64,000 bases of DNA from Nitrososphaerota archaeon (GTDB taxonomy: Archaea > Thermoproteota > EX4484-205 > JAAOZP01): contig JAAOZP010000011.1 of NCBI GenBank assembly GCA_011605725.1, forward strand, positions 116,474 through 180,473, in the 5' to 3' direction. Every line of letters begins with the position of its first letter. Positions within the stretch are counted from its first letter, which is position 1. Of this stretch, positions 1 to 64,000 are shown one piece after another. The notes beneath the pieces were generated by a model, which did not search any database, was not told the DNA's origin, and worked only from the letters and a program-made list of their open reading frames with translations. The translations under genes and the position numbers were made by a program.

Positions 1-3000
1 CATGTGAAACCTCCCGGGAACGATAATCAGGCAGATGCTTCTACGAAGATCATTTTCACAACTTTTATGGTGACCATTACCACTAAGCCGGAAGGATTAA
101 AAATAGCTGTGGACGGGGAAGTCTACACGTCTCCGCAAACCTTTGCTTGGCTAAACGGCTCTAAGCACACTATCGGCACCTTCTCCCCGCAGTCTGAAGG
201 AGACACGATTTACACGTGGGTTTCTTGGAGCGACGGCGGTGAAATAAGCCACATGGTGACAGCAGTAGGCGACGCCATCTACACAGCATTCTTCAAGAAG
301 CAGTATCTTGTGTGCTTCAACCAAACGGGTCTTGACAGTTCTGCAACCGGGGTTATTGTAACGGTTAATGGTTCATCTAAAAGCTATGACAAACTGCCTT
401 TCAGCAACTGGTATGATGAGAACGATTGGATCAGCTATAGTTATGCTGAAACAGTGAATAGCTCTCAAACAGGGAAAAGGTTCAAGCTTAACTATGTCAC
501 TGGACCAGCCTCGCCTTTCCAAGTCTCTTCATTCACGCTAGTGATTGGCAGCTACACGCCTCAATACCTTCTGACTGTTGAAACCGAGCCTGACGGCTTA
601 ACAATTATTCCTGGTGGCGGATGGTATGATGCAAACTCGTTAATCATTTTAACAGCGCCGGGAACAATACCGGTTTCACAAGGAATCCAATACAGGTTCA
701 GCCACTGGAGCATAGACGGGGTTTCTCAAGGCATGGGGGTCAACCCTATTACGGTGAGCATGAACACGACTCATACTGCAACAGCCCACTATGTTCTTCA
801 ATACTATCTGACGGTGGAATCTCCATACGGGGCACCAAGCCCGGGCAGCGGATGGTTTGACGCTGGAACAAGTATAACAGCATCAGTCACCTCACCCTGG
901 CCTCCTGACTCTGCAGACACCCGGAGTGTTTGCACAGGATGGGTAGGCACAGGAAGTGCCCCGTCCTCTGGAACCAATACTGAAGTGTCTTTCACTATTA
1001 ATGCGCCCTCAAGCATAACCTGGAGCTGGAAAACCCAGTACCGCGTCGCTTTCATCCAGACAGGTGTTGACGTCGACTTCACCGGGGTAGTGATGACTAT
1101 TGACGGTATCGGCCACGGTAGGGAGGGTCACGCCGCCTGGTATGATGTTGGAGCAAGCATCGACTTCAACTTCACGGGACTCCTGGTTGTTGCAGTCAAC
1201 CAGAAACGATACGTGTTGACTAGCGTCAACGCTTCCACACCCTTGATTGTTACAGGCCCGCTTACCGTCATGGGCAGCTATAGGACACAGTATTACTTGA
1301 CGATGATCACGAGCCACGGTACAGTAAGCCCCGGCGACGGGTGGTTTGACGCTGGTTCAACCGTGGAGATAACCGCTGCCCTGCCTCCGGTTGTCCAGGG
1401 TGAACGCTATGTTTGGATGGGATGGACAGGGACAGGAAGCGGGTCATACACCGGTATGCAGAACCCGGCTCAAATAACCGTTAACAGCCCGATTAAAGAG
1501 TCAGCCTCATGGAAGCATCAATACTATCTGGCTGTGAACACGCCATACGGCACTGCTGGCGGCGAAGACTGGTATGATGAGGGTTCAGCCGCTTACGCTA
1601 CAGTAGCCCCGCTAACGGTTGACGGGCCGGATGGCGTAAGGTATGTCTTTTCACACTGGAGTGGAGATGCTTCAGGGACTGCTTCAACTTCAGACCCGAT
1701 TACGATGAATGCGCCGAAGACGGCGATTGCCATCTGGAAGACTCAGTACCGAGTTGTGTTCAACCAGAACGGTTTAGATGAAACAGCTGTTGGAACCGTT
1801 GTCACTGTCAACGGCTCAGAACATATGCAGAGCAACCTGCCTTTCACAACATGGGTGGACAGCGGTGCTTCAATCAACTATGGCTTTGAAAGCATTGTTT
1901 TAACCAGCGACCCCGGTAAGAGGTTTAGGCTAAACAATGTGACTGGGCCTGAAACACCGTTTACTGTTACTGGTCCCGTAACGGTTGCTGGAAACTATGT
2001 CACTCAATGGCGGGTCGTGTTCACTGTAGATCCACCCGGTTCAGGAACAACCGTGCCCTCTGGAGCCGGCTGGTATGACGCAGGGATACGGTTCAGCATA
2101 TCTGCTGAGGCTAATCCTGGGTTCTCGTTTTCAGAGTGGACTGTGAACACCTCATCCATAAATATCGCCGACACTTCGTCGCAGCAGACCAGTGTGACAG
2201 TAAATGGTCAAGGAACCGTCACAGCATGCTTCACCATTTTCTACACCGTCTCTTTCACTCAAATAGGCTTGCCAACCGGGGTTGAGTGGAGCGTTACTTT
2301 CAACGGGGTGACGAAATCCTCTACGTCGAACACTATTGTTTTCAGCAATGTTCAAACCGGAGACTACGCTTGGAGCACGCTAACGCTTATTCAATTAGAT
2401 TCTGGAACAAGATACTTAGCGTCACCCTCATTCGGAACACTAAGCGTGCCGTCGCAGCTGACGCAAACGATAAGCTACACTGCCCAGTATAGGGTTGAAA
2501 TATCATGGTCTGGGCTTGATGCTGAAGCCAGCGGCGGGAAAGTGGTCATCATCACGGTAGGCGGCACGGTTTTCAGCAGGAATGTGGAAGACGCTTTCTA
2601 CGAGGAGTGGGTTAATGCTGGAGCAACAGTAAGCTATGCTTTCGAGGAAACCTTGTCTACAGCAATGTCGGGGAAAAGGTTTAGCCTCCACCATGTATCA
2701 GGCACTTCGGCAAGCTTCTCCAACGACTTCGGTCCCATTTCAGGACCAGTATATGAAACAGCATACTATAAAGCTCAATACTATATTACTGTAATCAGTG
2801 ACTACGGCAGCCCAACTTCCTCAACATGGGTTGACGAGGGGACCAGTTTCACCGCCTCGGTGACAAGCCCGGCTGAAACCATGGTCAACCAGCACCAATG
2901 GGTCTGCACAGGCTTCAAGGTAGATGAGAATCCTGTTCAAGAGGGTTCGAGCTACACGTTTGTAAACGTGCAGACGCCGCACACCATAGTGTTTTACTGG

Positions 3001-5604
3001 AAGAAACAGTTCTGGATCCAGGTTAACAGCAACCATGGTTCTCCAACACCCTCCCAATGGGTGGATCAGGGTGGAAGCCTTATGGTGAGCGTAACCTCTC
3101 CAACCGACGAGTCTGAAGGAGTAAGGTATAGGTGTAAAGGCTACACTATAGATAGCAACCCGCCTGTTGAAGACGGGAGCACAAGCCACTTTTTCAGTGA
3201 CGTTCAGAGTGCTCACACGATTACTTTCAACTGGATCGCCCAGTACAAGGTTACTTTCTACACTAATCCTGTTCAGGGGACTGTAACGGTTCGGGGAGTA
3301 GTTAAGAATAATGGTGAAAGCGAGTTTTACGATGATGGGGAATCAATCCCGATTACTGCGAACCCTCCCTCTGGCTACTGGTTCTCACGCTGGACAGTAA
3401 CCGGCGGAGTCGCTGTAGACAACTATGGGAGTCAAACGGCAATTATGATGGTGAGCAGACCAGGCAGTCTTTCAGCAATATTCGTCATAAACGCTGTCTC
3501 AATAACAATCACTTCCAGCCCTGTTACTGGAGTAGGCTTCATCAAGGTTGACGGCGTGCCCTACAATACTCCGGTAACTTTCACATGGGTAACTGGGACG
3601 ACCCACGTGCTGGAGGCGGTTTCAATCGTGCCTGGGGCAACAGGCATTAGGTATGTATGGAAAAGCTGGAGTGACAGCGGGGCTCAGATGCATGTCTACA
3701 CTGTCCCCAGCATGTCTGAGACAGTGACAGCATGCTTCTCAACCCAGTATTATCTGACGGTGATTTCACCGCACGATACTCCAGGAGGCTCAGGATGGTA
3801 TGAGGAGGGCTCAATCGCGTATGCAACGCTTGAGACCAGAATTGTTGTCGAGAACGGTGTGCAATACGTGTTTACAGGCTGGAGTGGAGACGCTTCCGGA
3901 ACAAGCCTTACGAGTAACCCGATAATGATGAACGGTCCGAAAACCGCTGTGGCGAACTGGGCAACTTCAGCATACACGGTGACTCTCGACAAGAGCCCGA
4001 GGCAAGGAGTGATCACAGTTGACGGTGTTGTTTACACGAGTCTTCCGGTAGTGCTCAACTGGGTTCCAGGATCTTCTCACACGGTTATGGTTCCCAGTAT
4101 TGAAGAGGCGGGAGGCACAAGGTATGTTTTCAGAGAATGGTCAGACGGCTCGACACAGGCTAGTAGAATAATCGTCGCTGAGAAAACTGGAGCAGTCTAT
4201 GTCGCCTACTACAACGTGCAGCATAGGCTAACGGTCTACTCTGACCACGGGCTGACCACGGGCTCAGGATGGTATGACGAGGGTGTTGAAGCAGTTTTCT
4301 CCGTAACACCAACCATAGTGAGAGACGAGACAGAGGGAGTGGAGTACACGTTTAAAGGCTGGGTTGGAAGCGGGGCTGGAAAACACTACACCGGGCCGGA
4401 TAATCCTGCGCGAGTCATAATGACTGGGCCTGTTGAGGAGAAAGCAGAATGGGAGCCTTCAATGTACTGTTTAAAAGTTGTCAGCGAGTATGGAGACCCG
4501 TATGGAAGCGGCTGGTATCCTGTAAACTCTGAAGCACGGTTCGGAGTAAACACGCCTGTTAACCATGGTAACGGCACGATGAGAGTCTTCTTAAACTGGT
4601 TTGGAGACATAAGTCTCAGGGAGCCTGTTGGAACCCTGATTATGGTTAGGCCGTATACTGTAATAGCCAACTGGGACACTCAATACTTAGTGGTTTACAA
4701 TACGACTGCTCCAAACGGTGTTTTACTATCTGTGCCAGGAGTGCCTCAAACATTGGCACCGGGCTTCAACGTTTACGCGCAGTATTACTCAGCAGGAAGC
4801 AGGGTTAAAATCGGGCCGGCGCCCGGAACCGTGTACGCGACTGAGGATACAAGGTATTGTTTCGAAGGCTGGATGATAAATGGGGAACCGGTCTCTTCCG
4901 ATTCGAACCTAGACTTTACTGTGAATAAGCCTCTGCACATATCCATGACATATGGAACCGAGATACTCTTGACTGTAAACGTGGTAGGGGCGAATCGCAA
5001 CTTCACTGTGAAACTTACGGTGGAGAAGAGCCCAGCCTACGTGCTTGACATCACGCCCTTATCTCCCTTTAAAGAATGGGTGAAGAAAGACACTGGCTTA
5101 ACCCTCACCGTTTCCAGCCCGAACAAGATAGGCCGTGGAGAGTGGGCTGTTTTCAGAGAATGGTCTGGAGACGCTCAGGGAAGTCAGAGAATAATCTCGT
5201 TGAAAGCTTCGAGACCAATAACGGTGAACGCAGTGTTCTTCGCGGTCAACCCGGTTGCAGAATCAATACCCTACTCGCTGTTAACGGGCATAGTGTCGAT
5301 AGTTCTTTCACGTTTAATACGGAGAAAACGTGCAGAAGAACCCTTGGAACACCGGAGCTATTCGCCAACCCTGGGAATAGTGTCGCTGACTGCTGTGTTA
5401 ACCGTATCAATAATAGTGAGCATCAGCGTAGCCATGGGCTACGGGATAAACGTTGCTGAGCTTCCAGACTTAGAAAACTGGGCCGTATTGTTCACCGGGG
5501 TTGAGGCAATCTTCTTCCTGGTCGCGACACTGCTTGTTACAAGGCGTTCTTACCCGAGGAAGATGGAGATCCCAGTCATCTATCCGAACCCCTACGGGAT
5601 TTAA
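1..5604 (+). CDS. Giant repetitive membrane-anchored cell-surface protein (InlB B-repeat/Flg_new-like and thermopsin-tail-like beta repeats), 5'-truncated by the window edge
   Basis: The frame is open from base 1 (CAT GTG AAA...). It carries many repeats of QYYLTVxSxYGxPxGxGW(Y/F)DxG, repeats of QYxVxFxQTGLDxxAxGxVVTVNG, and one YTVSFTQIGLPTGVEWSVTFNG unit. It is Thr/Ser/Val-rich with about 3 hydrophobic helices at the C-terminus. Confidence 0.85.
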   Translation, partial: HVKPPGNDNQADASTKIIFTTFMVTITTKPEGLKIAVDGEVYTSPQTFAWLNGSKHTIGTFSPQSEGDTIYTWVSWSDGGEISHMVTAVGDAIYTAFFKKQYLVCFNQTGLDSSATGVIVTVNGSSKSYDKLPFSNWYDENDWISYSYAETVNSSQTGKRFKLNYVTGPASPFQVSSFTLVIGSYTPQYLLTVETEPDGLTIIPGGGWYDANSLIILTAPGTIPVSQGIQYRFSHWSIDGVSQGMGVNPITVSMNTTHTATAHYVLQYYLTVESPYGAPSPGSGWFDAGTSITASVTSPWPPDSADTRSVCTGWVGTGSAPSSGTNTEVSFTINAPSSITWSWKTQYRVAFIQTGVDVDFTGVVMTIDGIGHGREGHAAWYDVGASIDFNFTGLLVVAVNQKRYVLTSVNASTPLIVTGPLTVMGSYRTQYYLTMITSHGTVSPGDGWFDAGSTVEITAALPPVVQGERYVWMGWTGTGSGSYTGMQNPAQITVNSPIKESASWKHQYYLAVNTPYGTAGGEDWYDEGSAAYATVAPLTVDGPDGVRYVFSHWSGDASGTASTSDPITMNAPKTAIAIWKTQYRVVFNQNGLDETAVGTVVTVNGSEHMQSNLPFTTWVDSGASINYGFESIVLTSDPGKRFRLNNVTGPETPFTVTGPVTVAGNYVTQWRVVFTVDPPGSGTTVPSGAGWYDAGIRFSISAEANPGFSFSEWTVNTSSINIADTSSQQTSVTVNGQGTVTACFTIFYTVSFTQIGLPTGVEWSVTFNGVTKSSTSNTIVFSNVQTGDYAWSTLTLIQLDSGTRYLASPSFGTLSVPSQLTQTISYTAQYRVEISWSGLDAEASGGKVVIITVGGTVFSRNVEDAFYEEWVNAGATVSYAFEETLSTAMSGKRFSLHHVSGTSASFSNDFGPISGPVYETAYYKAQYYITVISDYGSPTSSTWVDEGTSFTASVTSPAETMVNQHQWVCTGFKVDENPVQEGSSYTFVNVQTPHTIVFYWKKQFWIQVNSNHGSPTPSQWVDQGGSLMVSVTSPTDESEGVRYRCKGYTIDSNPPVEDGSTSHFFSDVQSAHTITFNWIAQYKVTFYTNPVQGTVTVRGVVKNNGESEFYDDGESIPITANPPSGYWFSRWTVTGGVAVDNYGSQTAIMMVSRPGSLSAIFVINAVSITITSSPVTGVGFIKVDGVPYNTPVTFTWVTGTTHVLEAVSIVPGATGIRYVWKSWSDSGAQMHVYTVPSMSETVTACFSTQYYLTVISPHDTPGGSGWYEEGSIAYATLETRIVVENGVQYVFTGWSGDASGTSLTSNPIMMNGPKTAVANWATSAYTVTLDKSPRQGVITVDGVVYTSLPVVLNWVPGSSHTVMVPSIEEAGGTRYVFREWSDGSTQASRIIVAEKTGAVYVAYYNVQHRLTVYSDHGLTTGSGWYDEGVEAVFSVTPTIVRDETEGVEYTFKGWVGSGAGKHYTGPDNPARVIMTGPVEEKAEWEPSMYCLKVVSEYGDPYGSGWYPVNSEARFGVNTPVNHGNGTMRVFLNWFGDISLREPVGTLIMVRPYTVIANWDTQYLVVYNTTAPNGVLLSVPGVPQTLAPGFNVYAQYYSAGSRVKIGPAPGTVYATEDTRYCFEGWMINGEPVSSDSNLDFTVNKPLHISMTYGTEILLTVNVVGANRNFTVKLTVEKSPAYVLDITPLSPFKEWVKKDTGLTLTVSSPNKIGRGEWAVFREWSGDAQGSQRIISLKASRPITVNAVFFAVNPVAESIPYSLLTGIVSIVLSRLIRRKRAEEPLEHRSYSPTLGIVSLTAVLTVSIIVSISVAMGYGINVAELPDLENWAVLFTGVEAIFFLVATLLVTRRSYPRKMEIPVIYPNPYGI

Positions 5605-5681
5605 GATGGGAGTTAGACAACTTATGAACAAACAATGTCTTTATAGCTTCGTTGAAAATATTTTAAAGGAATGATGGTAAA

Positions 5682-6785
5682 ATGAAAGAGTTGAAAGAAT
5701 TGAGGGAGGAGCATGTTCATCTTCTAAGACAACCTTACGGCTCGTTCTACTCGATGGACAGCCTCGACTTGAAAATCATCGAGGAAGTCCGCAAGCGTGG
5801 TCCAAGTAACATTTCTGAAATATCAAGAGTTTTAAACGTTGCTCCATCAACAGTATCCAGAAGGCTGGAGAAAATGGCTGCGACTCTTAAGCTTAGAATA
5901 TTGACGAACCTGGCTTACCATAAGATTGGCATTAGAAGAGCAATTGTTGAAATAGAGCCTGAAGCCGGGGCTGAGGCAGAGCTGATGGAGAAAATCCTAT
6001 CCTTAAGCTACTGGTTTCAATCCTACAGGATTCTTGGGAGCTTCGGCTACCTTGTTGGCTTTAAAATACCTTATGCCTTCTACAATGCTTACGAGTCAAT
6101 GCTCAACAGTCTTAAGGAAGAATATAGGGTGAAGCATCTCGCTATCCACCCTCTTGGCGAAATAGTTGGCGTCGGACCCTGTTTCCGAAACTATGACGCA
6201 GAGGTTAAAAGATGGAGGATTGACTGGAGCGATATAAGAAGAAGCTTGACGGAGTCTAGCCCAATAATTCTTGAAGACCCTCCCGGATACAGCATGGAGG
6301 CAGATCCTCTGGATGTTCGAATAATGCTTATTCTTGAGAGTGATGCGCAGACCTCAATGTCTGATATAGCAAAGATTACAGGTGTCTCGGTTCCAACAGT
6401 GTCGAACAGGATTAAGAAGCTGACGGCGAACGGATTAATCCTCGGCTACGTTGCAAACATTCTTCCATTTCCATTGGAGGATTCTCGGCTCCTCCAGCTG
6501 ATGGTGGAGTTTCCAGGGAAAACAGAGATGCAGACATTCGCCTCAGGCCTATTGCAAACACCTTTTCTCCTGAGTTTTCAGAAAGAAATTGTGAAGCCGA
6601 CGCTCTTCGCAAGGCTGTACCTGCCAAACCGGGAGTATCCCTCGCTATCTGATCTTCTGAGAAGCCTGGTGAGAGAGGGGTTCGTGAAAGGATTCTCCGT
6701 GGTTGAACTAGACATTACTAGTGAACAGTCTAGAAAAATATCCGTTGGATTACTGGATTCGAAGGGCCAGTGGCAATTCGGATGA
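5682..6785 (+). CDS. Lrp/AsnC-like transcriptional regulator with duplicated wHTH + ligand-binding modules
   Basis: Two AsnC-type HTHs: LDLKIIEEVRKRGPSNISEISRVLNVAPSTVSRRL and LDVRIMLILESDAQTSMSDIAKITGVSVPTVSNRIKKL. Confidence 0.8.
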   Translation: MKELKELREEHVHLLRQPYGSFYSMDSLDLKIIEEVRKRGPSNISEISRVLNVAPSTVSRRLEKMAATLKLRILTNLAYHKIGIRRAIVEIEPEAGAEAELMEKILSLSYWFQSYRILGSFGYLVGFKIPYAFYNAYESMLNSLKEEYRVKHLAIHPLGEIVGVGPCFRNYDAEVKRWRIDWSDIRRSLTESSPIILEDPPGYSMEADPLDVRIMLILESDAQTSMSDIAKITGVSVPTVSNRIKKLTANGLILGYVANILPFPLEDSRLLQLMVEFPGKTEMQTFASGLLQTPFLLSFQKEIVKPTLFARLYLPNREYPSLSDLLRSLVREGFVKGFSVVELDITSEQSRKISVGLLDSKGQWQFG

Positions 6786-6970
6786 TCCGAGAATAACCGT
6801 TTAAACCACAGCCTTGATTCGCTTACTCTCACCAACATAGGCGCCTTCTTCAGATAAAAGCAGGGCCTCGATTTTTCGAGGCTTGTCTGTATTTTTCAGT
6901 GCAGACAATAAATGTTTGTATTTTTTGAATCAAACTGAGCCATAAGTATAGACAGTTCTTCATTTTCCTT

Positions 6971-8299
6971 GTGGCGAATTCCAGCAGAGCGGGTAAAAAC
7001 CTTGTGCTTATCCTATTGATGGTTATGATCCTTTTCACAGGATGCTCGCATTTTAATCAAGCTATAGGAGAGGCATCTGGGGAGTATGATCTGCTCGTCA
7101 TCGGGCCAGAATCCTATCGGAGAATCCTGCAATGTTTTCTAGACTTTAAGGCAACACAGGGTATTAAGGCCAAGTTTCACCCGATCGAGCTGATCAGCAT
7201 GAACATAACAGAGCCAAGTATTATTGCTGAAAAACTCCACGAGTTCATTGCTGGAGAATACTTTAAGTCAAGCATTAAATATCTGATTCTAGTAGGAACA
7301 TATGAGCATGTGCCCACGAAATACGTTTACTCGCCGGGCGACGAGCTTGGGATGGCTGACTTCAACTATAAACCGTCTGACTGGTATTACGGTGTTCCAG
7401 ACTGGAATGACTCTGAAATCGGCCTCTTGGGCGGAAACATTCCGAGGATTGCTGTCGGAAGACTGCCTGTGAAGAATGAAGAGGAGCTGGACCGTTTGAT
7501 CAAGAAGATTATCCGTGTGGAAGCAGGTTTTCAACCAGGCCTGTTTCTCATACTGAGGGATCAATCTGTTAACGTTGATCAGCTGCTTAACGTGCTGCAC
7601 TTCTCCAGTCCAATACGTGTAAACACGACTCCCAGCACCCTGGATTCCTCCTTCTTTAAAAACGTAACCTTCTTGGTGACGATAACTCACGGCAGTTGGA
7701 ATACGCTTTTCACGAGAACGCCGGAGGGAGAGTTAAAACCGCTAGTAACCTCTAATGAGGTTAGCAGGATAACGGAGAACTATGCTCTTCACTACATGGC
7801 TGCCTGCTTCGCGGGGGCACTTGACTCGGAGGGTGAATGCCTAGCACGTGTCCTTATTACTTCAGCCGGAGGGCCAGCTCTAGTGATCGCAAGTTCTAGA
7901 ACAGAATGGTCTGAAAACCCTATTCTGCCAGTGTTCTGGAAGCGTTTTCTCGCCACGGGGGACGTGGGCGGATCATTCATAGAGGCTGTTGAAACATACC
8001 TTCTGGACGCAAATGTTTTCTCAGCGTCTAAGCCATCGTTCAGCCAGTATAATTTCTACCTTACCAAAGTAATATATGGAGACGTGTCTTGGAGAGTTGA
8101 AAACCCTGTGGGCAGCATGATGAATAGAGACGCATCGCCTAATTCAAGCAGCCGTATGGAAAACAGTTTAAAAGGTCTTTTAAACACGAATATTGTCGAG
8201 AAGGAGGCTAAACCCGCCTGGATCATCATCCTGCTGCTTGCAACAGTTTTTCCAAGCTGTATTCTCGTTTTTCAAAAACAGTGGAAGAGTTTTCGCTGA
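6971..8299 (+). CDS. Peptidase C25 (gingipain-like) cysteine protease, secreted and membrane-anchored
   Basis: Motifs KYLILVG, SDWYY, IAVGRLPV, catalytic His-Gly (ITHGS), Cys (MAACFAG) and YGD. N-terminal signal peptide ends FTGC; C-terminal TM helix. Confidence 0.8.
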   Translation: MANSSRAGKNLVLILLMVMILFTGCSHFNQAIGEASGEYDLLVIGPESYRRILQCFLDFKATQGIKAKFHPIELISMNITEPSIIAEKLHEFIAGEYFKSSIKYLILVGTYEHVPTKYVYSPGDELGMADFNYKPSDWYYGVPDWNDSEIGLLGGNIPRIAVGRLPVKNEEELDRLIKKIIRVEAGFQPGLFLILRDQSVNVDQLLNVLHFSSPIRVNTTPSTLDSSFFKNVTFLVTITHGSWNTLFTRTPEGELKPLVTSNEVSRITENYALHYMAACFAGALDSEGECLARVLITSAGGPALVIASSRTEWSENPILPVFWKRFLATGDVGGSFIEAVETYLLDANVFSASKPSFSQYNFYLTKVIYGDVSWRVENPVGSMMNRDASPNSSSRMENSLKGLLNTNIVEKEAKPAWIIILLLATVFPSCILVFQKQWKSFR

Positions 8300-8334
8300 A
8301 AGTTTAAAAACGACGATTATCCTTTTGAATCGGC

Positions 8335-9369
8335 TTGCCTGATGCTAAGCTTATCGTAGGAATGGTTTTAACCCTGATCGGAGCCAGCCTAGTATTGGGC
8401 TTCCTGCCTGTTAAAACAGAGTATTCCCAGGAAGACCATGGCGGTGCTTCGAGAGAGGTTCGGGTGGAGTATGTGGAGAAACACAACTACACCTATTTTC
8501 TGAGCCAATGCTTTCTACTTAGAAACCCTTCCAACAATACTGTAGTGGATCTGGTTTACATGTGGCTTCCAGTTAACGCGAGCAACCAGTTAGTGAGGCT
8601 CTTGGAGACAAACCGTGAACCATTATACAGGAAAAACAGTGAAGACGGTGCTGTAATACTTGTCTACAACTTGAGCCTAATGGGTGGAGAAACCACGTGG
8701 ATCAACGCCACGCTTCAAGTGACTGTTGAAAAATACAGGCTCATCATGGAGAACCTTCCCTGGATGAATTATTCTCAGGTTGAGAAGAACACGGGTGGTA
8801 AAAGATACTGGGCGGTTGAAAACCAGACGTACGTTTCAATAGCTCAGAGCATAGGTCTAGATGCTAGGGATCCTGTTGAAGCCTGCAGCAGGATCGGGAA
8901 ATGGATACTTGCCAGGCTCAACTACCAGCCAACTTGGAGAAGAGGTGCGGAACACGCGTTGATTCTGAAAGACGGTAAGCTGGCTGTCTCAGGGGACTGC
9001 GAAGAGGTTGCCGACGTTTTCGTAACGCTTGCAAGAATACTTGGAATACGTTCAAGAGTAGCGCACGGCATCTACCTGCTTGAGGATAAGGATGTCGTAA
9101 CAATGTGGATGAGGAGGACTGAAACTGGCTACGATCTTTCAGACAACTGGGGTGGGCACGCTTGGCCGCAGATATATGTCCCGCAAGCAGGATGGGTTGA
9201 TGTTGAGCTGCTTGAAGGAGGAACTGTTAAAATAGGCGACTTCTCCCAGTACCATATTAAATACGGCTTTGAAGAAAAAAGCTTCATGGGTTCGACAATG
9301 CTCTACTGTCAGGCGATGTATTTGGAGACAGATTTTTTCCACTTCACTTTCAGGAGGGTTCAGCCATGA
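8335..9369 (+). CDS. Secreted transglutaminase-like domain protein
   Basis: GDCEEVADVFVTLARILGIRSRV (catalytic Cys), HAWPQIYVPQAGWVDVE (His and acidic residue), N-terminal hydrophobic signal. Confidence 0.85.
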   Translation: MPDAKLIVGMVLTLIGASLVLGFLPVKTEYSQEDHGGASREVRVEYVEKHNYTYFLSQCFLLRNPSNNTVVDLVYMWLPVNASNQLVRLLETNREPLYRKNSEDGAVILVYNLSLMGGETTWINATLQVTVEKYRLIMENLPWMNYSQVEKNTGGKRYWAVENQTYVSIAQSIGLDARDPVEACSRIGKWILARLNYQPTWRRGAEHALILKDGKLAVSGDCEEVADVFVTLARILGIRSRVAHGIYLLEDKDVVTMWMRRTETGYDLSDNWGGHAWPQIYVPQAGWVDVELLEGGTVKIGDFSQYHIKYGFEEKSFMGSTMLYCQAMYLETDFFHFTFRRVQP

Positions 9370-10460
9370 GGCTTTCAAGGATAGCATTAACAATCCTGGT
9401 TGTTATCGTTTTAACGAAACTCGTAGCAATTCCTGCTAAACCTCAGCTAAACTATCTGATTGGTCTCAACATGGAGGTGGAGATCATGGATAACGGGGTT
9501 GCAAGAGTAACTTTAAAACAGCACCCGTTCGACGCAGCCGGTAGAAGCCTGATCTCGAATAAAGAGGTTGTGGAAAGAATTATCAGCGATCAGGATTCGA
9601 CTTTAAGCCTAATCCTGCTCTTTTTCACGACAAACCCTTCTAAAACACTCTATCTGATTCACTCGCCGTCAAAGCTGGATCTTGATGAACAAGTTTTTTG
9701 CAACACAGGCATACCGGGAGTTATGGAAACACTTAATGGTGCAGTGACACTTGTCGTCGACATATTCTTGAACACTACGAGCAGTCTCATACCGCTCGGC
9801 GGGGACATTTACCAAGTTGTCGTCACAGACTACTTCACGTTAACGGATCCACGCAGCTGGATAGACGTTATGGACTTCAGGTTTAAAGGTGGGGTTAAGC
9901 TGCTTAATTTCACAGTAGACCCTACTTGGGCTAAGCCACCTTCAATTGCAAACACCACCAGGTTGCAATGGTTGAACATGAATGAGGCGGATGCTCCGGA
10001 CAACTATGTTTTCACACTCAAGATACCGGGAGTCGTATTCTCCAGCACACCGATCCGACTTAAGGCGGAAGTTTCTGCAGCAAGGTTTTCCAGCGCAACC
10101 TCGTCTCTCCAAGTAAGCGTTAGAAACATTGGAGATAGGGAGGGAGTTTTCACTGTCGTTTTGACGGAGAAGGTGTTTGAACAAGCCAGGAAGGTAAGCG
10201 TTAAACCTGGTGAAGAAGCATCAGTATTGTTTCCGGTGCATGCTGGAAACGGGGAGGACCTGGTGGTGAAGATTTTTGGAGGAGGAGAGCAGCTTGATGA
10301 GCATAGGCTAACCGTTAGTGTCGACGAGACTGTGAACAACCGGCTGTTAATGCTTAGCGCAGTAGGGCTGATCCTAATGGTTATTGGGAGCTTACTGATA
10401 CTTTTTTACATCGACGAGAAGCTTATGAAGCACCATCCGCCTTCTGAAGAGAAGGCTTGA
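9366..10460 (+). CDS. Membrane-anchored extracellular protein with a C-terminal CARDB/Ig-like domain
   Basis: Signal peptide, VSVRNIGDREG...VSVKPGEEASV Ig-like motif, C-terminal TM helix. ATGA overlap with the upstream gene. Confidence 0.6.
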   Translation: MRLSRIALTILVVIVLTKLVAIPAKPQLNYLIGLNMEVEIMDNGVARVTLKQHPFDAAGRSLISNKEVVERIISDQDSTLSLILLFFTTNPSKTLYLIHSPSKLDLDEQVFCNTGIPGVMETLNGAVTLVVDIFLNTTSSLIPLGGDIYQVVVTDYFTLTDPRSWIDVMDFRFKGGVKLLNFTVDPTWAKPPSIANTTRLQWLNMNEADAPDNYVFTLKIPGVVFSSTPIRLKAEVSAARFSSATSSLQVSVRNIGDREGVFTVVLTEKVFEQARKVSVKPGEEASVLFPVHAGNGEDLVVKIFGGGEQLDEHRLTVSVDETVNNRLLMLSAVGLILMVIGSLLILFYIDEKLMKHHPPSEEKA

Positions 10461-10670
10461 CAGTAAGCCTGTTACAACGTGCTCGCAGCACTATTCAAAC
10501 AAGGGTTAGCCCGAATTCCTCATGCAGGCACAATCCATATGTAAACGTGAAGCTGAAGCATTCCGCTTCAACCATTAGAAGCTTTTGCTGAAACCCGGAT
10601 ATGAACGGCAGAATAATCGCACGTTTGGAGTAAAAAATATAACTTTGCGAATGGTTAAAGCAGTTGAGAA

Positions 10671-11735
10671 ATGTGCTACGAGAGAGGCCTTGCCGCTGTA
10701 AAACTGGAGGAGACAGATCGAGTGGCTCAAGTAGAGTTCATCTCTCACACGGGTTTTATCAGGAAAGTCTCAGGAATAGACCCTTTGAAACAGCCTGATG
10801 AAGCCCTTAGAAAAACCTATGATGCTCTCGACTTAGACATGATTTGGGCAACCTGGGACCCGGTGCACCCATGGGACATTCTTGGAAGAAATGGAGAATC
10901 CTTCAAGACTAGAGCCGACTCTTGGTCAGAAGCATATCCTACGACTTGGAGAACAGTTTTCAACGTTGAAACAGTTGAAGATGTGCTTGATTTCAACCCG
11001 ATGGAGGAGTGGAGAATACCAAGTAGGGAGGAACTTGTAACATTCTTCAGAAGAGAACATTCGGCGAAACAGGAGTTCTTCAGGAGTCAGTTGGTTCCAG
11101 GTGGGAAATACCAGACTTGTTTCATGTGGCTCATCATGACGTTCGGGTTGGAGTGGACGGTTAAAGCAGCATACCGCGACCCGAAAAGGTTTGAGAAACT
11201 CTTGGAAAGGTTCCACAGGATCTCGAGACTCGAGTTTGAAGCATGGGCCGAGACAGGTATTAAGGTTTTCATAAGCCATGATGACATATGTTCCACGAGG
11301 GGACCATTCTTTCCGCCTGAGTGGCTAAGGAAACACGTTTTCCCACGTTACGAAGAGCTCTGGAGCATTTTAAAGTCGAGAGGGATAAGAGTCCTCTTCT
11401 GCTCAGACGGCGACGTGACGATGATAGTTGACGACATTGCTAGGGCAGGGGCGGATGGGTTCATACTGGAGGAATGCAGCGACCTAGGAAAAATAGTTGA
11501 GAAATACGGCTCCAACAAGGTTATAGTCGGAGGCGTTGACATAGGCGTGCTGACCTACGGGAGTGTTAGAGACGTGGTTGAAGAGGTAAAGAGGTGTTTG
11601 AGAATAGCCGGTAAGTACCCAGGCTACTTCATAAACGTCTCCGGCTCAATTCCTGACAACGTTCCCATGGAGAACCTTAAGGCCTACTTCAAGGCCTGCA
11701 GAAAATACGGGAGAAGACCGGTTGAATTAGGGTGA
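10671..11735 (+). CDS. Uroporphyrinogen decarboxylase (UroD/MtaA-CmuA) superfamily protein
   Basis: ISHDDIC...GPFFPPEWLRKHVFP, FCSDGD, GGVD, GSVRDVVEEVKRCL, GYFINVSGSIPDNVPMEN. Confidence 0.85.
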   Translation: MCYERGLAAVKLEETDRVAQVEFISHTGFIRKVSGIDPLKQPDEALRKTYDALDLDMIWATWDPVHPWDILGRNGESFKTRADSWSEAYPTTWRTVFNVETVEDVLDFNPMEEWRIPSREELVTFFRREHSAKQEFFRSQLVPGGKYQTCFMWLIMTFGLEWTVKAAYRDPKRFEKLLERFHRISRLEFEAWAETGIKVFISHDDICSTRGPFFPPEWLRKHVFPRYEELWSILKSRGIRVLFCSDGDVTMIVDDIARAGADGFILEECSDLGKIVEKYGSNKVIVGGVDIGVLTYGSVRDVVEEVKRCLRIAGKYPGYFINVSGSIPDNVPMENLKAYFKACRKYGRRPVELG

Positions 11736-11846
11736 GTTTCGATCGGTTGAATACAAGGGTTTCTTAAAGCTGCACTTTCACGAAGGTTCTAACATACGTG
11801 TGAAAGAGCAAGTCTTAATAATCAGGAGGGTTCTTTTCAAAATGGT

Positions 11847-12242
11847 TTGAGAGACGAGGCTTTAAGATGGTTAAAGGAGGGGGTTTGGGACCTGGAGACA
11901 GCGAAGATACTGCATAACGCGGGACGATATAATGCAGCCGCTTACTATTCGCACCAGGCTGCTGAGAAGGCCGCTAAGGCCCTTCTCTACCTTGTTAACG
12001 AGGCTGCCTGGGGTCACAGCGTGAGAATACTGTTGGAAAGGTTTGCGGAGAAGAAGATGCTGATGGTCAACGAGCTTCTCCAATACGCTAGGGAGCTAGA
12101 CAGACATTACATACCTTCAAGATATCCTAATGCGCATCCTGCAGGAACACCTCATGAAGCATATGACGAGAAAACGTCTTTGAAAGCCGTCGAAGCCGCG
12201 GAACGTTTAATCAGCTTCGCGAAGAGATTCATCGAAACGTGA
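11847..12242 (+). CDS. HEPN domain protein (HEPN-MNT pair)
   Basis: AAYYSHQAAEKAAKA, GHSVRILL, LDRHYIPSRYPNAH. Confidence 0.9.
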   Translation: MRDEALRWLKEGVWDLETAKILHNAGRYNAAAYYSHQAAEKAAKALLYLVNEAAWGHSVRILLERFAEKKMLMVNELLQYARELDRHYIPSRYPNAHPAGTPHEAYDEKTSLKAVEAAERLISFAKRFIET

Positions 12243-12254
12243 GGATGCGTACTC

Positions 12255-12659
12255 TTGCACGGCGTTGAGGATGTTGTGAAAAAGCTGGCTTCAAGATACA
12301 GGCTTACAGCAGTAATACTCTTCGGCTCTCATGCCAGGGGAGACTGGGGGCCCTGGAGCGACTACGACCTGCTAATAATAGGTGATTTTGAGGAAAAATA
12401 TGTTGATAGAATAGGCGAGATTCTGGACCTCCTCTCAGACATAAGGATTCCTGTGGAACCGCACCCCTATACTCTTCAAGAGGCTTTGCAGATGCTGGGT
12501 GAGGGAAACCCGCTTATAGTTGACGCTATTGAGGAAGGCAGAGTGCTTTACAGGAGCGAGGACTACGATAGGCTGCTCGAAGCCTTCCGGAGGCTCAGGG
12601 AAAAAGGCATGCGGAGAAGCAACACATCTATAATTCTGCCTGAGACAGGGGACGCTTAG
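12255..12659 (+). CDS. Minimal nucleotidyltransferase (MNT)
   Basis: ILFGSHARGDWGPWSDYDLLII (GSx10DxD); directly downstream of the HEPN gene. Confidence 0.9.
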   Translation: MHGVEDVVKKLASRYRLTAVILFGSHARGDWGPWSDYDLLIIGDFEEKYVDRIGEILDLLSDIRIPVEPHPYTLQEALQMLGEGNPLIVDAIEEGRVLYRSEDYDRLLEAFRRLREKGMRRSNTSIILPETGDA

Positions 12660-12729
12660 CCGCTTCTAACGCGTGCTGGAAGTGCTTTCGAAGCAAACCG
12701 ATTCCAGTATGCTAAGAAGCGCGCTAGGC
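12654..12729 (+). other. Long imperfect hairpin directly after the MNT gene (possible terminator or structured RNA)
   Basis: Nested arms GCTTAGC/GCTAGGC, CGCTTCT/AGAAGCG, GCGTGCTGGAA/TTCCAGTATGC and inner TGCTT/AAGCA. The mismatches are G-U on the + strand. Confidence 0.5.
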
Positions 12730-12851
12730 AGCAATACGTGCTTGAAACATGTTTGAAAAACAGGTTAGCACGCGCATGAACACATGTTAGTAACATTTAG
12801 CATGGTCTCTCGCATGCATAATTAGTTTTTTTAAAAAAATAGGCTAAGGGG

Positions 12852-13079
12852 TTAGGCTGCTTCCAGGAGAGTTTCAGTGCTTCTAACTCCTTTCAAAGAT
12901 AGTATTTTTAAAGCTGTTTTCTTCAAACCCTTAACATCCTCAGCCTTGATGAAGATCACAACGTCGAATCTTCCGAATACTGGATAAGCATCCACAACAC
13001 CCTTAATCTTCAAAGCTGCCTGACAGATTTCCAGTGCAGCCGCGTAACCTGCTTTAACAAGCATAACTCCCCTAATCAT
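12852..13079 (-). CDS. Stand-alone Lrp/AsnC ligand-binding (RAM) domain protein
   Basis: 75 aa, GVVDAYPVFGRFDVVI...GVRSTETL, no HTH. Confidence 0.85.
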   Translation of the reverse strand: MIRGVMLVKAGYAAALEICQAALKIKGVVDAYPVFGRFDVVIFIKAEDVKGLKKTALKILSLKGVRSTETLLEAA

Positions 13080-13083
13080 GACT

Positions 13084-13311
13084 CTACACCTCCAGCGCTA
13101 TCAGCGTCTCTGTTGCAAGCACGCCCCTGATCCTGCTGATCCTCGACAAGAGTGACGCAAGCTCTTTGAAATCATTAACCTGCGCGTTCACAACAACATC
13201 AGTCCTCCCGAAAGTTGGGAAAACCGTTTTAACGCCCTTCATACCGTTTATTTTCATAGAAACATCCTTATGCTTCCCAGAACTAGTTTTAACCAGAATG
13301 CATGCTTTCAT
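13084..13311 (-). CDS. Stand-alone Lrp/AsnC ligand-binding (RAM) domain protein
   Basis: 75 aa, MKACILVK...GVKTVFPTFGRTDVVV...GVLATETLI. Confidence 0.85.
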   Translation of the reverse strand: MKACILVKTSSGKHKDVSMKINGMKGVKTVFPTFGRTDVVVNAQVNDFKELASLLSRISRIRGVLATETLIALEV

Positions 13312-13444
13312 TTCTACGCTTGTTTTAGGCCGGAGGTTTTATATATTCTTTTTCCCCTTCAAAAATAACCCCTACCTCTCGACATGCTTATTCCCGGTTG
13401 CCTTGCAACGCACGCTTGATAGGGAGGTCTGAACGTAATTGACA

Positions 13445-13588
13445 CTATATGAGTCCGAGGGTTATCTTCTTCTCCATACCCGTCTTGTCGAAATGCTTAT
13501 CTTGACTCGCTATCGCTTCAGCCCCCAGTTTCTTAGCTAGGTAATCTTTGTCACTATTATCGGAATCAAGATTTACGTAGCGCGCCAT
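13445..13588 (-). pseudogene. Internally deleted PIN/VapC-like remnant (47 aa)
   Basis: Manual translation gives MARYVNLDSDNSDKDYLAKKLGAEAIASQDKHFDKTGMEKKITLGLI. The tail resembles the PIN C-terminal pattern A..LG...I.S.D..FD. Confidence 0.45.
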
Positions 13589-13748
13589 GTTGCTTCATAC
13601 TTGGGTCCCAGAGAACCTTGAACATTTCTCAGGAAAGCCTAGAATCCTCCAGCTGAATCGCTTGACGGGGGAGTGTCCGCCTAACGATTATTTGAAAAGC
13701 CGAACAGGACTTGAGAAAGCCGGAAATAAGGGGTATTTAAGATGCTTT

Positions 13749-15083
13749 TTATACCCATCCCCTGGCCTTCATAGCTTCAACAACTCTTCTAACAGCAACA
13801 ACATAGGCAGCCGTTCTAGGGTCAATATTCTTATCCTTAAACTCCTTCAAGGCTTCAACAACCTCCCAGAAGGCTCTAGTCATCTTAGCGTCAAGCCTCC
13901 TGTAAACCTCCTCATAATCCCAATAATACCTTGAAAGATTCTGGACCCATTCGAAGTATGAGACAGTCACGCCACCAGCGTTAGCCAGGAAATCCGGGAC
14001 TACGAAAATCCCCTTACTATGGAGAATATCATCGGCCTCAGGTGTCGTCGGACCGTTCGCGAGCTCCAGAACCAGTTTAGCCTTAATCCTGCTAGCATTT
14101 TTTCCAGTTATCTGGTTTTCAAGAGCAGCCGGGATCAGAATGTCAACCGGAAGCTCCAAAACCTCTTCGCTACTAATCTTCATGGAAGACTCATAATTGA
14201 CAACACTCCCGGTTTCCGCCTTAACCCTGCTAACCCTGCTATAGGGTAGCCCGTCCTCGTTGAAAATTCCTCCCTTTGAATCGCTCACGGCAACAACCCT
14301 CACGTTTTTAAAAAGCCTCGTCGCCAGAAAATGCGCCAGCGAGCCAGCGTTACCATAGCCCTGAATCGCAACATTCACCACATCATCCCCGGGGGAAGCA
14401 TCAGGAATATTCGAAAGCACGTGAGGAGGCATGTAAAGCCTGGACTCGTCAACCATAAGACCGAGCTCGAGAAACCTGGCAGCCTCCCTCAAGACAAACA
14501 TGCCGCCTCTCGCAGTAGCATCCTCCCTACCCTTAGAACCCCCCGCGACAAGCAGCTTACCCGTAATAACCTCAGGCACATTATACCCAGTAATCACTGA
14601 AAACTCATCCATCATCCAAGTCATCACCTGAGGATCAGTATAAACATCCGGAGCAGGAATATCCTTCAACGGACCCAGAAAGCCAGCTAGAGCCCTAACA
14701 TAAGCCCTAGCAAGTCTTTCCTTCTCGCTTGCACTCAGCTTTTTCGGATCGCAGATAACTCCACCCTTCCCACCACCATAAGGTAAATTCAGAAGAGCAC
14801 ACTTCCAAGTCATCAAGGCAGCTAAGGCTTTAATTGCATCCAGGTTCTCATCGGGGTGCCATCTAATTCCACCCTTAGTTGGACCTAAAGCATCATTATA
14901 CTGAACACGGAAACCCGTGAAGATCCTGACTGTTCCATCATCCATTTTGACAGGCATGTTTACTATGAGCGTTCTAATCGGTTCCTTGAGTAACGCGAGC
15001 GTCGCCCCGTCGAGCCCCAGAATCTTGGCGCATTTATCGATTTGTTTCTGAATATTCTTGAAAGTGCTGTACTTCCCAGTCAT
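13749..15083 (-). CDS. gdhA: Glutamate dehydrogenase (Glu/Leu/Phe/Val dehydrogenase family)
   Basis: GPTKGGIRWHP, LPYGGGKGG, DIPAPDV, IQGYGNAG, ELANGPTT, PDFLANAGGVTVSYFEW. Confidence 0.95.
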   Translation of the reverse strand: MTGKYSTFKNIQKQIDKCAKILGLDGATLALLKEPIRTLIVNMPVKMDDGTVRIFTGFRVQYNDALGPTKGGIRWHPDENLDAIKALAALMTWKCALLNLPYGGGKGGVICDPKKLSASEKERLARAYVRALAGFLGPLKDIPAPDVYTDPQVMTWMMDEFSVITGYNVPEVITGKLLVAGGSKGREDATARGGMFVLREAARFLELGLMVDESRLYMPPHVLSNIPDASPGDDVVNVAIQGYGNAGSLAHFLATRLFKNVRVVAVSDSKGGIFNEDGLPYSRVSRVKAETGSVVNYESSMKISSEEVLELPVDILIPAALENQITGKNASRIKAKLVLELANGPTTPEADDILHSKGIFVVPDFLANAGGVTVSYFEWVQNLSRYYWDYEEVYRRLDAKMTRAFWEVVEALKEFKDKNIDPRTAAYVVAVRRVVEAMKARGWV

Positions 15084-15158
15084 GTCTTCTTCAGCTTATT
15101 AAGCATCTTTTAAATCTATATTCGTCTTTTTATTATAGAGCGCGCTAAGGTAAAAATG

Positions 15159-15284
15159 TATCGGAAAATTTTTCCAATGTATTCTCGCCCAGCATCTAGG
15201 GGTAGCATCTTTTGATAATGCCTTAAGAATAATTAAAGCGAAAAAGATAAAAATAGGATATTTTTTTCCGATAAACTTATATAG
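15159..15284. promoter_or_regulatory. Divergent gdh/glt control region with inverted repeats and NrpR-like boxes
   Basis: TATCGGAAAA (15159-15168) and TTTTCCGATA (15264-15273) form an inverted pair. GGAA-N5-TTCC at 15163-15175, GGAT-N6-TTCC at 15256-15269, TATA-like TTATATA at 15278-15284. Confidence 0.45.
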
Positions 15285-15315
15285 ATCCAATTTCTCAAGA
15301 CTGGGGTTCCGAGCG

Positions 15316-16728
15316 ATGAATACCGGTGTAAATAGGCTTAACTCCACATTCATGCGGTATCATATAGAAACTAGAGAGGCTCAATGGAGATTCAAGCTTC
15401 CTCCGAAGTTCAGGGTTAAGATATACAATAACTGCGTAAACGTCCAGGAATGCGTTCAAGCCTGCGTCTACAATGTTCACAGGGTCGGGGAAGACGGGAG
15501 GGTCGCGGAGCCTGTCGAAGAATTATGCCGGGGGTGCCACCGGTGCACGCTCTCATGTCCGAAGGGGGCAATATGCGTAGAATTGAACCCTGCATTTGAG
15601 AGGCTTGGAGACTCGTACTTTACACCCGAGAGAATTGAGAACATTTTCTTTGAGGCTGAGACAGGCAGGGTTCCAGTTTCAGGAGCAGGGTACGGTGGGG
15701 CTTTCAGCGGAAGAGGGTTTGACAGCTTTTGGTTTGACTTCTCGGAGATAGTTAGGCCTACTAGAGATGGTATACATGGCAGGGAGTATATTTCGACCTC
15801 TGTAGACTTAGGTAGGAAGCCGCACAACCTATTTTTCGACGACTCGGGCAACCTCGTTTCAAAGGTTCCGGAAAATATTGAGATTCCTATTCCAATCATT
15901 CTTGATGCCCCCCTATCCTCCTCTTCGAAAAGTAATCTTAATCTAGCTTTGGCAAAATCCGCCAGTATCCTCAATACTTTTGCAATAGTTAGTGCAGACG
16001 ATTATTCGGATGATTTATCCGACTATGGTTCCAACCTAATTCTAAGGATTGGTCCAAATGAAGCGAGGAAAGTTGCTGGGCTGATTAAAACATCCCCGAT
16101 CGTCGAGCTGGATTACGCGGATAATGCCCTGGATGAGAACAGAATTACAGATGATTTGAGGTTTGTGAGGAAGGTTAACCCCGCAGCATTGGTTTCAGCC
16201 AGATTCCTCGGTGAAGACAGCGTAACGGAAAAATCTGAGGCATCAGTTAAGGTTGGCGTCGACATGATACATCTCCATGTTGAAGACGAGACTGTGGTGC
16301 ATGATCCTGATGTTGTGAAGAGAATTATTCGGGGTACGCATACGCGTCTTGTCGAGAGAGGCATTAGAGACCAAGTTTCAATAGTTTTCAGCGGCGGGAT
16401 CGCTGAGGCCGCGCATGTTCCAAAATCAATAATTCTCGGAGCCGATGCTGTTGCAATAGGCCTTGCCTACGAGATTGCATTAGGATGCAAGGTCTGCCAC
16501 GGGAGCAAGCATGAAGCCGGTTGTCCATTGAAAGTTGAAGAAGGCGATGTGGAGCTTGCTTCCCAAAGGATTGTAAACCTTGTTGGGTCTTGGAGAGACC
16601 AGTTGCTGGAGGTCTTAGGAGGGATGGGCTTGCGGGAAGTTAGAAGGTTGAGAGGCGAGCTTGGAAGGGCAATTTTCTTTGAGGAGCTTGAGATGAAAAT
16701 ATTTGGTGATGAAGATGATTCAGAGTAG
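15316..16728 (+). CDS. Glutamate synthase-related FMN-barrel subunit with N-terminal 4Fe-4S ferredoxin domain (degenerate barrel)
   Basis: CVNVQECVQACV and CRGCHRCTLSCP ferredoxin motifs; SEIVRPTRDGIHGREYIST; FSGGIAEAAHVPKSIILGADAV; GCKVCH...CP. The start may be ATG 15352. Confidence 0.85.
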   Translation: MNTGVNRLNSTFMRYHIETREAQWRFKLPPKFRVKIYNNCVNVQECVQACVYNVHRVGEDGRVAEPVEELCRGCHRCTLSCPKGAICVELNPAFERLGDSYFTPERIENIFFEAETGRVPVSGAGYGGAFSGRGFDSFWFDFSEIVRPTRDGIHGREYISTSVDLGRKPHNLFFDDSGNLVSKVPENIEIPIPIILDAPLSSSSKSNLNLALAKSASILNTFAIVSADDYSDDLSDYGSNLILRIGPNEARKVAGLIKTSPIVELDYADNALDENRITDDLRFVRKVNPAALVSARFLGEDSVTEKSEASVKVGVDMIHLHVEDETVVHDPDVVKRIIRGTHTRLVERGIRDQVSIVFSGGIAEAAHVPKSIILGADAVAIGLAYEIALGCKVCHGSKHEAGCPLKVEEGDVELASQRIVNLVGSWRDQLLEVLGGMGLREVRRLRGELGRAIFFEELEMKIFGDEDDSE

Positions 16729-18262
16729 GCTGGCTTTTAAAGTTCCGGAAGTAAAGCCTGCAGTCTCAAAGGAGCCCTTCAGGATAGGGAAGTTCGAGGT
16801 GCTCTTAGATAGGTCTAAATGCACAGCCTGCGGTCTCTGTGCTCAAGTGTGCCCCACATACATAGGGTCAGCGATCGTCGAATACGAGGCGTTCAAAAAA
16901 CCCAGCGGTATCCTACGTGTAACGAACGCGAGGGCGATGTGCGAGGGCTTAGTTTGTCGGAAGTGTGTAGAATCATGCCCTACAAAGGCTTTAACGGTTA
17001 GGATTAACCCTCAATACCTTATTCTTGGAGATAAGCGTTGGACGGCAGACCTGATTCTTTCGACATGGGAGCAAGCAGAATCCGGAAAGCCTTCCGGAAG
17101 ATACGAGTATAGAGTGGGTGACTCGGGAGGGGGCTTCGACAAGATAAGATTCGATTTCGAGCTTGAGGAAGAAGTCAGTATTAATGAGATTTTTGAGGCA
17201 GAAGATCGCGATACTTCAATAGTCCTGAACCGGAGGAGGGATGGGAGGCCTGAGATAAGTATTCCTATCCCTGTTTACAGTGCAGACATGTCCTTCGGCT
17301 CAATAAGTCTGAGGGTTATGGTTGCGAGAGCAATTGCAGCCAAGGCTTGGAATACTTTCACGAGCACTGGTGAAGGAGGGTATCCTAATGAGCTTATACC
17401 ATTTAAAGACCATGTGATAACGCAGGTTGCTACCGGCCACTTTGGCGTAAACGCCGAGACTGTTAAGAGGGCCAGGATCGTCTGCTTGAAGTATGCTCAG
17501 GGGGCTAAGCCAGGTTTAGGAGGGCATCTTCTCGCTGACAAGGTTACTCCAAAGGTTGCGGAGATTAGGGAGGTCGTGCCTTACATAAGCCTTTTCTCTC
17601 CATTCCCATTCCACAACGTTTACTCTGTCGAGGACCACTACAGGCATGTCCAGCTGATCAAGGATATTAATCCCAAGGCACTGGTCTCCGTAAAGGTCTC
17701 CACCCCGATAGACGTTGACATGGTTGCCATAGGAAGCTACTATGCGGGAGCAAATATTCTTCAGGTAGATGGAGGCTTCGGTGGAACAGGGGCTGCTCCA
17801 GACATAGCAAAGAAGAATATTGCGATGCCTATTGAGTACGCTATTCCAATGGTTCATAACTATCTGGTCAGAGAAGGCGTTAGGGATGAGATGGTGATCA
17901 TGGCGAGCGGCGGGATAAGGACAGCTTTCGACGTAGCTAAGATAATCGCTCTTGGGGCTGACGGGGCAGTAATTGGTACAAGCGAGCTCGTAGCTCTTGG
18001 GTGTAAGAGATGTGGGAACTGCGAGAGGGGAAGAGGATGCCCATCGGGAATAGCTACCACTGACCCTGCTTTAAGCCTCTTAATTGATCCGGAGTGGGGG
18101 GCTCAAAGGATAATCAACATGTATTGCTCTTGGAAGAAGCAGTGGAACTATATTCTTTCAAAGCTTGGCTTAAGCAGCATTAGGGAGCTCCGTCCAAAGA
18201 ATGAGGTGAAGTTCAGAAAAGGTCGTTTCAACCACCTTGTTCACCTAGACCACTTAAGGTGA
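16703..18262 (+). CDS. Glutamate synthase FMN-binding subunit with N-terminal ferredoxin domain
   Basis: CTACGLCAQVCP; MSFGSIS, STGEGG, QVATGHFGV, KYAQGAKPGLGGHL, SGGIRT, GCKRCGNC...CPSGIATTDP. Likely start is ATG 16715 after GGTGA. Confidence 0.9.
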   Translation: MVMKMIQSRLAFKVPEVKPAVSKEPFRIGKFEVLLDRSKCTACGLCAQVCPTYIGSAIVEYEAFKKPSGILRVTNARAMCEGLVCRKCVESCPTKALTVRINPQYLILGDKRWTADLILSTWEQAESGKPSGRYEYRVGDSGGGFDKIRFDFELEEEVSINEIFEAEDRDTSIVLNRRRDGRPEISIPIPVYSADMSFGSISLRVMVARAIAAKAWNTFTSTGEGGYPNELIPFKDHVITQVATGHFGVNAETVKRARIVCLKYAQGAKPGLGGHLLADKVTPKVAEIREVVPYISLFSPFPFHNVYSVEDHYRHVQLIKDINPKALVSVKVSTPIDVDMVAIGSYYAGANILQVDGGFGGTGAAPDIAKKNIAMPIEYAIPMVHNYLVREGVRDEMVIMASGGIRTAFDVAKIIALGADGAVIGTSELVALGCKRCGNCERGRGCPSGIATTDPALSLLIDPEWGAQRIINMYCSWKKQWNYILSKLGLSSIRELRPKNEVKFRKGRFNHLVHLDHLR

Positions 18263-20760
18263 TGACTATGAATAGTTTTGAAAGGGTTGCAGAGGGCGGG
18301 TGCGGCGTAATTGGTGTAGCTTCATCAATCCCGATAAAAGGCAGGTTCCTATTAAGGCCTCTTGTACAGACGCATAACAGGGGTAATGGCAAGGGCGGTG
18401 GCATAGCTGCAGTAGGTCTTTCAGCAGAGCAGCTCGGCGTCTCCAAGAGAGTTTTAGAGGAATGCTACCTGGTTCAAATAGCCTACCTAGATTCAAACGT
18501 GAGGGAAGACGTGGAAGCAAGTTTCATCAAACCCTTCATGAGGGTTGAGTACTTTGAGAAGCTCCCAACGTTAGGGGACTACAGGAGTATTGGCTTGGAG
18601 GTGAAGCCTCCGGAAGTCTGGCGCTATTTCCTCAGGGTTGACGAGGACGTGTTGAAAAAGTTTGCCGAGGACAACGGTATGCAGGCGCTTGACCCGAGGG
18701 ATGTGGAGGATGAGTTCATATATAGGAACAGTTTCGCTCTGAACAGGAAGCATTATTCTTCAACAGGCTTGAAAAAGGCTTTTGTCCTCTCTCATGGGAG
18801 AAACATGATTGTCCTAAAAATAGTAGGCTATGCTGAGCAGGTCATAAAATACTACATGCTTGAAGATCTTGAGGCCCACATCTGGATTGGTCACCAGAGG
18901 TATCCTACTAAGGGGAAGGTTTGGCATCCTGGAGGGTCTCACCCGTTCATAGGGTTGAATGACGCCCTTGTTCACAACGGCGACTTTGCAAACTACTACT
19001 CTATAACGGAATATCTTAGGCAGAGGAATATTTACCCGCTTTTCCTGACTGACACGGAGGTCGCTGCCCTATACTGGGACCTCTTGACAAGAATATACCG
19101 ATACCCGTTGGAATACGCTATTGAGGCGCTTGCCCCAACGACTGAAAGAGACTTTGCAATGCTGCCGGATGAGAAGAAAAAGATTTACAAGGTTATTCAG
19201 GCCACACATATCCACGGCTCTCCTGACGGCCCATGGTTCTTCATAATTGCGAGGAACGATGTTAGAAACAGGGTTTTCCAGCTTATCGGCATAACGGACA
19301 CGTCTATGCTCAGGCCGCAGGTCTTTGCGCTTCACGACGGTGATGTTAAAATCGGGATAATCGCCTCTGAAAGGCAAGCGATAGACGCTATGCTTGAAGA
19401 GCTGTCTAAGCATGACGAAAGGATTCATCCAATGGCTGATGCTTACTGGTATGCGAGGGGAGGAAGCTATACTGACGGCGGAGCATTTATTTATACGGTG
19501 GATGAGTATGGAGGCCTTGTTTGCACAAATAAGTTTGGCAAGAGAGTAGCTGTTGAGGCAAGCACCCCTAGAGTTGAGTTTAACGGCGGAGGATGGAGAC
19601 CCGAGATTGATGAGAAAACCATTAAGAGGCTTGGCCCTGAGGAACTTTTTAAACTGGTTTCAAAGAGTATTGGAGACTGGTCTATTCGCGAGGTTGTTTC
19701 CTTAATAGAGGCCCTTGAGGAACATGGTATGAAAGGGAGTGAGGAAATGCTGAAGGCAATAAGCGTGTTAACACTGCTAATCGACAGAAGGTACCCGTCT
19801 AGGGTGAGTAGGAACCGTCTAATCCCGCTTTTCGAGAAGGCTGTTTCCAAGATACTTAGCAGTGTGCCGTTAATAGAGGCTAATTTTCAGGGCAGGCTTC
19901 AACGGGTCGACTGGGATTCTAGAAGAATGCTTGTAAAGCCGTCTGCAGCCAATAGTGTTTTAGTGATAGATGCTCATGATTTTCCACCTGAGGGTGATGA
20001 GGGTGTTTGCAATCTTCTTGAGAACGCTTACCGGTTGGGATGGAGAAGGCTCATTGCGTATAACTTCATAGGGCAGAGGAATTTCGGCGCGGGCCTCGTT
20101 GCCAGGGATGGTGTTAGAATAGACGTGTACGGCAGGCCTGGCGATTGTCTCGCAGCCTTCGCAGACGGGCCGGAGTTCCATGTTCACGGGAGTGTGCAGG
20201 ATTCGGTTGCATACTGCTTCAGGTCTGGAAGGATCGTTGTGTATGGGGATGCAGGCAAGGCTTTCGAGTACGGCGCTAAAGGCGGTGTCGCTTTCATCCT
20301 AGGGGATCTTGTAGACAGACCTTTGATAAACGCTGTAGGAAGCGCTACTGCTGTGATAAACGGCTCATGCATGGACTACATGGGTGAATCGTTCATGGCT
20401 GCCAAGGGCTTCATAATACTGAACGGCATCAGGTTTGACGGAAAGGGCAGGCTCGTGGAGAAGGAAACGCCCTATCACGGTGGAAACCTCCTTCCCCTAG
20501 CGGCGGCTGGCGCAGTGTACATTAGGGATCCTAGGGGGACTGTTGGTGAAGACCAGCTTAATGGTGGTAGGATTGAAAGTATAACGGGCAAGGATTGGGA
20601 GAAGATATTACCGCTGTTAAGGGAGAACGAGAAGCTGTTCGGCATAAGGGTTGAAGACCTTCTGAGGGTCAACGGGGTGTTGAGAATGCCGGAGGAAGTT
20701 TACAGGAAGGTGGTGCCCGTTCAGGTTGCTGCGCTAACCAGATATGAAAGGGGTGATTAA
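18259..20760 (+). CDS. Glutamate synthase subunit: class II glutamine amidotransferase fused to a GXGXG domain
   Basis: AEGG-CGVIG (Ntn Cys), HNRGNGKGGG, GHQRYPT, HPF, VHNGDFANY, TDTE, DGP; C-terminal GQRNFG and GDAGKAFEYGAKGG repeats. Confidence 0.9.
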   Translation: MMTMNSFERVAEGGCGVIGVASSIPIKGRFLLRPLVQTHNRGNGKGGGIAAVGLSAEQLGVSKRVLEECYLVQIAYLDSNVREDVEASFIKPFMRVEYFEKLPTLGDYRSIGLEVKPPEVWRYFLRVDEDVLKKFAEDNGMQALDPRDVEDEFIYRNSFALNRKHYSSTGLKKAFVLSHGRNMIVLKIVGYAEQVIKYYMLEDLEAHIWIGHQRYPTKGKVWHPGGSHPFIGLNDALVHNGDFANYYSITEYLRQRNIYPLFLTDTEVAALYWDLLTRIYRYPLEYAIEALAPTTERDFAMLPDEKKKIYKVIQATHIHGSPDGPWFFIIARNDVRNRVFQLIGITDTSMLRPQVFALHDGDVKIGIIASERQAIDAMLEELSKHDERIHPMADAYWYARGGSYTDGGAFIYTVDEYGGLVCTNKFGKRVAVEASTPRVEFNGGGWRPEIDEKTIKRLGPEELFKLVSKSIGDWSIREVVSLIEALEEHGMKGSEEMLKAISVLTLLIDRRYPSRVSRNRLIPLFEKAVSKILSSVPLIEANFQGRLQRVDWDSRRMLVKPSAANSVLVIDAHDFPPEGDEGVCNLLENAYRLGWRRLIAYNFIGQRNFGAGLVARDGVRIDVYGRPGDCLAAFADGPEFHVHGSVQDSVAYCFRSGRIVVYGDAGKAFEYGAKGGVAFILGDLVDRPLINAVGSATAVINGSCMDYMGESFMAAKGFIILNGIRFDGKGRLVEKETPYHGGNLLPLAAAGAVYIRDPRGTVGEDQLNGGRIESITGKDWEKILPLLRENEKLFGIRVEDLLRVNGVLRMPEEVYRKVVPVQVAALTRYERGD

Positions 20761-21559
20761 CATGCACATCATAGTTTTAATAAAGCAGGTTCCAGACTCC
20801 AGAGAATATGTCCGCATAAGGGAGGACGGAACTCTAGACAGGGAGAGGGTAAGAGCAGTAATAAACGATTGTGATAAAAACGCATTGGAGGCAGCGCTCC
20901 AGCTTAAGGAAAAATTCGGGTCGAAAATAACTGTGGTCTCCATGGGACCGCCTAAGGCAGAGGATGCTCTCAAGGAGGCTTTAGCCATGGGTGCTGATGA
21001 GGCAATCCTAATCTCCGACAGGAGGCTTCGAGGATCAGACACGTTGGCAACATCCTACGTACTTTACAAGGCGATCGAAAGACTTGGCCACTATGATCTA
21101 ATCATATGCGGAATAGAGTCGAGCGACGGCGGTACTGCCCAAGTAGGCCCTGAGCTTGCCGAGTTTCTCGGAATACCTCAAGCAACATTTGTAGATGAGT
21201 TTAAGGTTATTGGCGGATACGTTGAAGCCAAGAGACTGGTAGAAGGAGGCTACGAGAAGCTCAGGATAAAGATGCCAGTGCTCCTGACGATCATGAAGAA
21301 CGCTAACAATCCAAGGGTCACAACTTTTTCAGGGATTCTAAAGGCTGTTAAGAAGCAGGTTGTGACGTGGACGATTGACGATGTTGGGGCTGAGGAAAAG
21401 AAGGTAGGATTAGCAGGCTCCCCCACTAAGATAATGAAGGTTGAGAAGTTGAGTTTTCAGAGGAAAAGGCTTATGATTGAAGGAGAAACAGCTGATGAAG
21501 TCGTTGATAATCTTTTGAAGAGGCTGGTCGAGGACGGGGTGATTCGTGGAGGATACTGA
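20744..21559 (+). CDS. etfB: Electron transfer flavoprotein beta subunit
   Basis: IIVLIKQVPD, ALEAALQLKE, SMGPP, LAMGADEAILISDR, GSDTLATS, DGGTAQVGP, GLAGSPT. Likely start is ATG 20762. Confidence 0.95.
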   Translation: MKGVINMHIIVLIKQVPDSREYVRIREDGTLDRERVRAVINDCDKNALEAALQLKEKFGSKITVVSMGPPKAEDALKEALAMGADEAILISDRRLRGSDTLATSYVLYKAIERLGHYDLIICGIESSDGGTAQVGPELAEFLGIPQATFVDEFKVIGGYVEAKRLVEGGYEKLRIKMPVLLTIMKNANNPRVTTFSGILKAVKKQVVTWTIDDVGAEEKKVGLAGSPTKIMKVEKLSFQRKRLMIEGETADEVVDNLLKRLVEDGVIRGGY

Positions 21560-21562
21560 AAG

Positions 21563-22588
21563 ATGACCGGATATTCAGGAGTCTGGGTTTATGCGGAGCA
21601 TCGGAATGGCGTCATCAGCAAGAATACCCTTGAGATACTTGGCAAAGGGAGAGAGCTGGCTGACAAGCTTTGCGTTGAACTGTCAGCAGTATTATTCGGC
21701 TGCAATGTTAGCTCGTCTGCAAACGTGTTAACGATTTACGGTGCTGACAAGGTTTATGTCACGGATGATGAAAAGCTTAGAAACTATAAGACTCGTACAT
21801 ATGCAAGGCTGATGACAGAGCTTATTTTAAAGCATAAGCCGGAGATAGTGCTGTTCACCGCCAGCACTACAGGCAGAGACTTGGCTCCGAGAGTGGCGGC
21901 AAGGCTTAGAACAGGATTAACTGCAAACTGCATTGATCTAGACATTGGGGACTTTGAAGACAAGGAGACCGGCAGGAGATACGAAAAGATCCTTTACCAA
22001 ATCGTTCCAGCATTCGGTGGAAACGTTGTCGCAACAATAGTTACGCCCTTCAATCGACCTCAAATGGCTACTGTCAGGCCGGGAGTGTTCCCACCTCCGG
22101 AAAAAATATTTAGGAAAGGGGAGATTGTTCTCTTTAAGCCTGAGGCAATAGATGTGGATGAGGAGGTGGAAGTCTTGGAGGTCAACAGGAGTCAGGAGGA
22201 ATCTAGTCTTGAGAATGCGAAAATAGTTGTTGGAGGAGGGTTGGGCGTAGGCGGCCCAGAGGGTTTCAAACTCTTAAAGGAGCTTGCCGACTCCTTGGGG
22301 GGATGCGTCGGGGTTACCCGTCCAGTAACAGATGCCGGGTGGATGCCGTATGATTCCATGATAGGTGAGAGCGGTAGAACAATAAGGCCAGACCTCTACA
22401 TAGCGTGCGGCATTTCTGGAGCGTTGCACCATATGATTGGCGTCAGGGGAAGCAGGAAAATAGTCGCGATCAATAATGATCCTAAGGCACCCATATTTGA
22501 GGCTGCGGACTATATTGTAATAGGAGACTTATTTCAAATAGTCCCGAAGCTAACTGAGAAAGTGAAGAAGTATGTCGGAGCTTTATGA
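21563..22588 (+). CDS. etfA: Electron transfer flavoprotein alpha subunit
   Basis: [59 protein letters not shown]. Confidence 0.95.
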
Positions 22589-24122
22589 TGCAATTATTGT
22601 TCTAGACTACGGGGGACAATATTGCCATCTGATAGGAAGAAGGATAAGAGAGCAGGGAGTATACTCGGAAATAGTCCCCTGGGAAATAAAAGCCGAAGAA
22701 ATCAGGCTTATAAGCGAAAAAATGAATGTTAAAGGCTTAATATTGTCAGGAGGACCAGCGAGCGTTTTCGATGCGGAGGCTCCGAAACTTGATGCAAACA
22801 TTCTGAATTTAGGGTTGCCTGTTCTAGGCCTCTGCTACGGCCATCAGCTCTTGGCCCACATTGTTGGTGGAAAGGTCAGACCTGCTGAAAGAAGGGAATA
22901 TGGTGCAACTTATGTTACCATAGACAGGCCTGTCGGCGTGTTAAAGGGGCTGGGTAGAAAGGAAAGAGTGTGGATGAGCCATAGTGATGCTGTTTTCTCA
23001 GTCCCGGAAGAATATGAGGTGCTGGCGCATTCTGAAAACTGTCCCGTAGCAGCCTTCGGGCACAGGGAGAAACCGGTCTACGGTTTGCAATGGCACCCTG
23101 AAGTAGTCCACACGGAGAATGGAGTCCTAATGCTCAGAAACTTCCTGTTTGAAGTATGCGGCTGCAAAGCCAATTGGAAGGTTGAGAACCTCGTGAATAA
23201 GATTATTGAGGAAATCAGGTTTGAGACAGGCGGTAGCAAGGCCATAATTGCCCTAAGCGGCGGCGTGGATTCAAGCGTCACAACGGCGCTAGCAGCCAAG
23301 GCTATTGGAAACAGGCTTACAGCGGTTTTCGTCGACCACGGGTTTATGCGAGAGAACGAGCCTGAGTCCGTGGAGAATTTTTTCAAAGGCATGGGGATAA
23401 ACCTTATGGTGATAGATGCGAAAGACCGTTTTCTGAAGAAGCTTCGAGGTATAATTGACCCTGAGATGAAGAGGAAGATTATAGGTGAAGAATTCATAAG
23501 GGTTTTCGAAGAAGTTGCTGAAAAAATCGGGGCGGAATGTTTAATCCAGGGAACCATTTACCCGGATAGGATTGAATCGGGATTTCGAAGGTTTTCAGAC
23601 AAGATAAAAACGCATCACAATGTAGCTGGGCTTCCGGCACGTGTAAAGTTTAGAAAGATAGTTGAACCCCTGCGGGACCTATACAAGGATGAGGTTAGAA
23701 GAATTGGGGAAGCCCTTGGGCTGCCGAGGGAGCTGGTTTACAGACAGCCCTTCCCGGGCCCGGGTCTTGCTGTAAGGATTACCGGTGAGGTAACCAGGGA
23801 GAAGGTTGAGGTAGTGAGGAAAGCAGACAGGATTGTTAGGGAGGAGGTTGAGAGAAGCGGTTTGAAGGAAAGACTCTGGCAATATTTCGCAGTCCTGACT
23901 AACACGATGGCTACGGGCGTTAAGGGTGATGCCCGGGCCTACGGCTATGTTGTCGCAGTCAGGATCGTCGAAAGCAGTGAAGCCATGACTGCAAGCTTCG
24001 CTAAAATACCCTACGAAGTGTTGGAGAGTATCTCTACAAGGATAACCAACGAGATACCTGAGGTTGCAAGGGTTGTTTACGACATTACTCACAAGCCGCC
24101 TGCAACAATAGAGTGGGAGTGA
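22572..24122 (+). CDS. guaA: GMP synthase (glutamine-hydrolysing), single-chain
   Basis: [75 protein letters not shown]. Confidence 0.97.
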
Positions 24123-24328
24123 ACCCTAGTGTTTAAAAATAGATTATCCTTCCACTTGTTGACGATAGGCGTTTTCCAACCTATGCCGAACGCTTTGGCG
24201 TGGTTTTCAGGCATAGAGGTGCCTGACACCTTTTATACTCGGCACTTCTGATATTCGTATAGGTGTCCCAGCGCGCTATGCTTATTGCGGTTGTTTTGAA
24301 AAAAGAATAAGGATTTATATAGAGATTA

Positions 24329-25393
<1,065 letters not shown>

Positions 25394-25458
25394 TTAACGC
25401 GATTCACGTACTGCCAAGTAAACCCTTTAAAATCTTTAATCCGTATGAATACCCCGTT

Positions 25459-26316
25459 ATGAAAAGTTTGACTGAGGAGATAGTGAAGAGACGTGTTTTA
25501 ACTGAGGTAGAGAAGTACCCGTTTTTCCAGAAGGCAGTTATCGCTCTCTCGGGTGGGAAAGACAGTGGGAGTCTCCTACATGTTTTCATGGAGGTCTATC
25601 CAGATAAGGAAGTTATTCCCGTTCATCTGAACCTTGGTATAGGAGGCTTCTCAGAGGCTTCGGAGCGTTTTGCAAGAATGCAGGCTGAGAAGGCGGGTCT
25701 TCAACTTGTGGTTTTCAACCTTGAGAAAGAGCTTGGTTTCTCGATCATGGATGCTAAGAAACTCTATCCGAAGGTTTGTAGCGTCTGCGGTGGTTTCAAG
25801 AGGTATCTTTTGAACAGGATTTCCTTCGAGCTTGACGCTGACATCATTCTTACAGCTCACCATCTTGAGGATTTCCTGGTTAGAATGTTGAAGTCTGTTT
25901 TAAACGCCGGGTTTGAAGAGCTCGCTAGGTTTAAAACATATCTTCCAAGGAAGGGAAATCTTGTTGCTAAAGGTAGGCCTTTCTGCAGGGTTTCGGAGAA
26001 TCTCATAGCGGAGTATGCTTTTCTCAAGGGTATTCCGTTTCTATCTGAGAAATGCCCTATCGGGAGGAAAGAGAACGTTGAAAGATTCAGGAGGACTGTT
26101 GAAATTTTGGCTAGGAGGCAGAGCCAGAAGCTTCTTTATTTCTCGTCCTTAACGAAGCTGGCTGAGAAGCTTCACAGCTGCGGAGCTATACCCATGCCGG
26201 AGTTGAAACCTTGCTCATCATGCGGCTTTCTCGCTTCAAGTGAAACATGCTCCTTCTGTGCGAGGGTGAGGAAGATCAAGGCTTTCCTAGACAGGGAGAA
26301 GGCAGCATCGTTTTAG
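25459..26316 (+). CDS. TtuA/TtcA-like PP-loop tRNA thiolation protein
   Basis: ALSGGKDS PP-loop, CSVCGGFKRY, TAHHLED, CP, and C-terminal CSSC...CSFC. Confidence 0.8.
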   Translation: MKSLTEEIVKRRVLTEVEKYPFFQKAVIALSGGKDSGSLLHVFMEVYPDKEVIPVHLNLGIGGFSEASERFARMQAEKAGLQLVVFNLEKELGFSIMDAKKLYPKVCSVCGGFKRYLLNRISFELDADIILTAHHLEDFLVRMLKSVLNAGFEELARFKTYLPRKGNLVAKGRPFCRVSENLIAEYAFLKGIPFLSEKCPIGRKENVERFRRTVEILARRQSQKLLYFSSLTKLAEKLHSCGAIPMPELKPCSSCGFLASSETCSFCARVRKIKAFLDREKAASF

Positions 26317-26397
26317 TCGAATACTCTGCGAAGCTTTTTAAGCAAACCCTTTTAAACATCTTGCCTTCTTACACACTTTAAGAAGCGGGAGGCCGGC

Positions 26398-27498
26398 ATG
26401 AGAATCGCCTTCGTTTATGACGCCGTGTACCCATGGGTTAAAGGGGGAGTGGAAAGAAGAATATACGAACTCGGGCGCAGACTGTCCCGTCGACATGAAG
26501 TCTACTGGTTCGGGTTAAAATGGTGGAGTAGTGGAGAGAGGAATCTTGACGGTATTATGCTTCACGGCGTTGGAGAAGGAAGGCCTCTTTACGTTAATGG
26601 GAAGCGTTCGATAAGCGAAGCCTTATATTTCGGCCTTAAACTGCTTTCCGGCTTAAAGCATGATATAGACTTTATGGATGTTCAAGCTTTCCCATATTTT
26701 TCCTGCTTCTCTTCTAAAGTTCGTTCAATGACTGCTGGAGTATGCATGGCGGTGACTTGGCACGAGCTCTGGAACAGCTACTGGTTTGAATACATGGGTC
26801 TAAAGGGGCTTGCGGGCTGGGTTGTTGAGAGAGCAGTCTTAAAACTTACGCCTATGCATATTGCCGTGTCAGATGTAACGAGAAGGAGTCTGGAGAAGGT
26901 TGGTGTTCACGCCGAGGTAATCCCGAACGGGATAGACTTCGAACATATAGCGGGAGTACGTGGAAGCGGTGAAGAGTCTGACATGGTTTTCGCAGGAAGG
27001 CTGGTGAAAGAGAAGAATGTTGACTTGATTATTAAGGCGGTGAGAATTCTGAAGGACAGTATTCCAGACGTTAAATGCATGATAATAGGCGACGGACCTG
27101 AGAAACAGGCTCTTGTAAGCCTTTCGGAGCAGCTTGGAGTAAGGGAGAACGTTGTTTTTAAAGGTTTTCTTGAGGATCATGACGATGTAATAGCCTTCAT
27201 GAAGTCTTCAAAAGTATTTATACTTCCTTCAACAAGGGAGGGGTTCGGAATCGTTGTTTTAGAGGCGAACGCGTGCGGCCTGCCTGTTATCACAGTCAGG
27301 CATGAGAGAAATGCTGCCTGCAGCCTGGTTGAAGAAGGTTTAAACGGTTTCACATGTCCTGTTTCACCTGAGAAAATTGCGGAAAAAACCTTGGAAGCAA
27401 TGGGGAGGAACATGAGGCAAACGTGTGTTAACAATGCCTCAAAATATGACTGGAGCAGCATCATAAGACTTTACGAGGATTTTCTAAAAAAGGTCTGA
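26398..27498 (+). CDS. Glycosyltransferase family 4
   Basis: YPWVKGGVERR, VIPNGID, FAGRLVKEK, PSTREGFGIVVLEANACGLP. Confidence 0.92.
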   Translation: MRIAFVYDAVYPWVKGGVERRIYELGRRLSRRHEVYWFGLKWWSSGERNLDGIMLHGVGEGRPLYVNGKRSISEALYFGLKLLSGLKHDIDFMDVQAFPYFSCFSSKVRSMTAGVCMAVTWHELWNSYWFEYMGLKGLAGWVVERAVLKLTPMHIAVSDVTRRSLEKVGVHAEVIPNGIDFEHIAGVRGSGEESDMVFAGRLVKEKNVDLIIKAVRILKDSIPDVKCMIIGDGPEKQALVSLSEQLGVRENVVFKGFLEDHDDVIAFMKSSKVFILPSTREGFGIVVLEANACGLPVITVRHERNAACSLVEEGLNGFTCPVSPEKIAEKTLEAMGRNMRQTCVNNASKYDWSSIIRLYEDFLKKV

Positions 27499-27514
27499 AC
27501 GCTATGGTGACCAG

Positions 27515-27937
27515 TTATTCCTGCTGATGCTTTGCACTACACATCCTTAACACGCCGCGTGTGTTAATATATGGCGGAACACTGCCGGTTTCTAGCATGG
27601 AGCAGACCTCTGGACCAAGTCCTTTCGAAACAATCCTTTTGAACGCTCTCCATGTTAAAACAGATACTGCAAGCATTCTTCTAGTATCTATAAGAAGGAT
27701 CCTCCACTTTCTGCAAAAACTCGCAGCACTCTTAGAAACCTCTACTCTGCCATAATGCGTTGCCCTCGCATACATTCCTCGTCTGGACTTTACTCTCGCT
27801 CTTGACAATGCTACAACACATATGAATTCCCTGTGGGAAGGACTGATCTTCCAGTACTTGTTGTGCTTAACTGCGTTTACAAGGTCTTCTGCTTCCTTCT
27901 TAGACAGCCTTTTAAAAACACTATCCTTGAACATCAT
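27515..27937 (-). CDS. Hypothetical basic protein
   Basis: 140-aa ORF filling the gap, co-oriented with the TrmB gene; no recognised motif. Confidence 0.5.
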   Translation of the reverse strand: MMFKDSVFKRLSKKEAEDLVNAVKHNKYWKISPSHREFICVVALSRARVKSRRGMYARATHYGRVEVSKSAASFCRKWRILLIDTRRMLAVSVLTWRAFKRIVSKGLGPEVCSMLETGSVPPYINTRGVLRMCSAKHQQE

Positions 27938-27980
27938 GCTTCGCGGAGCCTAACAGAGTAAGGAGCCTGCCTAACAATCC

Positions 27981-29222
27981 TCAAGAAGGCTGAAGCTCAA
28001 CCACCCTGATCCCGTAGAAGGTGGCCAACTGCTTCGCGTCCTCGCTCAGCCTCGGCTTCACTATTAGAGTCGACCCGTTAATCATGTCTTCAACATCATT
28101 CTTCTTGGTGTAGAAACCGATTATGGATGTGACAGGAACATCAGTCACATCGAAAACAATATCGCAGACGATCGGCTTATCCCCGTTTAAAACACCCATG
28201 TCAAACACATGCGTAATTCCGGATTTACCGGTTATTCTTATACCTTCCTTAACCTGCAGCCCAACCATTGAGAGGTATTGTGAAAGCTGCTCCTTAAAAG
28301 AAGCGTACTCCTCCTCCTTCATTTTCAACTCCTGTTCAGCGGGAAGCATTCTTACCGATACTTCCTCAGGCTGCATCATGCTTGTAAACAGCTTTTTGAG
28401 AGACTGTACCAGGGCATCGCTATTAGTCCAGATCGCTGTAGCCTCTTTTCTCTCAGCCCGGCTTACACCTGGTGGTTTAGTAAACATGAGGAGCTGCTTA
28501 TTGTCAACTATTACGAACCACGGTGATGAAATACTCATCGTCTTAACCTCTATGACCTCAGCATGCTTCTTAAGAAACGACGTTATGCTTGACGTCCCTA
28601 AAATACCATGTGTAAGTATTTGGATATGGATGTTGTCTTTGCTCAGGTTTCGAAGCTTCTGCAGGATTCCAGCGTTATATGCTCTAACAAGTTCCGTCCT
28701 AGAAGCTACGATGTTAACCTCCTCTTTAGCCTCATCCAGCATGTCTGAAAGCCTTGCGTAAATCTGCTCTATGCCCTTCAAAAGCTGAATCTTCTCCTGC
28801 TCCTCTACCTTAGAAGGAACACGGACCTTTTTCCATATTTCCATCAACTCCTCTTTACTCTTCTCCATCGTCATTATTCTTCTCTTCTCAGCCTCAATCA
28901 GGATTTCAAGCGCTTTTTCAAAGCCTATTGCTGAGAATTTAGCGGGACGATCTAGACTCGCTTCTATAATACCCTTATTCTGAAGGCTAGTCAGTATGTT
29001 GTACACTTCTGTCCTCGAAATACCCAGTGATAATCCTATTTCACTAGCCTTCATCGGCCCTAGTTTTAAAAGATGTATGAAAACCTTGGCCTCATTATCA
29101 GTTAAACCATATTCGCCGAGCTCCTCCCGGAGTTTTTCAAACTCTTCAGATTCCCCGCCTAAAGCAATACGGCTCTCTTCCTCTATAGAAGCCATCGCTG
29201 GATTTAAACATATGTATGTCAA
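27981..29222 (-). CDS. TrmB-family transcriptional regulator with an extra C-terminal restriction-endonuclease-fold-like domain
   Basis: YGLTDNEAKVF...GISRTEVYNILTSLQNKG (TrmB wHTH); effector domain (IVDNKQLL, AIWTNS); C-terminal ITGKSGITHVFD...ATFYGIRVV. The true start may be slightly downstream (MASIEE). Confidence 0.85.
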   Translation of the reverse strand: MTYICLNPAMASIEEESRIALGGESEEFEKLREELGEYGLTDNEAKVFIHLLKLGPMKASEIGLSLGISRTEVYNILTSLQNKGIIEASLDRPAKFSAIGFEKALEILIEAEKRRIMTMEKSKEELMEIWKKVRVPSKVEEQEKIQLLKGIEQIYARLSDMLDEAKEEVNIVASRTELVRAYNAGILQKLRNLSKDNIHIQILTHGILGTSSITSFLKKHAEVIEVKTMSISSPWFVIVDNKQLLMFTKPPGVSRAERKEATAIWTNSDALVQSLKKLFTSMMQPEEVSVRMLPAEQELKMKEEEYASFKEQLSQYLSMVGLQVKEGIRITGKSGITHVFDMGVLNGDKPIVCDIVFDVTDVPVTSIIGFYTKKNDVEDMINGSTLIVKPRLSEDAKQLATFYGIRVVELQPS

Positions 29223-29337
29223 CGGTGCTAATTAAGCTTTTTTAAAAAGGACGGAAGTGCCTAGTGGTCTAAACCCCGTCGCGAGAAGCATTAAGGTTAA
29301 CACAAAACCTTAAGTATTAAAACCTGTTTTCTGCTTA

Positions 29338-30132
29338 ATGATGATCGGGTTAATCCTGGCTGCCGGCAAGGGTACTAGGATGCGGCCTTACTCGAACGCA
29401 ATAAACAAGGAGATGTCCCTAATCGGGGAAAGCCCCGTGATAGAGTATAACGTGAAGGCTCTTGCAGACGCCGGGGTTAGAAAAGCCTTCATAGTGCTTG
29501 GAGAAGGCAAGTGGCAGATATTTGAATACCTTAGAGACGGTTCCAGGTTTAACATCGCCCTTTCCTACATATATCAGGATCTAGGTGAAAAGGAGGAGAA
29601 AAAGGGTACTGCGAAGGCAATACAGGTTGCTGAGGAATGGGTTAACGATGATTTCATAGTGATTTATGGAGACTCGTTTTTCCACCCGTATGATTTCCTG
29701 AGAAGCGAGATTGAGCTACATGAGGAGAAAAAGGCTGACGTTACCATGGGGATCTACATGATGAAGGAGTATAAGGATTACGGTATTGTTAGAATCGAAG
29801 GTGAAAGAGTAGTCGACATACTGGAGAAAGCCACTCAAGAGGAGGCGGAGAAAACCAGGGTTGACGACATGTTTGCAGTCAATTCCGGTCCAATAGTTTT
29901 TACGCGCGAAGTCTTTTCCTACATAAAGAAGACCCCTGTTTCACCAGCGGGAGAATACTGGATAACCGACACTATCAGGCTAATGATTAAAGATGGTAAG
30001 AAAGTATTAGCATACAGGATACCTGAGGGAGTCTTCTGGAGGGACATTGGAAGGATGAAGCACAGGATGGAGGCTGAGGCATATTTCTTAAGCAAACATT
30101 ATGAGTATACTGGGGTTTTAAACAGGAAATGA
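29338..30132 (+). CDS. Sugar-phosphate nucleotidyltransferase (glucose-1-phosphate thymidylyltransferase-like)
   Basis: LILAAGKGTRMRP, GTAKAI, IYGDS, YGIV, GEYWITD, WRDIG. Confidence 0.9.
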   Translation: MMIGLILAAGKGTRMRPYSNAINKEMSLIGESPVIEYNVKALADAGVRKAFIVLGEGKWQIFEYLRDGSRFNIALSYIYQDLGEKEEKKGTAKAIQVAEEWVNDDFIVIYGDSFFHPYDFLRSEIELHEEKKADVTMGIYMMKEYKDYGIVRIEGERVVDILEKATQEEAEKTRVDDMFAVNSGPIVFTREVFSYIKKTPVSPAGEYWITDTIRLMIKDGKKVLAYRIPEGVFWRDIGRMKHRMEAEAYFLSKHYEYTGVLNRK

Positions 30133-31083
30133 TCAGTCTTCTCGCTCCACAGCCATCCTGATAAGGTTTAACGCGTCTTCAAGCTTAATCTCTCGTTTAA
30201 ACTGAATGCCGCCTATGTTTGCCCTACCCCCTGCTTTCACACCATTATTTTTCAACAGTTCTGTGTAAACCCTGTTCAAGTCTGAACGGCGTGCGGCTAT
30301 GGTTGCGGAAACCGGTTTACCCTTTTTTAAACCTAAGCAGACAACCACTTTCTCACTCTCTTCAAGTTCAAACATCAGCATTCTTCTCGCAGCAGCCTCA
30401 AGCTGGTCAGTAACATTATACGTGAAGTATGTAATGCTTCCTATTTTACCTATTGAGTTTCTCAGCTTTTCAATCTTGTCCTCTACAAGGCTCCATCTGG
30501 CTAGCTCGCTTTCAACCCATTTCAGAATACTATTCCAGTCTGAATCGTAAACCATACGCGTTAAGCTGCTTCTAAAGTCTCCCCTCATACTGTTTAAAAG
30601 GAATGCTTTATTCATTTTTACGGCTAACTCTGAAACAATGCTTCCAGAATCTATCTCGTCAACAGCCTCCAACATCTTGATACCGTCCTCGTTAAACTCC
30701 AGAAGACCTTTGAAAACGCTGAAAACAAGACTAGAAACACTTCTAATACTGCCGTTAAACAATATTTCCCTGGTTTTTCTATGTCCATTGTAAAGCGCTA
30801 TTACAGGTGTTTGACCATGATGATCTATCAAAACATTGCTACCAATATAAGTCAAGCCTTTGCTCAAAGGGAGCTCTATAAGTATGCTTCTTGAGGCTTT
30901 CACAGTGTCGATCTCACTTGGTTTAGGATAGTGGATTCTGGAAACATCCGCGCCTAGAGCCCTCGCCGTTATTGAGGCAGCGAAAATCCCGTCTAGATCA
31001 GGATCGCTCAGTATCATGTACTCCGGGTTATCCTCGACGAAGCGGAAGAGTATTTGCCTCGCCTCCTCCTGATCAAAGCTCAA
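30133..31083 (-). CDS. DHH-family phosphoesterase
   Basis: DPDLDG, IDHH, DEIDSG, and C-terminal AGGRANIGG (DHHA1-like). Confidence 0.75.
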   Translation of the reverse strand: MSFDQEEARQILFRFVEDNPEYMILSDPDLDGIFAASITARALGADVSRIHYPKPSEIDTVKASRSILIELPLSKGLTYIGSNVLIDHHGQTPVIALYNGHRKTREILFNGSIRSVSSLVFSVFKGLLEFNEDGIKMLEAVDEIDSGSIVSELAVKMNKAFLLNSMRGDFRSSLTRMVYDSDWNSILKWVESELARWSLVEDKIEKLRNSIGKIGSITYFTYNVTDQLEAAARRMLMFELEESEKVVVCLGLKKGKPVSATIAARRSDLNRVYTELLKNNGVKAGGRANIGGIQFKREIKLEDALNLIRMAVERED

Positions 31084-31180
31084 GCCTCATTTTCCCTCTT
31101 TTTCAGAGTGCTGGCAGAGTTTTCCAGAACACCCTTATTTAAAACTATTTTTTAAGCGGACAAGACTCGACCATCCTTGG

Positions 31181-32083
31181 TCAAAAAATTTGAAGTATGC
31201 TTAGCAGGATGATGATTGTTCCGAGTGCCAGACAATAGTAGGAGAACTTGTGAAAGCTATGTTTAACAACGTAACTCCTAACCGTTCCTAGGGCAAGGTA
31301 GCCGACGACAGCGGTTACCAGAACCCCTAGGCTAATCATCCAAAACTCTTGCTCGAAACTAATTTCTTGAAGCTTGACGAGGCTTCCGCCTATTATGCTT
31401 GGGATTGATAAGAGCAGGGAAAACCGGTAGGCCTCCTCATACTCAACCCCTCTAAGCAGCCCGGTTGAAACAGTTATTCCTGTTCTGGATATCCCGGGTG
31501 TGATTGCAGCAGCCTGAGAAAACCCTATCAGGAATGCGTCTAAAGCACTTAGTTTCCTAACCGGTTTAGCACGCCTCGTTGAATACAGGATTAAGCCGTT
31601 GAGAAACATCGCAACCCCTGTTGCGAAAAGGCTTTGAAACAAAGACTCGAAGAAGCTTTTAAGAAAAAAGCCTGCTAAGCCGATGGGAATTGTGCCAAGC
31701 GTAATGTATACGAGCATTCTGCCTTCTTCCCCTGAGAAATCGAGCCTAAAAACTGTCCTGACAATGGATTGTAAATCCTTTCTCAGAAACACTGCTACTC
31801 CAATGAGGGTTCCCAGATGAAGCACAATGTCGAAAGCAACGGAGACTTTTATGTTAAACAGCTCCTGCACTATTACTAGGTGCCCAGTGCTTGAAACCGG
31901 AAACCATTCTGTTAAACCTTGAACGAGGCTTAGGCAAACCGTCTCCAAGATTCCCGTTAAGCCTATTCTTACCTGTTTGGAAAAATCAACGGTTAAAACT
32001 GCCTCGGCGAAAATAACTAGCGTTTGAATAAACAGGCAAGTAGTGAGGATAAACGTTAGCGACCGGCGTTTTCTCGTGTCCAC
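31181..32083 (-). CDS. uppP: Undecaprenyl/polyprenyl-diphosphate phosphatase (BacA/UppP) with an N-terminal hydrophobic extension
   Basis: VQGLTEWFPVSSTGH, LHLGT, IGFSQAAAITPGISRTG, FSLLLSIP. GTG 32083 chosen as start to avoid overlapping the upstream gene; the ORF track starts at 32158. Confidence 0.9.
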   Translation of the reverse strand: MDTRKRRSLTFILTTCLFIQTLVIFAEAVLTVDFSKQVRIGLTGILETVCLSLVQGLTEWFPVSSTGHLVIVQELFNIKVSVAFDIVLHLGTLIGVAVFLRKDLQSIVRTVFRLDFSGEEGRMLVYITLGTIPIGLAGFFLKSFFESLFQSLFATGVAMFLNGLILYSTRRAKPVRKLSALDAFLIGFSQAAAITPGISRTGITVSTGLLRGVEYEEAYRFSLLLSIPSIIGGSLVKLQEISFEQEFWMISLGVLVTAVVGYLALGTVRSYVVKHSFHKFSYYCLALGTIIILLSILQIF

Positions 32084-32120
32084 AGCCTTTCGTCGCAACC
32101 ATCTTATAAAAGTTTTACAG

Positions 32121-35100
32121 TTAATAATTTTCAACAAACTTTCTTGCCGATATCTCATACATCTTTCCCTCAGCGTCGAACGTTATAATGTTTTTGTTCA
32201 GCCGTATTGCTGCTATCGCGAGCGCTGAGCTTAACAGGCCGTCGTCTGAATCTAGACATACAGCGTCTATCGTGAGGATTTCTTCAGAAAGCCTTTCGAC
32301 AAGCGTATTCATGTCTCTCGATTCAACCCTCCTAACCTCGATCGTCGGAGGCCAGATGCCTTCAGACCTAACTTTCCTCCTCAATTCCTTCACCTTGCCG
32401 CTTACATCCGATCTCGAATAGATGATTAAAAATTGAGGGCGGTATTTTCTAACAACTGTTGCGGCATAATCCACTGACTCGCCCATTACTACAGCCACGT
32501 TAAATCTTAATGTAGACCATTCAAGGACGAGTTTCCTAACATGAGTTATAACTTCATGCGCATTTGACTCGAGCATAACTGCGTAGAGGGATTTCGTATG
32601 AACGTAAGCCGAGTATTCTTCCCCGTCCTTCTTAACTTCGATCGTGGTTAAGGCTGTAAACGGCCTATTGCCTCCCTTTCCATACCTGAAACTCACCGAA
32701 TACGAGACATTTCCATTCTCATCCAGTTTTTCCTCACGTGAAACATCTGAAATTACCAGTTCTAACGCTGTACTGCTTTGAGGCAATCTTTCGTAAAGAT
32801 AGTTAACAAACGTTTCAACCTTCTCCGAAGGAATCCTCACCGGGATTCGAACCGTCCACACTCCTTCTTTAACTACTTTTTCTTCCATTCTCCATCTTCT
32901 TAAAAGCGAGGGAGTTGCTATTTTCGCAGCCTTTAAGGCAGGAATTGTCGAAGAAACCATGGCTGTCAGAAATGCCATAAGTATTAGGGAGAACATATCT
33001 AGAGGAGTAGTTTTCACGTCAATGGGTATGATCATGTTAGAGACATCAAACACTTTGAATATGATCATGCTCAATATATAGCCAATACCACCACCGATGA
33101 AACCGAATACTCCTGCCTCCACTATGAACAGGCTGGAAATATGAGTGGGGTTTAAGCCTACAGATGAAAAAATGAATATTTCATTCCTCCTTTCGTAAAC
33201 CAGCGTGTAGAACAGCAGCGTAATGTTTAACACAGTAATGATAACTGGGATGAGAACCGATATGCCAAAGACCTCGACAGAACCTCCTCTGAAGTAGTAG
33301 GTTATGCCTTCTGAGCTCGGCATAGTTATGACTGAATAGTTAGCGAGCAAAGCCAATCTTCTTGAAACCTCTCTCGCCTGCGCATTGTCTTCGAATGTGC
33401 AGTAGAGCGCGGAAACATAGCCGCCTAATCTTTGAGCGGTGAAAGCATCCGTTATCAAGAGGTTGTCAGCAGGTACCGGCTGAGCGTTTTCAAAGCCTGG
33501 AAGAATATACATGGGCAGGAAATGGCTACCATCAGGCTCTTTTATCACGTTAACCGGCTCGCCATCAAATATGCCGACTACCTTTAGCCTTACACCTTTG
33601 AAAACAATGGTCATGCCCACGTCCACGTCTGCTCTGTTTGCCAAATACCTGCTTATGAGAACAGCATTACTGTTGTTGAACAGGCTTTCTATTGCATGCT
33701 CCGGGTATGTAGCGCTCTTAATAAGGTCTAGAGATGGATCTCCGGGCGAAACTCCTCTAACCCCATAGATCGGTACCTCGCTAACATAGTCTAGAGCGCC
33801 GTACGCAACGGGGGTTATCACCTTATAGTCTATTCTTGAAACCTCTCTCTGCGCACCTATGAAGCTAAAATCTTCAAGCGCGAGTGGGCCGGAAGGCTTG
33901 ATCACCATCGACACCGGAGGCTTATCGGCTGGCCACGTTTTCGCCACCATAACAGCGTTAGTCGTTAGGGATACCCTTATTGAAGTCAGCGTGGATATTG
34001 CTATGATCATTATTGTAATGGAGACAAGAGTAAGTGTAGTTCTTAGCTTCCTCTTTTTCAAGTTTCCAATAGAGTATGAAATAGCGATCAATAAGGCAGG
34101 TATCAGTGAAACTCCTCGCTCGCTCTTTATTTCAAGAAAGTAGGGAGCTATAAATACAATTAGAAACATGAATATAACAATATAGATTCCTGTCTGAAGC
34201 TCCAATACTGTGATTCTTGAAAGACCTGGGAACACCTGGTAAGCTATAGTCATTAAAACGATGAATGTAATCACCGTCAACATTGCGTATTGATCCTTCC
34301 TCTCTGCAATTATCGAGCCGATGCATAAGGATAGGATCGCAACAATCACAAATACTATAATCTGGTTGGTTCGCGTTTCCCTCAAAATATTTTGAATATT
34401 ACTGATTATTAATATGCTGCTCATCACGGCTTCTTGCTGATACGCCAGTATCTTAATTGGGTCAGTGGCATTTAAAATAGCTAAACGGAATCTTTCAATC
34501 TGCTCCAACCTGTAAAGCTCCAGGCCTACGTAGAGCCCAATATTCCTAGTTTCTTCTACATGTCTTTCAGCGGATTCAACGGTTTTGTTGACGAGAGTTT
34601 GATAGGACTTTACTTGAAGTAAAGCAGGCTGGTCTAAGTAGGTTTTAGCATTTTTGCTTAACCTAATTGGCCGAGTACTATTCCCTATTTCCAATACTGT
34701 TCTTCTCCCACCGACAGTGATTGAAACCAGTATCCATAAGTCTGTTTCAGAAGGAACTATTAGGGTGTTTCCAGTTATGTTTAGCAGACCAAGTAGCGGC
34801 AGATGGCTTGAATCATAATTCAGTATCAGTTGATTAAGCCGCGTCTCATTAAGAATGAGGACACGCATTTCCTGAGTTGGAATCAGCAGGTCGAAAGGGG
34901 AAGGAACAACAGCTAGGACCTTTGCAACCGCTCCTGGACATAGGTTTATTTCCACGTTCTTGGTTTCTCCGACTGATAGTTTTCCTAGGCTTATTATTTG
35001 AGGCACATAAGTATCTTTTTCGTTTAGAGAAGGACCTATGATCCTTATTTCTGAGCCAGAGGGCACTGCTATCGTCGTTTCATTCCAAACTCTGGCGACC

Positions 35101-37496
35101 GTATACGTCTCGTTCATGAACACTAGGAAAAACTGGGGTTCCCTTGGCTTCGGGTTTAACGTTATTTTAAGCATTGATGATGGTTTTACGACGAAGCGTT
35201 TAGAATTTGTGTCGATTCTGGTGCCGTTTGCTAGGAGCAGCTCCGTTGAAACCTCCAGCACATGTTCAGAGTCAACATGGTGCGGCGCCTCGAAGACGCG
35301 TTTTACAGCGAGATAGGCGGGTGATGATGAAGAGGGTATTTCAACGCTCATGTTCTCACTGACTAGAGTTTTATTGCAGGTTATGTCGTTCAACCTCCAG
35401 CTTAGCACTGCGTTGAAAGGCTCCTGAAACACGTCGTTCACAAGCCAGAGCCTAATCCTAACCGTTGAGCCGGGGAGAAAGAATAGGGATGTCAGATCAT
35501 GCCTATAGTCTCCGTCAACCATTATTACGGTATGCACAGGGTTGAAAGCATTCATAACCTCGTAGTAAGATTCTTTCTTAAATCCGTAGGAATCTACGAT
35601 TGAGCCGCTGACGAGCAGGGGGTAGTCTGTAAGTGGAAGAACATTAACCCCTATGGAAATATTGTACCTAAGTATTCTTGCCCTGTCTATAGCATGCCTC
35701 AAAACTAGAGATTGATACTTCTGGCTTAGCTCAATTAAGCTGGAGAGGTTTTTAGCCAAATCTCTCCAGTAGGTGTTTAGGAAAACCGGGTCAAGCCCCT
35801 CTGCCTGAAGAAGCGTAAGAACCTGCTCATAGGGCAGGTTTTGAGCCTCTACCCAGAATGGAGAGTTTAAACTGGGTAAGCCCACTGGACTAACTATGTT
35901 TGGAAAGGACTCCTTGTAATGCAGATAGTCAACCCAGCTTCCCGTTCCCCAACCATAGTTCACGAACCTATCAACATAATCGTATGTCTCAACGTATGAT
36001 AGAACCATGATTCTCTTATTCACCTCCTTAACCAGGACGTTCAGATCACGGTCAAGGTAGAAATTGGTTCCAGAACCATAGTATGGTGACTCCCTGTTCA
36101 GCCACGGCACGAGGGTGTGGGGACAGACTATTGTTATTGAGGGATAGTTGTAAGTTAGCAGTAACAGTTCAACAAGCTGCATCTTCACGAGCCTAGCATA
36201 GTTTTCAGAGTAGTCTAGAGTAGGGTAGGCGCCTATCAGGGGGAAGTCCAGCTGGACGATGAAGCCTTTCAAAGAAGTTAACTCGTAGAACTCTTTCGGC
36301 TCAACATGCGCGAACGACCTTAAGAAATTAACGTTGGCTTCTCTCAGCAGGCTGAGCGTCTCATTCATTTTAAAGCTACCGCTCGTATCAGTAAGCCATT
36401 CGAGCCTAGAGAAATAAGACCCACCCCTTAGAAAAACACTTCTACCGTTTACTTTAATGTAAGGATTCTTCCGGGTAATCGAACCCTCTAAGAAACGTAC
36501 TCCAAATAATGTTTCAACCGACCCGGCGTACTCATCACCATGGTGCAGACTAATGTTGAGAAGGTAAACGTTTGGAACACCAATATCCCATGGGAACCAG
36601 TATGCTGGGTCCCGGAGGGAGATGCTTAAAGTTTCCCACCTTCTTTCCCAGGCAGAAAGCTTTATGCTGAACGACTGTTCTAAGCCGGCTGTGTTGTTGG
36701 GGCCAAAGCCCTTTATTCTTACGGATGCTACAAAGCTATCGTCAACATCCCCCTTGTTCTGAAGTAGAATACGCAGGTTTAAGGAGGCAGGGTTCGAGTA
36801 CTGTGCAATATCAATCAAGACCAGGTTAATAACTGGGTTCAGTGTCCCGACGAGGGTAACGCCTCCAGATATCCCGATGTAACTGTTGCGGAGGTTTGGA
36901 AGAACCTCTGAGAAAGAGTATATGCCCATCGGGTAAACTCTGGATTCATACGTTTCTTGGGTTGGAGCCTCTAAGTATAGGGTCAGTAAGTTGACACCGT
37001 CCCGAACAACAATTTCATCTATGTCGAAGAAGAATTGGGAAAAATAACCCACATGCTCCCCCAAATAGAAGCCGTTCAGCCAGACTTTAGCAGCAACCCA
37101 GACACCTGAGAAGACAAGCCTCAGCCTCTGCCCCCTCATTTCACTAGGCACTGTGAATAATTTTCTTACCCACAGCGAGCTGTTTGACCTGGTTGACTTA
37201 AAAAGGAAGGGTGCTTCAACCCTGCTCCATGAAGAATCATCATAACAAGGATCATAGTAGAGATTAATGTTTCCAGGGTCGAAAGCGTCAACCTTGTAAC
37301 TCCACTTTCCAGTCAATTCATGTTTAGAAAGATAGAAGTAGTCAAATGGCGCGAGGTACGAGGAAACCTTATCCACCAGGTTTTCAGAGGGTTCTATGAA
37401 GAAATACCGTAAACCAGGAAGAATCAGAGCCACTATTAACATCGATACTGAGACTACTGTCAGAAGCGGCTCTGCAATTCTCCTGGCCACCATCAC
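32121..37496 (-). CDS. 1791-aa fusion: GH2-like domain (apparently inactive) + FtsX/MacB-like permease + C-terminal CARF-like domain
   Basis: GH2 motifs LTGKW, KVWLNGFYLGEHVGYFSQF, WFPWDIGVPNVY, FGVR, VNGRSVFLRG, LREANVNFLR, NYPSI. FtsX motifs NLKKRKLRTTLTL, VYERRNEIFIFSSVGLNPTHI, EAGVFG, IPALKAAKIATPS. The last 127 aa follow a CARF-like beta/alpha pattern. Confidence 0.8.
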   Translation of the reverse strand: MMVARRIAEPLLTVVSVSMLIVALILPGLRYFFIEPSENLVDKVSSYLAPFDYFYLSKHELTGKWSYKVDAFDPGNINLYYDPCYDDSSWSRVEAPFLFKSTRSNSSLWVRKLFTVPSEMRGQRLRLVFSGVWVAAKVWLNGFYLGEHVGYFSQFFFDIDEIVVRDGVNLLTLYLEAPTQETYESRVYPMGIYSFSEVLPNLRNSYIGISGGVTLVGTLNPVINLVLIDIAQYSNPASLNLRILLQNKGDVDDSFVASVRIKGFGPNNTAGLEQSFSIKLSAWERRWETLSISLRDPAYWFPWDIGVPNVYLLNISLHHGDEYAGSVETLFGVRFLEGSITRKNPYIKVNGRSVFLRGGSYFSRLEWLTDTSGSFKMNETLSLLREANVNFLRSFAHVEPKEFYELTSLKGFIVQLDFPLIGAYPTLDYSENYARLVKMQLVELLLLTYNYPSITIVCPHTLVPWLNRESPYYGSGTNFYLDRDLNVLVKEVNKRIMVLSYVETYDYVDRFVNYGWGTGSWVDYLHYKESFPNIVSPVGLPSLNSPFWVEAQNLPYEQVLTLLQAEGLDPVFLNTYWRDLAKNLSSLIELSQKYQSLVLRHAIDRARILRYNISIGVNVLPLTDYPLLVSGSIVDSYGFKKESYYEVMNAFNPVHTVIMVDGDYRHDLTSLFFLPGSTVRIRLWLVNDVFQEPFNAVLSWRLNDITCNKTLVSENMSVEIPSSSSPAYLAVKRVFEAPHHVDSEHVLEVSTELLLANGTRIDTNSKRFVVKPSSMLKITLNPKPREPQFFLVFMNETYTVARVWNETTIAVPSGSEIRIIGPSLNEKDTYVPQIISLGKLSVGETKNVEINLCPGAVAKVLAVVPSPFDLLIPTQEMRVLILNETRLNQLILNYDSSHLPLLGLLNITGNTLIVPSETDLWILVSITVGGRRTVLEIGNSTRPIRLSKNAKTYLDQPALLQVKSYQTLVNKTVESAERHVEETRNIGLYVGLELYRLEQIERFRLAILNATDPIKILAYQQEAVMSSILIISNIQNILRETRTNQIIVFVIVAILSLCIGSIIAERKDQYAMLTVITFIVLMTIAYQVFPGLSRITVLELQTGIYIVIFMFLIVFIAPYFLEIKSERGVSLIPALLIAISYSIGNLKKRKLRTTLTLVSITIMIIAISTLTSIRVSLTTNAVMVAKTWPADKPPVSMVIKPSGPLALEDFSFIGAQREVSRIDYKVITPVAYGALDYVSEVPIYGVRGVSPGDPSLDLIKSATYPEHAIESLFNNSNAVLISRYLANRADVDVGMTIVFKGVRLKVVGIFDGEPVNVIKEPDGSHFLPMYILPGFENAQPVPADNLLITDAFTAQRLGGYVSALYCTFEDNAQAREVSRRLALLANYSVITMPSSEGITYYFRGGSVEVFGISVLIPVIITVLNITLLFYTLVYERRNEIFIFSSVGLNPTHISSLFIVEAGVFGFIGGGIGYILSMIIFKVFDVSNMIIPIDVKTTPLDMFSLILMAFLTAMVSSTIPALKAAKIATPSLLRRWRMEEKVVKEGVWTVRIPVRIPSEKVETFVNYLYERLPQSSTALELVISDVSREEKLDENGNVSYSVSFRYGKGGNRPFTALTTIEVKKDGEEYSAYVHTKSLYAVMLESNAHEVITHVRKLVLEWSTLRFNVAVVMGESVDYAATVVRKYRPQFLIIYSRSDVSGKVKELRRKVRSEGIWPPTIEVRRVESRDMNTLVERLSEEILTIDAVCLDSDDGLLSSALAIAAIRLNKNIITFDAEGKMYEISARKFVENY

Positions 37497-37594
37497 CGGA
37501 TTGCTTTATTTCGAAGCACGATATAAGTTTTCACTTAGTGTTTAAGAGTTGAAGATAGGTTTATAAAAAGGTAGGGTTTCAAAATAGGTGAGAA

Positions 37595-39937
37595 ATGCCT
37601 GTGAAAACACCTGCCAAGGTTATAGAAATATTTAAAAAACACTACTACATTCTGTCTCTGCTGCTGCTCTTCATATACGCATTACTTTCTGTGAAAACAA
37701 TTTTTCTAGAAGGCATGATCCCGGGCTGGGATAACCCTGTGCACTACGTGAACTCCCATCTCACAGCGCTCTACATGTTTCCCAGGCTGGATATTCTAGG
37801 CTGGGATCCTTTCAACCAGTTCGGCTGGGTTTTCAACCTATACTACAACCCGGGCATGAGCATCTTCGTCTCCTCCATATACCACTCATTTCTAGGCTTC
37901 GTAGACACTCTGTTAGCGTACAAGATCGCTTTCTTCCTAGCGTATTTCCTACCGGCTCCCGCCACATTCATGTTCGTCCACGCTTTAACAGAGGATAAAA
38001 TCGCATCCCTAGTTGCCTCACTGCTTTCAATAACAACCTTCACCGAGGAATCTGCGTGGTTTGACGCTGGTTTAAAGCAAATGTACTACATAGGCATGTG
38101 GCCAGAGAGACTGGGCCTAGTTTTCGTTTTTTTCAGCATAGCCCTCTTAGCCTACTCCTTTAAATCTAAATCCATAGGGAAAACCCTGTTCCTCACAGGA
38201 CTAGGATCTCTGTTCTTCACAATGGCTGTTCTAACCCATGTAATGATGGGGATTTCAGCGGCTTTAATGGCATTATTACTATGGCTATTTGTTTTCCTAA
38301 AAACAGTAGTAGAGTTCCCAAGTTCTACTAGTCAAGGACTCGTATCTCTCTTAAAAACAGAAGGCGTTGTCTTGGTGAAGTTCACATCCATAGGCTTGCT
38401 TTCCTTGGGAATGGCTGCTTTCTGGATGGTCCCGCTTTTTCAAACACTAGAGACGTATCACAGTTTCCCAGCCGTCACGTGGTCCACTGGACCATATATT
38501 TTTGGAGAAACATTTGCCAGTTTACCATGGTACCTCCTGGTTTTTTATTGCCTAGGTGCTTTCGCACCAGTTTACGCAGGAAGTAAAGTCTCCTATTCAT
38601 CCTTAGCTGCATCCGCAGTCATCCTCATTCTGCAGTTCCTGAACCTAGTTAACCTGTACGATGGCAACATTGGACTGAGGCTTATTTTCGCGTTCGCGGT
38701 GTCACTGGTTTTGCTGGTTTCCTCCAAGGACCTCTACGTGCCGTTCCTGCTTGCATCCATATCTATCCTTGGTTTTCTGGCAACAGGACCCGATACATAC
38801 CTTGTGTGCTTCGGCCCGTTTAGACTCGACCTGCTTAGTCTAATACCGTTCGCAAGAAGCTTCGGCTACTCCAAGTTTAATGCTCCAGTCAGGATTCTAA
38901 TACTCAGCTTAGCAGCCCTAGGTTTCTCGAAGATTTTAAGCAAGCTCTACACGCTCTCCAAAACAACAAGATTTCCAGCAGTTTTCTCGATAATAGCCGG
39001 ATTGCTAGCGTTCTTGATCCTCAATTCTTCGCTTAGTGCCCAATTACAGAATACTGACCTCGCCTACCCTTTTTCCAAGGAGAAGGTTTTCAAACTAACC
39101 TCAGACTACCCGGGCTTCAAAAAAGTTGACGAGCTTACAGGCTGGGTTGAGAACAATGTTCCCGGAGACACTTACATACTGTTTCAGGATACTTTGGATT
39201 TCGGCGGCAGCGAGGATTTTCAGACATCCCACTATGTCTATATTGCTTCAATAAGGCTAAAAAGGCCTATTATTGGCGGTTGTTTTGGGACTCGCTATAT
39301 AACTAATCCTTATGCCCTTACCGAGGGAGGGTATCTTCTAAGCTTCCCCATTGAAAAGCTGATTAAGAACGATCTGATTAAGCGACTGATGGATGAGCTT
39401 GGAATCGGCTACATCGCTATCCATGATTCGAGACTAATAAATTTCTTAAACTCCTCCACCGATTTTTGCCTCGAGTATTACAATGGCTTGTACGCAGTTT
39501 TTCGGAAAACTAATTCCTCAAAGATTGTTTTCATCCAGGGAGAGGGGAGAGTCGAATCAGTAGACTTCACCATAAACAAGATTGAAGCCACAGTATCCGG
39601 CGTGTCTGGAAATGCTTCATACCTGATAGTTAGACAGGTTAACTTTCCAGGCTTCACCGCCGAAGCAGACGGGGAAATTATTTCTATAGACACATATTAT
39701 CCTAAGCTGCCAAACGTAATAACGGGTTGGCAGGGAATCCAGCCGGTATTCAACTGGAGAATACCGTTCATCAAGGTGAAAATACCAGCCGGGTCTAACA
39801 GGGTAACATTAAGGTTCAGTATTCATACCGTGGGAAGCGACATATCAAAAATAGCCTGGACAGTGTTCCTCTGTCTTCTGATCTCCGGCATAGTCCTGCC
39901 GACAGTAGGGAAGTTGCGCAAAAAATGGCGAAAGTAA
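37595..39937 (+). CDS. Polytopic membrane protein, GT-C-like (PTPS-related/YfhO-like) glycosyltransferase
   Basis: GWDNPVH after TM1, GWDP...YYNPG, more than 10 hydrophobic helices, extracellular domain with a YfhO-like tail (VNFPGFTAEADG), final TM helix. Confidence 0.7.
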   Translation: MPVKTPAKVIEIFKKHYYILSLLLLFIYALLSVKTIFLEGMIPGWDNPVHYVNSHLTALYMFPRLDILGWDPFNQFGWVFNLYYNPGMSIFVSSIYHSFLGFVDTLLAYKIAFFLAYFLPAPATFMFVHALTEDKIASLVASLLSITTFTEESAWFDAGLKQMYYIGMWPERLGLVFVFFSIALLAYSFKSKSIGKTLFLTGLGSLFFTMAVLTHVMMGISAALMALLLWLFVFLKTVVEFPSSTSQGLVSLLKTEGVVLVKFTSIGLLSLGMAAFWMVPLFQTLETYHSFPAVTWSTGPYIFGETFASLPWYLLVFYCLGAFAPVYAGSKVSYSSLAASAVILILQFLNLVNLYDGNIGLRLIFAFAVSLVLLVSSKDLYVPFLLASISILGFLATGPDTYLVCFGPFRLDLLSLIPFARSFGYSKFNAPVRILILSLAALGFSKILSKLYTLSKTTRFPAVFSIIAGLLAFLILNSSLSAQLQNTDLAYPFSKEKVFKLTSDYPGFKKVDELTGWVENNVPGDTYILFQDTLDFGGSEDFQTSHYVYIASIRLKRPIIGGCFGTRYITNPYALTEGGYLLSFPIEKLIKNDLIKRLMDELGIGYIAIHDSRLINFLNSSTDFCLEYYNGLYAVFRKTNSSKIVFIQGEGRVESVDFTINKIEATVSGVSGNASYLIVRQVNFPGFTAEADGEIISIDTYYPKLPNVITGWQGIQPVFNWRIPFIKVKIPAGSNRVTLRFSIHTVGSDISKIAWTVFLCLLISGIVLPTVGKLRKKWRK

Positions 39938-40785
39938 AGGATTTTTTAGTCGAAGCAAGGATTCTAGACTGGTATAAGAATCTACTTATACTCGTTGCAC
40001 CATTCTTCGGCGGAAAGCTTCTGTACCCAGTCTATTATCCTAGCCTTTTATTGGGGTTTCTAGCCCTTTCAGCCACCTCCAGTGCCTGCTACGTGATTAA
40101 TGATATTAAAGATGCCGCTCGGGATGCGTACCACCCTAGGAAAAAACATAGGCCTGTGGCTAGTGGGAAAATGAGTAGGGCTTCGGCGTTAATCTTCTCG
40201 ATAACCCTACTGGGGTTTTCCCTCTTCACCTCATACTGGGTAAGCATCATCTTTCTAGTACTGTGCATCTCCTTATTCCTAAACTCGATCATTTACACTT
40301 TTTTCCTAAGGGATGTAGCATGGTTAGACTTACTTAGCATATCTCTTAATTATATCATTAGGTCACTAGCAGGAGCAGAAATAGTTAACGTCTATGTTTC
40401 GCCATGGCTGTTGATCAGCGTCTTCTATACTTCAATGCTCCTTGCATTATCGAAAAGAAGAGAGGAATTAACCGCTTTGAATGAGGCTGAACATTATAGG
40501 AAGTCTTTCAAGCACTATGACGTGACTCTTATAGATCAAGCGATCACCGTCTTCTCAACCCTAATAATAATCTCTTATTCTCTCTATACTTTTCACTCGC
40601 CTTATGCAGATGGTCCTTTGCCTTTTACGATTCCGATAATAACGCTAATAGTATTGCAGTTCATTTCTGTTTCGAAAAAAACCGGGGAAGCCGGAATAAT
40701 AAGAAGACTCCTGTCCAGCAGGACCATCGTTACAAGCCTCCTTATTTGGCTTGTAATAATGTTTTACCTAATATATTTAACATGA
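39925..40785 (+). CDS. UbiA-family polyprenyl-phosphate phosphoribosyltransferase (DPPR synthase-like)
   Basis: RILDWYKNLL, YVINDIKDAARDAYHPRKKHRPVASG, SPWLL, LALSKRREEL, YSLYT; overlaps the upstream gene. Confidence 0.85.
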   Translation: MAKVKDFLVEARILDWYKNLLILVAPFFGGKLLYPVYYPSLLLGFLALSATSSACYVINDIKDAARDAYHPRKKHRPVASGKMSRASALIFSITLLGFSLFTSYWVSIIFLVLCISLFLNSIIYTFFLRDVAWLDLLSISLNYIIRSLAGAEIVNVYVSPWLLISVFYTSMLLALSKRREELTALNEAEHYRKSFKHYDVTLIDQAITVFSTLIIISYSLYTFHSPYADGPLPFTIPIITLIVLQFISVSKKTGEAGIIRRLLSSRTIVTSLLIWLVIMFYLIYLT

Positions 40786-40837
40786 GTCCTTCTAAATAAT
40801 TGCCTGAAGCAAGATTTTAGAGAGTGAAGATTTATTA

Positions 40838-41992
40838 GTGGAGCGGGAGGAGTTTATCAGCATGGTCTACCTTTATGAACAAGATTTGACGAGACACGAT
40901 ATTCTTAAACGAGTTGGCAGCATGGAGCAGATTGCCGGGGTGAAAATAGCAGAATTCTCCAATGGCTTTGAACGCGGTGTCAAAGCCGCAATAGTAAGAA
41001 ATGGAGAACTAGGTTTTCTAGTGGCAATAGACCGGGCTATGGATATAGTGAATGCAGAGTATAAAGGAGTACCGTTAAGCTGGATTAGCCCTACCGGGAT
41101 AGTTGCACCCGGTTTCTATGAGCCAGAAGGACTCGGATGGCTTCGTGGCTTTCCAGGAGGACTAGTCACCACATGTGGTTTAACGTACATGGGAGCACCT
41201 ACCTTTGACAACGGGGAGAGTCTTGGGCTACATGGACGCATATCCTATTCACCAGCCAATTTACTGCATGCAGACGCCTATTGGGATGGAGAAAATTACA
41301 GAATACTTTTGGAAGGCGAAATTAAAGAATCTAAAGTTTTTGAGCCCAATATCACGCTTAGGAGACGAATATCGACAACTCTTGGGGAAAGACGCATAGT
41401 GATACGTGATGTTGTAACAAACTGTGGATGGAGGGCACAGCCCCTGATGATACTATATCACATCAACATAGGTTTCCCACTACTGGATAAGAATGCTAGA
41501 TTCCTGTCGACGACCGGTTGCTTTACTCCGAGAGATCAGGAAGCCATGGAAGACGCGGAAGATTTTGCAAGCATTCATGAGCCAAGACCAGGTTATAGAG
41601 AAAAAGTATATTTTCACGACATGCTTGTTGACGATGATGGAAACGCTTATGCTGCGATAGTAAATGATAAGCTTCTCGGAGGTCTAGGGGTATACGTGAA
41701 ATACAGCAAGCATGAGCTGCCCAGGTTCGTACAGTGGAAAATGCTCGGCGAGGGAACATACGTTATGGGAATGGAGCCTGCGAATAGCCTTGTAATGGGA
41801 AGGGGCAAGGAACGGGAATGGGGAACATTACAATATATTATGCCTTGGGAAACAAAAGAATTCCATATTGAAATAGGTGTTCTTTCAAGCAATGAGATAA
41901 CTGCGTTCGAAGAGAAAATAAGTAGAATAGTGGGAGCTAAAAAACCCCGCATGTTTGAAAATGTTGAGGAATTCGTTAAAAATTTAAGATAA
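40838..41992 (+). CDS. Aldose 1-epimerase-like protein (DUF4432 type)
   Basis: DRAMDI, WLRGFPGGLVTTCGL, GLHGRIS, MILYHINIGFPLLD, YVMGMEP. The start may be ATG 40862. Confidence 0.8.
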   Translation: MEREEFISMVYLYEQDLTRHDILKRVGSMEQIAGVKIAEFSNGFERGVKAAIVRNGELGFLVAIDRAMDIVNAEYKGVPLSWISPTGIVAPGFYEPEGLGWLRGFPGGLVTTCGLTYMGAPTFDNGESLGLHGRISYSPANLLHADAYWDGENYRILLEGEIKESKVFEPNITLRRRISTTLGERRIVIRDVVTNCGWRAQPLMILYHINIGFPLLDKNARFLSTTGCFTPRDQEAMEDAEDFASIHEPRPGYREKVYFHDMLVDDDGNAYAAIVNDKLLGGLGVYVKYSKHELPRFVQWKMLGEGTYVMGMEPANSLVMGRGKEREWGTLQYIMPWETKEFHIEIGVLSSNEITAFEEKISRIVGAKKPRMFENVEEFVKNLR

Positions 41993-42042
41993 CGGTACTT
42001 ATTTAAAGTTTATAAGCTTCTAGGAACTCTTAGGAGAATTGA

Positions 42043-43032
42043 ATGAATGAAATAAATGTTGCAATAATTGGTTGCGGAGGAATTGCATCAGTTCATGCGG
42101 AAAGATTAATTAAAATAGAAGGTGTTCGACTAAAAGCGTTCGTCGACATCGACGAGAAAAGAGCAAAATCTTTTTCGGAAAAATTCGGAGGCCATTACTA
42201 TAACAGCATAGACCAGCTAGTTAAAAACGAGCATATAGATGCACTGTTCATAACGACACCTCCTTTTGCAAGAGGTGATGAAGTGAAAGCCATAGAAAAG
42301 GGCATAGCAGTATTCTTTGAAAAACCAGTTGCTCTCAACATGCGCAAAGCCGAGGAAATCCTGGACTCTATAAGAAGGTATTCAGTCATAAACAGCGTGG
42401 GATACATGTGGCGATACCTGGATATTTCCTCCGTTGCCAAGGAAGAGGTTGTGAAGAACAGTCCCACTGCCATGGTTCTTGGTCAATACATAGATCCTTT
42501 CTGGTTTCCCCCTAAACACTGGTGGCTCTATAAGGATAAGGGGGGTGGACAGGTAGTGGAGCAAGCAACCCATGTCTTTGATTTAGCAAGGTATCTTGAG
42601 GGCGAGGTTTCCCGCGTATATGCGGAGATAGACAACAGAATAGCTGGGAAATTTATATATTCTGACATGACGGCTGAAGATAGTTCGATTGTAAGCCTAA
42701 GGTTTAAGACGGGCGCTGTGGGAGTTATAGTTAGCTCATGCGTCAGCCAAAATACTTTCACAGGGACTCTTCTCAGGTTAATAACTAGAAACATTGTTGT
42801 CGAGCATCTTGGTCATTCGAAAATCCTGAGGATTTATGAAAAGAACAGGATTCAGGAATTCAGGTCCCCTGTAGACCCATATTTCGAAGAGGATAAAGTA
42901 TTCATAGAGGCCGTAAAAACAGGAGATACGAGTAAAATCAAGTCAAGCTTTGAAGACGCGGTAAAGACTTTGAAAATAACTCTGGCTGCTAACGAGTCTG
43001 CAAAAACAGGGAAAGCAATAAGCCTAGAGTAG
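42043..43032 (+). CDS. Gfo/Idh/MocA family oxidoreductase
   Basis: IIGCGGIA, FEKPVA, GGGQVVEQATHVFD. Confidence 0.9.
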   Translation: MNEINVAIIGCGGIASVHAERLIKIEGVRLKAFVDIDEKRAKSFSEKFGGHYYNSIDQLVKNEHIDALFITTPPFARGDEVKAIEKGIAVFFEKPVALNMRKAEEILDSIRRYSVINSVGYMWRYLDISSVAKEEVVKNSPTAMVLGQYIDPFWFPPKHWWLYKDKGGGQVVEQATHVFDLARYLEGEVSRVYAEIDNRIAGKFIYSDMTAEDSSIVSLRFKTGAVGVIVSSCVSQNTFTGTLLRLITRNIVVEHLGHSKILRIYEKNRIQEFRSPVDPYFEEDKVFIEAVKTGDTSKIKSSFEDAVKTLKITLAANESAKTGKAISLE

Positions 43033-43167
43033 AGCTAAAAGGCAAGCACCCTTATTTTCGCTCATGCGTCCGGTAGGTGGACATGTTTAACCGGTGGCTT
43101 GAAGATGTGAGAATAGACCGCTTAGACAATAAAACATATAGAATAGTGATTCCTAACGTTTATTGGA

Positions 43168-46035
43168 TTGGCTACTGAGGAAAACGATCTGGCCAGCGAA
43201 TCTCTAAGACTTCTTTCTCAACCGATTAGGGCAGTGATGAAACAAATCGGGATTGAAAAATTATTGGAGACTCAAGAAAAAGCCATTCCTCCTATAATGA
43301 TGGGGAAGAATGTTCTCCTAATAGCTCCGACGGGAAGCGGGAAGACTGAAGCTGCACTTCTACCTGTTCTGTCTAAGCTTACCGCTATTGAGGATAGAAG
43401 GGGGATTTCGCTTCTCTACATTACTCCATTGAGGGCGTTGAACAGAGATATGATGAAGAGGATCATGAAACTATGCGTCTCCCTAGGATTATCGGTGGAT
43501 GTTAGACATGGAGATACTTCATCCTCCATGAGGAGGAAACAGGCTTTGAAGCCCCCCGATATCTTAATAACGACTCCTGAGACTCTTCAAGCAATACTTC
43601 CCGGCAGAAGAATGCAAAAAAACCTTAAAGATGTCAAATGGGTCATTATAGACGAGATTCATGAAATAGCTGAAAGCAAGAGGGGTGTTCAGCTAGCTGT
43701 AGCCCTAGAGCGACTTAAGGAGATTACTGGTCGGGATTTTCAGAGGATAGGTCTTTCAGCCACCGTAGGAACACCAGAAAAGGTTGGAAAACTTCTCGCC
43801 GGAAGCAGGGGGGCTGTTAAAATTATCAGAGTCTCGGCGTCAAAGGAATACAGGTATTGGATAGAATGGCCGCAACCGGATGAGGAGGATTTCGACCTTT
43901 CTGCCATTCTCTACACTTCGCCAGAGGCTGCTGCAAGAATAAGAACAATAAAGGATCTTTGCGACGCATCCACCTCTACCTTGATATTCGTTAACAGTAG
44001 ACAGATTGCTGAAATGCTTGCTTTAAGGCTGAGCTTCCTAGACCCTAAGATAGGCATACACCATGGTTCACTGTCCAAAGAGGAGAGAGTAAATATAGAA
44101 GACAGTTTTAAAAAGGGCTTGACTAAGGCTATTGTCTGCACTTCAACGCTTGAACTCGGCATAGATATTGGTACTGCTGACCTGGTGATACAGTATCTTT
44201 CTCCGCGTCAAGTAGGGCCTTTCATCCAGAGAGTAGGTAGGTCTGGTCATAGGCTTGGATTAACGTCTGAAGGAGTAATACTAACCGCCTTCGTAGACGA
44301 CGCTCTCGAATCAATAGCAGTTGTGAATAGGGCGCGGAGCGAAAAGGTTGAGCCTACCCGGATCCATGAGGGGGCTCTAGACGTTCTTGCACACCAGCTA
44401 GTTGGTCTCTCCCTAGACCATGGGAGCATAAGCATTTCTAAGGCGGTTGAAATATTGTCGAGAGCATACCCTTTCCGAAGGCTGGGTGAGGAGGAGCTTC
44501 GGAGGGTAGCGGGCTTCCTTTCCAAGCTTAGCCTAATAAGGCTGGAAGGAGACAGCATAACACATACTAGAAAAGCTAGGAAATATTATTTCTCAAATCT
44601 CTCAATGATACCTGACGAGAAAAGATATCCCGTTGTCGACCTTACGTCGAACAGGACAATAGGAATAGTTGGTGAAGAGTTCGTAATGCTTAGAGCAAGG
44701 ATAGGGCTCCACTTCATCTGCAGAGGAATGGTTTGGAATATTGAGCAGATTTCTGACGAGGGGGTGTACGTGACACCGGTTGAAGACCCTAGAGCCGCCC
44801 TGCCCGGCTGGGATGGCGAGATTCTTCCAATACCCTACGAGCTGGCTAGGGAAGTCGGCAGGCTTCGGAGAAAAATCAGTGAAAAACTCCGCAGAGGCGA
44901 GAATGAGCAAGCCGTAAGCTGGCTTTGCAGAGAGTTTCAGATAGATAGTAATGCCGCCAGGAAAATAGTCGGTGAAATCGGGGAGCATATGGGGATGGGG
45001 GCTCCAGTCCCCTCTGACAACCTTATCCTAGTAGAGGGTTTCGACAGGTATTTGATTGTGAATTGCTGCCTGGGAGAGCTGGCGAACAGAACACTCGGAT
45101 ACGTTATTGACCAGAGGCTTTCCCGAGACGGGCTCATTAGAAACTGGTGGGCAGACGGGTATAGGATCCTGATCGAACTACCGGTTGAGGTATCAGAGTC
45201 CAACTTAAAACACCTTGTCGAAAAAGTATTGCCTAGAGGCCCTGAGGAGGTTGAGAGGGATTTCCACGCTAGGATAAGGGAAAGGTTTCCATTCGGGTAT
45301 TACATGAAGTTCATCGCCGAAAGGTTCGGTGCGATTGAACGTGGCCTGTCGCTGGGGGAAGAAAAGCTGCTCGACCTGTACAGCAGGTTCAAGCAGACAC
45401 CGATATACGATGAAACTATACGGGAAGTTCTTCAGGAGAAGGCTGATGTCGAAACGGTGAAAAAGGTGGTTTCAGCCATTCGAAGTGGGAAAATCAGAGT
45501 TGAAACCCGGATCTCAAGCGAGAAACCCACTCCAATATCATACCACATACTGAACAAGTATGCTGAGATTCCCGAGATGATCGCACCGGAGCAGGTTCAG
45601 GCCGATACGGTTGAGAGAATGAGAAACGCCATAATGCATACTAATGTTGAGTTTATATGCATGGAATGCGGGAGGAAGCAGGAGCCGATTCCTATTAGGG
45701 ATCTTCCGCAGAAGCCAAGCTGCTCCTGCGGCTCAACTCTTCTAGCGGTACTGCCCGGGTATAGGGGGTATCTTGTGAGAATCGTGAATAAGAGGCTGAA
45801 CGGTGAAAAACTGTCTGAAGATGAGTCGAGGCTTCTTGCCGACTTGAGGAGGACTGCAGACGTTATTCATTCTTATGGGAGAAGAGGAGTTATCGCGTTA
45901 TCCGTCTACGGAATAGGGCCACAGACCGCTCTAAGAATACTTTCGAAAATGCATTACAGTGAGGATGAATTGCTCAGGGATCTTCTAGAAGCAAAATTGC
46001 AGTACATAAGGACTAAGCCCTACTGGAAGACCTAG
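43168..46035 (+). CDS. lhr: Lhr-family ATP-dependent DEAD/H helicase
   Basis: APTGSGKT, ITPLRALNRD, RHGDT, TTPETL, DEIHE, GLSAT, HHGSLS, STLELGIDIG, QRVGRSGH; C-terminal CxxC...CxC and YGIGP HhH-like tail. Confidence 0.93.
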   Translation: MATEENDLASESLRLLSQPIRAVMKQIGIEKLLETQEKAIPPIMMGKNVLLIAPTGSGKTEAALLPVLSKLTAIEDRRGISLLYITPLRALNRDMMKRIMKLCVSLGLSVDVRHGDTSSSMRRKQALKPPDILITTPETLQAILPGRRMQKNLKDVKWVIIDEIHEIAESKRGVQLAVALERLKEITGRDFQRIGLSATVGTPEKVGKLLAGSRGAVKIIRVSASKEYRYWIEWPQPDEEDFDLSAILYTSPEAAARIRTIKDLCDASTSTLIFVNSRQIAEMLALRLSFLDPKIGIHHGSLSKEERVNIEDSFKKGLTKAIVCTSTLELGIDIGTADLVIQYLSPRQVGPFIQRVGRSGHRLGLTSEGVILTAFVDDALESIAVVNRARSEKVEPTRIHEGALDVLAHQLVGLSLDHGSISISKAVEILSRAYPFRRLGEEELRRVAGFLSKLSLIRLEGDSITHTRKARKYYFSNLSMIPDEKRYPVVDLTSNRTIGIVGEEFVMLRARIGLHFICRGMVWNIEQISDEGVYVTPVEDPRAALPGWDGEILPIPYELAREVGRLRRKISEKLRRGENEQAVSWLCREFQIDSNAARKIVGEIGEHMGMGAPVPSDNLILVEGFDRYLIVNCCLGELANRTLGYVIDQRLSRDGLIRNWWADGYRILIELPVEVSESNLKHLVEKVLPRGPEEVERDFHARIRERFPFGYYMKFIAERFGAIERGLSLGEEKLLDLYSRFKQTPIYDETIREVLQEKADVETVKKVVSAIRSGKIRVETRISSEKPTPISYHILNKYAEIPEMIAPEQVQADTVERMRNAIMHTNVEFICMECGRKQEPIPIRDLPQKPSCSCGSTLLAVLPGYRGYLVRIVNKRLNGEKLSEDESRLLADLRRTADVIHSYGRRGVIALSVYGIGPQTALRILSKMHYSEDELLRDLLEAKLQYIRTKPYWKT

Positions 46036-46086
46036 AGAAAAACCTCCGTTATAATTTGAATAAAAAAACATGGGGAATTATGGGTT

Positions 46087-46626
46087 TTAGGGCTTCTCGA
46101 TTACTGTACGAGTTATTATCTCAATCCTAGTTACTTTATTGTTCTCAACATCCACCCATATAAATGCCAAGCTAGAGCCGTCTTTACGCAGCGTGAGGAT
46201 GGCGCTCTTAGCCTTAGCTACCACGCTTCCATCAGCCTCAACAACAGTTTTTATAATCGGTTGAATACGAGTTACGTTGTAGCCTTCTGAGAGTAGATTC
46301 TGCACATCAGAATCGCTCTTAGCTATATTAACGACATTGTTCTTAAACTCCTCACTGATCTCGATAGAGCCCCATCCTCGCTTGATGCGACCACAGTATG
46401 TTTGAGCCCTACTAAGATTCGCCTCGACCTTGGCAGAACCCCATTTGAAACGGCTCAGCGGGCCGCGGAACGGTAGCCAAGGCAAGGGTGTTTCTGAAGA
46501 TTCACCAGTCTGTGCAACGACGTTTGTCAGGCTAACGTATATGGCTATGCCTAGAAGGAGGACGAATATAGGTAAAGCGATCTTGAGAGCGCTGGTCATC
46601 ATTGCTACTATTGAATATAGTAGCAA
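46087..46626 (-). CDS. Hypothetical exported protein (PepSY-like C-terminus)
   Basis: N-terminal hydrophobic segment, IAKSDSDVQNLL, and AFIWVDVENNKV. The start is probably near 46602. Confidence 0.6.
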   Translation of the reverse strand: MLLYSIVAMMTSALKIALPIFVLLLGIAIYVSLTNVVAQTGESSETPLPWLPFRGPLSRFKWGSAKVEANLSRAQTYCGRIKRGWGSIEISEEFKNNVVNIAKSDSDVQNLLSEGYNVTRIQPIIKTVVEADGSVVAKAKSAILTLRKDGSSLAFIWVDVENNKVTRIEIITRTVIEKP

Positions 46627-46705
46627 TATATAAATGTTACGTTCCTCTTAAACGGACATAAAAACCGATCGGGCTGGATCCGGGACCAGGGTAATCTTTT
46701 TACCC

Positions 46706-47243
46706 ATGAAAAAAGAGATTGGCCTAGGAGAGTCATATAAGCTACTGCATCCCTAGACCAGTAGTTCTTATATGCGCAAGAAGCAAGTAGGGCAGGGTTA
46801 ATATCATGAGCTGCTCCTAGGATATCCCTGTGAGCGACGACCCTCCGCTTATAGCAATGTCCCTATGGGAGAAGGAATATACTCATGCTTTGATAGACGA
46901 GACCGGAGAATTTACAGTAAACATCCCTTCTTCAAAGCTGCTTAAACAGATTTGGCTGGCAGGTACCAGAAGCGGTAGTAAAATGGATAAGGCTAAGCTT
47001 CTAAAAGTCAGCTTCACAACCTCTAGCACCATTAAAGTGCCCGGAATAGAGGAATGCATAGGGACCCTTGAATGCAGAGTCAAAGATAGAATGAAATTCG
47101 GAGAGCAGATACTATATGTCGCTGAAGTCAAAAGAGCATGTGCTGAAGAAGGCTTGTTCAAAAAAGGTGTATAGAGTTGTAAAGCAGAACCCCTGCTTCA
47201 TCTTGCCAGCAAAGCCTTCTCAATACCCAGGCCGGTTGATTAA
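46706..47243 (+). pseudogene. Flavin reductase-like (DIM6/NTAB) pseudogene
   Basis: Reconstruction: MKKEIGLGESYKLLHP / +1 frameshift / RPVVLICARSK*GRVNIMSCS*DIPVSDDPP...EFTVNIP...AGTRSG...LECRV...KGV*SCKAEPLLHLASKAF. One frameshift and three in-frame TAGs. Confidence 0.85.
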
Positions 47244-47402
47244 ACGGGAAACCCTGTCATTTTTCCCATTTCCTCTGACCATCATTCTTTTTGCTTCCTA
47301 TCCTGAAATCGTTCAAAAGTTTTTCTAATAGAATTTGTATTGCACGTTCTTTAAGAAAAATAAATATTAGGAAAAGCCCTGTGCCACGCGCTTAGTTGGA
47401 GC

Positions 47403-47701
47403 TTTCTATTTTTAGAAAACTCTGAAACACCCTTTTTGACTTTTCTAAATAGGGTGTGAGGCTTTTGTAAACAATACTTATGTTCATTCTTTTTCGAAGC
47501 GTCTCACACATAACGTTATTCGTGGACAATGCTTATGGAGGCATCTTGTAGCAATGAAGCGCGCTTAATCACAAAAAGCTATTCGAGATCGTGTCCTTAA
47601 ATACAACAATACTAATAGAACACGGGCACCGGACTTAGGCTATAAACTAAAAGAGTAGCCTTAGATCACCCGCTAAGATATCTTTTCTATTTTTAGAAAA
47701 G
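47403..47701. repeat. Two identical 17-bp near-palindromic repeats TTTCTATTTTTAGAAAA in a ~700-bp AT-rich intergenic region
   Basis: Copies at 47403-47419 and 47684-47700. The second extends to the perfect dyad CTTTTCTA-TTTT-TAGAAAAG. Related half-sites at 47438 and 47772. Confidence 0.65.
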
Positions 47702-47937
47702 TCTAAGTTAGGCTTTTGGTTTCCAACATTTTGTCCAACGTTTGATTTTCTTTTTCTTTAAAAATTTGAAATAGACTTTCTATAAGAAAAATTGAAAAGA
47801 TTTTTTAGCGCGCGCTTTAGAATCTTTATTTTCATATGAATCGGCGAGATTGAAAGAGTTTTGAAAAAAATAATAAGGTATAAAGAGTGTTTATATAACC
47901 CAACGATATTCATATAACTCGATTCGAGGGAGGCCCC

Positions 47938-49065
47938 ATGAACTCTTGGGAAAGAGTAGTGAAAGCTATGCAGCTTTCGGCACCTGATAGGATTCCGATC
48001 TACGAGATGCATATCCCTCCCAAAATATCTTCAGTAATATTGAATAAGAACGTGAATGAAGTCATGTATGGTAATATCGAGGCCTTCTATAACCTGATAA
48101 TTTCAAAGGCAGAGATTAATTTAGACAAGTTGAATGCTCAAGTGGCGGAGGAACAACTGACCCTCTACAAGAAGCTTGGGTTAGATTGGATAAGAGTTGG
48201 CGGAGCCTACACCAATATCCCAAAGAATGTTAAAAAGCTTGGGGACAAGGTATGGCAAGTAAATGGCGGACGATACAAATTGACAGGAGACACGACTTGG
48301 TTTATGGATGAGCCTAAAGAGTACGATCCTGACGAGGTAATTAGGGCTTGTAAGAATAGCAGTATAATGGTGAACACTGGTGTTTTCGACGTATTGAAGC
48401 GGATTTCCCAAAAAGTTAAGGGTGAAGTCTTTCTATCCTTTGATGCCGATGGAACTTGGGGGCCAATAGTTTCAAATCCGAATTTACTCAGGCATGTTCT
48501 TGTCTGGGTGTATAGAAGACCTGATGCTGTTGAAGCCTTGATAAACTATCATACTGAAATTGCAATAGAATACGGGAAGTATGCAATCGATGAAGGTGCT
48601 GATGCGATTCAGCTCTGCGTTGACTACGGTAATAAAAATGGTCCTTGGCTTTCTCCGTCAATGTTCAGAAGGTTCGTGAAACCGGCTTTAGAAAGGCATG
48701 TAAATGAATTCAGGAAAAAAGGGGCTTTTGTAGTGGTTCACTCTGATGGTTATATCATGCCACTGTTGGGAGATATGGTGAATGCAGGGATTAATGCCTA
48801 CCAGGGTATAGATATAATAGCAGGCATGAACCTTAAGGAAGTTAAGGAAAAATACGGAGATAGTATTTGCCTAGTTGGTAATGTCGACCCGAGGATAATA
48901 GAGTACGGTATGAAGGCCGATGTGGAGAGAGAGGTTGAAAGATGTCTTAGGGAGGGTGGAAAAGAAGGGTATATACTGTCGGCATCTGCCAACATTTCTA
49001 TTAACACCAATGCTGAAAACTTCATACATATGGTGGAGTATGCTAAGAAAACATCATCTACTTAG
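47938..49065 (+). CDS. UroD/MtaA-CmuA superfamily protein (paralog of 56109-57239)
   Basis: MNSWERV...PDRIP, VDYGNKNGPWLSP, VHSDG, CLVGNVDP, GYILSAS. Confidence 0.88.
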   Translation: MNSWERVVKAMQLSAPDRIPIYEMHIPPKISSVILNKNVNEVMYGNIEAFYNLIISKAEINLDKLNAQVAEEQLTLYKKLGLDWIRVGGAYTNIPKNVKKLGDKVWQVNGGRYKLTGDTTWFMDEPKEYDPDEVIRACKNSSIMVNTGVFDVLKRISQKVKGEVFLSFDADGTWGPIVSNPNLLRHVLVWVYRRPDAVEALINYHTEIAIEYGKYAIDEGADAIQLCVDYGNKNGPWLSPSMFRRFVKPALERHVNEFRKKGAFVVVHSDGYIMPLLGDMVNAGINAYQGIDIIAGMNLKEVKEKYGDSICLVGNVDPRIIEYGMKADVEREVERCLREGGKEGYILSASANISINTNAENFIHMVEYAKKTSST

Positions 49066-49331
49066 CCGCTTCACATAGTTATTTGAATCCCGAAACGTCT
49101 AGATTCGAAGATAGATAGACTTTGGAACGATCAAAGGCAATTAAAAGACCCGTGGAAGCATCCAGTGCATCACCCTTGAATCGCTTGTTTCCCGGCTTTA
49201 GGACATGTGATGCAAAACGGCTACAATACATAACTGACTTGCATGCTGGGCAGCATATTGAGTAAAAAAATGGGTAAAAAATCGCATAAGTATTATAAAC
49301 CATGGTGTCATTTAGTTGACGGTGATGTGAG

Positions 49332-49703
49332 ATGGAGGAAGAGAGAAAAGAAGTTGAGCTGCCTGAAACAGAGAAGAAAAGAGAGATGATGCGTCATTCT
49401 GAGGATGTTGAAGAATTGAGAGAAGTCTTGAAGACTGTTAGAGAGGAAGTACCTGGGCTCTTGAAAGATATTGTCGGCCCTCTTAAGGAGTTGATGGGTA
49501 CATCATTAACGGAGGAGCAGGCAAAGGAAAGGGCTAGAGCGATAGCGACCTTCTACAAAGAATTAGTAGCAGCAGGAATGAAAGAAGATGTTGCTATTGA
49601 GCTGGTTAAAAATCAGTTTATCAGTCCAGCAGAATTAATCAAAAACCTGTTAGGGCAAGCAGGCAGGATAAGAAGGGAAGAAGAGAAGGTTTTAGAGAAG
49701 TAA
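49332..49703 (+). CDS. Hypothetical helical protein
   Basis: Upstream GGTGA SD; ARAIATFYKELVAAGMKEDVAIEL; first gene of a 3-gene operon. Confidence 0.7.
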   Translation: MEEERKEVELPETEKKREMMRHSEDVEELREVLKTVREEVPGLLKDIVGPLKELMGTSLTEEQAKERARAIATFYKELVAAGMKEDVAIELVKNQFISPAELIKNLLGQAGRIRREEEKVLEK

Positions 49704-49712
49704 GAGATTCCA

Positions 49713-50018
49713 ATGGGAAAGGCATTGCGAATAGTCCTGATCGTAGTGGAGGCTTTAATAACTCTAATTGTATTAATCCCTGTTTTTCTCTGGCTTTTGT
49801 TGAATGTTTATCTAGTCAATTACAGGATAGGGAAGAACAGGAAGAAGATGGTTAAGATGCTGAGGAGAGAAGGCTTATCGGAAGATGTTTCGATCAAGAT
49901 AGCTGAACACATGTTTCCTAAAATGGAGTTTTCCCTTTTGGGGTTTAGGTCCCTGATGAGTGCGGCAGAACCTGCGCGAGAAAAGAGGGGAAAACTCATT
50001 GGAAAGCAGGATAGATGA
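49713..50018 (+). CDS. Small membrane protein
   Basis: Long N-terminal hydrophobic segment followed by a basic tail (LRREGLSEDV). Confidence 0.65.
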   Translation: MGKALRIVLIVVEALITLIVLIPVFLWLLLNVYLVNYRIGKNRKKMVKMLRREGLSEDVSIKIAEHMFPKMEFSLLGFRSLMSAAEPAREKRGKLIGKQDR

Positions 50019-50403
50019 GCTTGTCAGGAAGATCAATCTTCTTGAAGAAGAGCTCAGGAAAGAAAGGGAGTTGAACAGAGATATATTGCGGGAGTTGGCT
50101 GTCGTTAGAAGCATCCTATCCTTAAGCTCAGATGCCTATAAAACTTCTAAGAAAATAAGCCTTCTCTCAGAAAGCCTAAAAGCAGGGCCATTAGCTAGAG
50201 ATATAACTGAAATATTGATATCCGAGGGGCCATTAAACATATCTCAGCTAACTAATCTTCTAAGGGAAATTAGGGGGAGAGCATCTAGGAAGACGGTTGC
50301 AAAGAAGCTTAGAGAATTAATGGCGCTAGGAATTATAGATATGGTGGAGGGGAAAAAGAGTGAAAAGCTGTTTAAAGTAAAAAGCGAAGGCTCTAGCGGG
50401 TAG
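49960..50403 (+). CDS. Coiled-coil + winged-HTH DNA-binding protein
   Basis: Coiled coil LESRIDELVRKINLLEEEL, then GPLNISQLT...ASRKTVAKKLRELMALGII. The start is uncertain (possibly TTG 49999). Confidence 0.7.
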   Translation: MRQNLREKRGENSLESRIDELVRKINLLEEELRKERELNRDILRELAVVRSILSLSSDAYKTSKKISLLSESLKAGPLARDITEILISEGPLNISQLTNLLREIRGRASRKTVAKKLRELMALGIIDMVEGKKSEKLFKVKSEGSSG

Positions 50404-50519
50404 CTGAATAGTTTTAAACAACCACCTTTTTGGCGAGTGAACCTATGTCTTTAGATGAGAACGTGTTGCTAAATAATTCTGATCTTTTTCAATGATTAAG
50501 ATGAAGCTACATTCGATGT

Positions 50520-51359
50520 TTAAAGAGCAATATTCCCGTATTCTCTGAAAAATTTTTTCAAGTTTTCCAAACTTTTAACAGCTATGGTTTCCGCATTTGG
50601 TTGATAGTCAAAAACCTCAACAGACAGATATCCTGAATACTCTATTTCGATCAAACTCTGAACTATTTCTTTATAGTTAGCAGAGCCAGACCCCGGAATA
50701 TACCCGTTACAATCATTCGCATGGAAATGTTCCAGATAGGTTTTTCCCTCTTTTATTATATCCCTGAAAGATCTTTTTTCATCACACATGCTTCTCACGT
50801 CAAGAATAAGCCTGATATTTTCATGATCAACATCTTTTATGAATTTGATTGCTTCGCTAACATTGTTTATGAAATTTGTTTGATCTTTAGATAAGGGTTC
50901 GATGCAAAAGACCACCATTTTTTCCTTAGCAGAATCCCCTATCTCTCTAAAGGCTGAGACGGCAGAATCCCATGCTTTTTTAAAAACCTCTTTTGACGGA
51001 ATGCTTCTTTGCTTTGGAGAGCCAAAGACCACTATTCTTCCACCTATTTCGCTTGTGAATTCTACTACTGTAATCAGATATTTTAAAGCCTCTTTTCGCA
51101 CTTCTCCCAGCTCATTAAAAAGGTTCACATTCTTGTCGCAGACCAAGACCCAATGAGTACCAACAATTTCAATACTGTTTTCGATCGCTTTCTTCCTTAT
51201 CTCTCTTCTCCTATCTGAGGAGATCTTCTCAACGTTGCTACCCATGGTGAAAGGGGCGATTTCGATACCATTATATCCGAACCGCTTAACGTAAAGTAAG
51301 ACTTCAGTAATATCCATCCCTGAAAAAACTTCGTTACATATTGAAAGCTTCATTTGCAC
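50520..51359 (-). CDS. Sugar phosphate isomerase/epimerase (D-tagatose/psicose 3-epimerase-like TIM barrel)
   Basis: GYNGIEIAP, VFGSPKQR, CIEPL, LILD, HFHAND, PGSG, YSGYLSVEVF. Confidence 0.88.
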   Translation of the reverse strand: MQMKLSICNEVFSGMDITEVLLYVKRFGYNGIEIAPFTMGSNVEKISSDRRREIRKKAIENSIEIVGTHWVLVCDKNVNLFNELGEVRKEALKYLITVVEFTSEIGGRIVVFGSPKQRSIPSKEVFKKAWDSAVSAFREIGDSAKEKMVVFCIEPLSKDQTNFINNVSEAIKFIKDVDHENIRLILDVRSMCDEKRSFRDIIKEGKTYLEHFHANDCNGYIPGSGSANYKEIVQSLIEIEYSGYLSVEVFDYQPNAETIAVKSLENLKKFFREYGNIAL

Positions 51360-51440
51360 TGGAGAATCGAATTAGACTGTTATAAGTTTTAAGACTAGCA
51401 TAATGGTTTAAAAAGTCCTGTTTCAATAAACTCGGTAAAA

Positions 51441-52577
51441 ATGAGTAAGAAGATTGCTGAAGTCGAGATAGAAGCCGGTGTTCATGACAGGATTGAGACC
51501 CCAGTTTGTTTCCCCCTGCAGAAAATAGCTTCGCTCCTTGGGGACAAAAAGGCCGTTCACCTGGAGATAAGAGGCGTAAAAATACCTTTACAAGTTACAG
51601 GGCAAGAAACCTTGCTTCAAGGTTGCTTCATCCTTCCTTATGCGAAGGCTGGTGGAACCTTAAAAGGAGATATCGTTGTTAGTGAAGAAGAGGAAGAAAC
51701 TGGTTTCTCGTATGACTTAAAGGAGGATACTCTTATCGTCAACTATGAGGGAAACGTGGTAGCAAGCTATCACTATGGAAGATTGCTTAGTAAGCCCTAT
51801 CTCTATCCGGTCTTCAGCACGAATGGTGTTAGAGTTACGGAAGACGGGCCTAAGGATCATGTGCATCACAGGTCGCTATGGGTTGCACACGGGGATGTGA
51901 ACGGATATGATTTTTGGGCTGAGTTTAATGATAGTGGAAGGATAGAAGCGAAAAATGTTAAAGTGAATAGTTGCGGGAGAGTTTTCTTCGAGTTCAGCAG
52001 TAGCAATGTTTGGATTACCAAGTCAGGAAGCATCGAGCTATTTGAGGAGAGGACAACGCGTATCTGGAGGCTTAAAAGGGACGTACTTCTAGACCTTGAA
52101 ATAATTCTTTCCAATCCTGAGAAGGATGTTAAATTCGGAGACACTAAGGAAGGCGGAATACTTTCAATAAGAGTTAATGAAAAGATTAAGGTTGACAATG
52201 GTGGTAAGATTGAAAACTCGTTTGGTGGAATTAACGAGGCGGAAACATGGGGTAAAAGGGCAGCTTGGTGCGACTATAGCGGGATCGTTGATGGAAAGAG
52301 TGTTGGGATAACCGCTTTTGATCACTTGAACAACTTCAGATATCCAACCTACTGGCATGTAAGGAATTACGGACTGATGACTGCAAACATGTTCGGCGTC
52401 TCAGTCTTCACGAATACGCCTAAAAACAGGGGGGACTACGTCCTTCCTAGAGGAGAGGAATTAAGATTTAAGTATAGGGTTCTTGTGCATGAAGGTAGAG
52501 ACTCCGGCTACATAAAAAGCAAGTATGTTGATTTCATCTATCCGCCTAAGGTAGAAATTTCAGAAGTGAGAGTATAA
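51441..52577 (+). CDS. PmoA-like/DUF6807 family protein (beta-supersandwich typical of sugar loci; not a methane monooxygenase)
   Basis: KPYLYP, DHVHHRSLW, DFW, FGDTKEGG, WGKRAAWCDYSG, WHVRNYGL. Confidence 0.75.
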   Translation: MSKKIAEVEIEAGVHDRIETPVCFPLQKIASLLGDKKAVHLEIRGVKIPLQVTGQETLLQGCFILPYAKAGGTLKGDIVVSEEEEETGFSYDLKEDTLIVNYEGNVVASYHYGRLLSKPYLYPVFSTNGVRVTEDGPKDHVHHRSLWVAHGDVNGYDFWAEFNDSGRIEAKNVKVNSCGRVFFEFSSSNVWITKSGSIELFEERTTRIWRLKRDVLLDLEIILSNPEKDVKFGDTKEGGILSIRVNEKIKVDNGGKIENSFGGINEAETWGKRAAWCDYSGIVDGKSVGITAFDHLNNFRYPTYWHVRNYGLMTANMFGVSVFTNTPKNRGDYVLPRGEELRFKYRVLVHEGRDSGYIKSKYVDFIYPPKVEISEVRV

Positions 52578-52605
52578 GCCGCTGCTAATCCTGCGCGCGC
52601 GCTGC

Positions 52606-53760
52606 TTACCCTCCATAAAGGCCGATTTTCTTCAATAGCTCGTAGGTGAAGTTTAGATGCTCTACTGGAGTGTTCGGAGCCACATTGTTAGCGTCTCTGA
52701 AAACAAACCTTTTCCCTCTCGTAACCCCAGAGCTCAACACGGTTTTAACCTCCTCTTCAATCTCGCTTAAAGGACCCTGTTTAAGTGTCGTAACTCTGAC
52801 ACCACCCTGTATCACTACGTCTTCTCCAAGTATCTCTCTTGCTCTTCCCAAGTCCAGTGGAAACCCTGTGTCGATCGAGGAAATATTAAGCTCCTCTTTA
52901 AGGGTTTTCAGGTGCTGTATAACTGCTCCGCATAAGTGTATGCTTGGTCTTCCAGAGCAAAAAGTGTTAACTATCTTCTTGTGAAGAGGCAGGACGAATT
53001 CTCTATAGGCTCTCGGGGACAGAAGTTGAATAGAGTCGTCTGCAAACCCAAATCCTTCATATGGATATGAAATCTTAAGCAATCTATGCCAAGCCTTCAT
53101 CCTCTCGATTATTGATTCCGTTATAAACCAGAGGAATTCTTCGGCTAGACTTCTGTTTAAATAGAGCATTTTAACCACGTAGCCGCCCGTGATGTTAGTC
53201 GCTATTGTGAAAGGCCCGTCTGTACCAATCGGTGCGGAAACGCTTCCAATAGGTCTTTCAAAATAGGTGTAGCCTTCCTCCTTCTTCTTAAGGAAATATT
53301 CGTAGAAGCTTTTTACTCTTGCCATAAAGCCGGAGAAAGGCTCCGGCATACCTTTTTTCATAAAATCCTTCAAATCATCCTCGCTTTTAAGAAATGGAAA
53401 TATATCTGGAACACTGCCGTCAGAGAAGTAGAGAGGTGCTCCGAACCATGCTGATTCATAAACGTTTTGAAACTGTACGGAAATAGGCCATTCCCTAGGC
53501 AAACCCATTTCCCAATCAGCATAAACATTAAGCCTTTTCCAGTATTCGAATTCAAGTTCAGCCTGCAACATAGTTTCAGGATCATTGAAAATCCTCTCAT
53601 AGGTATAGTTCCTAATATTTAGCTCCTTGTTTAACACAATCATTCTATCGTTCATTCCCCATATAACCGGGATTCTTTTATGCCTATTCAGCTTGAAGTC
53701 TTCCCATAAGTGCAAAACCATCTCATTGTGATGCTCAAAACTATTAGTAGCATTTATCAT
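52606..53760 (-). CDS. UroD/MtaA-CmuA superfamily protein
   Basis: GTDGPFTIA, ADDSIQLLSPRAYREFVLP, IHLCG, IQGG, NNVAPNTPVEH. Confidence 0.85.
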   Translation of the reverse strand: MINATNSFEHHNEMVLHLWEDFKLNRHKRIPVIWGMNDRMIVLNKELNIRNYTYERIFNDPETMLQAELEFEYWKRLNVYADWEMGLPREWPISVQFQNVYESAWFGAPLYFSDGSVPDIFPFLKSEDDLKDFMKKGMPEPFSGFMARVKSFYEYFLKKKEEGYTYFERPIGSVSAPIGTDGPFTIATNITGGYVVKMLYLNRSLAEEFLWFITESIIERMKAWHRLLKISYPYEGFGFADDSIQLLSPRAYREFVLPLHKKIVNTFCSGRPSIHLCGAVIQHLKTLKEELNISSIDTGFPLDLGRAREILGEDVVIQGGVRVTTLKQGPLSEIEEEVKTVLSSGVTRGKRFVFRDANNVAPNTPVEHLNFTYELLKKIGLYGG

Positions 53761-53853
53761 TGTTCAAGAGCTTGAGTTAGCATTACATATTTAAGCCTTA
53801 TCCTGAAAAAAACTTTTACAAGGATATGTGAAACACTTCCATTTCCCGATGGA

Positions 53854-55968
53854 CTATCTTACCAGCTTTAACCGTATCCTTTGTTCACAACACCGGATTT
53901 TCAGTAAAGGTTCCTCCTGCATAAGCTCTCCTCCTTCAACCATTACTTTACCCTTAGTCTTTGCGACGAGTATCCCCGGCTCTCTGAGCCTAAGGAAAGC
54001 CTCGTCTCCATAAACAACCGCGAAATCAATGCCCCGCGGCATAATATAGATGTTCTTTAATCCTATCAGTGTGAGCCAGTTGCTCCATGGTGCAAGTATA
54101 AAGAGCTTCACACTCATGGGGTTGAGCTCAAAGCTAAAAGATTCCTCCCGCAACTCCTCGCTGAAGTACTCGAAAACTACATGCTTCTCGCCCGGAAGCA
54201 TAGCGTCGAAAGGGGTTATAATCCCTTTAACTGGCATGTCGTCCTTTGTGATGTTGAAAGCAGCTACCACGCCGTATACTCCCACATCGCTCAAGCTAAC
54301 CTTCGTGAACACTTTAAGCGGTACTGCTTCATTGTAAGGATCGCGCATCAGTATATCTTTAGTGGGCAGTGCAGGCCCATCGGGCAACGGAAGGAAACCA
54401 TCACTGAATGCAAGCGGTTTCACGATTTCCACTACGCTTTTTCCGGCTTCATCAGTTAGGTATATTGGACCGCCACTCACAGCCCTTGCCACTGCCTGCT
54501 GCAGAGCCCATGGGTCGTGGCTCTGAAACATGTCCCAATCAGGCCATACGACCTGAGACATGAAAAGCGCATTGTATGCGTTAAAATAGAGGTGTAATTT
54601 GTTTCTGGATTTTTTATGAGGTACGATATAGTCCACACAATTCCTAGCTATAGCCGACCTAAACCAGCTGAATGCATTCTCTGGTTGTTGAGCCATACAG
54701 TTAAGAACCTCCAGTGAATTGATATAAGCGGCTGCTTCAAGCCCCCTGTGGAGCATCTCGGCCGCCTCTTCAACAGGTATTTTACCGGCATACATATATC
54801 CGACGGAAGACTGGTTATCAACCTTCACGAAGTCGAAGCCCCATTCCCTGAGCTTAGAGTACCAGTCCCTGAAAAGATCGAATGAATCAGCAGGATTTGG
54901 AACTAGATTTCCCTCCGCCTCTATCAAATGTTTACCCCATTTCTCTGCAAGTCGGCTTCCCTTGGCGACTCCCCTCCAATGTATGTTGAGCGTGTGCCAA
55001 AGCCCCACGTATCTTGCCCCCATGCTCTTCAGTCTATCAACAACTTCCTTAAAACCGCTTGGAAACTTTTTCACACTTGGCTCCAAATCCTTTATCCTCA
55101 TATCCTGCTCTTCTTGCCACCCATCGTCAATCAAGGCAAAGCCGGGTGTAACACTATTCTCTAGCAAGGACTTGAATGTAGCCACTATCTTCTCCTCCGT
55201 AGGATCACGCCAGCAAGCATTCCAAGAACACCAACCAAGGTACTTGAAGATCTCGGGTAACGACTTCTTCTTCCGAAGCACGTCTCGCCTTCCTGTAAGC
55301 GTGAAAGCAGACTCGTATGCAGATTCTACTGCCCTATAGGGGTTGCTCGACGTTGCAAATGCAAATAGAAATACGCGATCCCAAGCTCCCGCTACCATCC
55401 TGTTCAGCAGGATGCTGAACTCATCCCGTTCAAACCGTGAAACGTAGCCACGAGCACCCGAGTTTGAAATTGGAAGCAAGAACGCATAGCTTCCTGCACC
55501 TTCAGCAATGAGTTGAGAAACCTTGATATTCCTCGGCAAGCCTTTAAAGCCTGAAGCATGGATTGGGTAGCTCCATGCACAGTACTCGAACTCCTCCGTC
55601 TCTCTTAGCTGCGGATACTGATATGGTTCCTGCGATTCACTGAAGTATTTTTCAGGATCGTGAGCGAAGTGGAAAAGGAGAAGCTTTTCAAAACCTTCGA
55701 AGCTTGACCTTAGCTCAACTATGAGACCATCATCACTCAGTCCATCGGCTTCAGCTGTTACAACAATGGACTCTGGCCCCCATTCTTCGAATACCAGTCT
55801 ACCTTTTCCCTCAGGGTATTTGACGTACGCAGTATTGGCATGCAGTTCTGTAGAAAGAGGATTAGAAAGCTTCCCAGCGAGAGCCATCAGCGGCCTAAAG
55901 ATAAGTTTAAAGCCATCCTTTTCCATAAGTATCTCTGATTCTCTAACCCTAAAGGATGCTGGACTCAT
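53854..55968 (-). CDS. GH36 alpha-galactosidase / raffinose synthase (Sip1)-like protein
   Basis: LGWCSWNA, LIDDGWQ, GLWHTL..HW.G, GFDFVKVDNQ, NCM, WPDWDMFQSH, RAVSGGPIYLTD. Confidence 0.9.
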   Translation of the reverse strand: MSPASFRVRESEILMEKDGFKLIFRPLMALAGKLSNPLSTELHANTAYVKYPEGKGRLVFEEWGPESIVVTAEADGLSDDGLIVELRSSFEGFEKLLLFHFAHDPEKYFSESQEPYQYPQLRETEEFEYCAWSYPIHASGFKGLPRNIKVSQLIAEGAGSYAFLLPISNSGARGYVSRFERDEFSILLNRMVAGAWDRVFLFAFATSSNPYRAVESAYESAFTLTGRRDVLRKKKSLPEIFKYLGWCSWNACWRDPTEEKIVATFKSLLENSVTPGFALIDDGWQEEQDMRIKDLEPSVKKFPSGFKEVVDRLKSMGARYVGLWHTLNIHWRGVAKGSRLAEKWGKHLIEAEGNLVPNPADSFDLFRDWYSKLREWGFDFVKVDNQSSVGYMYAGKIPVEEAAEMLHRGLEAAAYINSLEVLNCMAQQPENAFSWFRSAIARNCVDYIVPHKKSRNKLHLYFNAYNALFMSQVVWPDWDMFQSHDPWALQQAVARAVSGGPIYLTDEAGKSVVEIVKPLAFSDGFLPLPDGPALPTKDILMRDPYNEAVPLKVFTKVSLSDVGVYGVVAAFNITKDDMPVKGIITPFDAMLPGEKHVVFEYFSEELREESFSFELNPMSVKLFILAPWSNWLTLIGLKNIYIMPRGIDFAVVYGDEAFLRLREPGILVAKTKGKVMVEGGELMQEEPLLKIRCCEQRIRLKLVR

Positions 55969-56108
55969 AGAAAATACGTTTCACGGTTACTAATTAACGT
56001 ATCGCAACATTCTAGCCAGAATGCAGACTATCTTCACTGAGCACTGATAGAAATTGGAAAATTAAGCGTCTTAAAATTTTTATAAACTGTGTTCACCCCC
56101 ATTTTCGA

Positions 56109-57239
56109 ATGAACTCTTGGGAGAGAGTAGTGGCGGCTATGCAGATTTCAACACCAGATAGGGTTCCCATTTACGAGTTGCATCCTTCCTTGAAAATATT
56201 TTCCACCGTGCTTGGTAAAAATGAAGATAGCATTATGGCTCATAACCCTGAAGCGTTTTTCAGCCTGATAGCTTCCAAGGGGAAAAATATTGATTTAAAC
56301 AAGCTTAATGAACAAATCGCGGAAGAACTTCTAAACTTTTATGGGGGGCTTGGGCTAGATTGGATTCGCGTTGTAAAAGCTTACGCCAGCATCCCGAGGG
56401 AAGTGAAGAGGATTGGCGAGCATACGTGGCAGGTAGACGGGAAAATATGCAAGTGGTCGGGAGAAACCCTTTGGAACTTGAGCGAGCCTAGAACCTATGA
56501 CCCGGATGAGGTAATGAGAGAGTGTAGGAATAGTGGTGTTGAAATAGATCCGTTAGCGTTTGAAGTGCTTAGGAGGCTAGCAGCCAAGGTGAAGAAAGAC
56601 ATGTTCCTGTCTTTTGATGCTGACGGAACATGGGAACCCATAGTGTCTAATCCGAATCTTCTCAAACATGTTCTAATATGGGTTTACAGGAGGCCTGATG
56701 CCGTAGAGGCCTTAATCAACCATAATACTGACGTTGCTATCGAGTATGGCAAGTGGGCTATAGATGAGGGTGCCGATGCGATTCAACTCTGCGTCGACTA
56801 TGGGAATCAGAATGGTCCTTGGATGTCGATCGAAATGTTCAGGAAATTTGTTAAACCGGCTTTGAGAAGAGAAGTGAATGCTTTCAAGAGGAAAGGTGCA
56901 TTTGTAGTTCTTCATTCAGACGGATATATCATGCCCATCCTACCCGATATTGTTGACACAGGAGTGGATGCTTACCAGTGCATTGACGTGATCGCCGGTA
57001 TGAGGATGTGGGAGGTTAAGGAAAAATTCGGAGATAAAATCTGCCTGGTTGGGAACGTGGATCCAAGGATAATAGAATACGGGACTAAACGTGATGTAGA
57101 GAAAGAGGTTGAGAGATGCTTAAGAGAAGGGGGGAGAGAAGGCTACATTCTTTCGGCTTCAGCAAGCTGTGCGCTTAACAATAATGCAGAGAATTACATT
57201 TATATGATAAACTACGTTAAGAGAAAAAAATTACAGTAA
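56109..57239 (+). CDS. UroD/MtaA-CmuA superfamily protein (paralog of 47938-49065)
   Basis: Same motifs as 47938-49065 with long near-identical stretches. Confidence 0.88.
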   Translation: MNSWERVVAAMQISTPDRVPIYELHPSLKIFSTVLGKNEDSIMAHNPEAFFSLIASKGKNIDLNKLNEQIAEELLNFYGGLGLDWIRVVKAYASIPREVKRIGEHTWQVDGKICKWSGETLWNLSEPRTYDPDEVMRECRNSGVEIDPLAFEVLRRLAAKVKKDMFLSFDADGTWEPIVSNPNLLKHVLIWVYRRPDAVEALINHNTDVAIEYGKWAIDEGADAIQLCVDYGNQNGPWMSIEMFRKFVKPALRREVNAFKRKGAFVVLHSDGYIMPILPDIVDTGVDAYQCIDVIAGMRMWEVKEKFGDKICLVGNVDPRIIEYGTKRDVEKEVERCLREGGREGYILSASASCALNNNAENYIYMINYVKRKKLQ

Positions 57240-57289
57240 GCAGCGCCCTAACCACCAGTAAGAAAACAAAACCTATATATGAAAAAGAC

Positions 57290-58059
57290 TTGGAGACAAG
57301 GAGATTGGGTGGAAAGTTTGACGTAATCAGATTGGGAATGAATTGTGTCGATTGCATTTTAAAGGTTGAAAGCGTTGAGAATCTGAACCGGGTAAGTATA
57401 CTCGACTGGACTATCCAGCGAGGGGGTAAGGCCTCTACCGCCATGGTGGCCGCGGCCCGTCTCGGGGCAAAAACCTCCGTGATAACGAGGATTGGGCAGG
57501 ATGAGGCTGGAGAACTCATCATCTCAGAGTTTAAAAGTATGGGGTAGACACGAGTAGAATCATTGTGCAAGAGGGATACAGTACTCCAATACTCTTCATA
57601 CTCGTTGATGCCAAAGGTAGTCCTCGATGGATTGATGCTAAAGTATTAAAAGACTGTGTTCTCCCAGAGCCAGTAAAGCATATGGTTAAGTTAGCGGAAG
57701 CAAAGAACCAGTTTAAGAACACCATTATAAGAAAACATGTTGAGGGCGAGTTCGACTTCGTAACTGAAGGGAGAATACTCCTCCTGGATTGTTTTCAGCC
57801 CGAGTGTTTAGATGCAGCTATAGCTGCCAGGAAGAATAATGTTGAAACTTGTCTCGATATGTATTTTCACCCAAATCTGAAAGAACTTCTCCGAAACATA
57901 ACATACTGTATACCATCTAGGAGAGCTGCTGCTGATTTCACTGGAGAAACTGATCCTGAAGCCATGTGCAGAAAGCTTCTTCGCCTAGGGCCTGAAGTGC
58001 CCGATTTGAAGAGGCTTTACGAGGCTATTCTTAGGAACGGTTTTTACTCATCATGCTAG
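57290..58059 (+). pseudogene. PfkB-family carbohydrate kinase pseudogene
   Basis: GGKASTAMVAAARLGAKT...IGQDEAG, then a one-G loss at ATGGGGTAGAC (~57539-57549) shifts MG/VDTSRII into another frame. The C-terminal VTLG...DTxGAGD segment is absent (LRLGPEV runs straight into PDLKRL). Confidence 0.8.
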
Positions 58060-58234
58060 CATGATTCATGGAGATTACACTAGGCCGATTCAAGATGCTT
58101 GTGAAATACTTGGAATAGAAATAGTCAGGGTCTAACCATGCTGTTTTGTTAAGCATGGTGCCGAACCCGTTGCTAATCCTTCTAAAGGAGACTTTCTAAA
58201 ACGTTTTTAAACAGTGTTGACACCATAGGGTTTC

Positions 58235-58642
58235 ATGCATGAATGGGCTTTAGCCGAATCGGTGATAAAAACAGTTCTAAGAATAGTTGATGAAAAAGGG
58301 ATTAGAAAAGTCACCGAGATTAAAATAAAAATCGGGGAAATGCAGCAATTGGAATATGAAGTGTTCAGAGAAGCACTGGTGCAGCTGAAGCCTGTTGAGT
58401 TGAAGGACGCGGAGTTCATTATAGAGGTTGCGGAGACAGAGTTTAAATGCAGAACCTGCGGGCTTAAATGGCTTTTTCCAAAGAAGGAGCTTGGTGAAGA
58501 CGTATTGGAAGCTATACATTTTCTCCCGGAGGTTTCTCACGCCTACTTAAGGTGTCCTCGGTGTGGAAGCCCGGATTTTGAAATAACTGGGGGCAGAGGG
58601 GTTTGGATCGAGAGTATAAGCGGAGTGGAGAAGAATGGTTGA
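58235..58642 (+). CDS. hypA: Hydrogenase nickel incorporation protein HypA
   Basis: MHEWALA, CRTCG, EAIHFLPEV, CPRCGS, GGRGV. Confidence 0.95.
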   Translation: MHEWALAESVIKTVLRIVDEKGIRKVTEIKIKIGEMQQLEYEVFREALVQLKPVELKDAEFIIEVAETEFKCRTCGLKWLFPKKELGEDVLEAIHFLPEVSHAYLRCPRCGSPDFEITGGRGVWIESISGVEKNG

Positions 58643-59360
58643 TCCGAGGATAAGCGTGATTGACGATAGGGTGAGGAAAGTAGGAAGGATAATTGCTGTT
58701 TCAAGTGGGAAAGGGGGTGTGGGTAAGAGCCTTCTGGCCTCCACGCTCGCGTTGATCCTGGCGGGAAAAGGCTATAGCACCGGGTTGTTCGACTTGGATT
58801 TTACAAGTCCTTCTACGCATGTTATTCTGGGTTTAAAAGAAACCCGGCCTTTGGAGGACAGAGGGATCATCCCACCAGTTGTCCATGGCTTAAAATACAT
58901 GACGATAATTTACTATTCGGGTGGACGGGCAACACCTCTGAGAGGTATAGATTTTTCAAACGCGTTTATCGAATTGCTTTCTGTAACTGATTGGGGTGGA
59001 TTGGATTTTCTAATACTGGATATGCCTCCAGGCATTGGCGATGCAACTCTCGACGTCATACGTTTAATGAGAAAACCTAGATTTCTAATAGTTACAACAC
59101 CATCTCCACTAGCTTTTGAAACAGTTAAGAAACTCATAGGAATGCTGAGGGAGCTTGATATTCCTATAGTGGGTGTTGTCGAAAACATGAAAACAGGGTT
59201 TAGTAATATTCAACAAGAATATCGAAAACTTAACGTCAAGTTTCTAGGAGAAATACCTTACGACCCGGCGGTTGAGGAGAATCTTGGGAACGTAGACAGA
59301 TTGTTGAAGACGGTTTTTGCAAAAGAGGCTGAGAAACTGCTCGAGCATTTAACGGGATAG
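58635..59360 (+). CDS. Mrp/MinD-family ATPase (Thermococcales-type HypB-like partner of HypA)
   Basis: SGKGGVGKS, DLD, DWGGLDFLILDMPPG, VTTP, VENM. It lacks the ApbC CxxC and overlaps hypA. Confidence 0.85.
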   Translation: MVDPRISVIDDRVRKVGRIIAVSSGKGGVGKSLLASTLALILAGKGYSTGLFDLDFTSPSTHVILGLKETRPLEDRGIIPPVVHGLKYMTIIYYSGGRATPLRGIDFSNAFIELLSVTDWGGLDFLILDMPPGIGDATLDVIRLMRKPRFLIVTTPSPLAFETVKKLIGMLRELDIPIVGVVENMKTGFSNIQQEYRKLNVKFLGEIPYDPAVEENLGNVDRLLKTVFAKEAEKLLEHLTG

Positions 59361-59404
59361 TGATGAATAACGCATCACCCTGTTTCTCCAGAACGTAGGG
59401 CACT

Positions 59405-60871
59405 CTAATCTCTGTTGCATACGCAGTGACCCTTATACCCATGGCAAATAGGACAAGTGGGCACGTTTTGCCCGCTAGGATACCATCCGGCTTCCCTAGG
59501 CCCCAAGATTACGAAACGCGCTCTTCTATTTTCAAACTCTATATTAAGCTCATTTATGTTTCCGACGTCAGATGCTTCAACGAGGAAGCGCTTCTGGCCG
59601 AACAGGCCCTCCAATTCAGTCACATTCCAGCCAGGGGGAGTTCTCAGGCTTATTTCCGGCTCCACCTGTAGATTGTCCTTAAACACCCTTACCCCCAAGG
59701 TTTTCCCAACATTCGGGTAGATGACAGGCTCTCCATTGTAGTGCAGCCACACTTCATAGTTGTCAATGCTTCTCACAGACGAGTGGACATCGTTTTTCAA
59801 AGAGCCGATTGCTAGCTCGTTTCTCATAAGGAGCGACACGTAGTTCTCAGGCAGGATCGTGTAATCTCCGAATTTTACTTCCCGGTTCATCTCAAGCACT
59901 TTTTCCGCTAAAGCACTCACCCTATCGGTTAATTCAGACACCGTCTTGGGAGCATTATCCAGCCTAGTATACTTGTGGAGAACTATCTTCTCGCCGACTC
60001 CCTTTTTCCACTCTTCTGGAACAAGTTTCGTCCCAAGAAGTATTCCCAATAGTGAGCCAAGAGTTGCTCCAGTACAATCAGTGTCGTAGCCACAGTTAAC
60101 AGCTTTACACAGCTTGTCGCCGAAATCCCTTCCGTAGAGCAGACCCAGTATGGTGAACCCGTGGTTTTGAACAGCATGACAAACACTATTATGCCCATAC
60201 CAGTGGACTATTCTCTCTCTGGCTTCAGCCCACCTCACGTTGTTCCTGTAGCACCATAAGGCTTCTCTTATAACTCTCGATACCTGAGAGTGTATTGGAA
60301 TCATGTTCAAACCTATCCTTATAAGAGTCTCAACATCCTTTATAATGAAGGCAGCGCTCTCAACAGCAGCCCAAAACATCTCGCCATACATACCCTCGCC
60401 ACCGGAGTGGTCAAGACAGGAGTCTTTCCAAGCATAGGAGGCTGCAAGCTGCGGGTTTGCTGGGGCAATGCATGCCCATATTTCGCTTCTTATAGGTGAA
60501 CCCATCTCATCAACATAATAGTTTTCGAAACAACCGGAAATCGGCGGTAGAAGGCCTCTTCTAAGGTTTCTCTGACAAAAACCGTACTCGTTCCAAGGAT
60601 ATGCTGAGAGATGCTTAAGCCAGTATTCTGCAAGCTTTTCAAGCTTAACATTAACCCCATTGTCCTCAAGCATCTTAAGCCATACTAGTTGAAAGTCAAG
60701 ATCGTCATTTGGAGCAGCCTCGCTCACAGGTGTAGCATAGAAATTCAGGTCATTCACAAACTTCTTTCCTTCGAAGGGTGCGCCCAAAGTGCCTCCAATG
60801 TTCTTTCCAAGCCAGCAAGCGTAAACCTTGTCCCAGTATTCAGACCTTGAAAGTATTATCGGCTTATCCAT
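59405..60871 (-). CDS. ADP-ribosylglycohydrolase family protein
   Basis: WLGKNIGGTLGAPFEG, NDDLD, MGSPIRSEIW, DH, AVNCGYDTDCTGATLGS. Confidence 0.88.
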   Translation of the reverse strand: MDKPIILSRSEYWDKVYACWLGKNIGGTLGAPFEGKKFVNDLNFYATPVSEAAPNDDLDFQLVWLKMLEDNGVNVKLEKLAEYWLKHLSAYPWNEYGFCQRNLRRGLLPPISGCFENYYVDEMGSPIRSEIWACIAPANPQLAASYAWKDSCLDHSGGEGMYGEMFWAAVESAAFIIKDVETLIRIGLNMIPIHSQVSRVIREALWCYRNNVRWAEARERIVHWYGHNSVCHAVQNHGFTILGLLYGRDFGDKLCKAVNCGYDTDCTGATLGSLLGILLGTKLVPEEWKKGVGEKIVLHKYTRLDNAPKTVSELTDRVSALAEKVLEMNREVKFGDYTILPENYVSLLMRNELAIGSLKNDVHSSVRSIDNYEVWLHYNGEPVIYPNVGKTLGVRVFKDNLQVEPEISLRTPPGWNVTELEGLFGQKRFLVEASDVGNINELNIEFENRRARFVILGPREAGWYPSGQNVPTCPICHGYKGHCVCNRD

Positions 60872-60933
60872 TTATTTCCAATTAAGCTCACATGTTCTGA
60901 TTTTTAAGTTTTAAAATCTTAGTGTCCAGCATA

Positions 60934-62041
60934 TCATTTTTTCGCAGCAAGTTCATCAAGCAGTTGTGAAACCATTCTCACCCTCTCAATATCTGCAGGA
61001 GGAGGAAGCTCATCTGATATGCCGAGTATGAGCCGTGGAATAGCCTTCACGATCTTTCTTACAAATCGCTCCAACGTTTCAAAAGGCACGTCCGGAAGGA
61101 AAAGCAAGAAGGGTATGCCGTCTAAAACAACGATTTCATCCTTAAACTCTCTTGCAATATCTTCGACGGCCATGTCTCCAACGGGCTCAGGGGTTAAGGC
61201 TTCAACTCCATCAACCCCCGACCTGCGGAGTAAAGGGAGGAGGGGCTTCGCATAGCCGTCAACATGTATATGCACGTACTTGCCTCTTTTATGCAAGTAT
61301 TCGCACCTCTTCTGGTAGATCGGCAGACAGAATTTCTCGAACAGCCTTGGAGAAGTTAATCTAACATCGATGTTCTCTCCCAAGTTAAATATTTCAATCG
61401 GAGAATTACCCATTAGCTCAAAGAACTTATCGTTATATCTTTCAATAGCATTCATAATATCTTCAAGCCTATCATATCCTTCAATGTATAGGAATCTCAT
61501 TGTTCGAGTGAAACCCATGTAGTCCAGTATTAGTGCTTGAAGAGGCGAGTGTGGGAAAAAGAAGGAAACTATTCCCTGGTCCTTTACGTTCTTCTCCAAC
61601 TCCCGGTAAACCGCCTGGTTAAACCTGACTTCAGCACTGTCCAGCAAGTAGGATAAAGCCTTAAAATCATCAACGGTTTTCAAAAAAATACTCTAGTTTT
61701 CTCGAAGACAGGCCCCATTCGTCAGTTTTAGCTACTTCCTGAAGCGTGCCGACGGGTGTCTTAATTCTCGTCCTAACGATGTTTCCGTTTCTCTCAACAT
61801 TAAACTGAACGTCATCCTCATATGACACTTCCACAGCAGTTTTCACGAAGTATCCCGAGTAGCACCTCCAGCTTGCTCCAAGATCCATGCAAACATCAGC
61901 AAGACTAGCCTCCTCATATTTTTTAGGAAGCTTTCCACTCTTCTTTGCCACGTAATACCAGTATTCATGCCTTATATTCCAAGAAACCTTGTCCACCTGT
62001 CTTCCCTTAAAGACCGCTAGGATTCTTTCACGAGCGTTCAA
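60934..62041 (-). pseudogene. UroD/MtaA-CmuA superfamily gene split by a +1 frameshift in a T7 run
   Basis: The upstream ORF MNARERIL...LEYF (TAT TTT TTT GAA) and the downstream ORF LKTVDDF...IHVDG...EALTPEPVGD join as LEYFLKTVDDF if the A7 run at 61682-61688 were A6. Confidence 0.8.
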
Positions 62042-62085
62042 AGCAGCATGTTTTTGCTAAAGAGCATTATAAATCTAGCGTTATC

Positions 62086-64000
62086 CTATTTCCTTAGCCT
62101 GATTGTTTTTATTTCCCACGGTGCAAGTTTGACTTTGAGCAAGCCTTCTTGAAGCGTAAGCCTTGTCAGGTTTCTTTCAAGCAAATCTGTTTCAACAGCC
62201 TCTCCAATGGGAAAACCCGGAGTGATTTCTGCTTCACCGCCTTCTCCAGTCGCATCGTAAATCCTGATTATGATGCCATCCGAATCCTCAGCCGTCTTTA
62301 GACAGGACAACACTATGTTCTCAGGATTTATTCTCATGAACGACGCTTCCTCTGGAAGATTTCCCTGAGAGGCTCCGCCACTCACAACAACTGTTTCAAG
62401 CGGATGGTTCAGCTCGTATCCTCTTCTGAAGGTAAGTGCCTTCCTCCAGTCCCCTCTGTGAGGATACAAAGAGTACCTAAGCTCGTGATGACCTTGATCC
62501 GGATTTGGGTCTGGACTATAACTTGTCCTGAGAATCGTCATCCTCATTGTATTACCCTGCACATCAAACCCGTACTTGCAGTCGTTCAGCAAGCTGACAC
62601 CATACTCGTCGTCTGAGAGGTCAACCCATCTTAAAGCAGGAAACTCTCTTCCATCAGCAGTTCTTGAAATGCTTCCGAAAGGTATTTCAAAGGTTGCGGT
62701 GGAGGTTCCTAAGATTGGTGTGAAAGAGACTTTCAACATGGGGGCGTCGGTGAACTCGTCAGAAACTTCATGCCAATCAACAGTTGTGTTAAAATCAATC
62801 CTAGGGATGCCTGCGTACAGCATTATTTCTTGAGTTATTGTTGAACCCCTATATCTCCTTATAGTTCGGATCCTCGACATCACCGGGCCCTTTTCAACAG
62901 CTTTTACCTCTGATCCAGTAAGCAGGTTCTCCACCTTAGTTATAGGACCTATTATCCAGGCTGACATTCTGTGAGGAGCTTCATGGAGTACTTGAAACAG
63001 GTTGCTAAACTCTGGCCGTGTAGCCTCGTGTCTAAAAGCCTTAGTCACAAACCTGCCTTCCTTCTTATCGTAAACCGACTCTATTGCTCCAGAATCCTGG
63101 TCTACCTCAATCTTGAAAAACTCGTTTTCAAGCACTGTCTGCTTTTGCCCAGATCGATAACACTCCTCCTCTCCTCCTTCAACAAGATAATAGGTTGAAT
63201 AGCCTAGACTCGGCACTTCAGCGATGAAAACCAACTCATCGCCATTGATTTGAGCAGGATATTGCTTTCCACGCGTATCCCTAACAACCGGGTTTCTTGG
63301 AATCATTTCTCTAGATATTTTAACTTTTGCAACATCCTTCCTATCCCAAGCAAGAGTGTTGAACACCACTATTGCTAACCCTTCCTGAGAGAATTTTATT
63401 CTTTCAGCTATCTTCTTCATGGATTTATCTAAGGTTTCCTTTGCTGCTGCAAGTACTTCCTCGGCCAGACGGTTAGAGTACAAGTAGGCTTCGTGAAATG
63501 CACTTCCATCCAGAATGTCGTGAAACTGGTTAAACAATGTTTTCTTCCATGCCTCTTCAAGTTTTTCTCCAAGATGTTCGCCAGCGATTGCTGAAAGCTT
63601 TTCAGCATCAACCAAATATCTTTCACACAGCCTGTTGTAACGCTTAATGTCAGCATGAGTCGTATAGCAACCGTCGAAAGTAAAGTTGAGCTCATCCCTA
63701 ACTACCGGTAATTCTGATTTCACTTTTGAAACCTCGTTGAAAAACTGGTGCGTCGAGCTGAAGGCTACGTCGGGGAGGACTGGCTTTTCACGTATTTTCA
63801 TCGCAGCCTTAATATCCTCGATGGTTGCACCACCACCATGGTCCCCAACACCGTAAACGAACATGCTTGTTTTCAAGCCGTATTTCTCATGTAGGAGTTT
63901 CGCGGTTTCAACTATGTTTCTAGGAGTGATCGTGTTGTTGTAAACACTGTTGAAGGCAAGCAGTCTTGAGCCGTCTGGCCCCTCCCAATAGAATATTGGA
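62086..64000 (-). CDS. GH38 alpha-mannosidase, 5'-truncated by the window edge
   Basis: The frame is open to the edge (PIFYWEGPDGSRL...). Motifs YGVGDHGGG, GCYTTH, FNQFHDIL.G, FNTLAW.R, VPSLGY, LLNDCKYG. Confidence 0.93.
   Translation of the reverse strand, partial: PIFYWEGPDGSRLLAFNSVYNNTITPRNIVETAKLLHEKYGLKTSMFVYGVGDHGGGATIEDIKAAMKIREKPVLPDVAFSSTHQFFNEVSKVKSELPVVRDELNFTFDGCYTTHADIKRYNRLCERYLVDAEKLSAIAGEHLGEKLEEAWKKTLFNQFHDILDGSAFHEAYLYSNRLAEEVLAAAKETLDKSMKKIAERIKFSQEGLAIVVFNTLAWDRKDVAKVKISREMIPRNPVVRDTRGKQYPAQINGDELVFIAEVPSLGYSTYYLVEGGEEECYRSGQKQTVLENEFFKIEVDQDSGAIESVYDKKEGRFVTKAFRHEATRPEFSNLFQVLHEAPHRMSAWIIGPITKVENLLTGSEVKAVEKGPVMSRIRTIRRYRGSTITQEIMLYAGIPRIDFNTTVDWHEVSDEFTDAPMLKVSFTPILGTSTATFEIPFGSISRTADGREFPALRWVDLSDDEYGVSLLNDCKYGFDVQGNTMRMTILRTSYSPDPNPDQGHHELRYSLYPHRGDWRKALTFRRGYELNHPLETVVVSGGASQGNLPEEASFMRINPENIVLSCLKTAEDSDGIIIRIYDATGEGGEAEITPGFPIGEAVETDLLERNLTRLTLQEGLLKVKLAPWEIKTIRLRK

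Follow-up and report, generated by a model that had tools for sequence, protein, structure and literature searches.

A giant gene, read here in a hot-spring archaeon, codes for an envelope protein with eight helices that is conserved in Brockarchaeota-like Thermoproteota. The protein carries a GH2 module that lacks both catalytic glutamates outside the cell, a MacB/FtsX-type module in the membrane, and a tail ending in a CARF-fold domain in the cytoplasm. As the best explanation of the whole, we tentatively favor an ATP-driven mechanotransmission machine of the envelope, in which a dead mannosidase would hold a glycan and the CARF fold would respond to something other than cyclic oligoadenylate (cOA). 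A first-pass annotation of the same DNA had proposed a single-chain receptor that binds a glycan outside and couples to a nucleotide-sensing module inside; as a whole, that interpretation is partly supported.

The gene and its family

In the window, the whole 64,000-nucleotide stretch of DNA analyzed, the gene is listed as a single uninterrupted ORF of 1,791 codons from a GTG (32121-37496, minus strand), as the first-pass annotation had read it. The matching database protein (P0002), otherwise identical, is 1,790 residues long, which makes the ATG at 37493, one codon after the GTG, the probable start. The parts of the gene are as follows.

32121..37496, minus strand: whole gene, CARF_m8--CARF_Beta-galactosidase_LolE_TM member (ORF, relatives, PADLOC profile match)
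37410..37466, minus strand: N-terminal anchor helix (residues 11-29), with Arg-Arg ahead of it on the cytoplasmic side (hydropathy, charge)
35517..37328, minus strand: extracellular GH2 module, residues ~57-660, beta-mannosidase-like, with sugar-binding, Ig and TIM barrel domains (Pfam, PDB sequence search, alignment)
36102..36152, minus strand: GH2 acid/base site, residues 449-465, reading YNYPSITIVCPHTLVPW where active relatives have ...HNEPPW; catalytic Glu replaced by Leu (alignment)
35871..35906, minus strand: GH2 nucleophile site, residues 531-542, reading FPNIVSPVGLPS where active relatives have FP(T/S)EFGAQSLPS; catalytic Glu replaced by Ile (alignment)
34377..35516, minus strand: putative further extracellular sequence, residues 661-1040, a beta-rich part carrying many N-x-S/T sequons, followed by a helical stalk into the membrane (reading of sequence)
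34137..34376, minus strand: three extra TM helices, 1041-1063, 1067-1088 and 1097-1120, which return the chain to the cytoplasm (hydropathy, AF2 model)
33987..34106, minus strand: elbow helix 1131-1148, KKRKLR patch and MacB-type TM1 1150-1170 (AF2 model)
33267..33983, minus strand: MacB-like periplasmic core domain, residues 1172-1410 (Pfam, AF2 model, Foldseek)
32916..33263, minus strand: FtsX domain TM2-TM4, residues 1412-1527, with the coupling-helix segment YERRNEIFIFSSVGLNPTHI at 1434-1453 (Pfam, relatives, model)
32508..32915, minus strand: linker TPSLLRRW (1528-1535) and CTD1 (1539-1663), a KA1/TBP-like alpha+beta cytoplasmic domain (structure matches, relatives)
32130..32507, minus strand: CTD2, residues 1664-1789, CARF-fold and Rossmann-like, with motif I G-E-S (1672-1674) and beta4 loop CLDSDDGLLS (1747-1756) (structure search, alignment, PADLOC)

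Pfam on the full protein found Glyco_hydro_2_N (104-173), the Glyco_hydro_2 Ig domain (235-334), MacB_PCD (1154-1381) and FtsX (1414-1526). About 25 full-length relatives, at 31-92% identity, come from independent NCBI, JGI, ENA and Logan assemblies. Given these relatives, the sequence record rules out an assembly chimera, a question that the first-pass annotation had raised about the GH2-FtsX-CARF fusion. Its three segment identities (dead GH2, MacB/FtsX and CARF) were upheld, the last at the level of fold.

The architecture had been thought undescribed, but the CARF_m8 family already covers it, so it is not new. In PADLOC-DB v2 the profile PDLC01990 (CARF_m8--CARF_Beta-galactosidase_LolE_TM) aligns residues 11-1788 with profile positions 9-1787 of 1,791 (1,200.6 bits, E 0), and the shorter-form profile PDLC01991 (CARF_m8--CARF_LolE_TM) also matches. 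The three modules named in the CARF_m8 profile, GH2, LolE/FtsX and the CARF fold, all lie within one chain, and by these profile matches the giant protein is a CARF_m8 member with no difference at the architecture level. The CARF_mN names go back to Makarova et al. (2020, NAR 48:8828), according to PMC12409355. Our literature search found no paper linking CARF with FtsX and none naming CARF_m8; queries combining CARF with LolE, or FtsX with archaea, M28 and permease, returned only irrelevant papers. New here are a conserved orphan LolD/FtsE-type ATPase, nine more giant FtsX fusions in the genome, a DSDDG loop free of basic residues and a distribution that does not follow that of Cas10.

The GH2 module is a predicted pseudo-enzyme

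GH2 enzymes matched in the PDB sequence search at E 1e-15, reaching the start of the TIM barrel. The order of sugar-binding, Ig and TIM barrel domains is that of a GH2 retaining glycosidase of the beta-mannosidase type (PDB 5n6u, 6bye, 2vqu), and active relatives of the giant protein align with these enzymes at both catalytic glutamates. The acid/base Glu (the N-E after barrel strand 4) is absent from the window protein, which has H-T-L-V-P where active relatives have H-N-E-P-P, aligned to N-N-E of 6bye. The nucleophile Glu is also absent, with P-N-I-V-S-P-V-G for the active P-T-E-F-G-A-Q-S, aligned to S-E-Y-G-L-Q-S of 6bye. Throughout the window's clade the two sites read H-T/V-L-P and N-I/V-x-S/V-P, and the dead GH2 of the first-pass annotation is borne out, Leu and Ile standing in place of the glutamates. 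The barrel segment N-x-x-R-x-x-H-x-x-P (NFLRSFAHVEP) is retained. Loss of both glutamates with retention of this segment therefore marks the module, as far as sequence can tell, as a pseudo-enzyme.

Deeper relatives with the same layout appear live. Their catalytic sites align with N-E and S-E-Y-G-x-Q-S of the beta-mannosidases 5n6u and 6bye, and HNEPPW and (T/S)E(F/L)GAQS are retained in P0029, P0046, P0047, P0048, P0049 and P0053. Two genomes, G018 and G020, each hold both dead and live copies. Unlike in the beta-mannosidases, the GH2 module here is a loop between membrane helices. The dead module may bind a glycan. Residues 661-1040, which follow it, had no family match in Pfam.

The membrane module and its topology

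Proteins of the MacB/FtsX type are ATP-driven force transmitters that pass conformational signals across membranes. The FtsX domain (PF02687) was found at E 1.2e-15, and PF12704 scored 27.2 bits against a cut-off of 27. An AF2 model of residue 1040 onwards (pLDDT 83) gave LolC/E, MacB, HrtB, YtrF, YbbP, FtsX and BceB as top Foldseek matches, all of which partner ABC ATPases. The model also matches isolated MacB periplasmic domains, and its core domain lies between TM1 and TM2. Across 34 relatives as distant as 23% identity, the coupling segment YERRNEIFIFSSVGLNP at 1434-1450 (E-R-x-x-E-I...G-x-N-P) keeps its E, R, E, G, N and P with few or no exceptions, and the TPSLLRRW after TM4 is nearly invariant in the same set. 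As modeled, the membrane module is of the MacB/LolC/FtsX (type VII ABC) fold with a canonical coupling-helix segment.

Hydropathy and the AF2 model, the topology check that had been called for, place helices at 11-29, 1041-1120 (three), 1131-1170 (elbow and TM1) and 1412-1527 (TM2-4). In the predicted topology the membrane separates the GH2 part from the CARF part, as the first-pass annotation had supposed, and 16 sequons in the ectodomain against one in the tail, with positive charges flanking the cytoplasmic faces, are consistent with this. One idea considered was that a first FtsX module, now degenerate, survives in the N-terminal helix and the three extra ones, so that the protein would be a pseudo-dimer like BceB or YbbP. 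The topology agrees with this idea, but Pfam finds a single FtsX domain, and the loop between TM2' and TM3' has six residues.

The FtsX four-helix fold, the core domain between TM1 and TM2, the elbow helix and the conserved coupling helix are common to type VII ABC systems (MacB, LolCDE, FtsEX-EnvC/PcsB, HrtBA, YbbAP, BceAB). As in FtsEX, the module is paired with a wall or glycan hydrolase fold, but here that fold is fused in cis and predicted to be catalytically dead. The giant protein further differs from these systems in its four extra helices, its ectodomain of about 1,000 residues, the absence of an ATPase from the operon and the KA1-like and CARF-fold domains after TM4. The duplicated orphan permeases ADOP (TIGR03434, NCBIfam) are also FtsX-type proteins without an adjacent ATPase, but the match to them is weak (E 2.7e-6, far under the family cut-off) and ADOP carries two FtsX domains where the giant protein has one detectable.

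The cytoplasmic tail

The first-pass annotation described an extra C-terminal domain of 127 aa. This corresponds to CTD2, but the tail really comprises 264 residues and includes the KA1/TBP-like CTD1 (1539-1663), which had not been separated from CTD2 (1664-1789). CTD1 also forms the tail of the ATPase-less giant FtsX paralogues and recurs in archaeal FtsX clusters.

CARF domains are the cyclic-oligoadenylate sensors of type III CRISPR defence and bind nucleotide second messengers. Structure searches with CTD2 (126 residues) gave CARF-fold matches at Z 10-14.4, including Csa3, Can2, Card1, Csm6 and Cam1; Csa3 led (Z 14.4, rmsd 2.8 over 122 residues), followed by Can2 (Z 14.0) and VC1899 (Z 13.8). 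Every one of the best 16 of 48,161 chains was a CARF protein (Z 10.2-14.4); the top non-CARF Rossmann protein reached 8.6. Foldseek gave the CARF fold a probability of 1.00, and ESM Atlas concurs. By sequence the tail alone found nothing meaningful in the PDB. A CTD2 profile gave marginal CARF matches there among designed Rossmann proteins (7z55, E 0.004; Sso2081, E 0.005; Can2, E 0.03), and its hhalign comparison with the Csx1 and Cas_NE0113 proteins of the same genome was not significant. Pfam had no match on the window's CTD2 and weak, scattered ones across 40 members (HFX_2341_N in four, CARF_Card1 in one).

In canonical CARF domains motif I is a small/polar G-x-S/T after strand 1, and motif II reads T/S-G-G-T-K or D-x-T-H-G. 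Motif I is present in CTD2 (VVMGES, 1669-1674), its Ser being retained in most of 40 diverse members. Motif II, T/S-G-G with a basic residue, is absent: the loop reads L-D-S-D-D-G-L-L-S, with no Lys or Arg. Shorter family members have S/T-G-G-type loops in place of DSDDG. The loop is strongly conserved in relatives of 23-90% identity, though judging by its acidic residues the pocket may bind nothing. A reading of DSDDG as a PRPP-binding loop was rejected, its sequence being off the phosphoribosyltransferase pattern. CTD2 is missing from the subclade P0022-24 and from G003, so the core function does not depend on the CARF fold.

An orphan ATPase and other giant FtsX fusions

The first-pass annotation had noted that no ABC ATPase gene is nearby. 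None is encoded in the window, and the closest one on the contig lies about 100 kb off. The weight placed on that absence does not hold, however, as an orphan ATPase is conserved elsewhere in the genome and in relatives. The suggested search of the rest of the genome found one LolD/FtsE/MacB-type ATPase without a permease neighbor (G000:C11:54087-54869). It retains intact Walker A, signature, Walker B and H-loop motifs, and 20 of 21 relatives have an orthologue. Five genomes share the gene order HGPRT-Cgi121-ATPase-RLI-TPI around it, and there no FtsX gene occurs within 6 kb of it. Complex prediction for residues 1125-1791 with this ATPase did not set the pair (score 0.33) apart from a control in which another chain 1 was used (0.48), and so speaks neither for nor against the pairing.

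The genome has 13 FtsX-domain ORFs. Ten of these, the giant protein and nine more, are 852-1,791 aa long and without an adjacent ATPase. The ectodomains on the giant FtsX modules are diverse and include five M28 peptidases. The orphan ATPase would probably also serve the other nine fusions, on the assumption that one ATPase suffices for ten permeases. There are hints here of a shared-engine arrangement for archaeal surface enzymes; our literature search found no paper on giant ATPase-less FtsX fusions sharing one orphan ATPase.

Gene neighborhood

Three genes flank the giant gene.

31181..32158, minus strand: BacA/UppP polyprenyl-diphosphate phosphatase, directly downstream (ORF listing, family match)
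37595..39937, plus strand: divergently transcribed polytopic membrane protein of 780 aa, YfhO/PTPS-related-like and a GT-C type lead (neighbor comparison)
39925..40785, plus strand: UbiA-family enzyme like decaprenyl-phosphate phosphoribosyltransferase (profile match)

As listed, the BacA/UppP ORF overlaps the giant gene by 38 nt. The UbiA-family protein matches DPPR synthase at E 2.6e-26. The first-pass annotation had suggested a check of synteny with uppP, GT-C and UbiA genes. The YfhO-like neighbor (763-782 aa) is retained, at 36% identity, beside a giant gene only 31% identical, and we infer a functional link between the two. Of five loci read, however, L025 and L026 lack it next to the giant gene.

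Alternative explanations

Could the giant protein be a type III CRISPR-Cas membrane effector? In a Cam1-like scheme cOA from Cas10 would bind the CARF domain, and the membrane module would damage or remodel the envelope and abort infection. The CARF-fold matches, Cam1 among them, agree with this, as do the defence-oriented profile library that holds the family and a type III locus in the same genome with Csx1, a Cas_NE0113 protein and a Cas10 with an intact GGDD motif. However, no cas genes were found in the six loci read (window, L010, L011, L025, L026, L027), and the tail occurs in 15 of 21 relatives against Cas10 in three or four, although these MAGs are 70-93% complete and absence of Cas10 is not proven. 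The giant gene shows no link with Cas10 in its distribution. Where the canonical motif is basic, the loop carries three acidic residues, with neither Lys nor Arg, and the neighbors are housekeeping envelope-glycan genes. Cam1 and other CARF-membrane effectors likewise set a CARF fold on a membrane module, but Cam1 is small, encoded in cas loci and binds cA4, whereas the giant protein has an acidic ligand loop, no cas linkage and an ABC-type membrane part. We consider such an effector very improbable. For a cOA-type messenger, the nucleotide sensing of the first-pass annotation is likewise not borne out: given the loop, the six loci and the many genomes in which Cas10 was not found, such sensing by CTD2 is doubtful.

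An ATPase-independent, single-chain transmembrane receptor or switch, in essence the model of the first-pass annotation, is unlikely but deserves more weight. In it a glycan bound outside, or a ligand bound inside by the KA1-like and CARF-fold tail, would shift the MacB-type helices directly, and CTD1 and CTD2 would take the place of a nucleotide-binding domain. No ATPase lies beside the giant gene or its relatives in the six loci, NCBIfam recognizes ADOP as an orphan family, weak as the match is, and known CARF effectors work through ligand-driven rearrangement. CTD1, with its wide sharing among ATPase-less proteins, starts about 10 residues after TM4, near the ATPase docking place, and might replace rather than join the ATPase. 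Against this, the nearly invariant coupling segment is the part that touches the ATPase in MacB-type transporters, every solved structural relative partners an ATPase, and an intact ATPase without a permease is conserved in nearly all relatives; the protein also has no kinase, cyclase or DNA-binding output domain. The membrane module might instead be a passive anchor for a lectin-like S-layer- or glycan-associated protein, with structural or vestigial cytoplasmic domains. The dead enzyme fits this, and the many ectodomains placed on the same module suggest a general display platform. One helix would suffice for anchoring, however, and an anchor alone would not be expected to conserve its cytoplasmic coupling segment, the TPSLLRRW stretch and the CARF loop so strongly over 23-90% identity; we regard this reading as improbable.

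A proposed envelope-glycan machine

Overall, we infer a machine that ATP drives, that acts on envelope glycans and that a ligand other than cOA tunes. The giant protein would be a mechanotransmission device like FtsEX, MacB, LolCDE and BceAB. The orphan ATPase would dock on the coupling helix, and its ATP turnover would move the extracellular domains. The dead mannosidase would act as a lectin; the glycan it holds, at the surface or linked to lipid, would come from the YfhO-like glycosyltransferase, the DPPR-synthase-like enzyme and UppP. The CARF-fold domain would be an accessory allosteric sensor for a cytoplasmic ligand.

A more specific and rather unlikely version is that the CARF fold senses a non-cOA metabolite through its acidic DSDDG pocket and gates the outer pseudo-mannosidase through the MacB-type module, for a glycan built on polyprenyl phosphate. 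If true, this would be housekeeping inside-to-outside CARF signaling in archaeal envelope assembly, outside antiviral defence. With its glycan neighborhood, a glycosidase fold live or dead by lineage and no Cas10 link, the family would therefore be a tractable example of housekeeping control across the envelope by a recruited CARF fold.

Anatomy and conservation of the giant protein

The giant gene is a single open frame of 1,791 codons with GTG as its first codon. Translation probably begins at the second codon, an ATG at 37493, since the database entry identical to this protein is 1,790 residues long. Partial NCBIfam matches were to GH2 beta-galactosidases and beta-glucuronidases and to LolC/E, MacB and ADOP permeases, and a PDB sequence search matched GH2 enzymes at E 1e-15, reaching the first TIM barrel strands. 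Together with the ORF reading and Pfam these agree with the parts described in the first-pass annotation, which had overlooked both the three additional membrane helices and a further cytoplasmic domain, some 125 residues long. The identity and anatomy of the protein are secure; its mechanism we infer.

Features of the giant protein, in residues. Unmarked rows derive from hydropathy and from AlphaFold2 modeling, which covered residues 1040-1791 (pLDDT 82.7).
11-29, anchor helix
104-173, Glyco_hydro_2 sugar-binding (GH2; Pfam)
235-334, GH2 Ig (Pfam)
1041-1063, 1067-1088 and 1097-1120, extra helices
1131-1148, elbow helix
1150-1170, TM1
1154-1381, MacB periplasmic core domain (Pfam)
1172-1410, periplasmic core domain
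1412-1435, TM2
1414-1526, FtsX (Pfam)
1437-1446, coupling helix
1450-1485, TM3
1498-1527, TM4
1539-1663, CTD1 (tail model)
1664-1789, CTD2 (tail model)

About 25 full-length relatives (1,774-1,810 residues, 31-92% identity), annotated as coming from Brockarchaeota, Thermoproteota or Nitrososphaerales MAGs, are present in independent NCBI, JGI, ENA and Logan assemblies. Every domain junction aligned without breaks among them, so the fusion is not the assembly chimera that had been a concern. The protein terminates directly after CTD1 in one subclade (P0022-24), and the barrel region of two relatives (P0025, P0026) contains an insertion of 290 residues. In a phylum-wide sample the tail was detected in 31 of 301 genomes, always terminal in ORFs of 1,000-1,850 residues.

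The architecture had been thought undescribed. This was incorrect, as the PADLOC-DB v2 profile CARF_m8--CARF_Beta-galactosidase_LolE_TM (1,791 positions) matches residues 11-1788 with 1,200 bits. A second profile, CARF_m8--CARF_LolE_TM, matches residues 972-1774. The existing CARF_m8 entry limits the novelty of the protein. Judging by the usage and reference list of PMC12409355, the CARF_mN nomenclature goes back to Makarova et al. 2020. In the library we searched, no paper named CARF_m8 or paired CARF with FtsX.

Loss of the GH2 catalytic motifs

The GH2 module had been described as dead, and for the window's clade this holds. The acid/base position there reads Y-N-Y-P-S-...-C-P-H-T/V-L-P and the nucleophile position F-P-N-I/V-x-S/V-P, whereas deeper relatives with the same layout (P0029, P0046, P0047, P0048, P0049 and P0053; 30-40% identity) retain H-N-E-P-P-W and (T/S)-E-(F/L)-G-A-Q-S. 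The top matches of the P0048 barrel are GH2 beta-mannosidases (5n6u, E 1e-12; 6bye), its N-E and T-E-F-G-A-Q-S aligning with their N-N-E and S-E-Y-G-L-Q-S. The protein encoded in the window is therefore a pseudo-mannosidase descended from an active fusion. An N-x-x-R-x-x-H-x-x-P barrel segment is retained in dead and live forms alike, and it is plausible that the dead module still binds sugar.

Some related genomes have two copies of the giant gene (G018:C14:18665-19450 and G018:C22:112189-112980; likewise G020), the tails of which share 63-65% and 31% identity with that of the window. As the 31% copy falls in the identity range of the intact P0029-type relatives, we read G018 and G020 as genomes where dead and live forms may coexist.

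Membrane module and cytoplasmic tail

Basic residues flank the helices on the cytoplasmic face (RR ahead of the anchor, KKRKLR ahead of TM1, RRWR behind TM4), and the ectodomain has 16 N-x-S/T sequons, compared with two in the core domain and one in the tail. This places the GH2 module opposite the CARF-fold domain across the membrane, not on the same side, a possibility the first-pass annotation had raised. Foldseek neighbors of the membrane model are LolC/E, MacB, the pneumococcal Spr0694-0695 transporter, HrtB, YtrF, YbbP, FtsX and BceB, all of which operate with an ABC ATPase; it also groups with isolated periplasmic domains of MacB, LolE and YknZ. The stretch with which LolC/E, MacB and kin touch their ATPase, Y-E-R-R-x-E-I-...-G-L-N-P, is near-invariant over 34 relatives, down to 23% identity, as is T-P-S-L-L-R-R-W directly behind TM4.

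The tail (residues 1528-1791, modeled at pLDDT 84.4) forms two domains. CTD1 is alpha+beta, and its structural matches are KA1, AMPK C-terminal, TBP-like and BamC-N domains, with Z scores of 9-10 that common arrangements also reach. At least four more of the genome's giant FtsX ORFs contain this domain, as do archaeal FtsX clusters in the ESM Atlas. CTD2 has a CARF fold. In a Foldseek-independent search of 48,161 representative chains its top 16 rows were all CARF proteins (among them Csa3, Z 14.4; Can2, 14.0; VC1899, 13.8; also Card1, Csm6, Sso2081, Cad1 and Cam1), and the highest-scoring Rossmann protein outside CARF was MurG, with a Z of only 8.6. Foldseek and the ESM Atlas concur. The CARF-like assignment made earlier thus stands at the level of fold, while sequence support is marginal. 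The strand-1 loop, G-E-S, is CARF-like. The strand-4 loop, L-D-S-D-D-G-L-L-S, is invariant in all GH2-fused members, with S/T-G-G-type loops in shorter members of the family. The pocket is therefore under selection, yet acidic and without the usual basic residue.

Genomic neighborhood

Features flanking the giant gene (window coordinates).
30133-31083, minus strand: 316-aa protein, weak DHHA1 match only (E 4e-4); syntenic at two other loci (L011, L012), adjoining BacA and a nucleotidyltransferase
31181-32158, minus strand: BacA/UppP as listed, 325 aa
32121-37496, minus strand: giant gene
37595-40785, plus strand: YfhO-like and UbiA-family genes
40838-43032, plus strand: DUF4432 protein (E 2e-104) and Gfo/Idh/MocA oxidoreductase, immediately following the UbiA gene; at L025 it is the giant gene that a Gfo/Idh/MocA gene follows

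Divergent from the giant gene is a 780-residue polytopic protein without a match in Pfam or the PDB sequence search, whose nearest proteins by ESM features are YfhO and PTPS-related membrane proteins (score 0.98). Its gene shares 13 nt with a UbiA-family gene matching mycobacterial decaprenyl-phosphate phosphoribosyltransferase (8j8j, E 2.6e-26). This pair suggests a polyprenyl-phosphate-pentose glycosylation step in the archaeon. A 36%-identical YfhO-like homologue is likewise divergent from the P0029 gene, itself 31% identical to the giant gene, and a homologue also lies beside P0018; at two other loci the YfhO-like gene does not adjoin the giant gene. At the P0029 locus the YfhO-like gene is two genes away from a PRPP synthase (L010:2265-3077, plus strand), which fits a PRPP-dependent polyprenyl-phosphate-ribose pathway. 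BacA/UppP, downstream, shares 38 nt with the end of the giant gene; that of relatives has 283 aa and lies 0.6 kb away, and in the window translation probably starts at an internal Met. Synteny extends to further genes close by, for a nucleotidyltransferase, a GT4 glycosyltransferase and a TrmB regulator.

A candidate ATPase

As first noted, no ABC ATPase is encoded nearby: none is in the window, and some 100 kb separate the giant gene from the closest one on the contig. The genome has 45 ABC-ATPase matches and 13 FtsX-domain ORFs. Three small FtsX genes each adjoin their own ATPase, and ten giant ORFs (852-1,791 residues, the window's included) adjoin none. The other nine (852-1,610 aa) are at L001 (C5:16514-20944), L002, L003 (C3:11481-16274) and L004-L009. 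At least five giants have an M28-peptidase ectodomain, and in two of these a PA domain matches marginally as well. The CTD1 tail is common to several of the nine, whereas the CARF-fold domain is present in none. Bathyarchaeia and one Verrucomicrobia MAG also encode M28-FtsX giants of this type (P0030-P0035).

An orphan LolD/MacB-type ATPase, proposed earlier as something to look for, does exist elsewhere in the genome (G000:C11:54087-54869; L013:7088-7870, minus strand). It is the one further ATPase that clusters closely with the three operon ATPases of the small FtsX genes, with 61% identity to one, has intact catalytic motifs, and scores highest with LolD, DevA, YbbA, FtsE and MacB models. 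Its neighbors are RLI/ABCE1, Cgi121, triose-phosphate isomerase and a purine phosphoribosyltransferase. Orthologues are found in 20 of 21 relatives (72-96% identity), and five relatives from four genera retain the HGPRT-Cgi121-ATPase-RLI-TPI housekeeping cluster, with no FtsX gene within 6 kb of it. We infer that this ATPase may partner the giant protein.

Possible functions

Our tentative preference is for an ATP-driven mechanotransmission device. The shared orphan ATPase would power the giant protein, the lectin-like dead mannosidase would engage a glycan made by the adjoining polyprenyl-phosphate pathway, and the CARF-fold domain would sense a ligand other than cOA. An ATPase-independent receptor seems to us rather unlikely, and a protein serving as a passive scaffold more doubtful still.

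A cOA-gated CRISPR effector is the least probable reading, and we give it very little weight. The genome does carry a type III locus on a 23-kb contig (L015, G000:C15:1-19000, at ~3256-15481), encoding an 883-aa Cas10 with G-G-D-D at residue 652, five RAMP proteins, Csx1 (CARF+HEPN) and a Cas_NE0113 protein, with no repeat array seen in the 19 kb read; cOA could thus exist in the cell. However, no cas gene is near the giant gene in the six loci read, and Cas10 was found in only three or four of 21 relatives as against 15 with the tail, in MAGs 70-93% complete where a missing Cas10 means not found and not absent. Across these loci and MAGs the giant gene shows no link to CRISPR signaling.

Follow-up and report, generated by a model that had tools for sequence, protein, structure and literature searches.

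We analyzed a 64,000-nucleotide stretch of contig JAAOZP010000011.1 (the window, to which all coordinates refer) from the genome of a Nitrososphaerota archaeon (assembly GCA_011605725.1), which encodes on its minus strand a fusion protein of 1791 aa (positions 32121 to 37496), recognized both as an open reading frame (ORF) and by a match to a PADLOC profile. The protein is composed, in order, of a membrane anchor, a GH2-like ectodomain, three transmembrane helices, a MacB/FtsX permease, a segment that we call domain X, and a CARF domain. The ectodomain (36129 to 37187, minus strand) includes sugar-binding and Ig-like parts and the start of a TIM barrel (Pfam PF02837, PF22666, and PF00703); GH2 structures in the PDB match it at 5e-15, and the NCBIfam GH2 models match it at 1e-18, far under their cut-offs. 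The permease consists of a MacB-like extracytoplasmic core domain (residues 1154 to 1381, 33354 to 34037, minus strand; Pfam PF12704, 5.9e-6, barely above the cut-off) and an FtsX-type transmembrane module (TM2 to TM4, residues 1414 to 1526, 32919 to 33257, minus strand; Pfam PF02687, 1.2e-15). The last FtsX helix is followed by domain X, a cytoplasmic alpha+beta domain with the order bb-a-bbbb-a (residues 1540 to 1657, 32526 to 32879, minus strand) that leads into the CARF domain, and the last 134 residues (1658 to 1791, 32124 to 32525, minus strand) form the CARF-fold domain, which belongs to clade CARF_m8. The C-terminal peptide segments quoted in an earlier note on this DNA are the exact end of this ORF.

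Immediately downstream of the fusion, on the same strand, is a gene for the polyprenyl-diphosphate phosphatase BacA/UppP (31181 to 32158; Pfam PF02673, 1e-65), the longest ORF of which overlaps the 3' end of the fusion ORF. On the other side, a 780-aa polytopic membrane protein is transcribed divergently (37595 to 39937, plus strand) and is a conserved neighbor of the fusion.

The fusion family is already known, being listed in a library of defense-gene profiles as CARF clade m8, so that the assignment of the fold adds nothing in itself. Over its full length, the protein aligns with PADLOC profile PDLC01990, named CARF_m8--CARF_Beta-galactosidase_LolE_TM (PADLOC-DB v2), with an E value of 0 and 1200.6 bits, residues 11 to 1788 aligning to positions 9 to 1787 of 1791; the two architectures are the same from end to end, with no structural difference, and what the catalog supplies is a name. 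Shorter relatives of approximately 1050 to 1150 aa match PDLC01991 (CARF_m8--CARF_LolE_TM), and the clade is widespread in the Thermoproteota. The clade names of PADLOC are reportedly taken from the 2020 CARF census of Makarova et al. (NAR 48:8828), whose scheme, as described in PMC11754643, comprises 25 clades with annotated fusions. The papers searched contained neither a ligand nor a structure, phenotype, or analysis of gene context for CARF_m8, and nothing relevant on CARF combined with FtsX, LolE, or a permease. To the catalog entry, the present analysis adds a negative association of the family with Cas10, an acidic motif at the dyad, the optional nature of the domain, and a conserved GT-C-like partner.

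The C-terminal segment is a true member of the CARF superfamily, placed in the cytoplasm after the fourth FtsX helix. The domain starts at L1658 (position 32525) and its first strand at F1665 (first base 32504), and the structural model of residues 1658 to 1791 (pLDDT 90.9, pTM 0.83) contains strand 9-13, helix 19-28, strand 32-37, helix 42-54, strand 61-66, helix 72-82, strand 88-90, helix 96-108, and strands 112-116 and 122-126, followed by a short helix. This is the order of strands and helices that the earlier note had proposed. Measured against the definition of the CARF superfamily given by Makarova et al. 2014 (PMC4012209), the model has the Rossmann-like core of six strands, the last two of which pair as a beta-hairpin, as well as a polar residue ending strand 1 (G15-E16-S17), where most aligned sequences carry Ser (the DSDDG group has the consensus "G.S", and the column over the whole alignment reads "s"). 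The best 22 matches listed by Foldseek are all CARF domains (Csa3 6wxq, E value of 2.7e-6; 2wte, TMq of 0.74), and the closest folds in the structure comparison are the cA4-binding CARFs Csa3, Can2, and Cam1.

Sequence searches point the same way. Pfam and NCBIfam scans of the C-terminal tail gave no match, and Pfam scans of single family members gave weak matches to CARF families, namely, HFX_2341_N (1.5e-4), which is Csa3-like (PMC11434293), and CARF_Card1 (5.5e-4). The natural CARF matches of the A3 profile in the PDB are marginal (E values of 0.002 to 0.006) and include the ring nucleases Sis0455 (0.0017) and SSO2081 (0.005); the highest-ranking hits of that search, to de novo designed Rossmann proteins and to a fragment of a secretin, were discarded as compositional matches. 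The CARF_m8 profiles PDLC01990 and PDLC01991 match the domain alone at 1.2e-27 and 2.6e-29.

The domain could in principle be a generic Rossmannoid (USP, receiver, SLOG, or one half of a GT-B fold) that resembles CARF by its strand order alone, but this is very improbable: all 20 top matches in the structure comparison are CARF domains, and the best of them scores six Z units above the first match outside the superfamily; the model contains the b5-b6 hairpin; and CARF-specific profiles match at 1e-29, with a distant member of the family (P0070, motif CITGGTE) forming a bridge to the canonical CARF1/3/4 and Csx1 profiles, which it matches at 1e-7 to 1e-5. The outcomes that would have spoken against the earlier claim of a CARF-like domain on a permease, i.e., a non-CARF Rossmannoid as the best match or an unconfident fold, did not occur.

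The domain departs from canonical CARFs in the loop after strand 4. In the profile alignment, C90-L91-D92-S93-D94-D95-G96 falls on D-I-T-G-G-R-K of Sis0455, and the D-S-D-D-G loop (32238 to 32252, minus strand), located by translation and this alignment, lies in a stretch (domain residues 90 to 100) with no K or R, at the place where canonical CARFs have [DN]x[ST]xxx[RK]; the earlier note had called the motif degenerate from the peptide LDSDDGLL. A second subgroup retains [ST]-G ([ST]G[GED]) and likewise has no K/R. The positions that line the canonical pocket, namely, the serine that follows strand 1 and the strand-4 loop, are nonetheless the most conserved residues in the two divergent subgroups, and the longest conserved run of the domain, D.vC.dSDDGlLSsal..AA....K, includes the strand-4 loop. 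Across orthologues, identity in the CARF domain tracks that in the remainder of the protein. Families without K/R, such as RtcR and RV2818, are counted as divergent CARFs, and it has been proposed that their ligands are not the usual nucleotide (PMC4012209); our protein is likened to them by description rather than by sequence, and their output domains (sigma-54 AAA+ in the case of RtcR) differ from its own.

No cas genes of the kinds tested, and no tandem arrays, occur in the window, and no cas genes lie beside the fusion at the nine copies whose neighboring genes were scanned against Pfam. The source genome, as opposed to the window, does carry them: Cas1 is on contig C11, and contig C15, a different contig from that of the fusion, holds a Cas10-like gene with GGDD, all of the RAMP genes (five in number), and a Csx1 CARF-HEPN gene, which overturns the implication of the earlier note that the genome is devoid of type III signaling. 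The Cas10-like gene was found with the Csm1 profile and the palm2 Pfam model, whereas the Csm1_B and Cmr2 profiles had no match in the genome. As for other cyclases, a SMODS-type nucleotidyltransferase is present on contig C19, and a search for DAC (c-di-AMP synthase) in this genome, which is 93% complete, was negative. Cas10 palm2 was detected in 8 of 37 genomes with a CARF-bearing tail, compared to 117 of 364 others, and of the 16 genomes of the source genus, 13 carry the tail and 2 carry Cas10, counts that are weakened by the incompleteness of metagenome-assembled genomes, by the poor assembly of CRISPR loci, and by the fact that related genomes are not independent samples. The fusion has neither the proximity to cas genes nor the co-occurrence with Cas10 that would mark an ancillary effector of type III CRISPR-Cas, and it has no genomic link to Cas10; the view that it stands outside any CRISPR context holds at the inspected copies.

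CARF domains are viewed almost exclusively as receptors for cyclic oligoadenylate (cOA) in type III CRISPR defense. The fusion might be read as a membrane effector acting in trans, in the manner of Cam1, with a Cas10 encoded elsewhere making cOA that engages the CARF dimer and elicits a membrane or envelope response. The proximity of the fold to cA4-binding CARFs, the presence of the family in a defense-profile library, and the Cas10-like, RAMP, Csx1, and nucleotidyltransferase genes of the source genome are consistent with such a role. Against it, the signature basic residue is replaced by an acidic cluster (D92, D94, and D95) that would face the phosphates, Cas10 in carriers is not above background, and the conserved neighbors are glycan and lipid-carrier genes in place of cas genes. 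The acidic motif and the missing co-occurrence argue, indirectly, against cOA as the ligand, and we regard an effector of this kind as improbable, although the GGDD-bearing Cas10-like gene and Csx1 leave some room for cOA sensing in this organism. Known proteins with the nearest folds also differ in design. Csa3/Csa3a (Sso1445; PDB accession numbers 2wte, 6wxq, and 6w11), which is 14 to 17% identical to our domain, is a CARF-wHTH regulator that binds cA4 and combines the basic signature with a DNA-binding output domain, whereas the fusion has DSDDG and carries its permease and ectodomain upstream of the CARF domain, not after it. In Cam1 (PDB accession numbers 8t64 to 8t66), a membrane effector of type III CRISPR that is gated by cA4, the CARF domain is likewise joined to transmembrane helices, and the gene lies next to type III cas genes; Cam1 is small and its helices are N-terminal, unlike the 1791-aa FtsX/MacB fusion, which has a C-terminal CARF, no cas neighbors, and no co-occurrence with Cas10.

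MacB/FtsX permeases work as homodimers, and for this reason two tails of the fusion would pair beneath the membrane in the manner of CARF dimers. The predicted CARF homodimer has an ipSAE of 0.85, compared to 0.28 for the best control, and passes a mark that was reached by 20 of 30 proteins whose solved structures pair two copies of one chain and by 1 of 23 solved as single chains, although the pass may reflect resemblance to solved CARF dimers. The individual predictions share at least 92% of their contacts, with a partner pLDDT of at least 86, and the predicted interface is made of helix 4, the hairpin of strands b5 and b6, and the loop that follows strand 4. At the predicted dyad, where the superfamily definition places the ligand site of a CARF homodimer, the motif loops touch, and the pairs G96-G96' and D94-D94' have the smallest expected errors.

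The CARF domain is absent from close orthologues and from many paralogues, which stop after domain X: P0022, which is 62% identical, ends 13 residues past the domain X boundary, and most proteins of the phylum with FtsX and domain X have no CARF domain. The existence of these proteins means that the CARF domain is dispensable in nature. Together with the direct contact between the motif loops of the two chains and the loss of the signature K/R, it also fits a degenerate CARF that binds no ligand and is kept purely as a cytoplasmic dimerization or scaffold domain joining two permease protomers. This possibility strikes us as rather unlikely, in that the pocket positions are the most conserved, whereas a plain interface would be expected to allow more hydrophobic substitution, and three conserved acidic residues per chain at the dyad would be costly unless they bind, for example, a cation or amine. 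The earlier proposal, a ligand other than cOA or a role in dimerization, is compatible with the K/R-less motif, the missing Cas10 co-occurrence, and the predicted homodimer, which together fall short of proving it.

With respect to its transport machinery, the protein has the FtsX four-helix permease and extracytoplasmic core domain of a type VII ABC system, but a cognate ABC ATPase is neither fused nor adjacent: PF00005 has no match in the window or beside the relatives inspected. The source genome has 45 ABC ATPase matches, the nearest of them on the same contig approximately 100 kb from the fusion, and the permease might yet work with an ATPase from a distant gene. In the vicinity of the fusion are instead BacA/UppP, UbiA, and sugar enzymes. 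Homologues of the 780-aa protein (35 to 40% identity) lie divergently beside the fusion in genomes G095, G261, G363, and G339; this neighbor has about 12 hydrophobic segments, then a soluble domain, and then a C-terminal anchor, and it has no Pfam or PDB sequence match. A PMT-family GT-C gene adjoins a 1072-aa variant of the fusion family, and we call the 780-aa neighbor GT-C-like on the basis of its topology and of this gene beside a relative. Taken together, these neighbors (the conserved GT-C-like membrane protein, UppP, UbiA, and the sugar enzymes) suggest that the fusion functions in envelope or lipid-linked glycan processing, not in antiviral defense.

On balance, we lean toward the CARF domain being the C-terminal cytoplasmic regulatory module of the cataloged CARF_m8 permease, responding to something other than cOA or clamping the dimer and serving an envelope glycan role, with a mechanism that we infer from the architecture. 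The acidic loops of a CARF-type dimer would meet at the two-fold axis beneath the membrane, and the dimer would act as a regulatory switch that binds a cytoplasmic ligand other than cyclic oligoadenylate, or it may merely clamp the two protomers; the FtsX stalk helices would then relay the state of the dimer to the GH2-like ectodomain and the MacB core outside the cytoplasm. In FtsEX, LolCDE, and MacB, the type VII ABC mechanotransmission systems, it is the ABC ATPase that does the job here proposed for the CARF dimer. The FtsX four-helix module and MacB-like core are common to those systems and to the fusion, but they have an ABC ATPase where the fusion presents domain X and CARF on its cytoplasmic face, with no ATPase fused or nearby. 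FtsEX controls EnvC, PcsB, RipC, and CwlO; in the fusion, unlike in FtsEX-type systems, a hydrolase-like domain is fused in cis, and this extracytoplasmic domain would be the controlled part.

A bolder version, which we put forward as doubtful, is that the CARF dimer and domain X have replaced the ABC ATPase as the driver or gate of the MacB/FtsX module, and that a nonnucleotide ligand (a cation, polyamine, or amino-sugar metabolite) at the acidic DSDDG dyad toggles the fused, probably noncatalytic GH2-like ectodomain, coupling the metabolic state of the cytoplasm to lipid-linked glycan processing with the GT-C-like neighbor. If true, this would be a CARF sensor recruited for envelope homeostasis, wholly outside antiviral defense. 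Because the clade is conserved independently of Cas10, has lost the basic residue of the signature, and forms part of a motorless FtsX/MacB permease near glycan-pathway genes, it offers a concrete, testable case of a CARF sensor outside CRISPR, and it is relevant to the question of how type VII ABC-like permeases could run without an ATPase.

The C-terminal stretch that the earlier note described as a CARF-fold-like domain (32121-32504) closes a 1,791-codon open reading frame on the minus strand (32121-37496), with the CARF region at the 3' end. Pfam assigns residues 104-334 to GH2 sugar-binding and Ig-like modules, residues 1154-1381 to a MacB-like extracytoplasmic core domain, and residues 1414-1526 to an FtsX permease module. 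With the GH2 models of NCBIfam, which score far under their cut-offs, the glycosidase-like part reaches about residue 456, and the last 257 residues have no match in either database. A hydropathy scan finds an anchor at the N terminus, a group of three helices near residues 1046-1121, an amphipathic "elbow" before the first FtsX transmembrane helix, and the four FtsX helices, a pattern that would place the GH2-like ectodomain and the MacB core outside the cell and the C-terminal tail, composed of a small alpha+beta domain (domain X, residues 1540-1657) and the CARF domain (1658-1791), in the cytoplasm. In canonical GH2 enzymes, the acid/base glutamate sits in an N-x-P-S-I-x-x-W-S-x-x-N-E motif. 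Around residues 412-456 (36129-36260, minus strand), where the PDB alignments end, the fusion reads NYPSITIVCPHTL; the ectodomain is probably noncatalytic, consistent with the sequence at the acid/base motif position.

All peptide segments quoted in the earlier note occur in the translation, and the codon for F1665, where strand 1 starts, opens at base 32504. AlphaFold2 models built with 54 homologous tails as input are confident for both the whole tail (pLDDT of 89.9) and residues 1658-1791 alone (pLDDT of 90.9, pTM of 0.83), and the latter reproduces exactly the proposed order b1-a1-b2-a2-b3-a3-b4-a4-b5-b6, in which the last two strands make a hairpin, and adds a short terminal helix. The best 22 PDB matches listed by Foldseek are exclusively CARF domains, among them Csa3 with cA4 (E value of 2.7e-6), apo Csa3 (TMq of 0.74), Can2 (0.72), Cam1, Csm6, Card1, and Cad1, so it is very improbable that the domain is a non-CARF Rossmannoid. 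At the profile level, the domain matches the CARF ring nucleases Sis0455 (E value of 0.0017) and SSO2081 (0.005) in an alignment spanning strand 4 and helix 4, and single family members weakly match Pfam CARF_Card1 and HFX_2341_N, HFX_2341 being a Csa3a-like regulator (PMC11434293). A distant member whose motif reads CITGGTE scores between 1e-7 and 1e-5 against the canonical profiles CARF1, CARF3, CARF4, and Csx1, a sequence link between the clade and mainstream CARFs. The original observation is confirmed, and its interpretation as a CARF fold is supported.

By the definition of Makarova et al. 2014 (PMC4012209), a CARF domain has six core strands, the last two of them paired as a b5-b6 hairpin; strand 1 ends in S/T, and strand 4 is followed by the signature [DN]x[ST]xxx[RK]. 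The core, the hairpin, and the strand-1 feature (G15-E16-S17, counted from residue 1658) are present, but the signature is absent: the canonical site is conserved with an acidic motif, C90-L91-D92-S93-D94-D95-G96, which aligns on D-I-T-G-G-R-K of Sis0455. In the DSDDG subgroup (27 nonredundant sequences), no conserved stretch of the domain is longer than D.vC.dSDDGlLSsal..AA....K, and a second subgroup of 21 sequences (VC[IV][ST]G[GED]) keeps the S/T and glycine; the Lys/Arg is missing from both, in keeping with the description of the motif (LDSDDGLL) as degenerate. CARF families without the basic residue, such as RtcR and RV2818, may bind other ligands (PMC4012209).

Searched against PADLOC-DB, the tail matches PDLC01991, "CARF_m8--CARF_LolE_TM" (5.9e-58), and PDLC01990, "CARF_m8--CARF_Beta-galactosidase_LolE_TM" (1.2e-55), and the whole protein matches the latter at an E value of 0, residues 11-1788 covering profile positions 9-1787 of 1,791. 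On sequence grounds, this match is the decisive result for the identity of the family. The "clade--architecture" form of these profile names is the scheme of the 2020 CARF census of Makarova et al., which, by the account in PMC11754643, assigned 6,665 CARF proteins to 25 clades and annotated the fusions. Given the full-length match and the census-style name, the architecture has already been catalogued; the family is known as CARF_m8, yet uncharacterized.

Within the phylum, the CARF domain is an optional add-on. A tail profile matched 85 of 401 genomes, and in 37 the match includes the CARF part, in open reading frames of about 1,050-1,850 aa; many other matches cover only positions 5-135, that is, domain X alone, at the end of FtsX proteins of 950-1,080 aa, and an orthologue that is 62% identical (P0022, 1,667 aa) ends 13 residues past the domain X boundary. 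Where present, the CARF domain is conserved like the rest of the protein; at the distance of the orthologue P0020, for example, identity is 47% in CARF, 52% in the GH2 region, and 64% in the FtsX helices. The genome of the window also encodes a paralogue on contig C1 (54297-57392; L021:6297-9392, plus strand; match at C1:57005), a 1,031- to 1,070-aa FtsX permease that ends in domain X and lacks CARF; the genes flanking it are those for alpha-L-fucosidase, polysaccharide deacetylase, FGGY sugar kinase, and GHL10. Permeases with domain X but no CARF domain are widespread in the phylum, likewise without an adjacent ATPase gene.

The earlier note saw no CRISPR context, and this holds locally: no tandem arrays were found in the window, nor cas genes beside any copy whose neighbors were scanned. 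Elsewhere in this 93% complete genome, Cas1 lies on contig C11, and contig C15 carries a type III-like CRISPR-Cas cassette (L004:3256-14558, minus strand) with five RAMP genes, two unassigned open reading frames, a Csx1 CARF-HEPN gene, and an 883-aa Cas10-like gene (GGDD motif; palm2 at 8e-11; weak Csm1 match). As to cyclases other than Cas10, which the note had also raised, a search for DAC gave no match in the genome, and a SMODS (CD-NTase-like) nucleotidyltransferase match exceeds its cut-off (E value of 7.1e-10) in a 469-aa open frame on contig C19 (149113-149502, plus strand), a possible second source of cyclic nucleotide signals. With these elements, the organism may well produce cyclic oligoadenylate (cOA). 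Among the genomes searched, the CARF-bearing tail is independent of Cas10 and has no positive association with it: palm2 was found in 8 of 37 genomes with the tail versus 117 of 364 others, and of the 16 genomes of the genus itself, 13 have the tail and 2 have a Cas10 match, counts from related, partly incomplete genomes that do not amount to a statistical test. Taking both sides together, we consider it quite unlikely that the domain senses cOA in trans.

Two copies of the CARF domain are predicted to pair with an ipSAE of 0.85 (best control, 0.28), a mark passed by 20 of 30 proteins solved as same-chain pairs and 1 of 23 solved as single chains; contact agreement between runs is at least 92% and partner pLDDT at least 86. 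In this prediction, the strand-4 loop (91-97) and helix 4 form the interface together with the b5-b6 hairpin and the ends of strands 1 and 3, and contact is tightest at G96-G96' and D94-D94'. This pairing is of the CARF type and may echo CARF dimers already solved, indicating likeness, not binding. MacB/FtsX permeases are homodimers, a state that the predicted CARF dimer fits. We regard a purely structural dimerizer as a somewhat unlikely account of the domain.

The neighborhood is one of glycan and lipid-carrier genes. Downstream, BacA/UppP (31181-32158, minus strand) is tightly packed with the fusion whichever start holds: its longest open reading frame, on the same strand, shares 38 bases with the 3' end of the fusion, stop codon included, although the Pfam match begins at residue 74 and the true start may be further downstream. 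On the upstream side, a divergent gene (37595-39937, plus strand) encodes a polytopic membrane protein of 780 aa, in which some 12 hydrophobic segments precede a soluble domain of about 270 aa and a C-terminal anchor; the protein has no sequence match in Pfam or PDB and resembles GT-C glycosyltransferases in topology, and its gene is followed by one for a UbiA prenyltransferase. The 780-aa gene holds the same divergent position next to the fusion in four genomes, which span three GTDB families and whose fusions are only 30-36% identical, and in another genome a PMT-family (GT-C) gene occupies it (L022:11246-12790) beside a 1,072-aa CARF_m8 variant. Other neighbors of relatives and of the paralogue include fucosidase, polysaccharide deacetylase, sugar kinase, GHL10, and GFO/IDH/MocA genes. 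None of the genome's 45 ABC ATPase matches falls in the window, the nearest on the same contig being about 100 kb away.

We lean slightly toward a reading in which two tails would pair beneath the membrane as a clamp, with a ligand other than cOA. Such a clamp could be ligand controlled or constitutive, and the FtsX helices would relay its state to the MacB core and GH2-like ectodomain, much as in the mechanotransmission of FtsEX, LolCDE, and MacB, which is driven by an ATPase, whereas no ATPase gene is nearby here.
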